From positions 1 through 63,987 of the IMG/VR virus record IMGVR_UViG_3300030419_004603: a stretch of DNA of 63,987 nucleotides. The stretch is one strand, 5' to 3'. Of the stretch, positions 1 through 63,987 are shown in pieces. The notes under the pieces were generated by a model. The model was not told the origin of the DNA, did no database searches, and was given only the letters and a program-made list of their open reading frames with translations. The DNA is from a virus (Duplodnaviria; Caudoviricetes). The position numbers were made by a program, and so were the translations under genes. The number at the start of each line of letters is the position of its first letter. The first letter of the stretch is position 1.

Positions 1-831
1 ATCATCGTCTTTGATGGTAAGGGTGGGTCTAACCGCCGCCGTAAACTTTATCCTGAATATAAGGCAAAACGAACAACCAAAATTAGACTCAATCGTGTAA
101 ATGAGTTTGAAAACATAGAGGATGAACGGCATTCTATGTTGATGCAATTATCACGATGTGCTGAATATTTGGAAAGACTGCCCGTAAATATCGTTTCAGT
201 TGACAATGTCGAGGCAGATGATGTTATGGCTTATATCGCTAAACAGTTACTACCCGAAAGTAAAACTACAATCATGAGTACCGATAAGGACTTTTTACAA
301 TTGGTTAGTGACAGAATTTCGGTTTGGTCGCCGACAAAAAAGAAACTCTACAATCCTGAAAAAGTATTAGAAGAATACAAGGTTACATCTAAAAACTTAT
401 TGTTGAGTAGAATTTTTGAAGGTGACCAATCTGATAACATTAAGGGTGTTATGGGAATTGGGATTAAGACACTCTTAAAAAACTTTCCACAATTTGGTGA
501 GGATGGAAAGGTAACTCGTGATGAAATCATAAAGGAAGCTCAAAAGAATAAAGGTAGTAGATTTTATGATTTAATTTTGGATGGTATCGATACAATACAT
601 CTGAATCATAAATTAATGCAACTTGAAGAAGTTGACATAAGTGGTGGAGCTAAATTAAAAATTAATAACATAGTAAATGGTAAGATACCTGAACTATCCA
701 AACCGAACTTTCAAAAAATGTTCATAGAGGATAGAATGTTTGGTGCTTTACCTAATATGGATAGTTGGATAATGCAAACTTGGACTAAACTGAATAGATT
801 TGCGAAGATTAACAATGGGAAGAAAGCGTAA
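1..831 (+). CDS. rnh: 5'-3' exonuclease / T4 RNase H-like flap endonuclease (5' end outside window)
   Basis: Frame 1 is open from base 1: IIVFDGKGGSNRRRKLYPEYKAKR, then EADDVMA, STDKDFLQ, GDQSDNIKGVMGIGIKT (H3TH). The ORF track start at 136 is internal. Confidence 0.9.
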   Translation: MIVFDGKGGSNRRRKLYPEYKAKRTTKIRLNRVNEFENIEDERHSMLMQLSRCAEYLERLPVNIVSVDNVEADDVMAYIAKQLLPESKTTIMSTDKDFLQLVSDRISVWSPTKKKLYNPEKVLEEYKVTSKNLLLSRIFEGDQSDNIKGVMGIGIKTLLKNFPQFGEDGKVTRDEIIKEAQKNKGSRFYDLILDGIDTIHLNHKLMQLEEVDISGGAKLKINNIVNGKIPELSKPNFQKMFIEDRMFGALPNMDSWIMQTWTKLNRFAKINNGKKA

Positions 832-997
832 ATATAATACAGAAGAAGAACGAAGAGATGCTCAACGAAAGTGGCAGATGGAACATTATCAACGCAACAA
901 AGATAAGATTTTGAAGAAGGCTCGTGATAATTACAAGAAGAAGAAAAGAGAAAAAACAAGACAAAATAGAGGTAAGAGCATCTATGGTGACCAATAA
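815..997 (+). CDS. small, very basic hypothetical protein
   Basis: ATG at 815 overlaps the rnh end and its stop overlaps the helicase ATG (TAATG). K/R-rich, HYQRNKDKILKKAR. Confidence 0.65.
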   Translation: MGRKRKYNTEEERRDAQRKWQMEHYQRNKDKILKKARDNYKKKKREKTRQNRGKSIYGDQ

Positions 998-2364
998 TGA
1001 GTGAGAAAAGCACTTTAATTCAATTCGGACACAAATTCCAAACAAAAATTATATCATCTTTATTAGGTGAAAAGGTATTTCTACAAACCATTTGTGATAT
1101 CTTAGAGCCTGAATATTTTGATTCCGATTCTAATAAATGGATAGCACAAACCATCAGAGACTATTTCTTTGAATACAAAACTTCCCCAACACTTGAAGTG
1201 ATGAAAGTTAGGATAGACGAGATAGAAAACGACATACTAAAAGTTGCTGTGGTGGATGGATTGAAAGAGAGTTGGAGATTAATTCAAAGTACAGACTTGA
1301 AATTCGTACAAGAACAAACCTTAGAGTTCTGTAGGAATCAAGTTATTAAGGCTGCCATTATGGATAGTGTGGACTTATTGGAAGTTGGACAATACGATGA
1401 GATAAAAAAGATGGTTGACGAAGCGATGAAGGCTGGTACTGAACGAGATTTAGGACACGACTATATCGTTGGTATTGAAGAACGACTTACAAAATCTACA
1501 AGAGATACGGTAAAAACAGGTTGGGATCCGATTGATGAGGTCATGGATGGTGGTTTAGGTGGTGGAGAACTTGGTGTTGTAGTAGCTCCAGCAGGTATCG
1601 GTAAAACTTGGTGTTTACAAAGTATGGGAGCTTCAGCCGTGAAAAATGGATTGAATGTTGTACACTATACATTGGAGTTGAACCAAAATTATGTTGGGTT
1701 GAGATACGATACCATATTTAGTGGAGTACCGACAGCCAATATAAAGTTTTACCAAGATGATGTAAAGAAAAAGATTGACCAATTAAAGGGAACATTATTA
1801 ATTAAATATTTCCCAACCAAAAGTGCTACAGTTCAAACTCTCTCCGCTCATCTAAGTCAAATAGAAATACAAGGTACAAAACCTGATTTGGTATTAGTGG
1901 ATTACGCTGATATCTTGAAGGGTATGGGTAGTGAGAAACGCCATGTATTGGAAAATATCTATGAGGATTTAAGAGGATTAGCTGGTGAAATAGAATGTCC
2001 GATATGGACAGCCTCACAGGCTAATCGTAGTTCATTAGAAGAGGATGTGATTGACGCTACAAAAGTTGCTGAGGCTTATTCAAAAGTAATGATAGCAGAT
2101 TTTGTGGTATCGGTGAGTAGAAAGGTCGAAGATAAAATAGCTAACACAGGTAGATTTCATGTTATAAAAAATAGATTTGGATATGATGGAGTTACCTATC
2201 CTTCACAAATAAATACCAATATTGGTAAAATTGAGGTGTTTGAATCCACTTCAAGTGGTGGTGTAGATGCTCAAGGTAAGATGGATAACTCACAAGAGTT
2301 TATGAGAAAAACCTTGGCAGAAAAGAAAAAAATATTTGAAAAAGACCTCGATGGCTTCGAATAG
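997..2364 (+). CDS. replicative DNA helicase, DnaB/T4 gp41-like
   Basis: Walker A APAGIGKT, YTLEL, Walker B LVLVDYAD, WTASQANR, KNRFG. Confidence 0.93.
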   Translation: MSEKSTLIQFGHKFQTKIISSLLGEKVFLQTICDILEPEYFDSDSNKWIAQTIRDYFFEYKTSPTLEVMKVRIDEIENDILKVAVVDGLKESWRLIQSTDLKFVQEQTLEFCRNQVIKAAIMDSVDLLEVGQYDEIKKMVDEAMKAGTERDLGHDYIVGIEERLTKSTRDTVKTGWDPIDEVMDGGLGGGELGVVVAPAGIGKTWCLQSMGASAVKNGLNVVHYTLELNQNYVGLRYDTIFSGVPTANIKFYQDDVKKKIDQLKGTLLIKYFPTKSATVQTLSAHLSQIEIQGTKPDLVLVDYADILKGMGSEKRHVLENIYEDLRGLAGEIECPIWTASQANRSSLEEDVIDATKVAEAYSKVMIADFVVSVSRKVEDKIANTGRFHVIKNRFGYDGVTYPSQINTNIGKIEVFESTSSGGVDAQGKMDNSQEFMRKTLAEKKKIFEKDLDGFE

Positions 2365-2380
2365 AATGGAATATATATTA

Positions 2381-2388
2381 TATTTATC
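2381..2388 (+). promoter_or_regulatory. TA(T/C/A)(T/G)TAT intergenic motif, candidate phage promoter upstream of nrdJ
   Basis: TATTTATC. Related octamers lie in most other intergenic gaps (10904, 15581, 19340, 27912, 32423, 48221). Confidence 0.4.
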
Positions 2389-2439
2389 AAAGGTCGGGTT
2401 ATACGGCGTTATATATAAAAGATTAAGTAGAGGAGTAAA

Positions 2440-4437
2440 ATGGAAAAATTTCAGTTATCGGATAATTTTATAAAAAAATATAAAAGAAAAAAGGCACCAT
2501 TTGGTTTTAACGGATTAGGTGAATTAGTCTATATGAGGACTTATTCAAGAATCAAAGAAAACGGAAAAAATGAAAGATGGTGGGAGACAGTACAAAGGGT
2601 TGTAGAAGGTACTTATACAATGCAAAAGAATTGGATTGAATCACACCAATTAGGGTGGAACGCGTGGCAAGCTCAAAAGAGTGCTCAAGATATGTATGAG
2701 CGTATTTTTACTATGAAGTTCTTGCCTCCCGGTCGCGGTCTGTGGGCAATGGGTACACCCGTCACAGAAGAAAAGGGATTATATGCCGCCCTAAACAATT
2801 GTGCTTTCGTATCAACAAAAACACTTAAAGAAGATTATGCTAAACCATTTTGTTTTCTGATGGATGCTAGTATGTTAGGTGTTGGAGTTGGTTTTGATAC
2901 AAAAGGTGCAGGAGAAATAGTAGTCAAGGGAGTTGACAAAGATAGGGATGTACAGACATTTCAAATACCTGATACTCGTGAGGGTTGGGTAGAATCTGTT
3001 AAACTACTATTGGAAAGTTACTTTCACGGACAAGCTCCAATGGAGTTTGATTACTCAATAGTAAGACCTGCTGGAGTTCCCATCAAAGGATTTGGTGGTG
3101 TTTCGAGTGGTCCTGAACCATTACAAGAGGTTCACGAAAGTATCACAGATGTTCTTGAAAAGAATAGTGGAGAACCAATAACAATCACAACAATCGTAGA
3201 TATAATGAATCTCATTGGTAAATGTGTTGTAGCAGGTAATGTTAGAAGAACCGCTGAGATTGTATTTGGTGACCCTTATGATGAAGAATATTTAGATTTA
3301 AAAAATTACAAAGTTAATCCACATCGTGACCAATATGGTTGGACATCAAACAACTCAATATTTGCAGAGTTGGGTATGGATTATACTGAAAGTGCTAAAA
3401 GGATTGTTGATAACGGAGAACCTGGTTTCGCTTGGTTGGAGAATATGAGACAATATTCTCGTATGAAAAATGGTGGAGATAACAAAGACCATAGAGCTAT
3501 GGGTGGTAATCCTTGTTTGGAACAAACCTTAGAATCATATGAGTTGTGTTGTTTAGTGGAAACTTTCCCAAGTAATCATGATGACTTTGACGATTATGCT
3601 AGAACATTAAAATACGCATATCTATATGCCAAAACAGTAACACTTGGAAAAACACATTGGAGTGATACCAATAGAGTTATGTTGAGAAACAGAAGAATCG
3701 GTTGTTCTGTTAGTGGTGTAGCACAATTTATTACCAATAGAGGGTTGGGTGTATTAAAAGATTGGTTAAATGATGGTTACGATGTAATACAAGAATGGGA
3801 CAAGATGTATAGTGATTGGTTCGCTGTACCAAAGTCAATCAAAACCACATCGGTAAAACCAAGTGGTACAGTTTCACTATTAGCAGGAGCGACTCCAGGA
3901 TTACACTATCCTGAGAGTCGTTTTTACATTAGGAGAATAAGGTTATCAAAACACTCAGAGTTAATAGAACCTATGAAAAGGGCAGGTTATAAGTTAGAAC
4001 CAGCGTTTGGTTCTGAAGATACGACTATGGTGGTTGAGGTTCCTGTTGATGTAGGAGAAGGAATAAGAACCGTAGGTGAGTTATCAATATGGGAACAATT
4101 TAGTTTAGCAGCTTTCATGCAACGACATTGGGCAGACAATCAAGTAAGTTGTACAGTAACATTCGATCCTGAAAAGGAAGGTAAAGAAATACCACAAGTA
4201 TTGAATTACTATCAATATCATTTAAAGGGTATAAGTTTGTTACCAAGACACGACTTGGGAGCCTATCAACAAATGCCTTATGAAGCAATTGATGAAAAGG
4301 AATATGGTAAACAAGTAAAGAAACTCGGTAAGTTAAGTTTCGGAGTTATTAGTAATGAGGAGGCCAACATAGAAAAGTTCTGTGATGGTGACTTTTGTGA
4401 TGTAGAAGAAGTTACAACTACTAATGACAATGAATAA
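2440..4437 (+). CDS. nrdJ: class II adenosylcobalamin-dependent monomeric ribonucleotide reductase (RTPR type)
   Basis: LPPGRGLW, ALNNCAF, GGNPCLEQ, TSVKPSGTVSLL and a C-terminal redox pair FCDGDFC. AGGAG SD. No beta-subunit gene adjacent. Confidence 0.93.
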   Translation: MEKFQLSDNFIKKYKRKKAPFGFNGLGELVYMRTYSRIKENGKNERWWETVQRVVEGTYTMQKNWIESHQLGWNAWQAQKSAQDMYERIFTMKFLPPGRGLWAMGTPVTEEKGLYAALNNCAFVSTKTLKEDYAKPFCFLMDASMLGVGVGFDTKGAGEIVVKGVDKDRDVQTFQIPDTREGWVESVKLLLESYFHGQAPMEFDYSIVRPAGVPIKGFGGVSSGPEPLQEVHESITDVLEKNSGEPITITTIVDIMNLIGKCVVAGNVRRTAEIVFGDPYDEEYLDLKNYKVNPHRDQYGWTSNNSIFAELGMDYTESAKRIVDNGEPGFAWLENMRQYSRMKNGGDNKDHRAMGGNPCLEQTLESYELCCLVETFPSNHDDFDDYARTLKYAYLYAKTVTLGKTHWSDTNRVMLRNRRIGCSVSGVAQFITNRGLGVLKDWLNDGYDVIQEWDKMYSDWFAVPKSIKTTSVKPSGTVSLLAGATPGLHYPESRFYIRRIRLSKHSELIEPMKRAGYKLEPAFGSEDTTMVVEVPVDVGEGIRTVGELSIWEQFSLAAFMQRHWADNQVSCTVTFDPEKEGKEIPQVLNYYQYHLKGISLLPRHDLGAYQQMPYEAIDEKEYGKQVKKLGKLSFGVISNEEANIEKFCDGDFCDVEEVTTTNDNE

Positions 4438-4446
4438 AAAAAGCGG

Positions 4447-4480
4447 ACAGGCAGACGACACACCTGTAGAAAAATGTGTC
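4447..4480 (+). promoter_or_regulatory. predicted H-type RNA pseudoknot in the TBDR leader
   Basis: ACAGG(4447-51) pairs with CCTGT(4463-67); loop GACACA(4457-62) pairs with TGTGTC(4475-80); A-rich linker AGAAAAA. Confidence 0.55.
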
Positions 4481-4508
4481 ATTTCACAAACAAAACAAGG
4501 AGATTACT

Positions 4509-7280
4509 ATGAACTATCGTAATCTAATCTTCGGCCTAATATTGTCAGTTGGGGTTGTCTTTGGGCAATCTGTTACTGGTTTTGTTGGAGTCGGAGAACA
4601 ACCACTTGTTGGAGCAAATGTAATAGTAGAAGGTACTGAACTCGGTGGAGTAACAGACGAGACTGGGAAGTTCGTTATTGAAACTGGTACAGGTACTTTT
4701 GGTGTTACTGCTTCATACATCGGTTATGTATCCCAAACTAAAACAGTAAAAGTTGGGGACATAGTTGGGAGTGTTAGTTTCAATTTAGAAACTGATGTTG
4801 TTGCTCTCACGGCACTTGAAGTTTTGGCTTCAAGAGCGGATGAAACAACACCTGTGGCTTACACTAATGTTAGTAAAAAAGAAATGGAAGTAAGACTTGG
4901 TAGTCAAGATATTCCAATGATTCTTAATACTACACCAAGTGTATACGCTACACAACAAGGTGGTGGTGCGGGAGATGCCCGTATTAATGTTCGTGGATTC
5001 AATCAACGGAATGTTGCCGTAATGATTAATGGAGTTCCCCAAAATGATATGGAGAACGGATGGGTCTATTGGTCTAATTGGGATGGAGTGGGAGACGCTA
5101 CTTCCTCGATTCAGATGCAAAGGGGACTATCGGCTGTTAATTTAGCAACACCTTCTATTGGTGGTACTATGAATATTATCACCGACCCAGCAGCTCACGA
5201 GAAAGGTGGGAAGTTGAAACAAGAAGTCGGTGAGGGTGGGTTCTTAAAGACCACTTTGAATTATAACTCAGGTCTAATAAATGATAAACTAGCAGTAAGT
5301 GGAACGATTGTTCGTAAAACCGGAAACGGTTTTATAGATGGAACATGGACGGATGCTTGGGCTTATTATTTAGGTACATCTTATGCTGTATCAGACAAAC
5401 AACGATTTGAGTTATACGCAATAGGAGCACCACAGAGACATGGACAGAACCTATACAAACAGAATATCGCAACTTACTCACAAGAGTTAGCGAGTGATAT
5501 TGGATGGGATGACGAAGGTAATGGATACGACCCAACGGCATTTGCCGAAGGTGAGAAGTTCGAAACTGAAGCTGGTAGGTTCTATAATCAAAATTGGGCA
5601 CCTGTAGACCCATCATACAAAGGCCAACAATATTGGTATATGTATGGTGCTAGAACTACAGATAGGTTCAGTTCTGATTTCTTGAATGAAAGAGAAAACT
5701 TCTTTCATAAACCACTTGTGAACTTGAATCATTTTCTCGATTTAAACGACCAAATGACTTTAAGTTCTGTAGCTTATTGGAGTGGTGGTAGTGGTGGTGG
5801 AACTGGTACTTACGGAAGTGTCAGTAGAAAACCTGCGGTCGAAGGAGAACCTTGGTATGCAAGTTCACCTTGGATGTGGGATTGGGATGCTGAGATTGCA
5901 CAGAACTCTGCTAATGTAGATTCTGCATGGTCAGATGTTGAAAATCGTTCAACTGGTATCCTAAGAAATTCAATCAACAGACAAAACACCTATGGTTTAA
6001 TTTCAAAGTTAAACTATGATGTGAATGATGAACTTGAGGTTCAGATTGGTATTGATTGGAGAACTGCTGGTATAGAACACGCCAGAGAAGTTCGTGATTT
6101 ACTTGGTGGAGACTACTATGTAGATTTCGCCGATGACAACGCTGCCGATGGTAAGAAAGTTGGGTTAGGTGATATTATTGCTTATCACAACGAAACTACC
6201 GTTGATTGGTTTGGTGCTTTCTTACAAGGTAAATACGATACTGAAAAGATTAACCTATATGGTATGGGTGGTATATCCACAATCGGATATACATACGAAG
6301 ACCATTTTGCTATTAACAAAGATGAAGATGGAAATGATATCGATAACTTTGTTGAAGCTGATAACATCACAACTTTTCAAGTAAAAGGTGGTGGTAGGTA
6401 TAATCTTGATGACAGATTATCAGCATTTGCTAATGTTGGTTATGTACAGAAACCACCAATCTTAGATAATGTGATTGATTATGATGGAAATGTATCTACA
6501 AATCCTGATAATGAAAAATTCATATCTACAGAAGTTGGTGGTGAATACAGAAGTGGTTTAGTAGCTGTCAAAGGTAGTTACTATAATACACAATGGAAGG
6601 ATAGAAACCTTACCAAATCAGTAACAACTGGACAAGGTGACTCAGGTGACACAGACATCATTTACCTAACTGGTGTGAATCAAAGTCACAGTGGTTTCGA
6701 GATTGAGTCCAAAGTGGCTCTTCACGAAATGGTTGACTTAGATGTAGCAGTTAGTATTGGTGATTGGTACTTCGATGGAGACGCTACAGGTGATTACACA
6801 GAGATGGAATACAATGATGATAACCAAATCATCGGTCAAACATCTACTGAGTATGAATACGCATTAAACAATCTAAAGGTTGGTGATATGCCACAGACAG
6901 CTTATGTTGGTGGATTAACACTAAAACCAATCGAAGGATTGAGTGTACAAGGTCTTTATAGATGGTATGATAATCACTATTCAGATTGGAGTCCTGATTC
7001 TCGTGAAGTTGAAGGTGATGCTGATAGAGCACAAGTATGGAAAACACCATCATATGGTAAGTTAGACCTACACTTGTCTTATAAGCTACCTGAAGTAGCA
7101 GGACTTGACATGACTATTCATGGTCATTTGTTCAACGCTCTTGATAATGTATACATTCAAGACGCGGTAGATAATAGTAAGTACAATGGGTATGGTGATA
7201 AACTTCACTTAGCTCATAACGCTGAAGTATTCTTGGGTACACCAAGACATTTCAATTTAGGACTTTCTGTTAATTTCTAA
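4509..7280 (+). CDS. TonB-dependent outer-membrane receptor with N-terminal CarboxypepD_reg-like extension
   Basis: SD AGGAG 4498-4502 supports ATG 4509 rather than 4476. Signal peptide, PLVGANVIV..TDETGKF..SYIGY extension, plug NVRGFNQRNVAVMINGVPQND, C-terminal FNLGLSVNF. Confidence 0.92.
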   Translation: MNYRNLIFGLILSVGVVFGQSVTGFVGVGEQPLVGANVIVEGTELGGVTDETGKFVIETGTGTFGVTASYIGYVSQTKTVKVGDIVGSVSFNLETDVVALTALEVLASRADETTPVAYTNVSKKEMEVRLGSQDIPMILNTTPSVYATQQGGGAGDARINVRGFNQRNVAVMINGVPQNDMENGWVYWSNWDGVGDATSSIQMQRGLSAVNLATPSIGGTMNIITDPAAHEKGGKLKQEVGEGGFLKTTLNYNSGLINDKLAVSGTIVRKTGNGFIDGTWTDAWAYYLGTSYAVSDKQRFELYAIGAPQRHGQNLYKQNIATYSQELASDIGWDDEGNGYDPTAFAEGEKFETEAGRFYNQNWAPVDPSYKGQQYWYMYGARTTDRFSSDFLNERENFFHKPLVNLNHFLDLNDQMTLSSVAYWSGGSGGGTGTYGSVSRKPAVEGEPWYASSPWMWDWDAEIAQNSANVDSAWSDVENRSTGILRNSINRQNTYGLISKLNYDVNDELEVQIGIDWRTAGIEHAREVRDLLGGDYYVDFADDNAADGKKVGLGDIIAYHNETTVDWFGAFLQGKYDTEKINLYGMGGISTIGYTYEDHFAINKDEDGNDIDNFVEADNITTFQVKGGGRYNLDDRLSAFANVGYVQKPPILDNVIDYDGNVSTNPDNEKFISTEVGGEYRSGLVAVKGSYYNTQWKDRNLTKSVTTGQGDSGDTDIIYLTGVNQSHSGFEIESKVALHEMVDLDVAVSIGDWYFDGDATGDYTEMEYNDDNQIIGQTSTEYEYALNNLKVGDMPQTAYVGGLTLKPIEGLSVQGLYRWYDNHYSDWSPDSREVEGDADRAQVWKTPSYGKLDLHLSYKLPEVAGLDMTIHGHLFNALDNVYIQDAVDNSKYNGYGDKLHLAHNAEVFLGTPRHFNLGLSVNF

Positions 7281-7291
7281 AATGGTAATTT

Positions 7292-7319
7292 GGGGGAGTT
7301 GAAATATACTCCCCTTTTT
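7292..7319 (+). terminator. rho-independent terminator after TBDR
   Basis: GGGGGAGT-tgaaatat-ACTCCCC followed by TTTTT. Confidence 0.8.
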
Positions 7320-7336
7320 ATCAAAGGGTAAATAAA

Positions 7337-8314
7337 ATGCATAAATTAGAATATCTATGGTTGGATGGTTGTACACCAACTCAAATAAGGTACAAAACAA
7401 AAGTTGTAAAAGATTTCGGAAAAAAGGAAGAAGCACCAATATGGGGATTTGATGGAAGTTCAACGGAACAGGCTGATGGTAATAATTCCGATTGTGTTTT
7501 AAAACCAGTTAGGGTTTATCCTAATCCTTTAGAAACAAATAGTTCAATAGTCTTATGTGAAGTATGGAATGTAGATGATACACCACACGAATCAAATACA
7601 AGAAGACTATTAGAAGAGACTATAACCGATGATATCGATGAGTGGGTAGGTTTTGAACAAGAATATACATTATTCAAAGGTGGTAAACCATATGGTTGGC
7701 CTTCTGTTGGACAGCCACCACCACAAGGGGATTACTATTGTGGTAGAAACATCGGTGAAAAGGTATCAAGAGAACATATGAACGCTTGTATTGAAGCTGG
7801 TATCAGTATTTGTGGAACTAACGCAGAAGTTATGTTAGGTCAATGGGAATATCAAATAGGTGCAGGTGGTTCAATACACATGAGTGATGATTTGTGGGTT
7901 GCTCGTTGGTTATTGGAAAGAATCTGTGAAGAACACGAGCTCGTTATCTCATTACATCCAAAACCAATTCAAGGTGATTGGAATGGTGCTGGTTGTCATA
8001 CCAATTTCTCTACAAAGGAGATGAGAGAAGATGGTGGTTATGATGAGATACTTGAAGCCTGTGAAAAATTATCAAAAAATCCACAAGAACATATTGATGC
8101 ATATGGTCAAGACAATGACCAAAGACTTACTGGATTACATGAAACCTGTAGTATTACAGAGTTTAGATATGGTGTTTCAGATAGGGGTGCATCAATTCGT
8201 ATACCTTGGCAGGTAAAACGAGATAAAAAAGGTTACTTGGAAGATAGAAGGCCAGCATCAAATTGTGACCCTTATGTCGTATCACAAAAATTAATCGAAA
8301 CAATCTGCAGTTAA
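7337..8314 (+). CDS. glnII: glutamine synthetase type II
   Basis: EYLWLDG, WGFDGSST, EQEY, NAEVMLGQWEYQIG, HPKPIQGDWNGAGCHTNFST, RLTGLHET, RGASIRIP, YLEDRRP; 325 aa. Confidence 0.93.
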   Translation: MHKLEYLWLDGCTPTQIRYKTKVVKDFGKKEEAPIWGFDGSSTEQADGNNSDCVLKPVRVYPNPLETNSSIVLCEVWNVDDTPHESNTRRLLEETITDDIDEWVGFEQEYTLFKGGKPYGWPSVGQPPPQGDYYCGRNIGEKVSREHMNACIEAGISICGTNAEVMLGQWEYQIGAGGSIHMSDDLWVARWLLERICEEHELVISLHPKPIQGDWNGAGCHTNFSTKEMREDGGYDEILEACEKLSKNPQEHIDAYGQDNDQRLTGLHETCSITEFRYGVSDRGASIRIPWQVKRDKKGYLEDRRPASNCDPYVVSQKLIETICS

Positions 8315-8317
8315 TAC

Positions 8318-8346
8318 TTGACTTTTAGGTTTTTTGTTCGTAAATT
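8318..8346 (+). promoter_or_regulatory. sigma70-type promoter for DNA polymerase
   Basis: TTGACT-17 nt-TAAATT; the same boxes and spacing recur at 30057-30085. Confidence 0.75.
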
Positions 8347-8376
8347 CTAATACGAAAACAAAGGAGAAGTGCTTAA

Positions 8377-10884
8377 TTGTACCAAAATATTTACTACGAT
8401 AGTTCAAAAAGAAAAGTTCACATATGGGATGACAAGAATGGTCATGTTATGGTTCCATTCAAAAAATACGCATATGTAAAAGATAGTTATGGAACTCATG
8501 TTTCCTTGTATGGAGATAAACTCAAAAAGATTTATCGATGGGATAAGGATGTTGAAGGTTTGTTTGAAAGTGATATCAATCCTGAAACAAGAACTCTTAT
8601 CGATATGTATACCGATAGTGACGAACCATCGGTTGGTCATAAGATTATGATAATCGATATCGAGGTTGAAGTAACAGAGGGATTCCCAAATCCTATGAAG
8701 GCCGAAAACAAGATAACATCTATAGCATGTCACGATAATGAAAATGATGTTTATGTCTGTTTTGTCTTAGACGAGGAACACAAACTCGACAAAACTAAAA
8801 AGTGGGGTAAGAGTGAGGTAGTAAAATCTTTCTCTACTGAAGAGAATATGTTGAAGACATTTCTTAAGTATTATCTCAATGTAAAACCTACAATTATAAC
8901 TGGTTGGAACATCGATGGTTTTGACATTCCATATCTTTACAATAGAATTTACAACACGATGGGAGAGGATATTGCTAATTGTCTTTCTCCCATCAATCAT
9001 ATCTACTATAACAAGTATCGAGAACGATATATGATAGCGGGTGTGAGTTGTTTGGATTATCTAGCTCTATATAAAAACTTTACATTTAGTTCTAAACCAA
9101 GTTATAGATTAGATGACATTGGTGTATCTGAAGTTGGAACCTCTAAAATAGAATACAATGGTACACTCAATGACCTGTATGAGAATCATTTAGAAAAGTT
9201 CATTGAATACAACATACACGATGTTAGGATTGTGAAAAAGTTAGATGATAAGTTAGACTTTATAGATGTCGCCAGAGGGATTTGTCATGTAGGTCATGTT
9301 CCGTATGAAGATATACAATATGACTCAAGATTCTTGGAAGGTGCCATATTGGTGTACTTGAAGAAACTTGGTGTTGTAGCTCCTAATAAACCTGAAAGAA
9401 ATGAGGAAGGATTTAAGAAGAAATTTACTGGAGCTTATGTTCAAGACCCACAACGAGGTAAACACGATTGGGTTTATGACTTGGATATTACCTCAATGTA
9501 TCCATCAATTATTATGAGTTTGAATATATCACCTGAAACTAAATTGGGTAAGGTGGTTGGTTGGAAACCTAAAGAATTTATTAGTGGTAAGAATAAAACA
9601 TATAGTATTCAGATGAATGGTAAAACACAAGGTGCATTAACCGAAACCGAACTACAAGATTATTTTGATAAGAATAATGTGTCCATATCCAACAATGGTA
9701 TATTGTATAGAACCGATAAGAAAGGGTTGATACCGACATTGTTATCAAGTTGGTTTGACAAGAGAAAAGAATTTAGAAAGTTAGCCAAGAAGTTTGGTGA
9801 TGAGGGTGACGAAGACCAATATGGATACTTCAATAGACGACAACATATTCAAAAAATTGTGTTGAACTCCATGTATGGTGTTTTGGGTTTACCTGTATTT
9901 AGGTTTTATGATTTGGATAACGCTGAAGCCACTACAAAAACAGGTCAAGAGTTGATTAAGTTTACCAAGAAAATTGGTAATCATTTTTACAATAAGGAGT
10001 TAGGTACTAATAAGGATTATTGTATTTACATTGATACTGATTCGGTATTTTATTCGGCAGTTCCTTTGGTCAAACATAGATTTCCAAATAAAGATTTGAG
10101 TGATGTGATGATGACTCAGAGAATTAACGAGATAGCAACTGAGGTTCAAGGTTATCTCAACAATAGTTATAATTACTTTGCTAAAAAGTTCTGTAATCTT
10201 GATATTCATAGATTTGAGATTAAGCAGGAGATTGTAGCAAAGGCTGGTTTGTTCATCGTGAAGAAACGATATGGTATGAAGATTATATCGGATAATGGTG
10301 TTCAAGTGAATAAAACTATGGTAAAGGGTTTGGACACGGTTCGTAGTAACTTTGCCCCAGCCTTTAGAAAGTTATTGGCTGATGTATTGGATGATATTTT
10401 AATGAGTGTACCAAAGGATAAGATTGACCATAGGATTTTGAGGTTCAAAAAGAATATGAAATATAATCCATTGGATGAGATTTCATCACCAACTGGTGTA
10501 AAGGGGATATGGAAATACTTACAGAGAAATGATGAGTCCACCACCGTATTTAGTGAAACCAAAAAGGGATGTCCTGTTCATGTAAAGGCAGCAATAGCAT
10601 ATAATGATTTGGTTAGACATTTCAAACAAGATAACAAATATGGTTTTATCAACAATGGTGATAAGATTAGGTGGGTGTATTTGAAGAACAATCCGTTGGG
10701 ATTAAAGGTAGTGGCTTACAAGGGTTATGAAGACCCACCTGAGATTATGCAATTTATCAGAGATACGATGGACATAGATAAAATCTACGACCAAGCTATG
10801 ACGAAGAAAATAAAGATGTTCTACGATAGTTTGAATTGGGGAAAACCAGTCGATAAGGAACAAACAATAGAAAGATTTTTTTAA
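8377..10884 (+). CDS. family B DNA polymerase (T4 gp43-like)
   Basis: ExoI DIEV, GWNIDGFDIPY, YNIHDV, DITSMYPS, KIVLNSMYG, YIDTDS, KKRY. TTG start after AGGAG. Confidence 0.95.
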   Translation: MYQNIYYDSSKRKVHIWDDKNGHVMVPFKKYAYVKDSYGTHVSLYGDKLKKIYRWDKDVEGLFESDINPETRTLIDMYTDSDEPSVGHKIMIIDIEVEVTEGFPNPMKAENKITSIACHDNENDVYVCFVLDEEHKLDKTKKWGKSEVVKSFSTEENMLKTFLKYYLNVKPTIITGWNIDGFDIPYLYNRIYNTMGEDIANCLSPINHIYYNKYRERYMIAGVSCLDYLALYKNFTFSSKPSYRLDDIGVSEVGTSKIEYNGTLNDLYENHLEKFIEYNIHDVRIVKKLDDKLDFIDVARGICHVGHVPYEDIQYDSRFLEGAILVYLKKLGVVAPNKPERNEEGFKKKFTGAYVQDPQRGKHDWVYDLDITSMYPSIIMSLNISPETKLGKVVGWKPKEFISGKNKTYSIQMNGKTQGALTETELQDYFDKNNVSISNNGILYRTDKKGLIPTLLSSWFDKRKEFRKLAKKFGDEGDEDQYGYFNRRQHIQKIVLNSMYGVLGLPVFRFYDLDNAEATTKTGQELIKFTKKIGNHFYNKELGTNKDYCIYIDTDSVFYSAVPLVKHRFPNKDLSDVMMTQRINEIATEVQGYLNNSYNYFAKKFCNLDIHRFEIKQEIVAKAGLFIVKKRYGMKIISDNGVQVNKTMVKGLDTVRSNFAPAFRKLLADVLDDILMSVPKDKIDHRILRFKKNMKYNPLDEISSPTGVKGIWKYLQRNDESTTVFSETKKGCPVHVKAAIAYNDLVRHFKQDNKYGFINNGDKIRWVYLKNNPLGLKVVAYKGYEDPPEIMQFIRDTMDIDKIYDQAMTKKIKMFYDSLNWGKPVDKEQTIERFF

Positions 10885-10938
10885 TTTTGAAGAAACTTGT
10901 ATATATGTATATACAGAATATTAAGGAGAAAATGACAA

Positions 10939-11658
10939 ATGGAAAAAACCAAATTAACTCGGTTTATAGAAAAATACCACTTAAGTGGTAATGTAAATGC
11001 CGTGGTTATTAATAGTAACAATAGTAAATTATCAACTCGATTCATAACAGGTGATAAATCACTTTTAGGTGAATTAAGTTGTGATAAATTTACTTTCGAA
11101 GATACTGAACTTGGTGTTTATGATACAGAACAATTAAGTAAACTTTTAAGTGTACTTAGTGATGATGTGTCTTACAATGTTTCTAAAAGTGGTGATAAGG
11201 CGATAGCTCTTGAGGTCAATGACCAACATTCAAGTGTAAACTTTATGTTGAGTGATAAATCAGTTATCAACCAACCACCAGCATTAAAAACATTACCTGA
11301 GTTTCAAGTCAAAATAAAAGTTGATAGACAATTCATTACAAGGTTTGTAAGTGGTAAAAGTGCTCTAAGTGATACTGAAACATTTACTGTGCTAAGTGAT
11401 GGAACTGATACAAAGGTTGTAATAGGTTACGCTTCAATCAACACAAATAGAGTCACTATTCCTGTTGTTACAACGGAATCATCTGAGATAAAAAATGTTA
11501 GTTTTAACGCTAACTTATTTAAAGATGTATTGGTTGCTAATAAAGAATGTGAAAGTGCTACACTTGAGGTAAGTGAAGGTGGACTAGCTAAAATCAATTT
11601 TAGTGTTGATGATTACGATGTAACTTACTACTTAGTAGCAGTTCAGGATGTCGATTAA
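10939..11658 (+). CDS. DNA sliding clamp (gp45/PCNA-like)
   Basis: 239 aa directly after PolB. LGVYDTEQL and C-terminal ATLEVSEGGLAKINF..VTYYLVA fit phage clamps. Confidence 0.8.
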   Translation: MEKTKLTRFIEKYHLSGNVNAVVINSNNSKLSTRFITGDKSLLGELSCDKFTFEDTELGVYDTEQLSKLLSVLSDDVSYNVSKSGDKAIALEVNDQHSSVNFMLSDKSVINQPPALKTLPEFQVKIKVDRQFITRFVSGKSALSDTETFTVLSDGTDTKVVIGYASINTNRVTIPVVTTESSEIKNVSFNANLFKDVLVANKECESATLEVSEGGLAKINFSVDDYDVTYYLVAVQDVD

Positions 11659-12625
11659 TCTTGATAACTTTCCAACTTTTAACGAAGAACATTTCCACGA
11701 TTGGGTAAATCAATTAACTCCAATTGAAGAGTATAAAGGTTATAGATTAAAACGAGATGACCAATTTAATCTTGGTGGTATTAGTGGTGGTAAGGTTAGA
11801 CAATGTGCCAAACTCGTTTATGATAATTTACAACATATAAAAGAAAATTGTAATGGTGGGATACTAACAGCTGCTGGTATTCCATCACCTCAATCTTGTA
11901 TTACAAGTGCGGTAGCAAAATACTTTGGATTAAAGTGTATCATTACTATTCCACATTATCCTGACCATATCAGAGATAGTTACAGAATAAATGCTTCGTT
12001 ATCACAAAAATTAGGGGCTAAAGTTTACGGAGTTGGAAATCCGAACATATCAGGTCCTGAACTTGATGCTAAAAAACTCGTTGGTGAAACAGGTTACTTT
12101 CAGATAAAATTTGGAATGAATGGGTTTCAAGTCATGAATACTGTTGCCCAACAAGTGAAGAATGTACCTGATGATGTAGAAACAATTGTTGGTATAGCAG
12201 GAAGTGGTCTATCAATGTTGGGTGTTGCTATGGGATGTAAAATATGGAACAAGAATGTCAAGACAATCAATCCTGTGGCACTTAGTGATTATGTGAATAA
12301 AAACAAAAAACAATCATACGATAATTTACCTGACAAATATAAATTCGATGGAGATTTCAATGTGGTTCAGAGTTATTATCCATATCAACATAAACTCAAG
12401 TTGGATGAGGAGATACAACTTGACCAAACATATGAAGCGAAAGCTTGGGATTGGATGGTCAAGAATATAAAACCATCTAAAAAGGTATTGTTTTGGGATG
12501 TTGGTATTAAAGAATATGATTTGAATTACATTGAACCCATCAAGTGGTATAAATCTGAATATGAAACTATTATTGATAGAGAAATGAGAAGAAAACATGA
12601 ACAAATCGAACACAACTTTTTCTAA
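11648..12625 (+). CDS. PLP-dependent fold-type II enzyme (ACC deaminase / D-cysteine desulfhydrase-like)
   Basis: LKRDD...SGGKVRQ (Schiff-base Lys), VGIAGSGLS phosphate loop, LDQTYEAKAW. Confidence 0.82.
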   Translation: MSINLDNFPTFNEEHFHDWVNQLTPIEEYKGYRLKRDDQFNLGGISGGKVRQCAKLVYDNLQHIKENCNGGILTAAGIPSPQSCITSAVAKYFGLKCIITIPHYPDHIRDSYRINASLSQKLGAKVYGVGNPNISGPELDAKKLVGETGYFQIKFGMNGFQVMNTVAQQVKNVPDDVETIVGIAGSGLSMLGVAMGCKIWNKNVKTINPVALSDYVNKNKKQSYDNLPDKYKFDGDFNVVQSYYPYQHKLKLDEEIQLDQTYEAKAWDWMVKNIKPSKKVLFWDVGIKEYDLNYIEPIKWYKSEYETIIDREMRRKHEQIEHNFF

Positions 12626-13145
12626 GGCTTGGTTAGAAAAGAAGATAATGTGTGGTTTATGTAACTTCGGTTGTTGCAATCACAAATCTTTCCATGTAGA
12701 GATTACAGAGGAAGAACAAGAAAAGTATAGAAAGAAGTTTGGGTTGGATTTAGAACTTGAGTGGTCACAAGATGGATGTTGTGATTTATTAAGTGATGAT
12801 GGTTCTGGCTGTAGCTTAGGTGATGAGAGACCTGCCTTCTGTAAGATGTATCCATTAGAAGAAAATAAGGCTGGTCGTATTGTGATTGGTAATTGGGCAT
12901 ACCTACATTGTCCGAAACCACAAGATTATGAATTAGATAAAGTGGTCGATGGGAAATATCATTACAAGTTAAAACGGAAACACAAGAATAAACGAGATGA
13001 ATTGATATTGGATGATAAGATAGAAAATGTAGTCACAGAAATATGGTTACAATCTAAGGAGGCACTCGTTGATACCTATGGAGAGGAATTTTACCAAAGG
13101 ATAAAAATAGATATGAAACAAACAATCAAACACGAGTTTTTTTAA
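12597..13145 (+). CDS. YkgJ/CxxCxxCC-family cysteine-cluster (Fe-S or Zn) protein
   Basis: CGLCNFGCC ... GCCDLL..GCSL..ERPAFCKMYP ... HCP. Confidence 0.75.
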   Translation: MNKSNTTFSKAWLEKKIMCGLCNFGCCNHKSFHVEITEEEQEKYRKKFGLDLELEWSQDGCCDLLSDDGSGCSLGDERPAFCKMYPLEENKAGRIVIGNWAYLHCPKPQDYELDKVVDGKYHYKLKRKHKNKRDELILDDKIENVVTEIWLQSKEALVDTYGEEFYQRIKIDMKQTIKHEFF

Positions 13146-14362
13146 TGTATTTAGATTACTTTGATAAGTTTTACAATATGAAACCATACCTTGAAATCAA
13201 TGAAAAGGAGTGGGAATATATTAAAGAAACATTTGATAAAGAGGATGTAAAAGAGAGTCTTGCTAAAGTTGCTATGACATACCCACTACCATATCCTGAT
13301 TTGACCGAAAAGAAGGCATACAAGGATTTTCAAAAACTTAAAGGTATGAAGTGGAACGAAATTATGGTCGAGGGTGATTGGTATGCAAGAGAGGGAACCG
13401 AATACTCATATGATTTACTACATGATGGAAAGCCATTATATTTTAAAAGATTAAATGCTGGTAATATATCGAGTAATTACTTTCAAATAAAAAATAGATG
13501 GAGTGTTGATGGTTCGGTTTCACCCGGCCCAAAAAGAACTTGGGAAAGTGAAAAGTTTATGACCACACTTATGGGGAGTGCTTACTCATTGAAGATGCCT
13601 AAGATTACAAAAAATATACTGAGAACCATGATTGGTTTGAGAAAGTACATCTGTAGTCAATTCAAACCTAATGTTGCTAAGATAATTTACGATATGTTCA
13701 AGTCTGAAAATATACTTGATTTTTCAATGGGTTGGGGTGATAGACTTGCTGGATTCTACGCAAGTGAATATGGAAAACATTATGTTGGTTTAGACCCAAG
13801 AAAGGAGAATCACCCTATATACAAGGAACAATCAAAGTTTTACCAAAAACATTTGGGATTCTTTGAACATGATAGAAAGTGTGATTTTCATTGTAGTCCC
13901 GCAGAAGATTTTGACTTCGCCCCGTACAAAGAACATTTTGACATGGTATTTACGAGTCCACCATACTTTAGTGTTGAACGCTATAGTTACGATGATACAC
14001 AAAGTTGGGTTAGATACAAAGACATAGACGATTGGAATAAAGATTTCTTACATTCGACCTTGGGTAAACTTTGGGATAGTGTCAAAAAAGGTGGTTATGT
14101 ATTAATCAATATAAGTGATGTTTATTCAAATGCTAAGTGGAGTACCGACAGAGGATGGTTGGAGATTTGTAATCCAATGAATGATTACCTTTCAAAACTT
14201 GGAACCTATCAAGGTTGTATTGGTATGGAGATGGCTAAGAGACCTAATAGTGGTGGAGCTGGAACGGCTAAAAGTTACGAGGGTTCGGTTTGGACGGAGA
14301 AGTCACTTGAGAATAAAGAAGATAAGAAATTTGGAGAACCTATTTGGGTATGGAAAAAATAA
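13145..14362 (+). CDS. amino (N6A/N4C) DNA methyltransferase-like protein, paralog 1
   Basis: SAM motif ILDFSMGWGDRLAG followed by FTSPPYF. Confidence 0.8.
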   Translation: MYLDYFDKFYNMKPYLEINEKEWEYIKETFDKEDVKESLAKVAMTYPLPYPDLTEKKAYKDFQKLKGMKWNEIMVEGDWYAREGTEYSYDLLHDGKPLYFKRLNAGNISSNYFQIKNRWSVDGSVSPGPKRTWESEKFMTTLMGSAYSLKMPKITKNILRTMIGLRKYICSQFKPNVAKIIYDMFKSENILDFSMGWGDRLAGFYASEYGKHYVGLDPRKENHPIYKEQSKFYQKHLGFFEHDRKCDFHCSPAEDFDFAPYKEHFDMVFTSPPYFSVERYSYDDTQSWVRYKDIDDWNKDFLHSTLGKLWDSVKKGGYVLINISDVYSNAKWSTDRGWLEICNPMNDYLSKLGTYQGCIGMEMAKRPNSGGAGTAKSYEGSVWTEKSLENKEDKKFGEPIWVWKK

Positions 14363-15561
14363 CTGATTACTTCAAAAAATTCTACAATATGGAACCATAC
14401 CTATTTATTGATGAAAAGGAATGGAAGTATATTTTAGAGACATACGAAAAGGATGATGTTATAGAGGAGTTATCTAAGGCTCTACACACATACCCATGTC
14501 CTATACCTGAGATATCAGAGAAAGATACTTTAAAAAGTTTGAACAAACTAAAGGGTGTGAAATGGCCTGATTTACTAATTGAGGGTAAATGGTTTCCAAG
14601 AAACGAAAGGGATACCAAATATGAACTCACACCAAAGTATTTCAAACGAGATAATAAAGGAAATAATGCTTCCAATCCGTTTCACATAGAGACAAGATGG
14701 AAGGTGGATTGGACAAGGATGCCAAGTGGATGGAAAACATGGCAGACCGTCAAGGGAATAAAAACTATTGTGAGAGCCTACTATACTTTAGACAAGGTGT
14801 TACTCAAGGTGGATTTACAATCAATACGAATGGCAACAACATTGAGAAAGTATGTGGCATCACAATTCAAACCAAGTATAGCAAAGGCATTTTATGACTA
14901 TTTTGGAAGTGTTAATGTACTCGACTTTAGTGCTGGTTGGGGTGATAGGTTGGCTGGGTTTTATTGTGGAGAAACTACAAAATCATTCGTTGGGATTGAC
15001 CCCAACTCTACCAATCATCCAAACTATAAAAGACAAGTTGAGTTTTATAAAAAACATCAAACATTCTTCGAGGAACAAAAACAAGTAGAGTTAATCTGTA
15101 GTCCAGCAGAAGATGTGGATTACTCAAAATATGAAAATTATTTTGATATGATATTCACTTCACCACCTTATTTTGATGTCGAAAAGTATAGTGATGAGGA
15201 TACGCAGAGTTACAAGAGATACACCACAATCGATAGCTGGAATGAGAACTTCTTACACAAGACCATTGGTAAATTGATACCGACATTGAAGAAAGATGGA
15301 ACACTTGCTATAAATATTGCAGATGTCTACCACGAGTCCGTGAAAGGTTATGTTGACATTACAAATTCCATGAATGACTTTATAAAATCACAAGGACTAA
15401 AATATGAAGGGTGTATCGGAATGGAAATGACTAAAAGGTTTAATTCTGCTGGTGCTGGTAAGGCAGTAAGTGATTACTACGCCGATAATTTAAAAGAAAA
15501 GGCAAAGATTACAGAGAATATGGCATTTGGTGAACCGATTTGGATTTGGAAAAAAAAGTGA
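14350..15561 (+). CDS. amino (N6A/N4C) DNA methyltransferase-like protein, paralog 2
   Basis: VLDFSAGWGDRLAG, FTSPPYF; colinear with the upstream gene. ATG at 14350. Confidence 0.8.
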   Translation: MEKITDYFKKFYNMEPYLFIDEKEWKYILETYEKDDVIEELSKALHTYPCPIPEISEKDTLKSLNKLKGVKWPDLLIEGKWFPRNERDTKYELTPKYFKRDNKGNNASNPFHIETRWKVDWTRMPSGWKTWQTVKGIKTIVRAYYTLDKVLLKVDLQSIRMATTLRKYVASQFKPSIAKAFYDYFGSVNVLDFSAGWGDRLAGFYCGETTKSFVGIDPNSTNHPNYKRQVEFYKKHQTFFEEQKQVELICSPAEDVDYSKYENYFDMIFTSPPYFDVEKYSDEDTQSYKRYTTIDSWNENFLHKTIGKLIPTLKKDGTLAINIADVYHESVKGYVDITNSMNDFIKSQGLKYEGCIGMEMTKRFNSAGAGKAVSDYYADNLKEKAKITENMAFGEPIWIWKKK

Positions 15562-15602
15562 TTAACAAGTTGGATGATAATATTTATTAAAAAAGAGGTT
15601 AT

Positions 15603-16520
15603 ATGACAGAACACACATTATGGGTTGAAAAACATCGACCAAAAACACTCGATACATATATTGGAAATGAACAACTGAAAAGTAAAGTTCAAGTTTATTT
15701 GGATAGTGGAGATTTACCACATCTTTTGTTATTTGGTAAGGCTGGAACTGGTAAGACCACATTAGCCAAATTACTCGTCAATAATATAGATTGTGATTAT
15801 CTATACATCAACGCTTCAGATGAAAATAATGTGGAAACCGTCAGAAGTAAGGTCAAGAACTTTGCCTCCACTATGGGATTTAAGGATTACAAGGTTATTA
15901 TCTTGGATGAGTGTGATTACATCACACCTAACGCACAAGCCGCCCTTCGTAATCTAATGGAAACATTTAGTAAACATTGTAGGTTCATCTTGACTTGTAA
16001 TTTCGTAGAGAGAATAATTGACCCGATACAATCTCGTTGTCAATCTTTTCAAGTGATACCACCAAATAAGAATGATGTAGCAAAACATCTACATAATATA
16101 TTGACTCAAGAGAATGTTAGTTACAATAGAGAGGATTTAGGTATATTAGTTAATAGTGGTTATCCTGATATCAGAAGAGTTATCAACGGAGCTCAAAGAC
16201 AATCACTTGGTGGTAAATTAACAATTGATAAACAGAGTATCGTTGAGAATGACTACAAGATGAAGTTGTTGGAGATACTCAAGACACAAGATAGAAAAAA
16301 CGCCTTCAAGAACATTCGTCAGTTGATGGCAGACGCAAAGGTTACAGACTTCGCAGACTTATTTAGACTTTTATATGACGAAGTTGATAGTTATGGTAAA
16401 GGTCATGTAGCTGATTGTATCTTGATTATTGCTAAATATGAATTAAGTGATTCACAAGTGGTGGATAAAGAAATCAACGCCATGGCTATGTTGATAGAAA
16501 TTTTAAGTGTTATTAAATAA
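15603..16520 (+). CDS. clamp loader AAA+ subunit (T4 gp44 / RFC-like)
   Basis: WVEKHRP, GKAGTGKTT, INASD, ILDECD, LRNLME, IQSRC. Confidence 0.93.
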   Translation: MTEHTLWVEKHRPKTLDTYIGNEQLKSKVQVYLDSGDLPHLLLFGKAGTGKTTLAKLLVNNIDCDYLYINASDENNVETVRSKVKNFASTMGFKDYKVIILDECDYITPNAQAALRNLMETFSKHCRFILTCNFVERIIDPIQSRCQSFQVIPPNKNDVAKHLHNILTQENVSYNREDLGILVNSGYPDIRRVINGAQRQSLGGKLTIDKQSIVENDYKMKLLEILKTQDRKNAFKNIRQLMADAKVTDFADLFRLLYDEVDSYGKGHVADCILIIAKYELSDSQVVDKEINAMAMLIEILSVIK

Positions 16521-16529
16521 GGAGTTATA

Positions 16530-16736
16530 ATGTACTTTGAAGCAACTGTTGTATTCATAGAAGAAATACAAATGAAAAATGGTGTCAAAGAAAAGAAAGT
16601 CAGAAGAAGTTATTTAGTGGAATGTGATTCGGTTAGTGTTGCAGAAGCAAAAGTAAATGAATGGTTAAAAGATTCGGCGTTCGTCTTTGAAACAATCTTA
16701 GTTAAACAATCAAAAATAGTGGATGTAATAGAATAA
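16530..16736 (+). CDS. DUF4494-like small protein
   Basis: YFEATV..NGVKEKKVRRSYLVECDSVSVAEAKV resembles DUF4494 from memory. AGGAG SD. Confidence 0.6.
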   Translation: MYFEATVVFIEEIQMKNGVKEKKVRRSYLVECDSVSVAEAKVNEWLKDSAFVFETILVKQSKIVDVIE

Positions 16737-17338
16737 TGGAAAGACATTGGGGTGAGAAATCACCGAAAAAAACAAGTGTAAACTCGTCTGCCAAATCAGA
16801 GAAACATATTTCGGTTCACGAGAATAAAATTTATTATTATTCAAGTGTCAATCGAGATAGTGCCGTAGAACTTAATAAGAAAATAGGTGAGATTGAATCA
16901 AAGAGTTTAACATTATGTAATACTTTAGATTTAGACCAACCACCTACTTGTAGAATATACATAAATTCAGGTGGTGGTTCAGTTGTAAGTGGTATTTCAT
17001 CTATGGATACAATATTAAGAACAAAAGTTCCAATTCATACATATGTAGATGGATTTGCCGCTAGTGCAGCAACATTCCTATCTGTGGTTGGTAATTATAG
17101 ATTTATGAGTAGAAACTCGTATATGTTGATTCATCAATTATCAAGTTCATTTTGGGGTACATATTCCAATTTTGAAGACGAGAAGCAAAATCTTGATTTG
17201 ATGATGAAAACTATCAAAAATGTGTACAAAAAATACACAAAAGTTCCAATGAAAAAACTTGATGAGATATTAAAACACGATTTACTGTGGGATGCAGAAA
17301 CTTGTTTAAAATTTGGATTGATTGATGAAATTATTTAA
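16736..17338 (+). CDS. clpP: ClpP-family serine protease, paralog A
   Basis: INSGGGSV, AASAA (Ser), MLIHQ (His), HDLLWDAETC..GLIDEI (Asp region). Confidence 0.85.
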   Translation: MERHWGEKSPKKTSVNSSAKSEKHISVHENKIYYYSSVNRDSAVELNKKIGEIESKSLTLCNTLDLDQPPTCRIYINSGGGSVVSGISSMDTILRTKVPIHTYVDGFAASAATFLSVVGNYRFMSRNSYMLIHQLSSSFWGTYSNFEDEKQNLDLMMKTIKNVYKKYTKVPMKKLDEILKHDLLWDAETCLKFGLIDEII

Positions 17339-17347
17339 GGAGTAAAA

Positions 17348-17629
17348 ATGGCTAAAAGAAAATTTAGACCACAAGGTGGTCAACCCAAACCTGAACCTCA
17401 AGGTGTCAAACTTGATTTATCACAGGCGGATACAATGAAGTGTGAAGATTGTGGAAACTATGTTTGGATAAAGGCAACTATAATTAAACGAATATCTGCA
17501 CTTATGAGTCCAACTGGTCAAGAGGCACTTGCACCAATAGATATCTATAGTTGTGGAAATTGTGGTAAAGTACCATCGAGTATGTTGAAAGATGTTGGAT
17601 TAGAGGTACAACCTAATTTGATGGGGTGA
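17348..17629 (+). CDS. zinc-ribbon hypothetical protein
   Basis: CEDCG and CGNCG pairs; AGGAG SD. Confidence 0.7.
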   Translation: MAKRKFRPQGGQPKPEPQGVKLDLSQADTMKCEDCGNYVWIKATIIKRISALMSPTGQEALAPIDIYSCGNCGKVPSSMLKDVGLEVQPNLMG

Positions 17630-18171
17630 TGAATAATACTATTGAGTGTCTAACACCAGATGTAAAATGGTTTACAAGAACCTTACCACCATGTGTCATT
17701 AAATACAAAATTAAAGATGAACAATTATTATCGTCTTTGATAGATGCTGTAGATTCAGATGGTGATAGAATGAGACATCAGACAAACCTAGCATGTGCTA
17801 TGACAAGTTATAGGTCACAAGAATACTCAACTCACAAATCATCCTTTGAAAATACAATAAACCTATTTTCGGACATATTCGAACAAAATAACTTAAAGAT
17901 AGAGGTAGTCGATATTTGGGTGGCAAAATATGTTAGTCAAGACTATGCTAAAAAACATAATCATGGTGATGCTTTATGGTCTTTTTGTATTTATTTAAAT
18001 GAAGGTAAAGATTTTCCACCAATAGAATTAGAGGGTTATGGTAAGGTAAAGGCCGAAAGGGGACTTGTAATATTTTTTCCCTCTTGGGTTTTTCATTGGG
18101 TAGAATCTAAAGAATTTGAAGGTGCACGATATGTATGTGCAGGTAATATTTATACTAAAGGTCAAAGATGA
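17629..18171 (+). CDS. 2OG-Fe(II) oxygenase (HxH type)
   Basis: HNHGDA, SFCIYL, IFFPSWVFHWV, RYVCAGN. Confidence 0.8.
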   Translation: MNNTIECLTPDVKWFTRTLPPCVIKYKIKDEQLLSSLIDAVDSDGDRMRHQTNLACAMTSYRSQEYSTHKSSFENTINLFSDIFEQNNLKIEVVDIWVAKYVSQDYAKKHNHGDALWSFCIYLNEGKDFPPIELEGYGKVKAERGLVIFFPSWVFHWVESKEFEGARYVCAGNIYTKGQR

Positions 18172-18704
18172 ATCAAGTTATACCTAATATAATAGGCCCA
18201 TTAATTTATTTAAACGCCGATAATTTTTTATTAGAGGACATTTTATCAAACGAAGATTATTTTGAAAATGATGGATTTCATGAAATAATCGAACATCATT
18301 TGAGTAATTTTGCTCAACACATAATAAAATCAGGTTTCAGTTGGAATTATAAAGAGCATCCTAATTTATCTAAGGATAGAGTATTACAAAAATATAATTT
18401 TTATTATAATTTTAGTGATAAAAAATATAATACAAAAATTTTTTACTATCGTTCATTTTTACAGGATGGTATTGATACATCACGAGGAATGGAGTTCATG
18501 TACAAACCAAAAGGTTTTTTTCAACGAGAGGTTACGATTTTACCCAAATTAAATGACAAATCATTATTTATTTTTGATGATTCTTTTGAGGCCAGTATCA
18601 ATCCAACATATCAATGGAGTTTAGATGTGACATTAGAAAAAAAATCAGGTTATAAAAAAATATATCAAGGAGAACAATATGATAAGAACACAATTAGGAC
18701 TTAG
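18168..18704 (+). CDS. hypothetical protein
   Basis: 178-aa ORF overlapping both neighbours; no recognised motif. Confidence 0.6.
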   Translation: MNQVIPNIIGPLIYLNADNFLLEDILSNEDYFENDGFHEIIEHHLSNFAQHIIKSGFSWNYKEHPNLSKDRVLQKYNFYYNFSDKKYNTKIFYYRSFLQDGIDTSRGMEFMYKPKGFFQREVTILPKLNDKSLFIFDDSFEASINPTYQWSLDVTLEKKSGYKKIYQGEQYDKNTIRT

Positions 18705-19320
18705 AAACTTATCAGACCCAAATACACATAAAGAACACTTCCCTTTCGCAGTAGAGGCTGCATTTAGTGGATTCGAACTAAAGAGACTTAAAGAAGTTCT
18801 AAAATTTGACCCAAATAACAGAGAAGAACCTGCCATGACAACTGGTGATGCAACATTTGGATTTGTAGGTGAGGAATCTGAACGGAAGGCCCATCAGATT
18901 ACTATTCCATTTGTCGATGAGTTAAATTGGTTTTATGAAAAATTAGAGGAATTAGTATTTCAGGTTAACCAATCGGTTTACAAATACGAACTTTCGACAA
19001 TGATGGAACCATCTATATATTTGAGGTATGATGGTAAAGAGGGTGGTAAATATGACCCACATATGGATATGGGAACAAATTATCCAACTTCTCTGAGAAA
19101 ATTATCATCAACTATTTTTATCAACGATGATTATGAAGGTGGTGAACTAATTTTTGATGGTTTGGGAAAGGATGCCGATGGGAAAGACATTGTCTACTAT
19201 CCGAAAACACCTGGCACAATAGTTTTCTTTCCATCATTTTTGATACATGGTGTAAAACCCGTAACTAAAGGACAGAGGTATTCAATTGTGACTTGGTTCC
19301 ATGGCCCCCCTTTTGTTTAA
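18679..19320 (+). CDS. 2OG-Fe(II) oxygenase, prolyl-4-hydroxylase/PKHD-like
   Basis: YDPHMD, RKLSST, DYEGGEL, FFPSFLIHGVKPVTKGQRYSIVTW. Confidence 0.88.
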   Translation: MIRTQLGLRNLSDPNTHKEHFPFAVEAAFSGFELKRLKEVLKFDPNNREEPAMTTGDATFGFVGEESERKAHQITIPFVDELNWFYEKLEELVFQVNQSVYKYELSTMMEPSIYLRYDGKEGGKYDPHMDMGTNYPTSLRKLSSTIFINDDYEGGELIFDGLGKDADGKDIVYYPKTPGTIVFFPSFLIHGVKPVTKGQRYSIVTWFHGPPFV

Positions 19321-19339
19321 TAAATTTATCGTAATCTTA

Positions 19340-19347
19340 TATTTATA
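19340..19347 (+). promoter_or_regulatory. TATTTATA motif 3 nt before an SD-less ATG
   Basis: Same 3-nt spacing as TAATTATC 27912-27919 before ATG 27923. Confidence 0.45.
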
Positions 19348-19350
19348 GAC

Positions 19351-22083
19351 ATGAAAAACATATTTGATAAATTAGTTTATAAACACATCATTGGTAATTT
19401 TGTAAATCATTTCAATATGGAGTTTTTTGAGGGTATTGTTCAATTAAAGAGAAACGAAGCCCTATTGTTTTGTCATGATATTATACCTCAGAATACTACT
19501 CCATATATTACTGAAATCAATACTAATACAGCCGTTGATGATGACCTTGTAGAATGGTTTGATTACGAACCCATAATTCTTGCCACAAAAAAATGGCAGT
19601 ATGATAATGTAATTGTTTTAGTGGAGAAAAATGAATCCAATATCATTGAAAACGGAAAGTGGTACAAACAACTTCAAAAAGAGTGTGAAAAACATGGTAA
19701 AAATGTTCGTATTAAATCATGTCTAGCAGAAACAGATATTTGGGATTTTGATTACAATAAACAACAAGATTTCATTATAAGAATAGCTTGGGATAAGAAT
19801 TGTCTAATAGATAAATTTGCAGCAAACAAATACAAGTTCAAAAAATTCATGACCGAACAAAGTATAGCAACACCAAAATGGTCAACCGATTCAAGTATTT
19901 ATGAAAAGGATAAATTTTTTGTATTCAAGGATTCTAAGGTTGATAAAAAAGTAGGAATCTCGATAAAAAAATTCTCAACCAAAAAAGAGTTTACAGAATA
20001 TTTAAAAGATTTTGACTATGTTGAGGAGTATATTAAAAGTGATGTAGATTTCCAATGTGGTTCCCAAGTAGAAGTAAAACATTATTCAATGTATTATAGA
20101 AATTTCTTTTACAACATGACTCCAAATATTTACACTCAATTATTCGATTATAAAAAACACGATGACCAATTAGATTTGAATCGTATAGGGTATGCTAACT
20201 TCTTATACAAAGATGACATTGGTAAAGATTATGTAAACTCAAATGTTGATTTAGTGCATCCATTTCATTACAAGTTCATTCGAATAAATGATAAGTTCGA
20301 TTTTTCACATTCCTCATCTATACTTGTTTATCAATATAAAAGAGGAGAATTTAAGCCTGTTCATTTGATAGAAGTAGGTGATGTATTACTTAGAAATGAT
20401 GAAAAAGTTATCGTTGAAACTATTGAAATTATTGAAAAACAAATTAGAGTAAAAGCATTACAACATGAAGATAATGTAATCGAATATAATGGATTTCAAA
20501 TACAAGCAAAACACGAAAATTTTATAAGTGGTGTCGATAGTATAATCACAGACCCATTTAAAGGTCAACAAGTTTTAAGTTCCAAAGAAGAAGAATTAGT
20601 ATCTGCAATAATGGCTAAAGCAAAAGACGCGGAAATGCCAGAAAGAGTTGTGGAAATTACTTTTGAATGTCAAGGAACATTTTTTACAAGTGAATTCTTA
20701 TTCGAAAAACCACTCAAGGTAATAAACTCGATGGACTACGATATCCGTATGGATAGAACTGATGGTAGGGAAGAGTTTGGAACTCATAATACGGCAGGTG
20801 TAGAAAGGAAGGAACCTACTTTTGGTTGGGCTTCTTATGACCCTAAACTTACTTACGAACTAAAACATATGAATGTAATGAAGTTACGACCTGGTATGGT
20901 TTGTTTGACACCAAAAAGAAAGGATATGAAAATTATTCGTGGTCTGTATGGTGGATTTGTACCATGTAAAGTCGTGAGTATCAAAGAGGTGCCAGGTAAA
21001 AAATCACATTGGGATATTTACGATATACTACCTACAGAAAATTATTTTATGAACAGACTTCATGTTCACAATGGGCCAGCAAATTATTCATTAACAAGTG
21101 GGCCAGTTTTGATGGGTCATTGGGATATATCACATCCAAGTAGTTTTAGTTCACCTGACGATACAGTATTTGATTTGACATCACGACTGAATGCGGATTT
21201 GACTATACATCAAAATCTACCAGCACCACAAATAAGTCCCAATCAAACTACGAATGTTTCTTCACAAAATCATAATCCCATAGTGACATCATATTTTCCA
21301 AATCCTGAATTTAAGGCCATTAATTTTACCACAAGTTTAAAGGGTGCGAGACTTACAAGACAACCAAGTAACCCATATCATGAACAATATGCATTTAACT
21401 CACAATATCCAATGTCAGTATTGTGGAGTAACGCTCTATCAGACTTTACAACCAGTGGTACATCATTTCCAGTACCTGGCATTGGAGCACCGAACTCTCC
21501 TACGGCACGAAGATGGAGTACTTGTAATCCTGGTACAAATTGGGATGTTGTCCTATCAGATGGTGGTAATACAACAAACTCAAGATGGATGGTATATAAT
21601 GGAAATGGTTACGAAGCAGTTCCAACAGGTTTTCTTTGGAATGGAACTTCAGACCAAACTGGATACGGACACACCATAGGTGACCCAAAGAGTGGTACTA
21701 CGAATAACTTTGTACAAAAATTTAGATTCACCACTTTGATTTCAGACCAAAGTTCACCATATTATACACTTTATGGAAATTGGAAACAACCTTCAACATT
21801 AGTTGCAGGTTCATTTGGTAATTCTTTCAATGTACCAACACCAGCCGCAAACCCACGAGCTCCAAGTCAAAATTTCGCGTTCGGTGGACATGGATATCCA
21901 AATCCAACCACAAATGAAGGTGCATTTGCTTGGAATATTGTGATGATGTATCATCAAGGTAATACACAAGCTGCAAGTCAATTCCTTCAAATATTTCAAG
22001 GAAGCCCAAATTCAAAAATGTATTATAGGTCTGATAATCCTGGTTTGACTGGTTCACCAACATATGATGGTTCGGGTCCATAA
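19351..22083 (+). CDS. 910-aa multidomain protein: ATP-grasp-like N-terminus, degenerate Hint, Hint ending in His-Asn, Pro/Ser/Thr/Asn-rich C-terminal domain
   Basis: ANKYKFKKFM..TPKW..VFK..GISI..VEEYI (ATP-grasp-like); EFKPVHLIEVGDVL..IVETIE..YNG; GWASYDPKLT..KLRPGM..KVVSIKEV..WDIYDI..ENYFMNRLHVHN/G. Confidence 0.7.
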   Translation: MKNIFDKLVYKHIIGNFVNHFNMEFFEGIVQLKRNEALLFCHDIIPQNTTPYITEINTNTAVDDDLVEWFDYEPIILATKKWQYDNVIVLVEKNESNIIENGKWYKQLQKECEKHGKNVRIKSCLAETDIWDFDYNKQQDFIIRIAWDKNCLIDKFAANKYKFKKFMTEQSIATPKWSTDSSIYEKDKFFVFKDSKVDKKVGISIKKFSTKKEFTEYLKDFDYVEEYIKSDVDFQCGSQVEVKHYSMYYRNFFYNMTPNIYTQLFDYKKHDDQLDLNRIGYANFLYKDDIGKDYVNSNVDLVHPFHYKFIRINDKFDFSHSSSILVYQYKRGEFKPVHLIEVGDVLLRNDEKVIVETIEIIEKQIRVKALQHEDNVIEYNGFQIQAKHENFISGVDSIITDPFKGQQVLSSKEEELVSAIMAKAKDAEMPERVVEITFECQGTFFTSEFLFEKPLKVINSMDYDIRMDRTDGREEFGTHNTAGVERKEPTFGWASYDPKLTYELKHMNVMKLRPGMVCLTPKRKDMKIIRGLYGGFVPCKVVSIKEVPGKKSHWDIYDILPTENYFMNRLHVHNGPANYSLTSGPVLMGHWDISHPSSFSSPDDTVFDLTSRLNADLTIHQNLPAPQISPNQTTNVSSQNHNPIVTSYFPNPEFKAINFTTSLKGARLTRQPSNPYHEQYAFNSQYPMSVLWSNALSDFTTSGTSFPVPGIGAPNSPTARRWSTCNPGTNWDVVLSDGGNTTNSRWMVYNGNGYEAVPTGFLWNGTSDQTGYGHTIGDPKSGTTNNFVQKFRFTTLISDQSSPYYTLYGNWKQPSTLVAGSFGNSFNVPTPAANPRAPSQNFAFGGHGYPNPTTNEGAFAWNIVMMYHQGNTQAASQFLQIFQGSPNSKMYYRSDNPGLTGSPTYDGSGP

Positions 22084-22595
22084 TGAGTAAGAATTTACGC
22101 ATAAGTGGATATGTACTAATGAATACGGCATCATTGGATGATTCAGGTTCAGTTAGTATAGAGGCACAAGATTATGGATATCCTAATTACATTTCAAGTT
22201 CATTTTCAGCTTCGGTTGAATTTCAAGATACACGAACACCAATATTAATTACTGAGGTTATTGACCAAAAACCTGCTGTAAGTTTTGGACATTTTAATTG
22301 GACATTTAGTGATTTGACGGATGTTACTGGTAGTTGGAATTATTATTCTCAATCCATACAAAGTGATGATTTGAAAACTGCAATTATTAGTAGTTCTAAT
22401 ATGAGTGCTTCTCACTTTGGTGAGGTCTACATATTTCGAGTTGAAGATAGCGAACATTACTTTAGTAGTGACACAGATTATGATGTTGGAGATTATAGAA
22501 AGTATAGAAATTTCGAGGATGGTGTACTGTTAGAGAGTTATTTATTACCAGTCACGAAATCAGACGGGCCTTATTCAATACCACCGTGGAGTTAA
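22083..22595 (+). CDS. acidic Ser-rich hypothetical protein
   Basis: TAATG-coupled to the 910-aa gene; no recognised motif. Confidence 0.65.
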   Translation: MSKNLRISGYVLMNTASLDDSGSVSIEAQDYGYPNYISSSFSASVEFQDTRTPILITEVIDQKPAVSFGHFNWTFSDLTDVTGSWNYYSQSIQSDDLKTAIISSSNMSASHFGEVYIFRVEDSEHYFSSDTDYDVGDYRKYRNFEDGVLLESYLLPVTKSDGPYSIPPWS

Positions 22596-22596
22596 T

Positions 22597-23271
22597 GTGT
22601 TTAATAAAAATGGTTATGAAATTCGTAGAGATGCGATAGATACTAAAACACTGGATTTAGTGTATGAGTATCACAAATTAAAAGTAGAAAATAATGAGTT
22701 CGAGATAGATACTGCACAAGTAACTGGAACCATCACAATGTATGGTGATACATTAAATGATTCAATTTTAAGATGGTCATTACCATTTGCTCAAGAAGTG
22801 ATTGGTGAAGAATTATATCCTTGTTATAGTTTCCTAAGAATTTATAATAATGGAGATATTTTAGAACCTCATTGTGATAGACCATCATGTGAGTTTAGTG
22901 CAACATTACCAATATATTTTGATAAAAAATGGCCTATTATGATGAAAAAACACGATTTTGAAAAATATGGTGAGGATTATTTAACCCCATCATTGGAAAA
23001 AAATGAAGATGGTTCAATTGAAAATGATACGATAGCAGTAACACTTAATAGGGGTGATATATGTTTTTATGAAGGCACAAAAATGAATCATTGGAGAGAC
23101 CCATTTATGGGAAATGATTGTGTACAATTATTTATACATTATGTCAGAAAAAATGGTGAACACTCAAATTTCAAATACGACCAAAGAGATAACCTTGGTT
23201 TACCATCTGTAAGTGGACACTCTTTGATGGATGCTAGAAAAAAATACTTAGAATCATTTTTTGATGATTAA
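22597..23271 (+). CDS. 2OG-Fe(II) oxygenase (HxDRxSCE family)
   Basis: YSFLRIY, LEPHCDRPSCEFSAT, GDICFYEG..HWR, QLFIHY. GTG start. Confidence 0.85.
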   Translation: MFNKNGYEIRRDAIDTKTLDLVYEYHKLKVENNEFEIDTAQVTGTITMYGDTLNDSILRWSLPFAQEVIGEELYPCYSFLRIYNNGDILEPHCDRPSCEFSATLPIYFDKKWPIMMKKHDFEKYGEDYLTPSLEKNEDGSIENDTIAVTLNRGDICFYEGTKMNHWRDPFMGNDCVQLFIHYVRKNGEHSNFKYDQRDNLGLPSVSGHSLMDARKKYLESFFDD

Positions 23272-23692
23272 ATACCGAAGAGACTTAAAAAATTATCAGT
23301 TTTATAATACACCAAATCAAGTATCGTGTTGGAAGAAAATAGACGAAGTTAAACTTCAATCTGCAATAGACCTTTTCCAAGAGGAACTAAATTGGGATAA
23401 AATGTGGAATGTGGAAGATGCCAAACAGAGATTAGAAGATGGTTGGTTATTTTCGGTTCTTGAAGTAGATGATAAACTTAGAGGTTGGTATTGGTTAAAC
23501 TACGAAACCAAAGAGGGTTTGAACTTGTATGTACATAAAGATTTCAGAGGTCATGGTTATGGGTTTGGATTAATAAGTTATATTATTACTGCAGCAAAAT
23601 TAAGACAATTAGAATATGTGTGGGCACAAGTGGATGAGTGGAATAAGGTAAGTCAAGAATTATTTTTGAGGTGTGGATTTTTAAATGAATAG
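23264..23692 (+). CDS. GNAT acetyltransferase
   Basis: LYVHKDFRGHGYG (motif A) and WNKVSQELFLRCGF (motif B). Confidence 0.82.
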   Translation: MIKYRRDLKNYQFYNTPNQVSCWKKIDEVKLQSAIDLFQEELNWDKMWNVEDAKQRLEDGWLFSVLEVDDKLRGWYWLNYETKEGLNLYVHKDFRGHGYGFGLISYIITAAKLRQLEYVWAQVDEWNKVSQELFLRCGFLNE

Positions 23693-24383
23693 ATTTATGT
23701 TATTGTCCATGAAAAGGACAGGTTCTAATCATCTATTGAACGCTATACAATCTATTTCCGATAAAAAAATGGTTTGGTTTGACGCACAACCAAAATTTTG
23801 GGAGTCATTTGGTCTATCATTTGGGAAAGACATTTGGAATGCTAAAATAATTGATTGTTTTGATGAGTTATATGATAATTATTTTGGATGTAAGATTAAT
23901 TGGGATGAACCATCATTTTTTGAAATCATAGATGAATTAATTGATTATCCTGTTAAGAAGATTATATTATATCGTGAAAATATTTGGGAAAAAGTTATAT
24001 CAGAAGAATTAGCAATACAAACAAACCATTGGATAGCTCCCATCGGAAGACATAGAGTCTATAAAGAAGGTTATGAGTTTGATGAAATTGATGTTGATGT
24101 TGTAAAAAATAAAATAAAAGATATAGAAAATAAGGTTCAGTATATTCTCAATAAAAAACAAGAATTTATTGTTCTAAAATATGAAGATTTATTTTCGAGG
24201 AATACTTATACAAATACACACAAACAAAATTTTAAAGATTTACTAATAAAATTAGGTGTTAGTTATAATAATCAAGTTTTTGAGAATGTGGTTGGAGATT
24301 TGATGAAACCAAACGCTTGTTATAAAACAGACAATACATATAATTACATAAAGAATATTTCTGAACTCAAAAAGTTAAGATGA
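23685..24383 (+). CDS. sulfotransferase (Stf0-like)
   Basis: MKRTGSNHL 5'-PSB loop, ILYRENIWEKVIS, LKYEDL. Confidence 0.78.
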   Translation: MNRFMLLSMKRTGSNHLLNAIQSISDKKMVWFDAQPKFWESFGLSFGKDIWNAKIIDCFDELYDNYFGCKINWDEPSFFEIIDELIDYPVKKIILYRENIWEKVISEELAIQTNHWIAPIGRHRVYKEGYEFDEIDVDVVKNKIKDIENKVQYILNKKQEFIVLKYEDLFSRNTYTNTHKQNFKDLLIKLGVSYNNQVFENVVGDLMKPNACYKTDNTYNYIKNISELKKLR

Positions 24384-24886
24384 AAAAAATTGATAAAAAT
24401 TTTCCTATTTACGAAGTAGAAAACTTATTAAATTATGATAATTACGATATTGAATTATTAAAGAAAAAATATATAGAGGAACATAAGAAAAATTTAAATC
24501 CTGAAAAGGGTTTTAATGCTGTAGTTGATTTTGATTCAGAAATACTTGAAGACTTAATTGTAGAATTCACTAAGCTGGTGAATAAAAAATGGGGTGGAAT
24601 TGATGTCATTAAGAGTTCTTACATAATGGTAAACAATGAAGATTTTTGTCCTATAAATTGGCACAATCATCTTACGACTTCTGATATAGTTGGTGTTTAC
24701 TATTTTAGTGTACCTAAATCAATGAAAGGTGGGAATATATCTTTTCAAACTGATGATTATGATTTATCACACAGACCCAAAGAAAATTCACTTTTAATAT
24801 TTCCTGATTGGATGTTACACACGACTAATTACATTCAAGGAAAAGAACACAGAATATCAATAAACATAGAGGGAATTTATGAATAA
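24380..24886 (+). CDS. 2OG-Fe(II) oxygenase (HxH type)
   Basis: WHNH, VGVYY, GGNISF, LIFPDWMLH, RISINI. Confidence 0.82.
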   Translation: MKKIDKNFPIYEVENLLNYDNYDIELLKKKYIEEHKKNLNPEKGFNAVVDFDSEILEDLIVEFTKLVNKKWGGIDVIKSSYIMVNNEDFCPINWHNHLTTSDIVGVYYFSVPKSMKGGNISFQTDDYDLSHRPKENSLLIFPDWMLHTTNYIQGKEHRISINIEGIYE

Positions 24887-25694
24887 GATAATGATAATGT
24901 TTTTGATGATGTTTACTATTGCTTCGTCTCAAACTGCAACAATAACAAATAGTGTAATTGGATACACAACAGTCGGTGATTCTGTATCTTTTGAAAAACC
25001 ATCACTTTGGTCATTCATTAAGGATGATAATTCAAAGTGGATGGCTTCTCTTTGGATTGATGCACCTTGGGCTAGTGAGGTTGTGTATGTAGAGGAATTG
25101 TTCTACAAACCTTATAGTGATAAGTTTACTATTGGTTTAGGTAGACAAGCAATTCCATTTGGTTCTAATGTACCATACTTAGATTTAACAAGAGGCGATA
25201 GATTTACTTACGCTACACCAACATCCAATGATGCTGGACTCTTGTACTTCGGAGATGGTGTTAGTGTCTATGGTGGAGTTGGTAAATGGTTTTTAGAAAC
25301 CTATTATGGTAACGACATCGAAAACGGATATGATGTATTGACTACTGCAAGACTAAGTTATGAGGTAGGTGATGTTCATTTCATCGGTGTATCAGTTGAT
25401 AATCAAGACAGACAAGTTCTTGATGTAAGTGGATATAGTAAATATGTCGACTATGTCACAGAATTTAGAGAAGATTACCAATGGGGTAGAGCTATTATCA
25501 AGAGTGGTAAGTATGGTCTATCAGCCCTAGCAGGTTTTGAAAGAACAGAGGATGAAACACAGGCACTATATGGTCTTGTGTATCAATATGGAGAACCTAA
25601 TCAATTTGTTTCTGCTGAATTTAGTGGAGAAGGTGATTTAAAGGTTAAGTTGTATTATGGTTTTAACTTAAATGTAGGAAATAAAAATGACTAA
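24879..25694 (+). CDS. secreted beta-rich protein, probable outer-membrane porin-like barrel
   Basis: Signal peptide MNKIMIMFLMMFTIASS, FTIGLGRQAIPFG porin-like segment, alternating aromatic/Gly strands. Confidence 0.55.
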   Translation: MNKIMIMFLMMFTIASSQTATITNSVIGYTTVGDSVSFEKPSLWSFIKDDNSKWMASLWIDAPWASEVVYVEELFYKPYSDKFTIGLGRQAIPFGSNVPYLDLTRGDRFTYATPTSNDAGLLYFGDGVSVYGGVGKWFLETYYGNDIENGYDVLTTARLSYEVGDVHFIGVSVDNQDRQVLDVSGYSKYVDYVTEFREDYQWGRAIIKSGKYGLSALAGFERTEDETQALYGLVYQYGEPNQFVSAEFSGEGDLKVKLYYGFNLNVGNKND

Positions 25695-26595
25695 ATTTTT
25701 AAAAGGATTTATAGCAGCAGCAATTGCAGTATTCGCTTGGTCAACCCTTGAGGTCACTGGTAGTTTTATATTTGCAGAAGGAGCAGGGCCTGTATCGGTT
25801 TTATCGGTTAGGTTTCTAATCGCCACACTATTGTTTGGTGGAGTGATGTTGTGGAAGAAACAGACAACAGGTGAAAATCTGTTTTATGTTGAGAAGGAAG
25901 ATAGAAAACAATTTTTGATTAATGGTGTAATATTGGCAGTACACTTATTGGTGTATTGGTTTGCTTGGGAATTACTTGACCCGAACCTACCTGTTATCTA
26001 CGCAATATTCTATATGTATCCATTTGTACTATGTTTGATTTCCATATTTTACTATGGAGAAAAGTTCAGTAATGGTAGAAAGATAGCATTAGGATTGGGA
26101 ACACTTGGTTGTATGTTTGCTATTGAATTGATACCATCATTCTCAACAGAAGGTTTGAACGCAAAGGGTATATTATTAGATGTAGCAGCCTGTTTGACTT
26201 GGGTAGCGTATCTAATAGTAGGACAAGGTATTATGAAAAAATATAAACCACTTACGATTGTATTTTATGACTTTCTACAAGTGTTTGTATATGTTTCATT
26301 ATTCCAATCACCAATGACAACACTTTCAGAGGTAACATTCAATGGTCTGTTAGCAATCGCATACATTTCAGTAGTTGCAAGTTTTATCGCATACTTCTGT
26401 TATTGGATAGCTGTAAAGAATATTGGAGCTACAAATACAGGTTTAGTTGAATTGGGAACACCAATCTTTGGAGTGACACTTGGTTATTTTTTCTTATCGA
26501 TGACACCATCATTATGGCAGATACTTGGACTTGTAATGATTTCAAGTGGATTGTTTTTAGTTTATAAGGAAAAAGAAGTAGTATATGACCAATAA
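25687..26595 (+). CDS. EamA/DMT-family transporter
   Basis: About 10 hydrophobic segments, SVRFLIA, YMYP, YGEKFS, AVKNIGAT..LGTPIFG. Confidence 0.88.
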   Translation: MTKFLKGFIAAAIAVFAWSTLEVTGSFIFAEGAGPVSVLSVRFLIATLLFGGVMLWKKQTTGENLFYVEKEDRKQFLINGVILAVHLLVYWFAWELLDPNLPVIYAIFYMYPFVLCLISIFYYGEKFSNGRKIALGLGTLGCMFAIELIPSFSTEGLNAKGILLDVAACLTWVAYLIVGQGIMKKYKPLTIVFYDFLQVFVYVSLFQSPMTTLSEVTFNGLLAIAYISVVASFIAYFCYWIAVKNIGATNTGLVELGTPIFGVTLGYFFLSMTPSLWQILGLVMISSGLFLVYKEKEVVYDQ

Positions 26596-27064
26596 AGACT
26601 TCGTAATAGATTGGTTCGAAAATCATATTTGGGCACGACCATGGCCTTCAACAATATGTGATGGTTGTGGTAGTATTGCAATTAGAGACATTCCGAAGGG
26701 TACGAGTGTGTATGACAAATGTGATAGAAGTGTTAGAGTTTGGGTGGATTGGGAAGATATTTCCCATTTCCCCCAAGGTCTAATTCAATGTATTTATGAT
26801 TGTCAAATTAGTGTAGGAACAAAACCAAACAATAAAGACTTCACTTGGAAAAAAGAGTATGGTAAAATATGGATGTATACCACCGAAGGTCTTAATTTTC
26901 AATCAAATTGGTTTTTTCAAAATCACTCAGATACTCCTAATCTTAATGTGGAAGTAGTTGGTAGTAGAGATTTCAAATATGTTACCAATTGTGATATTAA
27001 AAAAGGGGAAGAACTTTTCGAAGACTATACCGATTACAGTAGTTGGAATGGGAAACCAAGTTAG
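26585..27064 (+). CDS. SET-domain lysine methyltransferase
   Basis: GCGSIAIRDIPKGT, FQNHSDTPN, DIKKGEELFEDY. Confidence 0.85.
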   Translation: MTNKDFVIDWFENHIWARPWPSTICDGCGSIAIRDIPKGTSVYDKCDRSVRVWVDWEDISHFPQGLIQCIYDCQISVGTKPNNKDFTWKKEYGKIWMYTTEGLNFQSNWFFQNHSDTPNLNVEVVGSRDFKYVTNCDIKKGEELFEDYTDYSSWNGKPS

Positions 27065-27893
27065 ATATATTGACTTAGGATTAGTACCAAAAGAAGTCTA
27101 CACGGGCATTTGGGAATATCAAAATGTAGTTGATGTCCAAGAGCCTACAATAATATCATTTTCATTAGAGAAAAAAATTCCAGTATTCTTTGGTGTTTAT
27201 CCTGATGACATTACACATATCTTAGATGAATTAGACGAAAAAGTTAGGATTTTTGATGCCATAAACTCACCACCAGCCAAAGATGAGAATGGGAAATTAT
27301 TAATCGACCAAGAACTTGGTGTACCAACAACTGCATTTTATCTTGAGGGCCCTAAGATAACAAATATAATGTTATTAACAAAAAGAGACCAAGACCATGT
27401 CTGGCCTTTATTCCAAGATGCTATATCTGAAGAGGCTACTAAATTTAATATACAGACTAAGTGGAACTCAAGAAATGATGGTCTATTTCTGAGTGATGGT
27501 TATTGGAAGAAATTTGTTGGTGGTGGAAAAGTAGATGTGTTCGATTGGACAGAGACAAATATGACAATTAGTTATGATTTAGACATTGACATGGCAAACA
27601 AAATCAGAGAGTTGGATTATAAAAAAATTTTGAAGGCAGTGGTGCTTGATAAAAAAAATTTTACTGGTGATATGGGATTAATCATGGGTGGTTTGTTTGA
27701 TGAGAACCCATCAATAGTCCAAAATAAATTTACATCTGATGTAATCGATAATATTTCTTCAAAGATAAACTATGAGGTAAAAAAAGATAACCTTACTAAT
27801 GAAGAATTGAACAATGTTATTAATAGAGGTAACATTAGGTTGTGGGACAGAGAGTGGATGTATAAGGGTCGTGATATGCATTATAAAGCATAA
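27048..27893 (+). CDS. divergent lipoate/biotin-protein ligase (LplA)-fold protein
   Basis: RYIDLG, RNDGL....KKFVGGG (cf. LplA RND..KxxG), LTNEE..W. The RRxSGGG motif is absent. ATG at 27048. Confidence 0.55.
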   Translation: MGNQVRYIDLGLVPKEVYTGIWEYQNVVDVQEPTIISFSLEKKIPVFFGVYPDDITHILDELDEKVRIFDAINSPPAKDENGKLLIDQELGVPTTAFYLEGPKITNIMLLTKRDQDHVWPLFQDAISEEATKFNIQTKWNSRNDGLFLSDGYWKKFVGGGKVDVFDWTETNMTISYDLDIDMANKIRELDYKKILKAVVLDKKNFTGDMGLIMGGLFDENPSIVQNKFTSDVIDNISSKINYEVKKDNLTNEELNNVINRGNIRLWDREWMYKGRDMHYKA

Positions 27894-27922
27894 TTTGAAA
27901 AATTATCTAACTAATTATCTAT

Positions 27923-28366
27923 ATGAAAACAAAATCTTTGTTTGACCACATCACCCACATAACATCTAAACAGACTAAAAACTATTGGGAAAACTTAAAT
28001 GATGCCGATAGAAAGACTTGGTCTAATTATATGGTTCATAGGTTTCTTTCCATGAATATGAATTGGGTTGATATCGTCAATGAATTACAAAAATATAAAT
28101 TAAAACCAAAGGACTTATACCGATTGTATACTGAAATACTACCAAAGGGTAAGCAATGGTTACGATACACTAAAGGAAAAAAGGTTATGAAACATCCACA
28201 ATGGGTAGTAGATATAGTTACAAAATATCATCAAGTCAGTACAAAAGAAGCTAACGAGTATTTGGAAATATATTATAGTTCCGAACAAGGAAAGGCCGAA
28301 TTAAAATCCATACTTCAAAAATTTGGAACTGAACCGAAGGAAATTAAAAAACTAAATCTTCCCTAA
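27923..28366 (+). CDS. clamp loader small subunit (T4 gp62-like)
   Basis: LFDHI..WSNYMVHRFLSM..VNELQ..LPKGKQWLRY..YHQVSTKEANEYL pattern. Confidence 0.7.
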   Translation: MKTKSLFDHITHITSKQTKNYWENLNDADRKTWSNYMVHRFLSMNMNWVDIVNELQKYKLKPKDLYRLYTEILPKGKQWLRYTKGKKVMKHPQWVVDIVTKYHQVSTKEANEYLEIYYSSEQGKAELKSILQKFGTEPKEIKKLNLP

Positions 28367-29457
28367 TGGCCAGAGTAAACTATGAAACTCTTGGTAAGCT
28401 CATCGATGTTGATGAGAGAGACTTGGAGTTTGAAAGGGTTACCAATTCAATAGATGTTACAGATAGAGAATATGGTGTTCAAGTCATATTTGATTACTAT
28501 CGTAGACATGGATTCCCCCACTACACAATTCGTGAAGAGGAAAAACACGACCATTTAAAGAAACTGAGAAAGTTTGATGTCGATACGATATTCAAAGATA
28601 ATCAGATTATTCAAACTATGCACGGATTGAGATTATGTTGGACTTACCACCCACACTTTTGGGAAGTAGTATGTGGTAGTTCTAAAAGGTCACCTATGGA
28701 GATTTTCTTAGATGATGATATGTTTAAATCAACGATTCGTAAGTGTTGGAATTGGGAACAGAAACACTACAAGGGTGAAGACCCAAATGGTGAGAGAAAT
28801 GTATTTCATGAAAATAGACTCAGACAATCAATAAAAATTTATAGTGGTACTCAATCCGTTAGTAACTTTAGACCGACAGCTGCAAAATTAATATATGAAA
28901 AGTTCGGTGGAGATGGTGTAGTTTGGGACATGAGTTGTGGTTGGGGTGGACGACTATTGGGTGCACTATCATCCAAAAAAATTCGGCATTATATTGGCAC
29001 AGAACCGAGTTCTAAAACATATAATGGTCTTTTAAAAATGAGCAAGGATTTTGATTATATAAACAAAAAAGTAAATATATATAGACAAGGAAGTGAGGAG
29101 TACACACCCAAAAAAGAATCTTTAGATTTGTGTTTTACCTCACCACCTTACTTCGATACTGAAAAATATTCAGACGAATCAACACAAAGTTATATAAAGT
29201 ATCCTACTCAAGATGAGTGGGTAAATGGTTTTTTAAGACAAACAATTCAAAACTGTCACATAGGACTTAAAAAGGGTGGTTATATGCTATACAATATAGC
29301 AAACACACCAAAGTATAAATTCATAGAAGAGGAAACAATTAATATTTCGAAATCACTTGGATTTATTCAAGAAGAAACAATACAGCTAACATTATCAAGT
29401 GTGATGGGAGCGGGATATAAATACGAACCCATTTTTATTTTTAGAAAAGGAGAATAA
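28366..29457 (+). CDS. amino DNA methyltransferase-like protein, third copy
   Basis: SNFRPTAAK, WDMSCGWGGRLLG, FTSPPYFDTEKY, YEPIFIF. Confidence 0.8.
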   Translation: MARVNYETLGKLIDVDERDLEFERVTNSIDVTDREYGVQVIFDYYRRHGFPHYTIREEEKHDHLKKLRKFDVDTIFKDNQIIQTMHGLRLCWTYHPHFWEVVCGSSKRSPMEIFLDDDMFKSTIRKCWNWEQKHYKGEDPNGERNVFHENRLRQSIKIYSGTQSVSNFRPTAAKLIYEKFGGDGVVWDMSCGWGGRLLGALSSKKIRHYIGTEPSSKTYNGLLKMSKDFDYINKKVNIYRQGSEEYTPKKESLDLCFTSPPYFDTEKYSDESTQSYIKYPTQDEWVNGFLRQTIQNCHIGLKKGGYMLYNIANTPKYKFIEEETINISKSLGFIQEETIQLTLSSVMGAGYKYEPIFIFRKGE

Positions 29458-30060
29458 ATGGAAACAACTAATGTACCAATAAAGGTGAATTACTCAAACG
29501 GATCAAACTTGACACCAAATCAGCAACTACTTTTTAAAAATTTGGAATGGGGTATAAATTTAGAATCAAGCACTATGTATCTAAGTTACGAAATAGACCA
29601 AGACCAATTATATGCGGTGATGACACGATTTGATAATTTTGTAAGGTTAAATCCGAAACAAGATATTAATTTACATATTACATCATATGGTGGAGATGTT
29701 TATGCCATGTTAGGAACCATAGACTTCTTTAAAACTTTACCTGTTAAAGTAAATACTCGATGTATTGGAGCGTGTATGTCAGCAGCCGCGGTAATATTAG
29801 CGTGTGGAACTGGTAATAGAACAATGACCCAAAATTCTACTGTCATGGTTCATGAAGGTTCAGCGTTCGAGGGTGGTAAAACTACAGATGTACTCAAAGG
29901 AGCAGACCATCTTAAAAAATTACAAAAAAATATAAATAGAATACTTGGTGAGGTCACAAAAAAAGACCAACAATTTTGGGAAGGTGTTTCAAAGAATGAT
30001 ACCTATTTGACAGCAGATGAATGTTTAGAATATGGATTAATTGATGAAATTATCTCTTGA
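29458..30060 (+). CDS. clpP: ClpP-family serine protease, paralog B
   Basis: ITSYGGDV, CMSAAA, VMVHE, NDTYLTADECLEYGLIDEI. Confidence 0.85.
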   Translation: METTNVPIKVNYSNGSNLTPNQQLLFKNLEWGINLESSTMYLSYEIDQDQLYAVMTRFDNFVRLNPKQDINLHITSYGGDVYAMLGTIDFFKTLPVKVNTRCIGACMSAAAVILACGTGNRTMTQNSTVMVHEGSAFEGGKTTDVLKGADHLKKLQKNINRILGEVTKKDQQFWEGVSKNDTYLTADECLEYGLIDEIIS

Positions 30061-30085
30061 CTTTTATGTATTTTATTGTTAAATT
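30057..30085 (+). promoter_or_regulatory. sigma70-type promoter
   Basis: TTGACT-17 nt-TAAATT, then AGGAG SD; twin of 8318-8346. Confidence 0.75.
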
Positions 30086-30109
30086 CTTATATGATATTAG
30101 GAGAAGTAT

Positions 30110-30520
30110 ATGAAAAATGAAAGTTTGATGGACTTAAAAAGAAATTCAATTAAAGATACTCCAAAGTCAGAACCAACAACCGACAATGTTGTTCAGTTGA
30201 TGGAAAAGGAATGGCCTGAGATGACTAAAGAGTTCAAAAAATTACAAAGAGAACAATATGAATTGTTCTGTCACAAACAACATGATTACGGTCCTGGCAA
30301 CATATCAGTTGGTACACAATTGAAGACTAAGGAAGAAATAAAACTATCACTCACAGGTTTATGGTTTCGTATGAATGACAAATTACAACGAGTAAAAACA
30401 CTATTAATGAACGACAGAGAATCAGCTGTTAAGGACGAACCATTAGAAGATGCTTATTTAGATGTATCAAATTATGGAATTATGGCAACTCTTGTTGGTC
30501 GTGGAAAGTGGGGAAAATAA
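30110..30520 (+). CDS. DUF1599 / nucleotide modification associated domain 1 protein
   Basis: KQHDYG, RMNDKLQR, EPLEDAYLDVSNYGIM. Confidence 0.78.
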   Translation: MKNESLMDLKRNSIKDTPKSEPTTDNVVQLMEKEWPEMTKEFKKLQREQYELFCHKQHDYGPGNISVGTQLKTKEEIKLSLTGLWFRMNDKLQRVKTLLMNDRESAVKDEPLEDAYLDVSNYGIMATLVGRGKWGK

Positions 30521-30768
30521 TGAAGACAGCAAAATACTTTACAGCCACATGGTGTGGCCCTTGTAAAGCTTTCAAACCTGTAATGACCGAAATTATGAAC
30601 GAAGGTCATTCAGTTCAAATACTTGATGTGGATGAAAACAAAGCATTAGCACAACAATACAATGTAAGGTCAGTACCAACCACAGTTATAGAAGAAAATG
30701 GAGTTGAAATAGACAGATTCGTAGGTGGATTACCTAAACAATCTGTGATTCAAAAACTAAATGGCTAG
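30520..30768 (+). CDS. trxA: thioredoxin
   Basis: WCGPCK, NVRSVPT. Confidence 0.92.
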   Translation: MKTAKYFTATWCGPCKAFKPVMTEIMNEGHSVQILDVDENKALAQQYNVRSVPTTVIEENGVEIDRFVGGLPKQSVIQKLNG

Positions 30769-31615
30769 AAAAAAATCAGTATCGTATAGTCAATTCGCGT
30801 TATGGGAACAATGCCCTTATTCGTGGAAACTACAATATGTGGATAAGGCTATACCTTGGTCGGATAATATCTATACTTTATTTGGTACTGCGATGCATGA
30901 GGTACTACAAGAGTACATCAAAGTAATGTATACCAAAAGTATAGTAGAGGCTGACAAACTACTTCTCAATGAAGAACTTGAAGATAGAATGAAGAAACAA
31001 TTTATGGAAATCATGGCTAAAAATGGTGGTGAAGAATTTTGTACTAAAGATGAGATGACAGAATTTTATAGTGATGGTTTAAAAATTATAGATTTCTTCA
31101 AAAAGAAAAGAGCAATGTACTTCAGTAAGAAAGGTTATGAATTATTAGGAATCGAAACTTCATTAAATTACGATTTACCAAATAATCTTAAATTTAAAGG
31201 GTTCATCGACCTAATTATTAAAGACAACATCCGTAATCGAATCAAGATTATTGATATTAAAACATCATCTTGGGGTTGGAATAAATACGCTAAAGCTGAC
31301 AAGAACAAGACAGACCAACTCCTATTGTACAAATCATTTTATTCAAAACAGCACGATGTTCCATTGGACAGAATCGATGTGGAATATTTTATCGTTAAGA
31401 GGAAACTATACGAGGGTATGGATTTTCCACAAAGAAGGGTTCAAACCTTTGTTCCAGCAAATGGTAAACCTTCAATTAATAAGGTAATCAATAGGTTACA
31501 AAATTTTATGACGAGTTGTTACAATGAAGATGGTTCGTTCAAAGATGTCAATTACGACAAATGTAAAACAAAAAAAGATTGTAAAGCATTTACTAAATGT
31601 AAGGATTTACCATGA
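30761..31615 (+). CDS. PD-(D/E)XK nuclease, RecB/Cas4-like
   Basis: SYSQ..QCP, FGTAMHE, GFIDL..IIDIKT, QLLLY, C-terminal Cys trio. Confidence 0.85.
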   Translation: MARKKSVSYSQFALWEQCPYSWKLQYVDKAIPWSDNIYTLFGTAMHEVLQEYIKVMYTKSIVEADKLLLNEELEDRMKKQFMEIMAKNGGEEFCTKDEMTEFYSDGLKIIDFFKKKRAMYFSKKGYELLGIETSLNYDLPNNLKFKGFIDLIIKDNIRNRIKIIDIKTSSWGWNKYAKADKNKTDQLLLYKSFYSKQHDVPLDRIDVEYFIVKRKLYEGMDFPQRRVQTFVPANGKPSINKVINRLQNFMTSCYNEDGSFKDVNYDKCKTKKDCKAFTKCKDLP

Positions 31616-32013
31616 ATGTAGTTAGATTAAGATTGAAAATGAGTGATTGGGTGAAAACTGAAATTGAAGAATATGTAATAAACAGACTAGCTGAATTACA
31701 TAAAATTCATCAATTTAAGTTACACCTTTGGTATGACGATGGTGATTTATCCCCAACTGAATTAAAAAAATTCATAACAAAATACGAAAAACAATTATTT
31801 TTTAGAACCATAATAACACCTACATCTGATATCAAAAGGAATGATTTTATTTGGTATGATATAATACCATCAGAATTAAAACCATTTGACAGAACAAGAT
31901 TTACATATGCTGGAGATGTATTTGGTGGATTATTACAATTTCAGAAAACATTAGAATTTTGTATGAAACCGAGAAGTGAAACACCAATTAGAAAACAAAA
32001 AAGGAATGATTGA
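31612..32013 (+). CDS. hypothetical protein
   Basis: ATGA-coupled 133-aa ORF. Confidence 0.6.
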   Translation: MNVVRLRLKMSDWVKTEIEEYVINRLAELHKIHQFKLHLWYDDGDLSPTELKKFITKYEKQLFFRTIITPTSDIKRNDFIWYDIIPSELKPFDRTRFTYAGDVFGGLLQFQKTLEFCMKPRSETPIRKQKRND

Positions 32014-32417
32014 TGAAACGAGTTGGAATCGTAGGTTCAAGAGAATATACGAATCGTAGAAAAATTAAAGAATTTGTATTCAAACTCAAGGAACAATTTG
32101 GTGATAAAGTTGAAATTGTAAGTGGTGGACAGAAGAAAGGTGCTGATGGTTACGCTAAAAAGTTTGCATTAGAGTTTGACATGAAATATGTTGAGTTTCC
32201 ACCAAGACACTACACATACAATCAACATTGTATATTAGATGAATCCCATTATGGAAAAAGATATTATCCAAAAAATTTCTTTGATAGAAATAGACAGATT
32301 GCAGAATATAGTGATTATGTCGTAGCCTTTGTACCAGAAGGTGTGATATCTAATGGTACTATGAATACAATTGAACATTCACAAAATTTAAATAAAAAAG
32401 TGATAATTTTAAACTAA
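32013..32417 (+). CDS. SLOG-superfamily (YspA/DUF2493/DprA-like) protein
   Basis: VGIVGSR, IVSGG..GAD, DRNRQIAEYSD, SNGTMNTI. Confidence 0.8.
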   Translation: MKRVGIVGSREYTNRRKIKEFVFKLKEQFGDKVEIVSGGQKKGADGYAKKFALEFDMKYVEFPPRHYTYNQHCILDESHYGKRYYPKNFFDRNRQIAEYSDYVVAFVPEGVISNGTMNTIEHSQNLNKKVIILN

Positions 32418-32450
32418 GTATATACTTATATATGTATATATGGAGATGTT

Positions 32451-32648
32451 ATGAAAAGTAATACGAAATTAACATCGGTTAAGGTTTTAGATGGGTTATA
32501 TAAAAAGTTTAAGATAAAGTCCTTGAATGAAGATTTTACATTGCAAAAACTTGTTAATCGGTCTATACATAAATTCCTTACTGATGATGATTATAATTTA
32601 ACTATTAAACAACACCGTGACTTAAAAGTTAGTGGAAGTAGGTTTTAA
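32451..32648 (+). CDS. small protein, possible ribbon-helix-helix DNA binder
   Basis: LTSVKV strand followed by two helices (LYKKFK, TLQKLVNRSI). GGAG SD; TACTTATA/TATGTATA upstream. Confidence 0.55.
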   Translation: MKSNTKLTSVKVLDGLYKKFKIKSLNEDFTLQKLVNRSIHKFLTDDDYNLTIKQHRDLKVSGSRF

Positions 32649-32650
32649 TT

Positions 32651-34042
32651 ATGGCAAAGAAAAAAATATTATTGTTATCAGATGACCTCAGAATGAGTAG
32701 TGGAGTGGGTACGGTTTCTAAAAATTTTGTTTTGGGGACACTTAAACACTTCGATTGGGTACAAGTTGCAGGTGCAATCAAACATCCTGAAGAAGGTAAA
32801 GTGGTTGATATGAATGATTCAGTTCGTGAAGAGACTGGAATTGAAGATGCCAATTTGAAGATTTATCCAGTAAGTGGTTATGGTAATCAAGAGTTAATCA
32901 GACAGATAATGAATATTGAGCAACCTAATGCCATTCTACATTATACCGACCCAAGATTTTGGGTTTGGTTATATCAAATGGAACATGAAATTAGACAACA
33001 GATTCCAATATTCTATTACAACATTTGGGATGACTTACCATACCCAAGATACAATGAATTCTTTTACGAGAGTTCTGATTTGATTATGAACATATCAAAA
33101 CAGACCGTAAATATTGTTGAACAAGTTGCTCAGAAAAAACCAAGAACAGATTGGGATTGTACATACATTCCTCATGGTATACCTGAAGAAAAGTTTTATC
33201 CTATTGATGAAAAGGATGAAGAATTCAAACAACTCACTGGATTCAAAAGACAATTAACAAAGGGTAAGGATTACGACTTTATTGTTTTTTGGAATAATAG
33301 AAATATTAGAAGAAAGTTACCTGCTGATGTTATAATGGGTTATAAAACTTTCTGTGATAACTTACCGAAAGAAAAGGCAGAAAAATGTGTATTAGTGATG
33401 CACACCCAACCCGTTGATAAGAATGGAACAGATTTACCTGAAGTCGTATCTAATTTGTGTCCTGATTACGATGTGATATTCTCTCACAATAAATTAGAAG
33501 ATAAACAATTAAACTTTATCTATAATATAGCCGACATTCAAGTCAACATAGCTAGTAACGAAGGTTTTGGTTTAGGAACTGCAGAAGCAGTAATGGCTGG
33601 TACACCAATTATTGTGAATGTTACTGGTGGATTACAAGACCAATGTGGATTTGAGTTAAATGGTAAGCATGTAGGATATGAAGATTACAGAGAGATTGTA
33701 TCGTTTCACGACAGAGATAAATGGGAACATAACGCAGATTTAACTTGGGGTGAATGGGTAAAACCAATTTGGCCAGCATGTCGTTCTGTACAAGGTTCAG
33801 TACCGACACCATACATTTTTGATGATAGACCAAGATGGGAAGATTTAGGAACTCGTATTCGTGAGTGGTATGAAACACCAAAAGAAAAAAGAACTTCATT
33901 CGGAAAAAAAGGTCGAGAATGGATGTTGAAAGAAGAGGTTGGAATGTCTTGTAAAAATATGTGTCAGAGATTTATCGACCATATGAATACAGCATTTGAA
34001 AAATGGAAACCTCGTAAACGATTTACAATGTATCAAGCATAG
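32651..34042 (+). CDS. GT-B glycosyltransferase (GT4-like)
   Basis: IPHGI, NRNIRRK, YNIAD..NEGFGLGTAEA..GGLQD. Confidence 0.88.
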   Translation: MAKKKILLLSDDLRMSSGVGTVSKNFVLGTLKHFDWVQVAGAIKHPEEGKVVDMNDSVREETGIEDANLKIYPVSGYGNQELIRQIMNIEQPNAILHYTDPRFWVWLYQMEHEIRQQIPIFYYNIWDDLPYPRYNEFFYESSDLIMNISKQTVNIVEQVAQKKPRTDWDCTYIPHGIPEEKFYPIDEKDEEFKQLTGFKRQLTKGKDYDFIVFWNNRNIRRKLPADVIMGYKTFCDNLPKEKAEKCVLVMHTQPVDKNGTDLPEVVSNLCPDYDVIFSHNKLEDKQLNFIYNIADIQVNIASNEGFGLGTAEAVMAGTPIIVNVTGGLQDQCGFELNGKHVGYEDYREIVSFHDRDKWEHNADLTWGEWVKPIWPACRSVQGSVPTPYIFDDRPRWEDLGTRIREWYETPKEKRTSFGKKGREWMLKEEVGMSCKNMCQRFIDHMNTAFEKWKPRKRFTMYQA

Positions 34043-34050
34043 GAGAATTT

Positions 34051-35385
34051 ATGAAACCAATGGTTTTAGTTACAGCACCAGTAGGGACAAGAAGTGGTTA
34101 TGGTGCACATAGTAGAGATATATGTAGAAGTCTTATTGAATTGGATAAATATGATGTTAGAATATGGCCAGTCAGATGGGGAAGTACACCTCAAAATGCA
34201 CTAAGTGAGGATAACCCACAAGACTTACCGATTATCAAAAGATTATTAAAGTCACCTGAGGTTGAGCGTCAACCAGAAGTACACATTCATATTGTGGTTC
34301 CAAACGAATTTAATGCTTTGGGTAAGTACAATATTGGTATTACTGCTGGTATAGAGACAACTGTATGTCCAGCATATTGGATTGAAGGTTTGAATCGTAT
34401 GAATTTAAATATCGTACCTGCAAAATTTGTCAAGGATACGATTGAAAAGACAAGTTTTGATAAGTTTGATGAAAAAACTAAAAAGAAAATAGGTAGAGTT
34501 GTTAGTGAAAAACCAGTGGAAGTATTGTTCGAGGGTTTTGATTCTAATATTTACAAAACAACGAAAGAGTTTTCACTTGATTTAGTCAATGAGATGAAAG
34601 AAGTTAAGGAAGATTTTTGTTTTCTTCATGTAGGTCATTGGTTACAAGGTAATTTAGGTGAGGATAGAAAAGATTTAGGAATGTTGGTAAAGGTATTTTT
34701 AGAAACATTCAAAAATCAAAAAAATCAACCAGCACTAATATTGAAAACAAGTGGTGCTACACCTTGTATATTAGATAGAGAAGACATTTTAAAGAAGATA
34801 AATAATATCAAAAAGGATGTGAAGGGCACATTACCTAATGTGTATGTATTACATGGAGATTTGAGAGATGAGGAAATTAACCAACTCTATAATCATCCAA
34901 AAGTAAAGTCACACATCACATTCACTCATGGTGAAGGTTTTGGTCGTCCATTACTTGAAGCAAGTTTGAGTGAAAAACCTATTATAGCTTCTAATTGGAG
35001 TGGTCAATTAGATTTCCTAAATACTGATGCATTATTACTACCGGGTGGTTTAGTAAATGTCCCCCCAAATTCATTTCCAAAAGAGTTTAATGTTGAAGGA
35101 GCACAATGGTTTCAAGTAAACTATCAATATGCAAGTAATGTCATGAAAGAAGTTTTCAATAACTACGACAAGTATAAAATTAAGGCAAAGAAATTAGCAA
35201 TAGTTAATAAGACCAAATTTACTTTGTCCGATATGACAAAAAAACTTGATGAAATACTCACAAAATATTTACCAAAGTTTGAAGTCCAACCACAGAAGGT
35301 CGACTTAAAATTACCAACACTCAAAAAGGTATCAGAACCAAAACAAAATTTAGGTTTACCTAAATTAAAGAAGGTGGGTGTATAA
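34051..35385 (+). CDS. GT-B glycosyltransferase (GT4-like)
   Basis: SGYG, DRKD, GEGFGRPLLEA, WSGQLDF. Confidence 0.88.
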   Translation: MKPMVLVTAPVGTRSGYGAHSRDICRSLIELDKYDVRIWPVRWGSTPQNALSEDNPQDLPIIKRLLKSPEVERQPEVHIHIVVPNEFNALGKYNIGITAGIETTVCPAYWIEGLNRMNLNIVPAKFVKDTIEKTSFDKFDEKTKKKIGRVVSEKPVEVLFEGFDSNIYKTTKEFSLDLVNEMKEVKEDFCFLHVGHWLQGNLGEDRKDLGMLVKVFLETFKNQKNQPALILKTSGATPCILDREDILKKINNIKKDVKGTLPNVYVLHGDLRDEEINQLYNHPKVKSHITFTHGEGFGRPLLEASLSEKPIIASNWSGQLDFLNTDALLLPGGLVNVPPNSFPKEFNVEGAQWFQVNYQYASNVMKEVFNNYDKYKIKAKKLAIVNKTKFTLSDMTKKLDEILTKYLPKFEVQPQKVDLKLPTLKKVSEPKQNLGLPKLKKVGV

Positions 35386-35852
35386 TGGAAAGAGTAATAA
35401 CTTGCCCACATTGTTTTGATTCGGATAGTTGTTTTGAGGATGTACAAGAAACATTTAGTTCTTATATGTGTTTCAATTGTGGATTTATGAGTAATTCTAA
35501 TTACACAGATGAGAACATTGAAAACATACAACATACTTCACAATTAATAAAAGATTTGTCCTTCAGAGATGAAACAAGAAACATTCATTGGTATCCAAGT
35601 GTGGTCAATATGGGTAAGTTGGGTATAATATATCCTGATGGAACTGTATTCGATTGGAAATGGAAGTTTGCTAGTGTGGTAAAAGTAGATGAGGAAGAAA
35701 GTAAAAATTATCCCATACCTGGTAAGGATGGTGAGTTCTATACGGAAAGACTTGATGTAGAAAATGCTGTAGAATTTGGACAATACGAATTTTTATCAGC
35801 CTGTAAGACTATGGGAATTGTAAACGATGGGTTGAAGAATGGCTTATCTTAG
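35385..35852 (+). CDS. zinc-ribbon hypothetical protein
   Basis: CPHC and CFNCG pairs. Confidence 0.65.
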   Translation: MERVITCPHCFDSDSCFEDVQETFSSYMCFNCGFMSNSNYTDENIENIQHTSQLIKDLSFRDETRNIHWYPSVVNMGKLGIIYPDGTVFDWKWKFASVVKVDEEESKNYPIPGKDGEFYTERLDVENAVEFGQYEFLSACKTMGIVNDGLKNGLS

Positions 35853-36336
35853 TCAACATATAAGAAATATAAAAAGAAAGACCACAATTCAACCAGAGAG
35901 GTTAGAGTCAGGACCTATTTACGAAATAAGATATAGGAGTAAGACAGCTACTAAGACTCGATATCTTGTTTTGGCAGTAAATATCTATCCATACGATGCT
36001 GATAGAAAAAATAAAAAATTACATTGTTTGGATATGGATTTTCTACCTATCAGAGAATTTCGATATCTTATCAAGGAAAACTTTGGACTTCAAATTATAG
36101 AAATTAAAAATCAAAAGTATATCGAACTTGCAACGCCAGGTCGAACTAAACAACAACAATTCTATGAAAAAAATATTGGTAATATAATAAGACAAATTCC
36201 TAAATTATATAAAACTCTAACTCTTGGTAACATGAGAAAGATTGAAATTTGTGATTATGATTATACCAAAGTTTTAACAAAGACAGACCAAAGAGACTTA
36301 GGTTTGTTATCTCTGATGGAACAGCAGGACACTTAA
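35839..36336 (+). CDS. basic hypothetical protein
   Basis: Overlap-coupled 165-aa ORF; no secure motif. Confidence 0.6.
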   Translation: MAYLSQHIRNIKRKTTIQPERLESGPIYEIRYRSKTATKTRYLVLAVNIYPYDADRKNKKLHCLDMDFLPIREFRYLIKENFGLQIIEIKNQKYIELATPGRTKQQQFYEKNIGNIIRQIPKLYKTLTLGNMRKIEICDYDYTKVLTKTDQRDLGLLSLMEQQDT

Positions 36337-36992
36337 TGAAGATAAGTTATGGTATTACTGTTCACAATGAGGCAGATGAACTCAATAAACTATTAGAAAT
36401 ATTAGTACATAAGACAAGACCAAACGATGAAATAATCATAGTTGATGATTATTCCAATCAAGAAACACAAAATGTTATTACGAGCTGGTCTCAACAATAT
36501 TCTGAACTAAAAGTTATAGGACACTACAAAAGAAAACTCAATCGTAATTTCTCAGACCAAAAAAATTATGTAATAGAGAAGTCAAGTGGTGATTATGTTT
36601 TTCACATTGATGCTGACGAATATCCACATGAAACATTACTCGACCAACTACCACAGATAATAGAGATGAACGATGGTATTGATTTAATTTGGATACCAAG
36701 AGTAAATACAATTGATGGTATGGAACAAGAACATATCAATAAATGGGGATGGAGAGTTACAGAAAAAGGTTGGGTGAATTATCCTGATTATCAAGCTCGT
36801 GTATTTCGTAATGATGAAAAAATAAGATGGACAAGACCATTACACGAATATATAAGTGGATGTAAAACATACTCACACTTACCACCACATGAAGAGTTAA
36901 GTTTGTATCATCCTAAAACAATACAACGACAAGAACAACAAAATTTATTTTACAACCAAAATTTCAGTAAAGAGTTAAATGTTAGACGCTAA
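36336..36992 (+). CDS. GT2 glycosyltransferase
   Basis: ITVHNE, IIIVDDYS, FHIDADE, PDYQARVF, LHE. Confidence 0.88.
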   Translation: MKISYGITVHNEADELNKLLEILVHKTRPNDEIIIVDDYSNQETQNVITSWSQQYSELKVIGHYKRKLNRNFSDQKNYVIEKSSGDYVFHIDADEYPHETLLDQLPQIIEMNDGIDLIWIPRVNTIDGMEQEHINKWGWRVTEKGWVNYPDYQARVFRNDEKIRWTRPLHEYISGCKTYSHLPPHEELSLYHPKTIQRQEQQNLFYNQNFSKELNVRR

Positions 36993-38454
36993 AACAATAC
37001 TAAAAGATATACCTGATAAAAGACAAGATAAAGATACTACCTCACTTAAGTTTAAGGAACAATTGATTAATTTTTTTGGTGATGAGTGGAAGGATAAAAC
37101 TTGTTTAGAAATCGGAACCAATAAAGGTTATACAACAAGAGTGTTGAGTTTTTTATTCAAAAAAGTGATAACTTGTGAAAATAATTTAGAGTTGTTCCAA
37201 TTTGCCATGAATATCAATCAAGATAGAGATAACATAGAATTTCAACAAAAAGATGTCTATAATACACAATGGGATTTTGAAGATGTAGATGTTGTATTTA
37301 TCGATTGTATACATGAGTATCCTGCAGTAATGATGGATATAAATAATTCATGTCGATTGACCAAACCCAATGAAAGTATGATTCTTGTTTTTGATGATTA
37401 TGGTTTACCTAAACCACCTGGTAGATTAAAAGATGTAAAGGATGCGGTTGATGATGTGGTTGAACAAGAGGAAAGATTCGAAGTTGTAAAATTTATCGGA
37501 GAACCAAAAGGTTCAGATTGTAGACCTGGTAAAATACTTAAAGACCATGAAGGTGTTATATGTAAATTTACCAATACACAATTATCTATATTTCAAAGAG
37601 TAGTCGATAACCAACTTCACAATATAGAAAATAAGTTACACTTGGGATTCGAAGAGTCGGAGGGGTTAAGGATACCTGATGAGTATTTGAATGAGGGAAA
37701 CTTCACAATATTACGAACCGCGAGTGGTATTGGTGATTGGGGTATAATATCTGCGATGCCAAAATTATTAAAAAACAAATATCCTGAGTGTAAAGTAAAT
37801 GTACCATCAAAAAAATTACTCAAAACTATTTTTGGAAAAGACCATAATAATGTAGAGACAATTTTTAGAAATAATCCCTATGTTGATGAGTTCGTTGATT
37901 CTGTTGATGGTGAAATATTCCACGACCACTACAGAGTTTATGATAAAGATAATACCGATATACCATTAATAAAACAAATATTAAAGTTTTGGCAATTCGA
38001 AGAAGAGGAAATGAAAGATTGCCAACCTGAGATGTATTGGTCACCCGAAGAGGAAACACTTGGTAATGCAATAATAAAAGACAGAACAAGTGGTGAAGAT
38101 TTTGGTTGTCTTTTGATGTCGGATAGATTTGGTACTCAATATGGAAAACATCACGAGGATACTTTTGTCAAGGACAAAAAAGTCATGGTAGATGTCTTGA
38201 AGAAAAACCCATTACCTTACTTTTATTACACACATAAACCATTAAATGACACACCATTCGACTTCATAGATAAAGCATTAGATTTAAGAAACATTGACTT
38301 GAGAATACAATTGTATATTAAATCAAAGGCGAAACTTAATGTTTCGAATCAATGTGGTACAAGTCATCTTAGTGTAAGATATTCTGAGTGTTATGAATCA
38401 CAGAGGCAATATCCTATTTCTCACAACTTTGTTGAAGGTATCAAATACATATGA
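36979..38454 (+). CDS. fusion: class I SAM methyltransferase + GT9-like domain
   Basis: N-half LEIGTNKGYT, VFIDCIHEY, FDDYG; C-half SGIGDW..AMPKLLKNKYPE..NNPYVDE. Confidence 0.7.
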   Translation: MLDAKTILKDIPDKRQDKDTTSLKFKEQLINFFGDEWKDKTCLEIGTNKGYTTRVLSFLFKKVITCENNLELFQFAMNINQDRDNIEFQQKDVYNTQWDFEDVDVVFIDCIHEYPAVMMDINNSCRLTKPNESMILVFDDYGLPKPPGRLKDVKDAVDDVVEQEERFEVVKFIGEPKGSDCRPGKILKDHEGVICKFTNTQLSIFQRVVDNQLHNIENKLHLGFEESEGLRIPDEYLNEGNFTILRTASGIGDWGIISAMPKLLKNKYPECKVNVPSKKLLKTIFGKDHNNVETIFRNNPYVDEFVDSVDGEIFHDHYRVYDKDNTDIPLIKQILKFWQFEEEEMKDCQPEMYWSPEEETLGNAIIKDRTSGEDFGCLLMSDRFGTQYGKHHEDTFVKDKKVMVDVLKKNPLPYFYYTHKPLNDTPFDFIDKALDLRNIDLRIQLYIKSKAKLNVSNQCGTSHLSVRYSECYESQRQYPISHNFVEGIKYI

Positions 38455-39134
38455 TTTCAATAGTCCAAAATTTTATATGCACACAACCTGAGAGGTTAAA
38501 GATAATAGAACGAGAGATATCCAAAATGGGGAGTATATTTCGTGACTATCCATTTTATGTAAACTATAATACATCAATCAATGTCAATGAAGTAGAATCT
38601 TTGTATAAGGACAATATACACAAATTAAATTTCTCAAACGATTTGACACAAGATTGGGGACAAGTAACTTTAAATCTCGTTAATAAAGTGGAGACCAAGT
38701 ATTTAATCATCTTGTGTGAGGATTTTGAATACAGGATTGATTATCAAGAATGGAAAAAAATTGAAAATGAAATTATAGAAAACCGAGTGTCATATATGCC
38801 GATTGGAAGACTTTGGAAATACACAGAGGCACCTTATCATGATTTTTATGATGAAGGTGATAGATTGTGGTTTTATCCTGCCTCTCGGTCACCAGGTTCT
38901 TCATTATCGGTGGATGCTTTTTATGAGACTGATACATTTAAATTCAAATTACTTGAGTTAAAAAATCATTCCTCTGTAAGATTTCCATTAAACTTACCTC
39001 ATCATTATGAGGATATTTTCCACGAGTCCAAAAACAATGGAGTCAAAAATTTAGGAGACATCATGTGTGCTATACCAAAACAAGTTATATTGATGCACGA
39101 ACAACCAGAAACAGAAACGAGGTTGAATAAATGA
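38451..39134 (+). CDS. putative GT-A-like protein
   Basis: W....L..V.TKYLIILCEDF pattern; island context. Confidence 0.5.
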   Translation: MISIVQNFICTQPERLKIIEREISKMGSIFRDYPFYVNYNTSINVNEVESLYKDNIHKLNFSNDLTQDWGQVTLNLVNKVETKYLIILCEDFEYRIDYQEWKKIENEIIENRVSYMPIGRLWKYTEAPYHDFYDEGDRLWFYPASRSPGSSLSVDAFYETDTFKFKLLELKNHSSVRFPLNLPHHYEDIFHESKNNGVKNLGDIMCAIPKQVILMHEQPETETRLNK

Positions 39135-40036
39135 GTGATATATTAATTACAGGTGGAACTGGTTTAGTAGGTTCTGCAATAAAAAACGGAACAAAGTTAT
39201 CATCAAAGGATGGTGATTTAAGAAAATGGGAAACCACATTAAATATATTTAATCATCACAAACCAAAAAAAGTAATACATTGTGCAGGTAAAGTGGGTGG
39301 ACTCGGTGGTAATATGAACTACAAGGGTGAATATTTTTATGATAATATTATGATGAACACAAATGTAATTGAAGCTTCAAGATTAGTTGGAGTAGAAAAG
39401 TTAGTTTGTTTTTTATCTACTTGTGTTTTTCCTGATAATGTAGAGTTTCCATTGACCGAACAAAAAGTACATCTTGGAGAACCTCACTTTTCTAACTATC
39501 CATACGCATATGCTAAAAGAATGGCTGATATACAAATTAAGGCTTATCGTGAACAATATGGAATTGAATATGTTTCGGTAATACCAACAAATATCTATGG
39601 CCCCCACGATAACTTCAACATTGAGACTGGCCATGTTTTACCATCACTTATCCACAAGTGTTATTTGGCACAAAAAAACAATACTGATTTCGTGGTGTGG
39701 GGTACTGGAAAACCTTTGAGAGAGTTTATTTTTTCTAAAGACATAGCTAAATTAACGGAATGGGTATTAGAAAATTATACAGATAGTGAACCAATTATAT
39801 TTTCTACATCAGATGCAGTACCCATAAAAGATGTGGTTGACTTGATTGTAGAGTATATGAATTTTAAAGGTAATGTTGTATGGGATAAAGATAAACCAGA
39901 TGGTCAGTATAGGAAACCATCGAGTATTGAAAAACTAAACTCACTCCTACCTAATTATGAATTTGTATCGATAGAGGATGGATTAAAAGAAACTGTTGAG
40001 TGGTTTTATGAAAATTATGAGTTGGCAAGAAAATGA
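39131..40036 (+). CDS. fcl: GDP-L-fucose synthase
   Basis: TGGTGLVG, AGKVGG, STCVFP, YAYAK, PTNIYGPHDNF, WGTGKPLREF, KPDG. Confidence 0.9.
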   Translation: MSDILITGGTGLVGSAIKNGTKLSSKDGDLRKWETTLNIFNHHKPKKVIHCAGKVGGLGGNMNYKGEYFYDNIMMNTNVIEASRLVGVEKLVCFLSTCVFPDNVEFPLTEQKVHLGEPHFSNYPYAYAKRMADIQIKAYREQYGIEYVSVIPTNIYGPHDNFNIETGHVLPSLIHKCYLAQKNNTDFVVWGTGKPLREFIFSKDIAKLTEWVLENYTDSEPIIFSTSDAVPIKDVVDLIVEYMNFKGNVVWDKDKPDGQYRKPSSIEKLNSLLPNYEFVSIEDGLKETVEWFYENYELARK

Positions 40037-40842
40037 AAATAAAATTATATATCCCAACTTGTGATAAATATAATTGGTTGATTCAACCTTTTGCCTATAC
40101 ATTTAATAAATTTTGGAGTGAAGATATCGAGGTTGTATATTTAGGGTATACCAATCCGAATTTTGAACTACCAAACAATTTTAAATTCGTATCATTGGGT
40201 AAAAATGATTCCTTAGAAAATTGGTCTACTGATTTAAGAAACTATTTCAATAGTATTAATGATGAGTGGTTAATGATGACCGTAGATGATTCGATGTTAA
40301 CATCTCGTACAGATTCTAAACTATATGACTTAGCTTTAGATTACTTACAAAAAACAGATAGAAAAATAGGAAGGTTTGGATTAGAAAGAGATTTAGTCAC
40401 AAGAGAACATCAGCATTGGGATACACATAAAGGTTTTAATTTAGTCGAAGCAAAAAACGAAGCCACACATAGAATTAGTATGAGGTGGTCTATTTGGAAA
40501 AGGGAATACTTGGTAAAACACTTTGTACAAGGAATGACACCTTGGACATTCGAAGAGGATGGGACTATAAACTCAAAAGGAGATGGTTGGGGTATAATAT
40601 CATACTCTAAAACTAATCCACCAAAACCACCTGATAATAGTGTTGTATTTAATACTAATGCACTTTGGAGAAATTGGTTTAGAGACTATGGTAGATTTAA
40701 TATAATGGATTGTGCACACGAAGACCCATTCAAAAAGATTGATGATGAAACAATAGATGAAATGAAGAAATTAAATTACTTTCCTCAAGGAATAGAATTT
40801 GGTTCAATTTATAATAAAAAATGGTATAAGGTAAGAGTATGA
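40033..40842 (+). CDS. putative GT-A-like protein
   Basis: TCDKY..F.KFW, WS..L, MTVDD, SIWKREYL, TPWTFE. Confidence 0.55.
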   Translation: MKIKLYIPTCDKYNWLIQPFAYTFNKFWSEDIEVVYLGYTNPNFELPNNFKFVSLGKNDSLENWSTDLRNYFNSINDEWLMMTVDDSMLTSRTDSKLYDLALDYLQKTDRKIGRFGLERDLVTREHQHWDTHKGFNLVEAKNEATHRISMRWSIWKREYLVKHFVQGMTPWTFEEDGTINSKGDGWGIISYSKTNPPKPPDNSVVFNTNALWRNWFRDYGRFNIMDCAHEDPFKKIDDETIDEMKKLNYFPQGIEFGSIYNKKWYKVRV

Positions 40843-41615
40843 AAAATATTTTGTTTACAACACATTTAGATGACAAGTTCATAGATGGTGCCCTTGTAAT
40901 GATTTATTCTATGAAGAAAAATGTAAAAGATTTTATGGATTACCCAATAAGAGTTTTACATAGTAATGTGATATCTGAATTATCTTTGGAAAATAGGGAG
41001 AGGATAAAAAAATTGGTTCCTCATGTTGAGTTCGTTGACATAAACAATGAAACATATAATAACGCACCAGTACAATATCCAAAACACAGAGTTGCATTTT
41101 TATCATTGGAATGTTTTAGGTCAATACAATATGAAAAAGTATTCTTTTTCGATTGTGATATGTTATGTATTGGGGACATATCAGATATGTTAGAAACTGC
41201 CCCAAGTGATTGGGTATCAGGTTGTGGTGGTTCTCCAACTGATATTAATTGTGGTTTGATGGTAATAGGTAAAAGGTGGTTAGATGATTCGGTTTATGAA
41301 GCGATGGTGGATTCTATTAATTTTATGGGAACCACAAGATTGTTTACTCAGCACATGATAAATGCTATCGTACCTGAATTTAATTTAATATCAGATGATT
41401 ACAATTGGAAAGTTGCACCAACGACAGATTCCAACAGAAAGATAACAGAGTATGGAATCACAGACACTACAAAAATTATTCATTGGGCTGGAGCACTGCC
41501 AGACCAAAACAGAAAACCCTATCCTAAACCTTGGGAAGAAGGTAGAGATTCAAATTCTCTAACTCAACTATGGTATCAATACAAAGACGAGATGTTGGAA
41601 GCCATAAATGAGTAA
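40839..41615 (+). CDS. GT8-family glycosyltransferase
   Basis: YEKVFFFDCDML, NCGLMVI, YN, IIHWAG..KPW. Confidence 0.85.
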   Translation: MKNILFTTHLDDKFIDGALVMIYSMKKNVKDFMDYPIRVLHSNVISELSLENRERIKKLVPHVEFVDINNETYNNAPVQYPKHRVAFLSLECFRSIQYEKVFFFDCDMLCIGDISDMLETAPSDWVSGCGGSPTDINCGLMVIGKRWLDDSVYEAMVDSINFMGTTRLFTQHMINAIVPEFNLISDDYNWKVAPTTDSNRKITEYGITDTTKIIHWAGALPDQNRKPYPKPWEEGRDSNSLTQLWYQYKDEMLEAINE

Positions 41616-42372
41616 GTGTGTGAACATCGTGTGGAAAAATGGACTTGGGAATCAATTATTTGCATATAGTTATGGTCGTATCTTATCAAAACAATTAGGT
41701 CATAATTTGACTTATAGTGGAACAATGGATTCTTGGAAAGGGACATCTCTTTTGGATTATGAATTTATTAGTGAACCCGAACACATATCAAAACACAATG
41801 GTGAAGAAATCGTTGTCAATATTGATTATAACAGACATCAGGCCGTTGATTTGGAAAATCCACATAGTTATACAAATTACTTAGAACAAATTAAATCGTG
41901 GTTTCCAAAAGTTGAAAAAAGTAATACCGATGATTTAGTTGTTCATTTACGATTAGGAGACAATGGCCCAAATATACACACACCATTTGATTGGTATAAA
42001 AAGGCTATTGAGGATAATGAAATAACATTTGACAAGTTATATTTGATTACAGATGGTAGTGATTCAGAGGACGCGAAATCATTCAAATCATATTATAATG
42101 CTGAAATACCATCGTCTGTAAATGTTAGTACTAATCAAGATTGGAAAAAATATATGTCAGAAACAATATTTGACTTCAATTTCATTCGTAGGTTTGACAA
42201 GATATTATTTTCAAATAGTACATTTTCTTGGTGGGCATCTTTACTTAGTGATGCTACCCAAGTGTGGTTCAATAAGGAATGGCAACCAAATCATTATAAC
42301 GGAATGATTAGACTTGGTGAAACAAATTATCCAAATTGGAAGGGGATTATTCCGTATTCATTAAGGGATTAG
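41608..42372 (+). CDS. GT11 alpha-1,2-fucosyl/colitosyltransferase
   Basis: GLGNQLF, VHLRLGD, NSTFSWWA. Confidence 0.88.
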   Translation: MSKCVNIVWKNGLGNQLFAYSYGRILSKQLGHNLTYSGTMDSWKGTSLLDYEFISEPEHISKHNGEEIVVNIDYNRHQAVDLENPHSYTNYLEQIKSWFPKVEKSNTDDLVVHLRLGDNGPNIHTPFDWYKKAIEDNEITFDKLYLITDGSDSEDAKSFKSYYNAEIPSSVNVSTNQDWKKYMSETIFDFNFIRRFDKILFSNSTFSWWASLLSDATQVWFNKEWQPNHYNGMIRLGETNYPNWKGIIPYSLRD

Positions 42373-42374
42373 TT

Positions 42375-42797
42375 ATGGAAAAAATTTATTCGAAGTTAGA
42401 ACCAAATAAACTTTTACATATAGTACACAGAGTGCATGAATTTCATACTATTGAATACGACCATAGAAAAGATATTGTTAGTGAAGATGAGTTTTTACAA
42501 TTATCATCTATGAAGTTAGGTAAAGGTCATACCTTCAAACCACATCAGCATGTTTGGAAAGATGGTGAGGATAAAGTTATAGCACAAGAATCATGGGTAG
42601 TGGTGAATGGTAGTGTTGAATGTAGTTTTTACGATACCGATGGAACATTGTTGAGTAAACCAATTTTAAAACAAGGCGATTGTTCTGTGACTTTAGGGGG
42701 TGGACACACCTATTTAATATTAGAAGATAACACATTAGTTTACGAGTACAAGACAGGCCCATATAAAGGTCAAGAATTAGATAAGGTTTTAATATGA
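42375..42797 (+). CDS. cupin (WbuC-like) protein
   Basis: FKPHQH, QESWVV..G.V..FYD, L..GD....GGH, YEYKTGPY. Confidence 0.75.
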   Translation: MEKIYSKLEPNKLLHIVHRVHEFHTIEYDHRKDIVSEDEFLQLSSMKLGKGHTFKPHQHVWKDGEDKVIAQESWVVVNGSVECSFYDTDGTLLSKPILKQGDCSVTLGGGHTYLILEDNTLVYEYKTGPYKGQELDKVLI

Positions 42798-43411
42798 AAT
42801 TCAATATAGGTTGTGGTTGGAGAAACTTTGGAGATGATTGGGTACACATTGATGGTGGGGATTACGACCATCTCGATTCAAAGGATGTTTTTTTAGAATC
42901 CTACTCAAATAATTCTGCCGATTTAATTTACTCTTCTCATTTTATTGAATATTTAGATAGAGAAGAGGTTATACCATTATTAAAAAGGTGGAAAGAAGTT
43001 TTAAAACACAATGGAACTTTAAGATTGGCTGTACCTGATTTCAAATCTATGGCACTATTATATACAGATTATAATTTCGCCTACAAGATAGAAGACTTTT
43101 TAGGACCTCTTTATGGTAAAATGAAAATGGGTGATAAGACAATATACCATAAAACAGCCTATGATTTCAAGAGTCTAAAGAACCTATTGGAAGGTATTGG
43201 TATGGTAGAGGTGGAGATTTATAATTGGAGAGAAACTGAGCACGGAAAATTTGACGACCATTCACAATCTTATTTACCACATATGGACAAGGAAAATGGT
43301 AAACTAATGAGTCTTAATGTAGAATGTAAAAAGAAAGTCCCAATTCAAAGGGGATGGAGAGGACAGAAATTAGGAAGTCATTGGTTAGAAGAGGAGAGTA
43401 ATAATGGGTAA
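42794..43411 (+). CDS. class I SAM methyltransferase (type 11-like)
   Basis: NIGCG, IYSSHFIEY, LKHNGTLRLAVPD. Confidence 0.82.
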   Translation: MKFNIGCGWRNFGDDWVHIDGGDYDHLDSKDVFLESYSNNSADLIYSSHFIEYLDREEVIPLLKRWKEVLKHNGTLRLAVPDFKSMALLYTDYNFAYKIEDFLGPLYGKMKMGDKTIYHKTAYDFKSLKNLLEGIGMVEVEIYNWRETEHGKFDDHSQSYLPHMDKENGKLMSLNVECKKKVPIQRGWRGQKLGSHWLEEESNNG

Positions 43412-44165
43412 TTATCAAGGACTAAAAAAAGAAGAAACAAGAAATGAATATGGAAAAGATATTCATTATACGAGTTGGCCAGTTGGAAAGATTCCAAAGG
43501 AATTCCAAAGACCTGAACTTGACCAACTAACAGAGTTGGGATATGAATGGGATGACCCAAGAGATGTTGTGGATATGTTTGAAGAAAAGGTTGCCAAGTT
43601 TGCTGGTAGTAAATATGCTTGTAGTATAGATTCGTGTTCTAATGGATTATATCTAGCGATGAAATATCTTGAATCTAAAGGTACAATTACAATACCGAGT
43701 AGAACTTATGTTTCACCACCGATGCAGATAATACATGCTGGATGTAAAGTTAAGTTTGAAGATATAGAATGGAGTGGTGTGTATCAACTCAAACCATATA
43801 ATATTTGGGATGGTGCAACAAGATGGTCAAAGGGAATGTATGTTGGTGATGATGCAATACAAGTTGTGTCTTTTCAAATTAAAAAACGAGTCCCAATTGG
43901 TCGTGGTGGAATGATATTAACGGATAGTAAAGAAGCATTTGAATGGTTTAAGTATGCAACATACGATGGTAGAAATCTAAGACAATATTATATGGATGAT
44001 GAGTTTGCAATGATAGGTTGGCATATGTATATGACACCTGAGGATGCGGCTAGAGGAATTATTTTGATGGATTCGGTACCTGAAGAAAATGAAGATACTG
44101 GAAGTTCAAAGACCTATTCGGATTTATCAGATAGAAAAGTATTTAAAAAACATTTAGGGAATTAA
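43404..44165 (+). CDS. short DegT/DnrJ/EryC1/StrS PLP aminotransferase
   Basis: FEEKVAKFAG, DSCSNGL, WDGA, SFQIKK, GRGGMIL; only 253 aa. Confidence 0.78.
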   Translation: MGNYQGLKKEETRNEYGKDIHYTSWPVGKIPKEFQRPELDQLTELGYEWDDPRDVVDMFEEKVAKFAGSKYACSIDSCSNGLYLAMKYLESKGTITIPSRTYVSPPMQIIHAGCKVKFEDIEWSGVYQLKPYNIWDGATRWSKGMYVGDDAIQVVSFQIKKRVPIGRGGMILTDSKEAFEWFKYATYDGRNLRQYYMDDEFAMIGWHMYMTPEDAARGIILMDSVPEENEDTGSSKTYSDLSDRKVFKKHLGN

Positions 44166-44167
44166 TA

Positions 44168-45142
44168 ATGAAGAAAAAAGCTTTTATAACAGGTATAAAT
44201 GGTCAAGATGGTAGTTATCTGGCCGAATTATTACTCGAAAAAGATTATGAGGTATACGGAATCGTAAGGAGAAATTCAGTAGCAGAAAACCAAGAAAATA
44301 GAATTGATGGGTTAGTTGGGAATGGAGTAGAAACTTTCTATGGTGATTTGACAGATATTAGTTCATTGGAAAGATTAATACGAACTATAAAACCAGATGA
44401 AATATATAATATAGCAGCTCAAAGTCATGTTCGTATAAGTTTCGATATACCACAATATACAGTTCAGGCTAACGCACTTGGTATTGTTAATATTTTAGAA
44501 GCATGGAGAAACAATTGTCCAACAGCAAGATTCTATCAGGCATCATCATCAGAGATGTTTGGTCGTTCTGTAGATGAGGATGGATACCAAAGAGAAACCA
44601 CACCGATGCACCCCACAAGTCCTTATGGATGTACAAAGGTATTTGGGTTCAATATGACACAACATTACAGACACGCTTACAAATTATTCGCCTGTAATGG
44701 TATTTTATTCAACCACGAATCACCAAGGCGTGGAGCTAACTTTGTCACTAACAAAGTTGTAAAATCTGCAGTTGAAATTAAAAAAGGATTACGAGATAAG
44801 TTACCACTTGGAAATCTTGAAGCTTATAGAGATTGGGGACATTCAAAAGATTATGTTAGAGCGATGCACATGATTATGAATCATGATACACCTGATGATT
44901 TTGTATGTGCAACAGGTGTAACTAATTCGGTTGGTGATATGTGTGAATATGTTTTTGGTAAATTAGATTTAAATTCCAAAGATTACATTACAATTGACCC
45001 AAGATTTTTTAGAGCTGAAGAATTAAAATATCTTCGTGGTGATTCATCAAAATTGAGAGAGACTTTAGGGTGGGAACCAGAGTTTACTTTTGAAACCTTG
45101 ATGGACGACATGATTCAACATTGGTTAAAAATATATGAGTAA
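44168..45142 (+). CDS. gmd: GDP-mannose 4,6-dehydratase
   Basis: ITGINGQDGSYLAE, AAQSHV, QASSSEMFG, SPYGCTK, LFNHESPRRG, RDWGH. Confidence 0.95.
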   Translation: MKKKAFITGINGQDGSYLAELLLEKDYEVYGIVRRNSVAENQENRIDGLVGNGVETFYGDLTDISSLERLIRTIKPDEIYNIAAQSHVRISFDIPQYTVQANALGIVNILEAWRNNCPTARFYQASSSEMFGRSVDEDGYQRETTPMHPTSPYGCTKVFGFNMTQHYRHAYKLFACNGILFNHESPRRGANFVTNKVVKSAVEIKKGLRDKLPLGNLEAYRDWGHSKDYVRAMHMIMNHDTPDDFVCATGVTNSVGDMCEYVFGKLDLNSKDYITIDPRFFRAEELKYLRGDSSKLRETLGWEPEFTFETLMDDMIQHWLKIYE

Positions 45143-45812
45143 CTTTACCGACACAAAAACAAGTCAGATTTCTGAATTACATAAAATTTATAATGAGTAT
45201 TTTGATTCAGACAAAGGTGGTTTTTTTGTTGAGGTTGGTGCCTACGATGGATATAGATGGAGTAATACCACATCATTAATTGAGTCAGATTGGAGTGGTA
45301 TTTTGGTTGAACCAATTGATGAATATTTCAAATCATGTCAAGATAGATACAAAGATAATCGAAAAATACAGATTTACAATTGTTGTATTGGTTGGGAAAA
45401 TCAACCCTCTAAGAAAGTTTACTTTGGAGGTCCTTGTACCACTATAATGGAAGAGATGATACCGATTTACAATGAGACAGACCCATCGGATAATCATAGT
45501 TTAGATAATTATGAAATCAGAGATATGTTTACATTGGATAAATTTTTAGAAGATAAAAATGTTGAGAAAAACTTTGATGTGTTGTGTATTGATGTTGAAG
45601 GTGCGGAGTGGAAAATACTTGAGGTATTTGAAATTGAAAAATGGAGACCTAAGATGGCCATAATAGAAACTCACGAGAAACACGAAAATTTAAAGAAAAG
45701 AATGTCGGGTAATTCAGAACAAATTAATCAATATTTTTTTGACAATGAATATAAACAAGTCTATGTTGATTGGGTCAATTCAATTTATGTAGATGAAAGA
45801 ATTTGGGGGTAA
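45135..45812 (+). CDS. FkbM-family methyltransferase
   Basis: FVEVGAYDG..SNT, WSGILVEP, IDVEGAE. Confidence 0.85.
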   Translation: MSNFTDTKTSQISELHKIYNEYFDSDKGGFFVEVGAYDGYRWSNTTSLIESDWSGILVEPIDEYFKSCQDRYKDNRKIQIYNCCIGWENQPSKKVYFGGPCTTIMEEMIPIYNETDPSDNHSLDNYEIRDMFTLDKFLEDKNVEKNFDVLCIDVEGAEWKILEVFEIEKWRPKMAIIETHEKHENLKKRMSGNSEQINQYFFDNEYKQVYVDWVNSIYVDERIWG

Positions 45813-45813
45813 T

Positions 45814-47511
45814 ATGAAAATAGTAGGTTATCAATCAGGTCACGATGTTTCGTATTGTATTTTAGAAGATGGAGTACCAATAATACATGAAGAATTAGAA
45901 AGGTTTACAAGAGAAAAGGAACCACTTGGAGATGGATTAGAATTTGCCTTAAACAATATATCGGATGATGAACTTAATGAAATAAAATATTTTACAGAAG
46001 GTAACCCATTTGATAGAAGTAGTAGATATGGGCCTATATGTTCAAAAGAAATCCCATACCAAAAAATGAAAAATCATGTGAAAGAAAAAAATGGTGGACA
46101 TCATATTGTCAGCCATCATCAATCTCATGCCGCAAACGCTTTCTTTTCAAGTAACCATGATGATGCCTTAATAATCACCATTGATGGTGGTGGAAATGAA
46201 AAACATGATTGGAAAGATACACATAGTGAATTTAAAGGTGGTATAGGAACATCATTTACCGTATGGTCAGGAAGTGGTAATAAAATTAAACCAATCAAAA
46301 TTTATAATGATACATACATAAATTTAGGTGTATTTTACCAATCAATCACAAAACGAATATATAACTTATCTATTGGACATCCATATGGATTTCAAGGTGG
46401 AACCGTAATGGCCATGGCTTGTATGGGTAATCCTGATAAACAGATTCCTGACCGACTTCTCCCCAGCTGGGGTGGTAGTTATTTCGACCTTTTTTATGGG
46501 ATATTGAGAGGTAAGAATACGAGAGCAGGTTTTGACCAACAAATCCGTGATAATAGATTAGATGGTTTAAGAGAACAAAATGGTGATTACAGCAAAGATG
46601 AAAAAGATTTATTTGATGTCGCTGCTGGAGCACAAAAGGCACTTGAAACAAGGGCAAGAGAGATTATAACTCCATATATTGAGGAATATAAACCAAAAAA
46701 CATTTGTCTGTCTGGTGGTGTGGTGTTGAATTCAGTTATGGTGGGTAAAATGTATGATTGGTTTCCAAATATTGAAGATATATATGTCTGTCCAGTACCA
46801 TATGATGCAGGATTGGCCTTAGGTTCAGCACAATACATTTACCACCAAGTCATGGATAAACCAAGAGTAAAGTGGGATGATAATTCTTCACCTTACTTGG
46901 GGAGAACCTACGATGAAAAGAGTGTGTGGTCAGCCCTTGATAAAGTTTCCGATGTACATATCAAGATAGTAGATGATGAATCCGTTGCTAGGTTATTATC
47001 ACAAGATAACAATGTGATTTCAGTATTTGGTGGTGGTTCAGAATCAGGTAGAAGGGCACTTGGTAATCGTAGTATATTGGCAGACCCAAGAAGTCCTAAG
47101 ATGAAGGATATTATAAATGAGAAAGTCAAACATAGACAATGGTTTAGACCATTTGCTCCAAGTATCACACGAGAGGATGTGAAAGATTGGTTTGAAAAGG
47201 ATGTAAATAGTCCTTACATGACCGCTGTAATAAGGTTCAAAGAGGAGATGAGAGACAAAGTACCCGCAGTAGTTCATTTCGATGGGACAGCAAGATTACA
47301 AACTGTAACAGAAAACGATAACGAGTGGTATTATAATTTTATCAAAAAATTCGAATCCGTGTCGGGCGTACCGATTGTCTTAAACACAAGTTTTAACGAT
47401 AGAGAACCTATAGTTGAGACACCTGAACATGCTGTCGGTTGTTTTTTAGGAACGGATATTGATTACTTATACTTTAGAGAGTTTGGAATCTTGGTGAGTA
47501 AAAATGGATAA
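45814..47511 (+). CDS. carbamoyltransferase (NodU/CmcH family)
   Basis: HDVS, ELER, HHQSHAANAF, DGGG, LSGGVVLN, DAGLALG, RALGNRSILADP, RPFAP, DGTARLQ, LNTSFN. Confidence 0.92.
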   Translation: MKIVGYQSGHDVSYCILEDGVPIIHEELERFTREKEPLGDGLEFALNNISDDELNEIKYFTEGNPFDRSSRYGPICSKEIPYQKMKNHVKEKNGGHHIVSHHQSHAANAFFSSNHDDALIITIDGGGNEKHDWKDTHSEFKGGIGTSFTVWSGSGNKIKPIKIYNDTYINLGVFYQSITKRIYNLSIGHPYGFQGGTVMAMACMGNPDKQIPDRLLPSWGGSYFDLFYGILRGKNTRAGFDQQIRDNRLDGLREQNGDYSKDEKDLFDVAAGAQKALETRAREIITPYIEEYKPKNICLSGGVVLNSVMVGKMYDWFPNIEDIYVCPVPYDAGLALGSAQYIYHQVMDKPRVKWDDNSSPYLGRTYDEKSVWSALDKVSDVHIKIVDDESVARLLSQDNNVISVFGGGSESGRRALGNRSILADPRSPKMKDIINEKVKHRQWFRPFAPSITREDVKDWFEKDVNSPYMTAVIRFKEEMRDKVPAVVHFDGTARLQTVTENDNEWYYNFIKKFESVSGVPIVLNTSFNDREPIVETPEHAVGCFLGTDIDYLYFREFGILVSKNG

Positions 47512-48220
47512 TTTCTTTTATTCAAACGAGGAGATGGAATCATTATTTCGAAGTAGAAGCCTTCAATACCCATCACGATATTCTCTTGATGATTTGATAG
47601 TTAAGATGAAAGAGTTGAATAAATTTGAATCTGAAATTGATTCAAATAAATCGATAGCCGTTGTTGGTAATTCAGGTAAATTATTAGACCAAGATTATGG
47701 TGAACTTATAGATTCTCATGATTTAATTTTTAGATGTAATTTAGCATTGACAGAGGGTTACGAACATAAGGTTGGGAGTAAAACTGATTTAAGATTTATC
47801 GCGGGAAAATCATTTTGGAGGGATTTAACTGGTCAGTTCTCAGGTTATGAAGATAACTTTTTAACCAACCTTAAAAATCAAAGTTTCATAATCAAGGCCG
47901 AACCATTATACGCTGCCATACAAGGTATCATTAAAAACTATAATACTAAATCAAATATATTATTTCTAAGACAAGAAAAAATAAACAATTATGAAAAGAG
48001 TGCCAATCTACACGATATCACACTTGGACTAACCGCTATCTGTACTGCATTAGAGTGGTCTAATAAAGTATCTGTTTTTGGATTTTCATTTTTTCAAGAG
48101 GGTTGGGATAAACAACATTATTTCGAAAGTATTACTCCATATCATCGAGGTCATGACGCTTTAAGTGAAAAACACTTTGTTGAATCGCTGGAAAAAAATG
48201 GTCGATTAAAAACTTATTAA
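47504..48220 (+). CDS. GT29 sialyltransferase-like protein
   Basis: Sialylmotif L (AVVGNSG..GELIDSHD..RCN.A..GYE.KVGSKT), S (TLG..A...A...SNKVSVFGF), III (HYFE), VS (HDALSE). Confidence 0.85.
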   Translation: MDNFFYSNEEMESLFRSRSLQYPSRYSLDDLIVKMKELNKFESEIDSNKSIAVVGNSGKLLDQDYGELIDSHDLIFRCNLALTEGYEHKVGSKTDLRFIAGKSFWRDLTGQFSGYEDNFLTNLKNQSFIIKAEPLYAAIQGIIKNYNTKSNILFLRQEKINNYEKSANLHDITLGLTAICTALEWSNKVSVFGFSFFQEGWDKQHYFESITPYHRGHDALSEKHFVESLEKNGRLKTY

Positions 48221-48241
48221 TAATTATAGTGGGAGAGAAAA

Positions 48242-48946
48242 GTGGCAGTTTATCCTGGCAATATTATAATAGTTGGAATGGGTAGGAGTGGAACCACACT
48301 TTTAAGGGAAATATTACATCGAGCATTCGGTTCTAAAAGGGTTGAATATTACCATTGGCCAAGAAATTACAGTATTCACAGAGGTAGTGGTAAAAAACAT
48401 GAAAAAGATTTTTGGATAATATGTCAAAGAGATTTTCGTGATGTGTTAGCCTCAGGAATTAGAAACATGATTCAAAGGTCACCTCATGTGGATGCTATGG
48501 AAGAATATCGTGTCACAGAAAATCAAATTCCACCTGAAGGATTTAAAAAATTCAGAGTTGATTATCATTATAAAGAAGAGTATTATAATTACGAATACTT
48601 TATACCCGAACATCAAATTTTAAAACAAGGTCATAAGATAATAGAAGATGGTTGGGATTATTGGATTGATAGGGTTGATTATATTTTTTGTTATGAGGAT
48701 TACATGAAGGATAGAAATAAAGTCGTTACAGATTTAATGAATAAAATTCCATTCAATAAAGTTTATGATTATCCAGTAGATGATTTGATTGGACAAACAG
48801 ATGTTTGGTTGGGTGTTAATCCTGAACATGCATCCAATGGTGGAAAAATTAATGGTTGGTCGGATGTCTTTTCCGAAAAACAAGAACAAATAATAATCCG
48901 TGAGTTCGGCGGTTGGTTAAAATCTCAAGGATATATTAAGGAGTAA
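48242..48946 (+). CDS. sulfotransferase
   Basis: GMGRSGTTLL, RDFRDVLAS, YED, GKINGW. Confidence 0.78.
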   Translation: MAVYPGNIIIVGMGRSGTTLLREILHRAFGSKRVEYYHWPRNYSIHRGSGKKHEKDFWIICQRDFRDVLASGIRNMIQRSPHVDAMEEYRVTENQIPPEGFKKFRVDYHYKEEYYNYEYFIPEHQILKQGHKIIEDGWDYWIDRVDYIFCYEDYMKDRNKVVTDLMNKIPFNKVYDYPVDDLIGQTDVWLGVNPEHASNGGKINGWSDVFSEKQEQIIIREFGGWLKSQGYIKE

Positions 48947-48949
48947 GAA

Positions 48950-51496
48950 ATGTCAAAAATTGTTATAACAGGTGGTTTAGGATATATTGGAACACAGCTA
49001 TCCAAACTATACATAGAAGAAAATTTATCACACGATGTTCATATCGTTGATAGAAAATTTTTACCTGAAAGAGTAAAAGAATTAAAATCTTGGGGATTTA
49101 AATATCATCAATCAGATTTACTTAATAAAGAATTCTTTGAGGATTTACTCAAAGATGCGGATATAGTTTATCATCTTGGTGGTGTTACTGATGTTGCTTA
49201 TGTGAAATCTGAATCGAATGATGACCAAGACAAAGAGATTCGTGCAGTTGGAGTTGAGGGAACGAATAATATAATTGAGTCGGTTGGTGAAAACACAAAA
49301 GTTATCTTTCCATCTACTCATGTGGTGTATGAAGGATTTGGTGAAACTGCATTTGATATTGAGGAGTCAGTAGAAACTTGTCCTGTATTAACCTATTCGA
49401 AGGGTAAAGTACAATCAGAAGAAGATTTAGAAAACTCATCAGTTAATTATGTGGTCTTAAGGTTAGGTTCAGTATATGGTTATGGTGGTGATTCAATGAG
49501 AATCAATATAATGCCAAATCTATTTTCTAAGATGGCAGCAAATAATCAAACCATAAAACTATTCGGTGGTGGTGTTCAATGGAAATCACTTGTGTCATTA
49601 TTTGATGTAGCAAGATGTATGAAGTTTATGGCAGAACGAGATGATATTAAAAGACAAGTATTTCACTTGAGAAACGAAAACATGACCGTAAAAGATGTGG
49701 CGAATATTTGTAAACTACATAAAAGTGATTTAGAGATAATTGAAACTGATGATGAGATACCAAATAAAGGTTACACATTATCAAATCAGAAATTACTTGA
49801 TGTGGGTTTTGAGTTTCAAAATAATATCAATGATGACATAAAGGAAATGATTGACTCGTGGACAGATACTCCAATCTCAAGAGATGTATTGGAATATAAG
49901 TTTGATGGTGGTAAAGAGTTCATAGATGATAGAGGGAGAATAACTAATTATGAATTACCACAGCCTATTAATTGGATTGGTTGGATTGAATCTAAAAAGG
50001 GTACGGTGAGAGCAAATCATTGGCATCCAATACAACAACAAAAGTGTATCTTGATTAGTGGTAGATATATTAGTGTGTTCCAAGATTTAAAAACACCTAA
50101 CGCTCCAATGACCACACAACTTATGGAGCCAGGTGATGTGGTGGTAACTGAACCTTTAGTTGCACATACAATGGTATTTCTTGAAGATTCGTTATTTCTG
50201 AATCTCGTTAATGGTGAAAGAGAACATGAGAACTATGGTAAACATACATTACCTTACGAGTTAGTAGACGAGCGGATGAGAGTAGAATTACTTGAAAACT
50301 ACAAGGCAGAATGTAGATGTTGTGGTAATACAAGATTAAAGTGTGTGGTTTCACTTGGTAATTCACCATTAGCAAATAACTTGTTAAATGATGAGAACCA
50401 AAAAGATGAGTTATATCCATTACAGATGAACTATTGTCCAAATTGTCACAATGTTCAATTGTCTCATTCAGTTCCAAGAGAGAAGATGTTTAACGATTAT
50501 TTGTATGTATCATCCACTACAGAAGTATTTAAAACTCACTTCAACGACGCAGCAAGAAATCTTACAAGAAAATTTGGTTTGGATGAAAATTCATTTGTGG
50601 TTGATATCGGTAGTAATGATGGAATATTTCTCAATCCACTAAAATGGAAAGGTGTAAAAGTTTGTGGTGTAGAACCTGCTAAAAACCTAGCAAAATTAGC
50701 AAACGATAATGGAATACCGACAATCAATGGATATTTTGAAGACGATGAAACAATTGAACAAATCAAACAAGAAGCAGATTTAGTGACTGCATTTAATGTA
50801 TTCGCTCATTCCGACAAGTTAGAGCAAATAACACGAAATGTATTTAAAATATTAAAACCTGAAGGACAATTTGTAATTGAGGTTCAGTACCTACTTGATA
50901 CATTGAAAGATGTTACTTTTGATAATATTTATCATGAACATTACAATTATTGGAGTGTATTATCACTTAGTAATTTTTTCAAAAGATTGGGGTTACACAT
51001 AACTGATGTTGAACATAAGAAAACACATGGTGGTTCTATCAGAGTTTTTATTGGTAGTCAATCACAAGATGTTAAGCAATCTGTGTCTGAATTTTTACAA
51101 AAAGAAAAAGAATTTGGGTTGGACAAACTTGAAACATATAAGGAGTTTTCTAAAAAAATAGAAAAGTGTAAAGAAGATTCAGTTTCAAAAATACAAAGTC
51201 TAAAAGATGAGGGTAAATCAATCGTTGGTTATGGTTCACCAGCAAAAGCCACAACTGTTTTGAATTATTATGGTATAGATAGTAATTCAATCGATTACAT
51301 TATAGAAGATAATGAAATGAAACATGGAAAGTTATTACCTGGTGTAAGAATACCAATACAAGGTAAAAATGGTCAGTTGGATGAAAATCCACCTGATAAT
51401 GTTTTGGTATTGGCTTGGAACTTCTTTGATTATATCAAGAAAAATAATCAAGAGTTAGTCAATAGGGGTTGTGAATTTATAACACTAAAAGATTAA
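48950..51496 (+). CDS. tri-domain fusion: NAD-dependent epimerase/reductase + cupin + NDP-sugar C-methyltransferase
   Basis: GGLGYIG/YSKGK; DDRG..RANHWH..AHTM; CRCC..PLAN..CPNC..VQL, DIGSNDG, IYHEH, HGGS, GYGSPAKA, LAWNF. Confidence 0.87.
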   Translation: MSKIVITGGLGYIGTQLSKLYIEENLSHDVHIVDRKFLPERVKELKSWGFKYHQSDLLNKEFFEDLLKDADIVYHLGGVTDVAYVKSESNDDQDKEIRAVGVEGTNNIIESVGENTKVIFPSTHVVYEGFGETAFDIEESVETCPVLTYSKGKVQSEEDLENSSVNYVVLRLGSVYGYGGDSMRINIMPNLFSKMAANNQTIKLFGGGVQWKSLVSLFDVARCMKFMAERDDIKRQVFHLRNENMTVKDVANICKLHKSDLEIIETDDEIPNKGYTLSNQKLLDVGFEFQNNINDDIKEMIDSWTDTPISRDVLEYKFDGGKEFIDDRGRITNYELPQPINWIGWIESKKGTVRANHWHPIQQQKCILISGRYISVFQDLKTPNAPMTTQLMEPGDVVVTEPLVAHTMVFLEDSLFLNLVNGEREHENYGKHTLPYELVDERMRVELLENYKAECRCCGNTRLKCVVSLGNSPLANNLLNDENQKDELYPLQMNYCPNCHNVQLSHSVPREKMFNDYLYVSSTTEVFKTHFNDAARNLTRKFGLDENSFVVDIGSNDGIFLNPLKWKGVKVCGVEPAKNLAKLANDNGIPTINGYFEDDETIEQIKQEADLVTAFNVFAHSDKLEQITRNVFKILKPEGQFVIEVQYLLDTLKDVTFDNIYHEHYNYWSVLSLSNFFKRLGLHITDVEHKKTHGGSIRVFIGSQSQDVKQSVSEFLQKEKEFGLDKLETYKEFSKKIEKCKEDSVSKIQSLKDEGKSIVGYGSPAKATTVLNYYGIDSNSIDYIIEDNEMKHGKLLPGVRIPIQGKNGQLDENPPDNVLVLAWNFFDYIKKNNQELVNRGCEFITLKD

Positions 51497-52350
51497 TGAA
51501 AACACAAGTTATAGCAGAAATAGGAATCAATCACAATGGTGATATGGATATCACTAAAAAATTGATTGATATATCAGTTATTGCTGGATGTGATGTAGTC
51601 AAGTTTCAAAAAAGAAATCCTGATGTGTGTGTACCTGAACACCAAAAAAGTGTGATGAGAAAGACACCTTGGGGTGAGATGACATACTTAGAATACAAAC
51701 ACAAAATAGAGTTTGGTAAAGATGAATATGATGAAATAGACGAATATTGTAAAGGAAGAATTCAATGGACTGCATCACCTTGGGATTTAGATAGTGTTGA
51801 ATTTTTAGAACAATATGATTTACCATTTGTGAAAATACCCTCAGCTTTACTTACTGATTACAAGTTAATCAAAGAGTGTGCACGAAGATATGACAAACTT
51901 ATATTATCTACTGGTATGAGCACAATAGATGAGATAGATGATGCGATAATTGCGATGGGTGGTGAGATTCGTAATTATGATTCACACATGAGACAATGTG
52001 AATATACACTCCTACATTGTAACTCATCATATCCCGCTAAAGTTAATGAGTTAAATTTAAGTTGTATCCAAACACTTAAGGATAGATATAAATGTGAAGT
52101 TGGATATAGTGGTCATGAATATGGATTGACAACAACGATAGCATCTATCTGTTTTGGGGCAACCGTTATAGAAAGACACATAACATTAGACAAATCAATG
52201 TGGGGAACAGACCAAATGGCATCAGTTGAACCACATGGATTGATTAAATTAGTTCGTGGTATTAGGGAACTTGAAAATGCGATAGGTAATGGAAATAAAG
52301 TAGTTACGGAAAGTGAAATACCAATCAAAGATAAATTGAGGAAGTCATGA
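51496..52350 (+). CDS. neuB: nonulosonic (sialic) acid synthase, short form
   Basis: IAEIGINHNGD, VKFQKR, KIPS, ILSTGM, LHCNSSYP, GYSGHE, IERHITLD; no C-terminal SAF domain. Confidence 0.92.
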   Translation: MKTQVIAEIGINHNGDMDITKKLIDISVIAGCDVVKFQKRNPDVCVPEHQKSVMRKTPWGEMTYLEYKHKIEFGKDEYDEIDEYCKGRIQWTASPWDLDSVEFLEQYDLPFVKIPSALLTDYKLIKECARRYDKLILSTGMSTIDEIDDAIIAMGGEIRNYDSHMRQCEYTLLHCNSSYPAKVNELNLSCIQTLKDRYKCEVGYSGHEYGLTTTIASICFGATVIERHITLDKSMWGTDQMASVEPHGLIKLVRGIRELENAIGNGNKVVTESEIPIKDKLRKS

Positions 52351-53162
52351 TAAATTTAGATGATTATCGTTGTGGTTATGTAGAAAATCATTGTATTTAC
52401 AATGAGGTTGAAGACGAAAAGGTGACAGACTTTTACAACTATTATAGTCAAAATGGTGAGGATGGTGTATTAGAAAAAATATTCGAGATTCTCGATATTA
52501 AAAAAGGTACATTTGTAAATGGTGGATGTGATGATATACATGACCATAGCAATGTAAGAAGGTTAGTGTCAACTTATGGGTGGGATGGATTGTTTATAGA
52601 ACCTAATGAAAAAATGTTATCTGAAGGGAAAGAAAATTTAGAAAATGATGAAAGAATCAATAATACAAATTTTAATTTTCATAATGGTTTTTTGTCAATA
52701 AATAATGATGACGAGAGAATAACCGATATTATAGGTGACTATTATATAGGAGAAACACAATTTGATTTATTAACCTTACACATAGACTCATATGAATATT
52801 GGGTATTAGAAGATTTTTTGAGTGGACACTATGATGCAAAAGTTATTTTAGTTGGGTATAATTTTAGTAAAAGTGGTTCAGTAACAGCACCAAAAGATTG
52901 TAGTCCTAAGATTGGTCACAATCAAATAAATGATAATTTTTTCTCAGCATCGGCACCCGCCTTGAATAAATTAGCAAAAAAATATGGATTTGAATTGGTC
53001 AGTATTTGTAAACCTAATAATCTAATTTTTATAAATCAATATTACAATGAAGGTCGTTTTAAAGTTTATGAACCATTAAAGGAAGAAGATTATTATTGGG
53101 AAGGAGATAAATTTACAAATAAAAGAAGAACAAATATAACAGAAGGTTGGGTAAGTATATGA
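52347..53162 (+). CDS. FkbM-like methyltransferase, divergent
   Basis: YSQNGEDGVL, GWDGLFIE, LHIDSYEYW, SAS..AL..LAKKYG. Confidence 0.7.
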   Translation: MINLDDYRCGYVENHCIYNEVEDEKVTDFYNYYSQNGEDGVLEKIFEILDIKKGTFVNGGCDDIHDHSNVRRLVSTYGWDGLFIEPNEKMLSEGKENLENDERINNTNFNFHNGFLSINNDDERITDIIGDYYIGETQFDLLTLHIDSYEYWVLEDFLSGHYDAKVILVGYNFSKSGSVTAPKDCSPKIGHNQINDNFFSASAPALNKLAKKYGFELVSICKPNNLIFINQYYNEGRFKVYEPLKEEDYYWEGDKFTNKRRTNITEGWVSI

Positions 53163-54055
53163 TTTTAGTCACAGGTGGAAGTGGATTAGTCGGAAAACAT
53201 TTAAAGGATGTATTACCAAACGCGGTCTATGTATCATCAAGAGATTTTGATTTGATGGATTTAAATAGAGTAGATGATATGATGGCTTTTTTTAAACCTA
53301 ATATAGTTATTCATTTAGCAGCAAGAGTTGGAAACTTGTTTGATAATATGACATATCCAGTTGATTATTTGGAACAAAATATTACAATGTCAAGTAATGT
53401 TTTGAGAAAATGTCACGAGTATAATGTTGAAAGGGTAGTATCAATGTTAAGTACTTGTATATATCCTGATATAGTTGAGACTTACCCCATGACCGAAAAA
53501 GATTTATTTAACGGGCCACCACCACCAACAAATTTTTCATATGGTATAGCAAAAAGATGTATGGCTACCCACATCGACTCTTATGTAAAACAATACAATA
53601 AGAAGTGGTCTTATATGATTCCTTGTAACTTGTACGGAGAATATGATAAATATGGTGAACATCATAGTCACTTTGTTTCAGCACTAATCAAAAAGATTTA
53701 CGAATCCAATGAAACCCTAAGTTTATGGGGAAGTGGTACACCACTTAGACAATATATGTATGGTGGTGATTTGGCAAGGATTATAAAATATGTTATTGAA
53801 AATGATATTAATGAAAATTTAAATGTTGCACCAAAAGAGGTCTACACAATCCGACAAATGGCAGAAATAGGTAAAAAGGCATGTGATAAAGATTTTCTAA
53901 ATTTAGAATTTGATAAAACTAAGCCTGATGGTCAATTTAGAAAAGATGTTGATTCGTCTAAACTTTTGTCTTTCTTAAGAGATTTCAAATTCACACCTTT
54001 GGATATAGGTATAAGGAGAGTTTATGATAACTTTAGTCAAAGATACCATAGATAA
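53159..54055 (+). CDS. colC: second Fcl-like reductase, probable GDP-colitose synthase
   Basis: TGGSGLVG, STCIYP, YGIAK, PCNLYG, KPDG; overlaps the colD-like gene. Confidence 0.7.
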   Translation: MILVTGGSGLVGKHLKDVLPNAVYVSSRDFDLMDLNRVDDMMAFFKPNIVIHLAARVGNLFDNMTYPVDYLEQNITMSSNVLRKCHEYNVERVVSMLSTCIYPDIVETYPMTEKDLFNGPPPPTNFSYGIAKRCMATHIDSYVKQYNKKWSYMIPCNLYGEYDKYGEHHSHFVSALIKKIYESNETLSLWGSGTPLRQYMYGGDLARIIKYVIENDINENLNVAPKEVYTIRQMAEIGKKACDKDFLNLEFDKTKPDGQFRKDVDSSKLLSFLRDFKFTPLDIGIRRVYDNFSQRYHR

Positions 54056-55172
54056 ATCAGATATAGATAGATTAATCGAATGGTTGAAAACTTATCCACG
54101 ATTAACAAAAGGTGAAGTGACATTACAATTAGAGGAAAAGTTTTCGAAGTGGTTGGGTAGGAAATATTCAGTATTCGTTAATTCAGGTTCATCTGCAAAT
54201 TTATTGATGTTATCGGCATTACAACAAGGTGATTATCTTAAGAACAACAAGGTGGTGGTTCCATCTACATCTTGGGCAACAGACCTCGCCCCAGTTATTC
54301 AATTGGGTATGGAACCATTATTATGTGATTCTAACTTAAAAGACTTATCTGTTGATTTACTACACTTAGAAGAAATATTCAAAGAAGAATCACCATCAGT
54401 ATTAATGTTTGTATCTGTTTTGGGTTTAGTACCTGACATGGAATCTTTAGTCGATTTGTGTAGTAAATACGATGTAATATTATTAGAGGATACCTGTGAG
54501 TCAATGGGTTGTGAATTTGATAATAAGAAGTTAGGAACATTTGGTAAAATGTCGAGTTTCTCTACATTTTTCGGACACCACATATCAACAATTGAGGGTG
54601 GTATCATTGGGACTGATGATTTCAAACTTTATGAATTATTAAAATCCATAAGGAGTCATGGTTGGGATAGAGATTTAAGTAAAGATACACAATTGAAATT
54701 ACAGAAAGATTGGGATGTTTCTGAATTTGATGCCATGTATACTTTTTATTATTCTGGTTTCAATATGAGGTCTACTGATTTACAGGCATATATAGGACTA
54801 TCTCAAATTGATAAAATTGATGATTGGGGGAAAAGGAGAGAACATAATTACTATGAATACCAAAACTTAGTAAAGAATGATTATTGGAAACCAACATCTT
54901 GGTTGGATTCATTGACATCAAATTTTGCATATCCTATCATTCACCCTAATAGAGAAAATATAGTTAGAAAATTACTTGATAATGGTGTCGAAGTCAGGCC
55001 TATGATTTGTGGGTCAATGGGTACTCAACCTTTTTATGTTAAAAAGTATGGTAGAGTTGAACTACCAAAGGTATCTGTAATAGATGAGTTCGGATGTTAT
55101 GTACCAAATAACCCATCACTAACTCAAGATGATATTGTAAAGGTATCTGATTTAATTAATTCGGAGATATAA
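54024..55172 (+). CDS. colD: GDP-4-keto-6-deoxymannose 3-dehydratase (ColD-like)
   Basis: VNSGSSANLL, EDTCESMG, STFFGHHISTIEGG (His in place of the Schiff-base Lys), RSHGWDR. Confidence 0.82.
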   Translation: MITLVKDTIDKSDIDRLIEWLKTYPRLTKGEVTLQLEEKFSKWLGRKYSVFVNSGSSANLLMLSALQQGDYLKNNKVVVPSTSWATDLAPVIQLGMEPLLCDSNLKDLSVDLLHLEEIFKEESPSVLMFVSVLGLVPDMESLVDLCSKYDVILLEDTCESMGCEFDNKKLGTFGKMSSFSTFFGHHISTIEGGIIGTDDFKLYELLKSIRSHGWDRDLSKDTQLKLQKDWDVSEFDAMYTFYYSGFNMRSTDLQAYIGLSQIDKIDDWGKRREHNYYEYQNLVKNDYWKPTSWLDSLTSNFAYPIIHPNRENIVRKLLDNGVEVRPMICGSMGTQPFYVKKYGRVELPKVSVIDEFGCYVPNNPSLTQDDIVKVSDLINSEI

Positions 55173-55834
55173 TGAAAAAGTTTACATATGATACAGACAG
55201 ATACAAATTCCGTGAGCTAGTTTCGGAAATTTATGATGTTGAAAATTTAGAAAAAATACACGAAATAAAACCTAATATGGTTAGGGATGAGTACAAAAAA
55301 ATGTACATTGATACCGAGAACACTACAGACTTCCATGATTTATTTTACAAGAGATTAAATGATAATTGGACTGAAATGTATGAGTCTTATGAAAGGTTTA
55401 TAAAAGAAGAAATACTACCTATAATGGATGAAGAATTCCATTATCAATATCTTCCATCATTTCGTATTCAGTTACCAGACGAGAACCAAGCCGTTCATAC
55501 TTGGCATTGTGATTCTGACCCGTTACACAAACATCCAAAGGGTGAAATAAATATTTGGTTACCATTGACGAAGTGTTATAATACAAACACAATGTGGATT
55601 GAATCAGAACCATTTAAATTAGATTTTCAACCATTAGAGGGAGATTATGGGAATTTTTGGACTAATAATGGTAATGTTTGTATGCATGGAAACAAACCAA
55701 ATGTAGAGGTTGATACGAGAATGAGTTTTGATTTTCGAATAATTCCTCTATCAAAGTATGACCCAAATTACTCGGTCACATCAGCCAACACTACGAGTAA
55801 ATTTGTAGTTGGTGGATACTACAAAGAGTTATAG
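55172..55834 (+). CDS. Fe(II)/2OG dioxygenase (PhyH/StrG-like)
   Basis: YQYLPSFRI, WHCD, EINIWLPLT, HGNKPN, TRMSFDFR. Confidence 0.75.
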   Translation: MKKFTYDTDRYKFRELVSEIYDVENLEKIHEIKPNMVRDEYKKMYIDTENTTDFHDLFYKRLNDNWTEMYESYERFIKEEILPIMDEEFHYQYLPSFRIQLPDENQAVHTWHCDSDPLHKHPKGEINIWLPLTKCYNTNTMWIESEPFKLDFQPLEGDYGNFWTNNGNVCMHGNKPNVEVDTRMSFDFRIIPLSKYDPNYSVTSANTTSKFVVGGYYKEL

Positions 55835-56466
55835 TGAAAGTAGTATCGGTTATACCCGCACGAGGTGGTAGTAAAGGAATTCCACTAAAGAACATAGTAG
55901 AACTTGGTGGTAAACCATTAATATCATATACCATAGAGGCATCCAAACAATCCAATGTAGATGAAACTTGGGTATCCACAGATTCAATGAAGATAGGAAC
56001 AATTGCTGGAGCATTTGGTGCTAAGATTGTATTGAGACCAGATGATATATCAACAGACACTTCACAATCAGAGGAAGCCCTACTCCACGCCGCCCGTGAT
56101 GGAGACTTTGATGTGATGGTTTTTATTCAACCAACTTCACCCTTGATAAATTCGGAAGATATAAATAAAGGTTTAGAAATGATGAATGAGTATGATTCTG
56201 TTTTTAGTGTTACCAAAGAACATTGGATTCCGAGATGGACAATGGATGTAAAGCCATTTGAATGGGAAATTGACAATAGACCTATGAGACAAGACAAACC
56301 AGAAACCTATATTGAAAATGGTGCATTTTATATTACCAAAAGAAAGAATTTGTTAGAATCTAAATTAAGGTATAGTGGTAAGATAGGTGTGGTGGAGATG
56401 CCACTTTCAAGGAGTTTTCAAATAGATACAAAAGAAGATTTAGAATTAATAGAGAAATTAATATGA
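55834..56466 (+). CDS. neuA: CMP-nonulosonate (acylneuraminate) synthetase
   Basis: IPARGGSKGIPLKN, VSTD, QPTSP, ENGAFY, QIDTKED. Confidence 0.92.
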   Translation: MKVVSVIPARGGSKGIPLKNIVELGGKPLISYTIEASKQSNVDETWVSTDSMKIGTIAGAFGAKIVLRPDDISTDTSQSEEALLHAARDGDFDVMVFIQPTSPLINSEDINKGLEMMNEYDSVFSVTKEHWIPRWTMDVKPFEWEIDNRPMRQDKPETYIENGAFYITKRKNLLESKLRYSGKIGVVEMPLSRSFQIDTKEDLELIEKLI

Positions 56467-57407
56467 ATTTTGTAGTATTATATTGTATTAAAAATCAGTA
56501 CGAAATGATTGAGGAGTATGTATTCAAGCATTCAACCTGTGACTTTTCAAAGGTTGATATATTAATTTATGATGATGGTTCGGAATCCGAACAGATAAAC
56601 AAACTTAAAAAATTATGTGATGATTTTAAAAATATATCTTGGATTAATGAAAATGAAGAACTAACTACCAACCCAGTTTTATCATCTTTTGAGAGAGCAG
56701 ACAACTATTTAAATATAGTAGATAAAAAAGTTGATTGGATATTATTTTTTGAAAATGATGTATTTCCATTTCAAGAAAATTTTTGGGATGAATTAGAAAT
56801 AAGATTACAAGAAAGTAAATTCATTGAACAAGTTGGTTTCATCGGTTTTAGTAGCTATCAAAATTTTTCTATTGGTGTTAACAGAAGTAATGGTAGTCCA
56901 ACAATAGGTAGGGGATGTATCTTAGATGAGATATTAAACCCACCTCATTCAGGTTGGTACAAGGATTTACCAAATGAATGGTACGATACCGATTACTTTG
57001 TAGTTGAGGTTCCAAACTGGCAAAGTGTTTGTGTCAATAGAAAGTTATTCAGAGAAAATATTGAAATAGATTATAACCACGAAGATAGGTTATTGTCGGT
57101 AGATTCCGCTTCACATCAGTTTATGATTAAGGGAATTTATAATATCGTAATACCTAAGTTATCAGTTTATCACGATAGTGGAGAATTGAAGAAAAATATT
57201 AACTTGAAGTCTGATTCCAATTACTCAAGGGGTGATATTTCACATAGAGTTTTTAAAGACACATGGGGTTGGTCTTGGGGTTTTAGAAATCAAAATTTAA
57301 GACAAGAATTTAATATGAATTTTAATTTATATACAAATAGTATACAGAGTAAAATGTTCAATATGAAAGTATCAGATGGGCCGAAAAGGATAGAAGACTT
57401 TGAGTAA
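56463..57407 (+). CDS. GT2-like glycosyltransferase
   Basis: ILIYDDGS, WILFFEND, VYH. Confidence 0.68.
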   Translation: MNFVVLYCIKNQYEMIEEYVFKHSTCDFSKVDILIYDDGSESEQINKLKKLCDDFKNISWINENEELTTNPVLSSFERADNYLNIVDKKVDWILFFENDVFPFQENFWDELEIRLQESKFIEQVGFIGFSSYQNFSIGVNRSNGSPTIGRGCILDEILNPPHSGWYKDLPNEWYDTDYFVVEVPNWQSVCVNRKLFRENIEIDYNHEDRLLSVDSASHQFMIKGIYNIVIPKLSVYHDSGELKKNINLKSDSNYSRGDISHRVFKDTWGWSWGFRNQNLRQEFNMNFNLYTNSIQSKMFNMKVSDGPKRIEDFE

Positions 57408-58089
57408 AGTTATCTATACTGCCATAATTGGTGGGTATGATGAGTTAGTTGAACCGAGTTATAAACCTGAAGGTTGGGAATTTGTATGTTTTTCTGATAG
57501 AGAACTCAAGTCTGATACTTGGGAAGTTAGACCTACATTACCTTTATATACCGATAACACAAGAACTGCTCGTAAACATAAATTATTGGCACATAGGTTA
57601 TTTCCCAAACATGAGTATAGTTTATGGATTGATGGTAACATTCAAGTTGTAGGTGATGTTAATAAATTACTACCATATTTGGATAATTGTAATTATTCGA
57701 CCTATGACCACTCACAAAATCAATTAGACCCAAGAAGTTGTATTTATGATGAGGGAAAAACAATTTTAGATTTGGGTATGAAAAATGGTGGGAATTACAA
57801 AGACGACCCAAATATAATATCAAGACAAATGAAAAGATATCGTGACGAAGGATATCCAGCACAAAATGGATTGGTGGTTCAAATGGAAGTTTTGAGGAGA
57901 CATAATCAAGTGGATGTACTTGATGCTATGGAACATCATTGGGTTGAGTTAAAGTATAATAGTAAGAGAGAACAATTAAGTTTTAACTACATAGCGTGGA
58001 AAAATAATTTAAAATTTAGTTATATTCAAGGTGATTCAAGACACAATGAATATTTTTTAAATACTGGAGCACACAAAGGTAAGAAATGA
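57400..58089 (+). CDS. DUF616 (TOD1/MUCI70-like) glycosyltransferase-like protein
   Basis: IYTAIIGGYDEL, FVCFSD, RKHKLLAHRLFP, SLWIDGN, REQLSFNY. TTG start. Confidence 0.8.
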   Translation: MSKVIYTAIIGGYDELVEPSYKPEGWEFVCFSDRELKSDTWEVRPTLPLYTDNTRTARKHKLLAHRLFPKHEYSLWIDGNIQVVGDVNKLLPYLDNCNYSTYDHSQNQLDPRSCIYDEGKTILDLGMKNGGNYKDDPNIISRQMKRYRDEGYPAQNGLVVQMEVLRRHNQVDVLDAMEHHWVELKYNSKREQLSFNYIAWKNNLKFSYIQGDSRHNEYFLNTGAHKGKK

Positions 58090-58856
58090 AAAATGTTATA
58101 TTCATACCAAATATAGACTTGGGTGATGGTAGAAATAAATGTTATCAATATTCGGTAGATAGTTGGAGTCATTTTGCCAAGAAACATGATTGTGAGTTAT
58201 TAGTTTGGGAAGATTTACTATGTCCAGTTGAACAAATGAAAATTACTTGGCAAAGATACTATATGTTTGATATTTTGGATTCGAATAATATAGATTACGA
58301 CCAAATACTGATAGTAGATGCTGATACAATTGTTCATCCTAATTGTCCAAACTTTTTTGAACTAACTAACAATCAATATAGTGTTGTCAAAAATAATGGA
58401 AGTTTCGAGTGGACAAGAAGGTCAATGGATGGATTTTCTAAGTTATTGTTTGATGGTAATGTTCCATTTGATGTTTGGGATTATTTCAATTGTGGATTTC
58501 AAATTGTGAATAAATCACATAGAAAATTTTATGAGTTTGTTAAGAAATATTATGAAACCAATAGATTACAAGTACAATCTGCTATTGAACAAGTAAGAGC
58601 AGGAACAGACCAAACCCTTTTAAATTTCTTAGTCAGGCAACAAGGAATTCAACTAAACTATTTACCTATAGAATATAACTTACAAGACCTTTATAGTAAA
58701 CAACTTTTGTATATTCATGATAATTGTTGGTGGCCAGATGAGTTGATATTTGAAAATTGTGGTTGGGTGTTTCACTTTAATGCAATACCTCAAAACCCAA
58801 AGGGTCGAGATGCAAATTATTGGTTAGAAAGAACATATAAGGAGTTTTATAAATGA
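58086..58856 (+). CDS. GT-A glycosyltransferase (GT8/GT34-like)
   Basis: ILIVDADT, YFNCGF, DQTLLNF, YN, FHF. Confidence 0.8.
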   Translation: MKNVIFIPNIDLGDGRNKCYQYSVDSWSHFAKKHDCELLVWEDLLCPVEQMKITWQRYYMFDILDSNNIDYDQILIVDADTIVHPNCPNFFELTNNQYSVVKNNGSFEWTRRSMDGFSKLLFDGNVPFDVWDYFNCGFQIVNKSHRKFYEFVKKYYETNRLQVQSAIEQVRAGTDQTLLNFLVRQQGIQLNYLPIEYNLQDLYSKQLLYIHDNCWWPDELIFENCGWVFHFNAIPQNPKGRDANYWLERTYKEFYK

Positions 58857-59698
58857 AAATAGGGGTTATAGGTCAAGGTTATGTAGGAAGTGCCATAAAA
58901 ATTGGTTTGGAATCTTACTATGATTTAGAAACATATGATAAGTATAGTGAAGAAAAAAGCACTATGCAACTTGCCGATATGGTTGAGTCTTGTGAAGTAA
59001 TTTTTGTTTGTGTACCAACACCAATGAATAAAAATGGAAGTTGTAATATTGATGTGGTCGAGGGTGTTATAAAACAAATAAATACATTATTAACAGATTG
59101 GAAAAGTGATAAGAAACCAATAGTCGTAATCAAATCTACCGTACCACCGGGTACAACAGAGAAACTACATAAAAAATTCAAGAAGGTAAATGTAATTTTT
59201 AATCCTGAATTCTTAACTGAGGCAAACTTCATTGAGGATTTTAAAAATCAAACTCGTATAATTTTAGGTGGAACGAGAAATGGGACAAATAAATTAAGAC
59301 AAATTTACAATAAAGTGTTTCCAACAGCCCACATAATAAAGACTCACTCTACCATTGCGGAACTTGTAAAGTACATGACTAACTCATATTTAGCAACAAA
59401 GGTATCATTTGCAAACGAAATGTATTCTATATGTGAGAAATTTAATATGGATTATGATAAAGTCGTGGAATATGCCACACTTGATGAAAGATTAGGAGTG
59501 ACTCATTGGTCTGTGCCAGGACCTGATGGTGATTTTGGATTTGGTGGACATTGTTTTCCAAAAGATTTAAATGCATTAATTAGTGTCGCTGATAAATTTG
59601 ATTTGGATGTGGATGTGTTAAGGTCTGTATTGAATACCAATGATAAAGTGAGAAAAGATAGAGATTGGGAAAAGATGAAAGGAAGGGCAGTCGTATGA
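58853..59698 (+). CDS. ugd: UDP-glucose/GDP-mannose 6-dehydrogenase family, short form
   Basis: GQGYVG, VCVPTP, IKSTVPPGTT, NPEFL, AELVKY, GFGGHCFPKD; C-terminal domain absent. Confidence 0.87.
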   Translation: MKIGVIGQGYVGSAIKIGLESYYDLETYDKYSEEKSTMQLADMVESCEVIFVCVPTPMNKNGSCNIDVVEGVIKQINTLLTDWKSDKKPIVVIKSTVPPGTTEKLHKKFKKVNVIFNPEFLTEANFIEDFKNQTRIILGGTRNGTNKLRQIYNKVFPTAHIIKTHSTIAELVKYMTNSYLATKVSFANEMYSICEKFNMDYDKVVEYATLDERLGVTHWSVPGPDGDFGFGGHCFPKDLNALISVADKFDLDVDVLRSVLNTNDKVRKDRDWEKMKGRAVV

Positions 59699-60606
59699 AG
59701 ATAGCATTTTTCTCTGAAACAGGTAATAATCAAAAGTATCCACGAGACTTTCCAAACGCAAGAACCGAAGTTGCTTGGTGTTTAGCATTAGACGCTCCAA
59801 TGTGTAGTTTAACAAATCTACCAAGTGAGAGTTTCGATTTAGGAATCGTTATCATACCCAAGAATAATCCCAACATAGATTTAAACCACATCAGAAAAGT
59901 ATGTGATAAAGTTACGATAATGCAAGAAGGGCCACATTGGTATTTTCAAGATTACGAACTACCAAAACAATTTCATTACTATAATAATTTACTTGAAGCA
60001 GATTGGGTATATTGTCATAATGAGTCAGATGTGAGTTACTATAAAGGGTTGGGTTGTAAAGATGTAAGGGTGATGAGAAGTCTTATGCTACCTGATGGAT
60101 TGATTCCAAGAAATGAATGGGGTGACGCAACAATCATCGGTGGGAACATGGTGAGTTGGTATGGTGGTTTCGATTCATTTGTTGTGGCAAGACAGATAGG
60201 TGACCCGATAGTAGCACCATCGATGGGAAGAAAGCAAAAATTAGAGGATTCTATTGAAGAAATAAACTATTTACCTTATATGAGTTGGAGAGATTGGATA
60301 ATGAGTCTATCTCAATTCAATATAGGTATACATCTGATGAGAACACATGCCGCTGGTACATTCGCTATGAATTGTGGGTTTCACGGAATACCTTGTATTG
60401 GTTATAAAGGATTGGACACACAACAATTAATATTTCCAAATACTACAATAGAAATAGGTGACTTAGATGGGGCTGTTGAGATAGCAAAGAAACTCAAAAC
60501 TGATGATAAATTTTATGATGAGTGTAGTAAAGAAGCCCTATATAGATTTAGTGAATACTATACAGAAGAGAAATGGTTAGAAAATTGGAGAGTTATTAAT
60601 GGATGA
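59695..60606 (+). CDS. putative GT-B glycosyltransferase
   Basis: QEGP, AGTFAMNCGFHGIPCIGY C-terminal GT-B-like segment. Confidence 0.6.
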   Translation: MKIAFFSETGNNQKYPRDFPNARTEVAWCLALDAPMCSLTNLPSESFDLGIVIIPKNNPNIDLNHIRKVCDKVTIMQEGPHWYFQDYELPKQFHYYNNLLEADWVYCHNESDVSYYKGLGCKDVRVMRSLMLPDGLIPRNEWGDATIIGGNMVSWYGGFDSFVVARQIGDPIVAPSMGRKQKLEDSIEEINYLPYMSWRDWIMSLSQFNIGIHLMRTHAAGTFAMNCGFHGIPCIGYKGLDTQQLIFPNTTIEIGDLDGAVEIAKKLKTDDKFYDECSKEALYRFSEYYTEEKWLENWRVING

Positions 60607-61816
60607 CAGAAAAATAAGTTTCATACAACCATCACGAAATAATAAAAAATATTTAGAGTGGTCTTATAAAAGTATCAGAAGAAACTTAGGTCCTGACCAC
60701 GAGATTTGTTGGGCTGATGATTTCTCTGATGATGGAACTTGGGAGTGGATGAATAGTGTTTGTTTTTTAGACCCAAATGTTAAGATACATCGTAACGAAG
60801 GGCCAACAAGATTAGGACACACAATACTATACGATACATTAGTGGATATGGCTACAAATGATATCGTGATGATATACCACGCAGATATGTACGCTTGTCC
60901 TGATATGGATAAGGAAGTATTAAAACATTTGGAACGAGGTAAGGTAGTAAGTGCAACACGAATAGAACCACCACTACATCCTGACGGGCCAGAAAAAGTA
61001 TTAAAAGACTTCGGTATAGAACCTGAAGAGTTTGATGAGTTAGGATTATTACAATGTGTTAGTCAATTAAAGAGTGAAGATAAACCCATGACAAATGGAA
61101 TCTTTGCTCCGTGGGCAATATATAAGGATGACTTCCTATCTATTGGTGGACATGACCCATTATACGCCCCACAATCAAAAGAGGACTCGGACATTTTCAA
61201 CAGATTCGTTTTGAATGGTTACGAATTAATACAGACTTGGAAAGGTTTTGTTTATCATATGACTTGTAGGGGTAGTAGATTTGCTGATGGAGCAAAGAGA
61301 AATCCTGATGGTCAAGTCTTCATGAAGAACAGAGAAACCGATGAGTGGTTGAAACAGAATCAAAGGTCAACTCGTAATTTTATTCGTAAATGGGGACATA
61401 TGGTAAAACACGATTCCCTACTACATCCAATCATTCCACCAAAATACGATGTAGGGTTTGTCGTTGAGAACTGTAATGTTAATTTATTACGAGAAATTGA
61501 ACCTTGGTGTTCTGATGTCTATGGAGATTGGGTCGGACATAAAGGATTTGGAGTAAACAATTATGTCAAAGAGGAACAACCAAATACTCGATTCGACTTA
61601 TCAACTAAAATACACTCAGACCACATTGAACCAACAAATGATATAGTTGTCAAGTTTGATGCAAGTAAACTGAATAATGAGAACTTTAAAATATTAGTAG
61701 AGTTATCATCCATACTTAAAGAAAGTGGTGAAGTTGGTGAGATGGAATATGATATATTCAAATTTAATATTAAGAAATTAGACACATATGAAAAGGAGTT
61801 AATAAATGTCGTATAA
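60599..61816 (+). CDS. GT2 glycosyltransferase
   Basis: ADDFSDDGT, YHADMY, IGGHD..EDSDIFNR, VYH. Confidence 0.85.
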   Translation: MDDRKISFIQPSRNNKKYLEWSYKSIRRNLGPDHEICWADDFSDDGTWEWMNSVCFLDPNVKIHRNEGPTRLGHTILYDTLVDMATNDIVMIYHADMYACPDMDKEVLKHLERGKVVSATRIEPPLHPDGPEKVLKDFGIEPEEFDELGLLQCVSQLKSEDKPMTNGIFAPWAIYKDDFLSIGGHDPLYAPQSKEDSDIFNRFVLNGYELIQTWKGFVYHMTCRGSRFADGAKRNPDGQVFMKNRETDEWLKQNQRSTRNFIRKWGHMVKHDSLLHPIIPPKYDVGFVVENCNVNLLREIEPWCSDVYGDWVGHKGFGVNNYVKEEQPNTRFDLSTKIHSDHIEPTNDIVVKFDASKLNNENFKILVELSSILKESGEVGEMEYDIFKFNIKKLDTYEKELINVV

Positions 61817-62321
61817 AGATTTTATAAAAGAAGTACCTGACTTCCCAATTGAGGGAGTAAATTTTAAAGACATATCACCACTATTGGCTGACCAAGAAAC
61901 ATTTAGGTCAGCACTTGTAGATATGGGTGGACATTTTGATGATGACCTACCTAATTATTGGATTGGTATAGATTCACGAGGATATTTATTTTCTGCAGGA
62001 TTAGGAACATACTTTGGTGGTGGTGTTGTATGTGCAAGAAAGGAAGGAAAGACAGCGGGTGATAAGGTATCACTTAGTTATGATTTGGAATATGGAAGTG
62101 CGACATTAGAATTACAGCCTTGGAGTGGCCCAATTGGTAAAAATAAAGTTGTGATTGTTGATGATGTGTTGGCAACTGGTGGGACACTCAAAGCTACTAA
62201 TGAATTAGCAGAAACTGCAGGTTATGAGGTAATAGGTAATTTGGTATTAGTGGATTTAAAATTTGTTCCGAGAGTAAAAGATTTTAATTTAAATGTAAGG
62301 AGTGTAATACAATATGATTAG
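61806..62321 (+). CDS. apt: adenine phosphoribosyltransferase
   Basis: VPDFPIEGVNFKDISPLL, DSRGY, ARKEGK, YDLEYG, IVDDVLATGGT. Confidence 0.92.
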   Translation: MSYKDFIKEVPDFPIEGVNFKDISPLLADQETFRSALVDMGGHFDDDLPNYWIGIDSRGYLFSAGLGTYFGGGVVCARKEGKTAGDKVSLSYDLEYGSATLELQPWSGPIGKNKVVIVDDVLATGGTLKATNELAETAGYEVIGNLVLVDLKFVPRVKDFNLNVRSVIQYD

Positions 62322-63267
62322 AACGGCAGAATTCGTATCACCAGGACATCCTGATAAGATATGTGACCAAATATCAGATAAGATTTTGGATATTTGTTTA
62401 GAACAAGATTCTGAATCAAGGGTAGCAATAGAAACGGCAGGTGGTCATGGTTCAGTTCATTTGACTGGTGAGATAACCACAAACGCTGAGTTAGACTACG
62501 AATCAATAGTAAAAGAGGTGAGTGGTATTGAAAGGGTTACTCACAACATAGTAAAACAATCTAACTTTATCAAACAAGGTGTTGATATTGGTGGAGCAGG
62601 TGACCAAGGTATTATGGTTGGTTATGCATGTGATGAGAATGACCAATATGTTCCACAGGAATATTATATAGCGAGGGATTTATGTAGACATCTATATGAT
62701 AAATTCCCTTACGATGGTAAAACTCAAATCACAACAGATGACCATTGGATAACACACATCGTCACGAGTTTTCAAAATACAACTACTGATGAACTAAAAA
62801 CAGCAGTAAATGATTATATGGAATGGGAGACCGATGATATCAAAATCCATTGTAATCCAGCTGGGGATTGGACACAAGGTGGTTTCGATGCAGATGCTGG
62901 ATTGACTGGTAGAAAATTAGTCGTGGATAATTATGGGCCACGAGTACCAATTGGTGGTGGAGCATATAGTGGTAAAGACCCAAGTAAAGTTGATAGAAGT
63001 GCGGCATACATGGCAAGGTATATTGCTGTTAGTGAGATGAAGTCTAAGAGATTAGGTGAGTGTTGGGTTTACTTGAGTTATGCCATAGGTGAGAAAGAAC
63101 CACTACAGGCTACTGCGACAGATGGTAAAAAGATTTGGGATATATCTGATAAATACGATGTATATCCTAATGATATAATTGAATATTTAGATTTAAAGAA
63201 ACCAATATATTATGAAACCTCACAATGGGGAGCATATGGAAATGGTTTTAGTTGGGATTTATTATGA
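62314..63267 (+). CDS. metK: S-adenosylmethionine synthetase (compact, 317 aa)
   Basis: GHPDKICDQISD, GAGDQG, DGKTQ, DAGLTGRK, GGGAYSGKDPSKVDRSAAY. Confidence 0.95.
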   Translation: MIRTAEFVSPGHPDKICDQISDKILDICLEQDSESRVAIETAGGHGSVHLTGEITTNAELDYESIVKEVSGIERVTHNIVKQSNFIKQGVDIGGAGDQGIMVGYACDENDQYVPQEYYIARDLCRHLYDKFPYDGKTQITTDDHWITHIVTSFQNTTTDELKTAVNDYMEWETDDIKIHCNPAGDWTQGGFDADAGLTGRKLVVDNYGPRVPIGGGAYSGKDPSKVDRSAAYMARYIAVSEMKSKRLGECWVYLSYAIGEKEPLQATATDGKKIWDISDKYDVYPNDIIEYLDLKKPIYYETSQWGAYGNGFSWDLL

Positions 63268-63683
63268 GTAAAAGAAAAATGTGGAAAGATGCAGATGTAT
63301 CACTTCTGAAATCTTTACCAAACTTAGATGGTGAAAATCCATACGAATTAAAAATGAAACAACCTGAATTAACATTCTTGGGAGTATATGAACAACCTGA
63401 TTTCGCTACATTGTATATTTTAATGCACCCTAATGGTAAAATAGTTGAACTAAAATCTCTAAAGATATACCTACAACAATATAGGGATATTATAATATCG
63501 TATGAGAGATTGACAAATGTTATTTACGACCATATGATGGAAGTTTATTCACCACAAAGATTACGACTTGTATTGGATTGTATGCCACGAGGTGGTATAA
63601 TGTCAAGGGTTACTATTGATTCTGATTGGGGAGTAAAGGGTGGAGATGAAAAATACAATAGTTGGGGTGAAGATGTCTGGTAA
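63264..63683 (+). CDS. QueF-like T-fold protein lacking the canonical catalytic Cys
   Basis: PELTFLGVYEQPDFA, VELKSLKIYL (QueF motif), SYE, PRGGI. Confidence 0.78.
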   Translation: MSKRKMWKDADVSLLKSLPNLDGENPYELKMKQPELTFLGVYEQPDFATLYILMHPNGKIVELKSLKIYLQQYRDIIISYERLTNVIYDHMMEVYSPQRLRLVLDCMPRGGIMSRVTIDSDWGVKGGDEKYNSWGEDVW

Positions 63684-63987
63684 TGTTATCAAGGGAATTT
63701 TTAACAGAACGAGGTTATTGTTGTGGACATGGTTGTTTGATGTGTCCATACGAACCCAAACACACAAAAGGAAATACTAAATTAATGAGTGATTCATATG
63801 GTTCAGCAAAAGAGTTAGGTAAAAAAACACTTATAGTTTGTGCACTTGAAGTAGAAACACAAGGTTTATTGAAAGATTATGATGTTCTTTATACGGGTGT
63901 TGGTAAGGTTAATGCCACATTTGAACTCACAAGAAAGTTTGGTAAATATGGTAGTTACATTCCATACGATTCAGTAATCAATTATGG
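63683..63987 (+). CDS. mtnN: Cys-rich (DUF5522-like) peptide in frame with an MTA/SAH nucleosidase-like domain; runs off window end
   Basis: Not in the ORF track. Translated by hand from ATG 63683: MLSREFLTERGYCCGHGCLMCPYEPKHTKGNTKLMSDSYG..TLIVCALEVE..LYTGVGKVNAT..VINYG. Confidence 0.75.
   Translation, partial: MLSREFLTERGYCCGHGCLMCPYEPKHTKGNTKLMSDSYGSAKELGKKTLIVCALEVETQGLLKDYDVLYTGVGKVNATFELTRKFGKYGSYIPYDSVINY

What the first reader, a model, noticed from the sequence alone, without database searches (positions are those of the whole stretch)
10861..15561. Candidate clamp-tethered DNA hypermodification module: PLP enzyme + Cys-cluster protein + two MTase-fold paralogs between sliding clamp and clamp loader
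Seen: four overlap-coupled genes lie between clamp and clamp loader. Three proteins share a similar extreme C-terminus: polymerase QTIERFF*, Cys-cluster protein QTIKHEFF*, PLP enzyme EQIEHNFF*. Both MTases carry an aligned internal KHLGFF / KHQTFF. Known: PolB enzymes bind the clamp through a C-terminal hydrophobic peptide (T4 SLDFLF; PCNA PIP box QxxhxxFF), T4 gp33 and gp55 reuse that motif, and PLP enzymes act on DNA-linked amino acids in ViI/M6 thymidine hypermodification. Inference: these enzymes ride the clamp and modify nascent DNA. One speculative chemistry is SAM-derived methyl or aminocarboxypropyl transfer to an exocyclic amine followed by PLP- and Fe-S-dependent tailoring. No aGPT or hmU-kinase gene is visible in this window, so the pathway may be new.
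Basis: partly seen in the sequence, partly recalled or inferred. Interest (0 to 1): 0.85.

Follow-up and report, generated by a model that had tools for sequence, protein, structure and literature searches.

The report
Clamp-tagged DNA-modifying enzymes beside phage polymerase
An uncultured marine T4-like phage carries, inside its replication genes, a set of enzymes that copy the tail its DNA polymerase probably uses to hold the sliding clamp, so they probably ride the replication fork and chemically modify new DNA in a way not yet described.

Summary
In the window only 3 of 74 ORFs end in FF: the polymerase, the PLP enzyme and the Cys protein. In 35 related loci the counts are 27/27, 33/33 and 28/28.

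In a second, larger clade of marine T4-like phages the MTase-fold protein follows polB directly. It carries polB's own tail, TLExFF (80/80 MT, 71/77 polB, 6/531 other ORFs). Four of those six others also have family matches: a Mom protein, a canonical N6/N4 methylase, an asparagine synthase and a weak HNH hit.

Natural PLP::MTase fusion proteins exist, next to Cys homologues and ParB-like genes. MT, PLP and Cys are therefore one module.

The PLP enzyme is a distant member of the ViI gp226 family of DNA-acting decarboxylases, and the catalytic lysine aligns. No hmU-pathway genes were found.

Best reading: a clamp-tethered, replication-coupled DNA modification module. Its chemistry is unknown, and a SAM-derived group tailored by PLP is plausible. 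Clamp binding is inferred; the complex prediction gave only weak support.

The parts
8377..10884 (+). Family B DNA polymerase (gp43-like). The C-terminal tail QTIERFF is encoded at 10861-10881, followed by the stop codon.
   Evidence: PF00136 1.6e-37 and phrog_262 1e-177. The tail ends in FF in 27/27 relatives.
10939..11658 (+). gp45-like sliding clamp, the presumed docking platform.
   Evidence: phrog_223 'DNA polymerase processivity factor' 3.3e-10. It is 70-98% conserved in 11 relatives. Its position matches that of the gene after polB in Microcystis phage Mel-JY01.
11648..12625 (+). Fold-type II PLP enzyme, a distant member of the ViI gp226 family. The predicted aldimine lysine is K49. A C-terminal extension ends in ...EHNFF.
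   Evidence: phrog_3650 3.8e-20. Vi01_182 (orf00226) matches phrog_3650 at 2.5e-241. BLASTP gives 1e-10 with K49 opposite gp226 K92. The best PDB match is 1j0a at 0.0014. The extension is absent from the distant homologues in L038 and L039. The FF tail is present in 33/33 relatives.
12597..13145 (+). Cys-cluster protein with CxxCxxxCC plus four more Cys (YkgJ / DUF3109-like). Its tail is QTIKHEFF.
   Evidence: PF03692 in 7/8 family members (best 2.4e-5) and PF11307 in 4/8 (best 0.0023). C19, C22, C26, C27, C61, C72 and C105 are invariant, and C82 is present in 7/8. The FF tail is present in 28/28 relatives.
13145..14362 (+). MT1: a class I MTase-fold protein. It has a conserved N-terminal domain, motif I (DFSxGWGDR) placed before motif IV (TSPPYF), and an internal KHLGFF at nt 13847-13864.
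   Evidence: AF2 model with pLDDT 77.3 and pTM 0.81. VIA top Z scores 14.9-14.4 are a tie among O-MTs, TrmN, Trm11 and METTL5. An MT1 homologue follows PLP or Cys in 31 of 35 window-clade loci, and the other 4 contigs end first.
14344..15561 (+). MT2: a paralogue of MT1 (51% identity) with internal KHQTFF at nt 15052-15069. It is absent from many relatives.
   Evidence: PF01555 scores 31.4 bits.
15603..16520 (+). gp44-like clamp loader large subunit.
   Evidence: phrog_168 1.4e-84.
27923..28366 (+). gp62-like clamp loader A subunit, separated from gp44 by about 11 kb.
   Evidence: PF16790 9.8e-5, 23.2 bits, below the 27-bit cut-off.
28366..29457 (+). MT3: a third paralogue of the same MTase-fold family (27% identity to MT1). 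It has no KH..FF insertion and no tail. It is the paralogue closest to the MT half of the natural PLP::MT fusions.
   Evidence: phrog_12517 5.5e-9.

Best explanation
The four inserted genes form a replication-coupled DNA-modification module. The SPPY-type MTase-fold enzymes (MT1, MT2) use SAM to alkylate a base in newly made duplex DNA. The gp226-like PLP enzyme and the YkgJ/DpdM-like Cys protein work with them as one unit. The unit is held at the fork because at least one member carries a copy of the polymerase's C-terminal peptide, the peptide presumed to bind the gp45-type sliding clamp. In this clade the PLP enzyme and the Cys protein carry it. In the sister clade the MTase carries it. In a third, non-T4 context the PLP and MT proteins are fused and ParB-like proteins sit beside them.

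Shown here: the tails, their conservation and their change in step with polB; the module's recurrence and the fusion; the homology of PLP to a DNA-acting decarboxylase; and the MTase fold with its amino-MTase motifs.

Inferred: that the tail binds the clamp; that DNA is the substrate; and the chemistry. My preferred chemistry is transfer of a SAM-derived group to an exocyclic amine. If that group is 3-amino-3-carboxypropyl rather than methyl, the PLP enzyme would decarboxylate it and the Cys protein would N-methylate the resulting amine.
For: 1. Tails. See the counts.

2. Co-variation between clades. The window clade has polB ...[ST][IL]ERFF, with PLP ...H[DNG]FF and Cys ...KH[EG]FF. In the second clade 306 IMG/VR loci encode relatives, and the tool kept the best 80. 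There polB ends ...TLEDFFx and the adjacent MT ends ...TLExFFx. The regex [ST]L[ED].F[FLMIW].{0,2}$ hits MT 80/80, polB 71/77, PLP 0/17, loader 0/18 and other ORFs 6/531. In that clade the MT tail is a roughly 20-residue extension after the last strand. It is missing from window MT1 and MT2, which instead carry the internal KH..FFE.

3. The same tail sits on known DNA modifiers. These are a Mom family protein (PF25680, 2e-48), a canonical PF01555 methylase (8e-21) and an asparagine synthase (PF00733, 1e-52).

4. One module. L047 reads polB-MT-Cys-PLP. Eight PLP::MT fusion proteins were found (7 of 795-799 aa, one of 609 aa), 49-52% identical to the window PLP; 5 of 8 have both PF00291 and PF01555 precomputed. 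Their loci carry Cys homologues (L155, L156, L157) and ParB_N proteins.

5. gp226 homology and the aligned lysine. The paper shows that gp226 decarboxylates O-serinyl-thymidine in DNA and names K92 as the aldimine lysine (PMC8989533, passages).

6. DpdM is a YkgJ/DUF3109-type protein with CxxxCxxCC and eight Cys. It methylates the amine of dPreQ1 in DNA (PMC10516641, passages).

7. In T4 the C-termini of gp43, gp55 and gp33 are similar, interchangeable and bind gp45 (PMC2988020, passages).

8. The module is an insertion. Mel-JY01 has polB-clamp-loader-x-gp62 without it.

9. Complex prediction of clamp x3 plus Cys gave weak support. The score was 0.43 (runs 0.21, 0.54, 0.43) against a best control of 0.01. 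The mark was reached by 58 of 80 solved complexes and 2 of 110 mismatched pairs, but at 0.60 or under by only 7 of those 80 and by both mismatches that passed. Runs agree in at least 21% of contacts. Partner pLDDT is at least 57. My own alignments were used, and no interface was given.
Against: No binding has been measured, and the one prediction is only a weak pass.

The window-clade partner tails (KHEFF, EHNFF) resemble polB's IERFF less closely than the second-clade tails resemble theirs.

MT1 and MT2 have no C-terminal tail here. Their internal KH..FFE lies at the end of helix 220-235 and in the following loop, where pLDDT is about 85, so it is not an obviously free peptide.

In the second clade 48 of 67 loci with at least 1 kb downstream have the MT without any PLP gene. 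The MT can therefore work alone, which fits plain methylation.

SPPY is the motif usually seen in N4-cytosine methylases (recalled), and automatic names call relatives DNA methylases.

The PLP family's closest solved relatives are ACC deaminase and D-cysteine desulfhydrase, which act on free amino acids.

The loci counted are related to one another, so the counts are not independent events.

The window is about 35% of a genome and G001 about 63%, so missing pathway genes could lie elsewhere.
Confidence: 0.6

Rival explanations
1. The MT proteins make a simple mark (methyl, or another small SAM-derived group). The PLP enzyme and the Cys protein serve the MT rather than the DNA. They might clear the inhibitory by-product SAH, or make an altered SAM cosubstrate as CmoA does for CmoB. 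On this reading the tails and the fusion only keep helper and MT together.
For: The PLP::MT fusions fit cofactor channelling as well as they fit sequential DNA tailoring. SAM and SAH are alpha-amino acids that a PLP enzyme can bind (general knowledge). CmoB ranks 2nd in the Foldseek list for MT1, although it is not separated from other class I MTases. The MT occurs without PLP in 48 of 67 second-clade loci.
Against: The nearest characterised relative of the PLP enzyme acts on an amino acid already attached to DNA. In the window clade the tail is on PLP and Cys but not on the MT, which is odd if they only service the MT. Fold-type II enzymes are not known for SAH cleavage (recalled).
Confidence: 0.2
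2. These are ordinary anti-restriction orphan DNA methylases (m4C or m6A), placed next to an unrelated auxiliary metabolic PLP enzyme (ACC deaminase or D-cysteine desulfhydrase type) and a metal-binding protein. The FF endings have no shared function.
For: PF01555 hits with the SPPY motif. TIGR01275 at 1.1e-9 and 1j0a are the best named PLP matches. The window is rich in auxiliary genes such as GS, 2OG oxygenases, GNAT and EamA.
Against: The fusion proteins, and the MT/PLP/Cys trio recurring in three unrelated contexts. FF tails on exactly these proteins in 27/27, 33/33 and 28/28 relatives. The PLP tail persists where the overlapping Cys gene is absent (L026, L031, L033). TIGR01275 scores 38 bits against a cut-off of 289.
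Confidence: 0.12
3. The shared tails are real signals but not clamp-binding peptides. They could be degrons for the phage's two ClpP-like proteases, or a docking motif for some other replisome protein.
For: Two ClpP-like genes lie beside the clamp-loader genes (16736-17338 and 29458-30060). C-terminal hydrophobic tags are classic protease signals (recalled).
Against: The tail sits at the position of the T4/RB69 gp43 clamp-binding peptide and is shared with polB itself. The clamp-plus-Cys prediction scored 0.43 against 0.01 for controls (weak). PHROGs names the ClpP-like genes as head maturation proteases.
Confidence: 0.08

Closest known systems
T4/RB69 gp43 C-terminal clamp-binding peptide, reused by gp55 and gp33 (PMC2988020, passages read)
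   Same: A short hydrophobic and acidic peptide sits at the extreme C-terminus of the polymerase. Near-copies sit on other proteins that must work on clamp-loaded DNA. The genes lie among gp43, gp45, gp44 and gp62 homologues.
   Different: The clients here are DNA-modifying enzymes, not transcription factors: a PLP enzyme, a Cys-cluster protein and an MTase-fold protein, and in relatives Mom, an N6/N4 methylase and an asparagine synthase. The motif is TLExFF or xxHxFF. Binding has not been measured.
ViI gp226 / M6 gp52 PLP-dependent decarboxylases of thymidine hypermodification (PMC8989533, passages read)
   Same: Same PHROG (phrog_3650). BLASTP gives 1e-10. The lysine aligns with gp226 K92. 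The best template is the same, 1j0a. The C-terminal motif YEAKAWDWM / YEGKVMTWI is shared.
   Different: Identity is only 25%. The window protein is 325 aa against 424 aa. No 5-HMUDK, aGPT-Pplase/AADT or ThyA-type hydroxymethylase was found in the window, in G001 or in 8 loci. The partner is an MTase-fold protein instead. A clamp-type tail has been added.
DpdM, the dPreQ1 N-methyltransferase of phages (DUF3109/YkgJ-like; PMC10516641, passages read); FliB flagellin lysine methylase of PF03692 (recalled)
   Same: A small protein with an N-terminal Cys motif ending in CC plus four further Cys, eight in all. It gives weak HMM hits to PF03692 and PF11307. It lies in a phage DNA-modification gene cluster.
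   Different: The spacing is CxxCxxxCC rather than CxxxCxxCC. The HMM hits are marginal. There are no deazaguanine genes nearby. The AF2 model was too poor to compare folds (pLDDT 51.9).
N6/N4 amino-methyltransferases (PF01555) and gamma-type (D/N/S)PP(Y/F) MTases such as Trm11, TrmN and METTL5
   Same: Class I fold. TSPPYF and a G-x-G motif are invariant. Z scores are 14.4-14.8 to TrmN, Trm11 and METTL5.
   Different: Motif I precedes motif IV, unlike the beta-class PF01555 order. Only profile positions 2-68 of 221 match PF01555. There is a conserved N-terminal domain of about 165 residues. The family appears virus-specific: 6310 representative clusters, with viruses making up 77-100% of taxon-known members in the Atlas clusters listed. 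No member has been characterised.
ParB-dependent phage thymine dioxygenases (PMC13229309, abstract and section 12 read); DNMT1-PCNA PIP-box tethering in eukaryotes (recalled)
   Same: A DNA-modifying enzyme depends on, or is tethered to, a DNA-tracking partner. The fused PLP::MT genes are flanked by ParB_N genes.
   Different: The partner (gp45 clamp), the enzymes and the organisms all differ. No dependence has been shown here.

Membership tests
gp45-clamp clients (T4-type C-terminal clamp-binding peptide) | Peptide at the extreme C-terminus that resembles the cognate polymerase's own tail | tested here: met
   The window tails are QTIERFF, QTIKHEFF and EQIEHNFF. In the second clade polB ends TLEDFFx and MT ends TLExFFx, 80/80.
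gp45-clamp clients (T4-type C-terminal clamp-binding peptide) | Conserved in relatives and rare on other proteins | tested here: met
   27/27, 33/33 and 28/28 against 4/207 other ORFs. 3/74 in the window. 3/159 in G001. 6/531 in the second clade.
gp45-clamp clients (T4-type C-terminal clamp-binding peptide) | Physical binding to the clamp | tested here: inconclusive
   Complex prediction of clamp x3 plus Cys gave weak support, 0.43 against a best control of 0.01. At this level a pass is 'more often wrong than right unless the guess was likely beforehand'.
ViI gp226 / M6 gp52 PLP decarboxylases acting on DNA-linked amino acids | Sequence membership and the aldimine lysine | tested here: met
   phrog_3650 at 3.8e-20. 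gp226 itself matches phrog_3650 at 2.5e-241. K49 aligns with K92.
ViI gp226 / M6 gp52 PLP decarboxylases acting on DNA-linked amino acids | Co-occurrence with 5-hmdU DNA kinase and amino-acid:DNA transferase (aGPT-Pplase2), and with a dUMP hydroxymethylase | tested here: not met
   phmmer with ViI gp243 and gp247 gave no hit at E<=10 in the six-frame ORFs of the window, G001 (131,840 bases) and 8 loci, while gp226 found the PLP genes. PF00303 is absent from the window and G001-G004. All these records are incomplete genomes.
ViI gp226 / M6 gp52 PLP decarboxylases acting on DNA-linked amino acids | Decarboxylase activity on modified DNA | not testable with these tools
   Needs an enzyme assay.
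N6/N4 DNA amino-methyltransferases (PF01555) | Motif IV (D/N/S)PP(Y/F) and a SAM-binding glycine motif | tested here: met
   F269, T270, S271, P272, P273, Y274, F275 and G196, W197, G198 are invariant in 10 family members.
N6/N4 DNA amino-methyltransferases (PF01555) | Full-length match above the Pfam gathering score, with beta-class motif order (IV before I) | tested here: not met
   MT1 scores 26.6 bits against 26.7. MT2 scores 31.4 bits, but only profile positions 2-68 of 221 are matched. Motif I lies about 75 residues before motif IV.
N6/N4 DNA amino-methyltransferases (PF01555) | Methyl transfer to adenine N6 or cytosine N4 in DNA | not testable with these tools
   Needs an assay or modification-aware sequencing.
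YkgJ / DUF3109 (DpdM-type) Cys-cluster proteins | HMM membership and the two-site, eight-Cys pattern | tested here: inconclusive
   PF03692 in 7/8 members (best 2.4e-5; the window protein scores 23.1 bits against a cut-off of 23). PF11307 in 4/8 (best 0.0023). Seven Cys are invariant and one is present in 7/8. The motif spacing differs from DpdM's. No usable model was obtained.

The most novel reading that the evidence does not exclude
Marine T4-like phages install a previously unknown DNA hypermodification that does not start from 5-hmdU. An MTase-fold enzyme transfers the 3-amino-3-carboxypropyl group of SAM to a base in nascent DNA. A gp226-like PLP enzyme decarboxylates it to an aminopropyl group. 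A DpdM-like Cys protein N-methylates the amine. In other clades an asparagine-synthase homologue amidates the carboxylate instead, which would be diphthamide-like chemistry carried out on DNA. All of this would be done by enzymes that ride the sliding clamp through a portable copy of the polymerase tail, so that the tail becomes a sequence tag for finding new DNA-modifying enzymes in viromes.
Probability: 0.2. Interest if true: 0.95.

Novelty: new variant of a known kind. Interest (0 to 1): 0.8.

Why it matters
If the tails bind the clamp, three things follow.

First, these abundant ocean phages couple base modification directly to the replication fork. MT1 alone has 3413 relatives at 90% clustering, and the family has 6310 representative clusters. 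Such coupling is known for eukaryotic DNMT1-PCNA (recalled). My searches of the held library found no description of it for phage modification enzymes.

Second, the tail works as a searchable tag. In the second clade it picked out Mom, a methylase, an asparagine synthase, an HNH-like protein and two unknown proteins.

Third, the pairing of an MTase-fold protein with a gp226-like PLP enzyme, fused in some elements, points to a route to DNA-linked amino-acid chemistry without the 5-hmdU kinase and transferase steps. That would widen the known chemistry of phage DNA and of anti-restriction strategies, and could yield new DNA-labelling enzymes.

Tried and rejected
- Megablast of 8377-16520 against cultured phages found no match.
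- phmmer of MT1 and of Cys against PDB sequences gave only chance-level hits: maltogenic amylase at 0.096 and an Ap4A hydrolase at 1.4.
- Foldseek of the MT1 model gave 500 undifferentiated class I MTases, with TM about 0.3 normalised to the query. VIA-wide gave a tie at Z 14-15 that cannot separate methyl transferases from aminocarboxypropyl (TYW2, Z 12.6) or aminopropyl (BpsA, Z 12.8) transferases.
- The AF2 model of the Cys protein had pLDDT 51.9, so I ran no fold search on it.
- Cluster look-up of 10 MT relatives returned no informative names.
- tblastn of Cys against cultured phages gave nothing below E 0.5.
- MT1 and the L047 MT found only partial (37-66% coverage) matches, in 19 and 13 cultured-phage records. 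No cultured phage was found to carry the module.
- A scan of viral contigs for the fusion protein P0357 found none. The single metagenome scan found 6 loci.
- Thymidine-hypermodification reading: rejected for the sequence in hand.
- Degron reading of the tails: kept only as a minor rival.
- The idea that the tail is a by-product of gene overlap: rejected, because the PLP tail persists where Cys is absent and the second-clade MT tails lie in a different context.
- The ORF at 22597-23271 ends LESFFDD, but it matches phrog_2954, an auxiliary gene family, so I did not count it as a client.
- Supplementary files of the papers were not consulted. Supplementary Data S6 of PMC10516641 (the DpdM family assignment) and the metavirome contig tables of PMC8989533 and PMC13229309 may bear on whether this module has been listed before.
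- Literature searches for aminocarboxypropyl DNA modification, for clamp-bound phage methyltransferases and for PLP with methyltransferase in hypermodification found no description of this module.

Full report
**What the window is.** The window is a 63,987-base IMG/VR virus record, estimated to be 35% complete. All its long ORFs lie on the + strand. It encodes the replication genes of a T4-like phage:
- a DnaB-like helicase and a ribonucleotide reductase;
- a family B polymerase, a gp45-like clamp and a gp44-like clamp loader;
- a gp62-like subunit further on, at 27923-28366.

The closest cultured polymerase is that of Microcystis phage Mel-JY01, at 46% identity. There the order is polB, clamp, loader, small ORF, clamp loader A, with nothing inserted. 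The four genes of the finding are therefore an insertion between clamp and loader.

- Only 3 of 74 ORFs in the window end in FF: polB, the PLP enzyme and the Cys protein.
- In a 131,840-base relative the count is 3 of 159, the same genes.
- In the 35 loci of the window's clade the FF ending is present in polB 27/27, PLP 33/33 and Cys 28/28. It is absent from clamp (0/28), MT1 (0/27), MT2 (0/3), loader (0/12), the small ORF after the loader, 16530-16736 (0/10), ClpP-like (0/9) and GS (0/11). The loci came from one search, which returned 37, two of them distant. I counted only ORFs complete at both ends.
- The only other ORFs ending in FF (4/207) are one gene in four near-identical loci, and it ends ...ESIERFF, a copy of the polB tail.
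- The PLP residues before the tail vary (KHEQIEHNFF, KSKVTEHDFF, IKPKEHGFF) while H-x-F-F stays.
- The tail persists in L026, L031 and L033, which lack the overlapping Cys gene. It is therefore not a by-product of gene overlap.
- Compared with distant homologues (L038, L039) the window-clade PLP has a C-terminal extension that ends in the tail.

**The key comparative result.** Distant Cys homologues (45% identity) end in TLEKFI, TLEKFQ or TLEEFML. One of them lies in L047, where the order is:
- polB, ending TTLEDFFS;
- an MT-like protein, ending NTLEGFFS;
- Cys, ending ATLEKFI;
- PLP, cut by the contig end.

The L047 MT is 30% identical to MT1 (3e-37), and its PLP is 32% identical to the window's (1e-26). 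A scan with this MT found 306 loci, of which the tool kept the best 80. In these 80 plus L047, and in L073 apart from polB, which is not on that contig, the following holds:
- The MT gene follows polB directly.
- A tail pattern of the form [ST]L[ED]xF[FLMIW] plus up to two residues is found in MT 80/80 and polB 71/77. The other six polB end in NLLDFL.
- The same pattern is found in PLP 0/17, loader 0/18 and other + strand ORFs of at least 80 aa 6/531.
- The MT tail is a roughly 20-residue extension after the final strand. Window MT1 and MT2 lack this extension and carry the internal KH..FFE instead. That internal motif is missing from the second clade, from MT3 and from the fusions.

Each clade thus has the polymerase-like tail on at least one member of the module, and the tail sequence follows that clade's polymerase.

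The six 'other' tail-bearing ORFs are informative:
- a Mom family protein (PF25680, 2e-48);
- a canonical N6/N4 methylase (PF01555, 8e-21);
- an asparagine synthase with a glutamine amidotransferase domain (PF00733, 1e-52);
- an HNH-like protein (weak, 0.0098);
- two proteins of unknown family.

Mom and PF01555 proteins are DNA modifiers, so the tail marks enzymes that act on DNA.

This second clade's polymerase is closest to those of Methylophilales phage Melnitz (68%) and cyanomyophages (61%). In S-SSM4 polB abuts uvsX (annotation under the match). In L107 the order is polB, MT, a PLP enzyme of another family (phrog_7093), a 2-hydroxyacid dehydrogenase, the tailed asparagine synthase, an Asp/Asn-hydroxylase-like cupin and then a RecA/UvsX-like ORF, named by eye only. 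That layout looks like a small biosynthetic cluster.

**MT, PLP and Cys are one unit.**
- In the window clade an MT1 homologue follows PLP or Cys in 31 of 35 loci. The other four contigs end first.
- A search for longer relatives of the PLP enzyme found eight proteins, seven of 795-799 aa and one of 609 aa. They are 49-52% identical to it over 95-99% of its length. Five of the eight have both PF00291 and PF01555 precomputed.
- Their C-terminal half is an MT of this family, closest to MT3.
- Their six metagenome loci are not T4-like. Three carry a Cys homologue upstream (42-52% identity), two ParB_N genes flank the fusion in L156, and L157 has one ParB_N hit after the fusion. Integrases lie nearby. 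In L158 the two halves are separate adjacent ORFs.
- ParB-like proteins are known activators of a phage DNA dioxygenase (PMC13229309, abstract).

**What the parts are.**

*The PLP enzyme.* It belongs, distantly, with ViI gp226.
- It hits phrog_3650 at 3.8e-20. Vi01_182, whose record note is orf00226, hits the same PHROG at 2.5e-241.
- Pairwise BLASTP gives 1e-10, with K49 opposite K92.
- The paper names K92 as the likely aldimine lysine. It shows that purified gp226 decarboxylates O-serinyl-thymidine in DNA (PMC8989533, passages).
- The best solved relative is the ACC-deaminase homologue 1j0a. That is the template the paper reports for gp226.

*The hmU route.* I found no sign of it.
- PF00303 is absent from the window and from four related records.
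- phmmer with ViI gp243 and gp247 finds nothing at E<=10 in the window, in G001 or in eight loci, although gp226 finds the PLP genes.
- All these records are partial genomes, so absence is provisional.

*The MT proteins.*
- They have a class I methyltransferase fold (pLDDT 77.3; Z 14-15).
- TSPPYF and GWG motifs are invariant, in the order I then IV. That is the layout of amino-methyltransferases such as Trm11, TrmN and METTL5, which are among the tied top matches.
- The family is large (6310 representative clusters, 1237 at E<=1e-30). Viruses make up 77-100% of taxon-known members in the Atlas clusters listed. No member has been characterised. Some members are fused to LAGLIDADG or HTH domains.

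*The Cys protein.*
- It has eight conserved Cys and weak matches to PF03692 and DUF3109.
- DpdM, a YkgJ/DUF3109-type phage protein with CxxxCxxCC and eight Cys, methylates the aminomethyl group of dPreQ1 in DNA (PMC10516641, passages).

**Mechanism.** In T4 the C-termini of gp43, gp55 and gp33 are similar, hydrophobic and acidic. They bind gp45 and can be swapped (PMC2988020, passages). By position and by likeness to the cognate polymerase, the tails here are most simply read as clamp-binding peptides. The one complex prediction allowed (clamp trimer plus Cys) gave weak support:
- the score was 0.43 (runs 0.21, 0.54, 0.43) against a best control of 0.01;
- the mark was reached by 58 of 80 solved complexes and 2 of 110 mismatched pairs, but at 0.60 or under by only 7 of those 80 and by both mismatches that passed;
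- the runs agree in at least 21% of contacts and partner pLDDT is at least 57;
- my own alignments were used, and no interface was reported.

I therefore hold that the module rides the clamp and modifies nascent DNA. I put about 0.75 on tethering, about 0.85 on MT, PLP and Cys acting together, and about 0.6 on the whole statement.

**Chemistry.** The chemistry is inferred only. A PLP enzyme needs a primary aliphatic amine, which DNA bases lack. The only consistently linked enzyme that could supply one is the MTase-fold protein, whose cosubstrate SAM can donate a 3-amino-3-carboxypropyl group, as in wybutosine and diphthamide synthesis (recalled). Decarboxylation by the gp226-like enzyme, N-methylation by the DpdM-like protein and, in L107, amidation by the asparagine synthase would each then have a substrate.

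Against this, 48 of 67 second-clade loci with at least 1 kb downstream have the MT without PLP. SPPY is typical of N4-cytosine methylases (recalled). Plain methylation, with PLP and Cys as helpers, therefore remains a serious rival.

**Novelty.** My searches of the held library found the component precedents. They found no description of this module or of clamp-tailed phage modification enzymes. Supplementary tables were not open to me. I file the finding as a new variant of known kinds (clamp clients and phage DNA-modification clusters), with a real chance of new chemistry.

Noticed in passing
L132:8676-9482; L130:13195-13878; L107:4573-6003; L144:11251-11817; L128:842-1183; L075:3887-4135: In the second clade the polymerase-like tail also ends six other proteins: a Mom family protein, a canonical N6/N4 methylase, an asparagine synthase, a 189-aa protein of unknown family, an HNH-like protein and an 83-aa basic protein. 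The tail may be a general tag for clamp clients.
   Followed up: partly
L019-L022:5671-6408: An ORF inserted between polB and the clamp ends ...LYIESIERFF, a copy of the polB tail. It contains an FLGCSLTAGVG stretch that looks like a GDSL/SGNH hydrolase motif. That reading is by eye and was not scanned.
   Followed up: no
window 4476-7280 and 7337-8314: The phage contig carries a 934-aa ORF that looks like a TonB-dependent receptor (by eye; phrog_5687 2.5e-11 only). It also carries a short glutamine synthetase (PF00120 1.1e-16, PF03951 3.4e-10). Both lie just upstream of polB, and GS is conserved there in relatives.
   Followed up: no
window 16530-30060: gp44 and the gp62-like gene are separated by about 11 kb that holds a ClpP-like gene, three 2OG-Fe(II) oxygenase-like genes, a GNAT, an EamA transporter and a SET-domain protein. 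The gp62-like gene is followed by MT3 and a second ClpP-like gene. The pattern 'clamp-loader gene, MT-family gene, ClpP-like gene' therefore occurs twice.
   Followed up: partly
L012-L016, L026, L033 (polB); L012, L013, L015 (loader): polB is split into two ORFs, covering residues 1-544 and 554-835, with 500-950 nt between them. In three of these loci the clamp loader is split as well, which suggests introns, inteins or homing-endonuclease insertions. In several other loci there are gaps of about 1 kb between Cys and MT1.
   Followed up: no
L039:7720-8843 and 12265-13498: In this distant T4-like contig both the PLP gene and the MT gene appear broken by a frame change. This could be sequencing error, a pseudogene or programmed shifts.
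   Followed up: no
L161 (Methylophilales phage Melnitz-2) 4010-6194: In this cultured relative of the second clade polB ends TLEDFFG. It is followed by an HhaI-like C5 methylase without the tail and then by a 328-aa hypothetical protein ending ...GNLNDFLGE, which resembles the NLLDFL polB variant.
   Followed up: no
window 22597-23271: This ORF ends ...KYLESFFDD, which resembles the second-clade tail plus two acidic residues. It matches phrog_2954, an auxiliary-gene family labelled ferrochelatase.
   Followed up: partly
   Followed up: no
P0126, P0128, P0211, P0241, P0268: Members of the MT family are fused at their N-terminus to LAGLIDADG homing-endonuclease and HTH domains.
   Followed up: no
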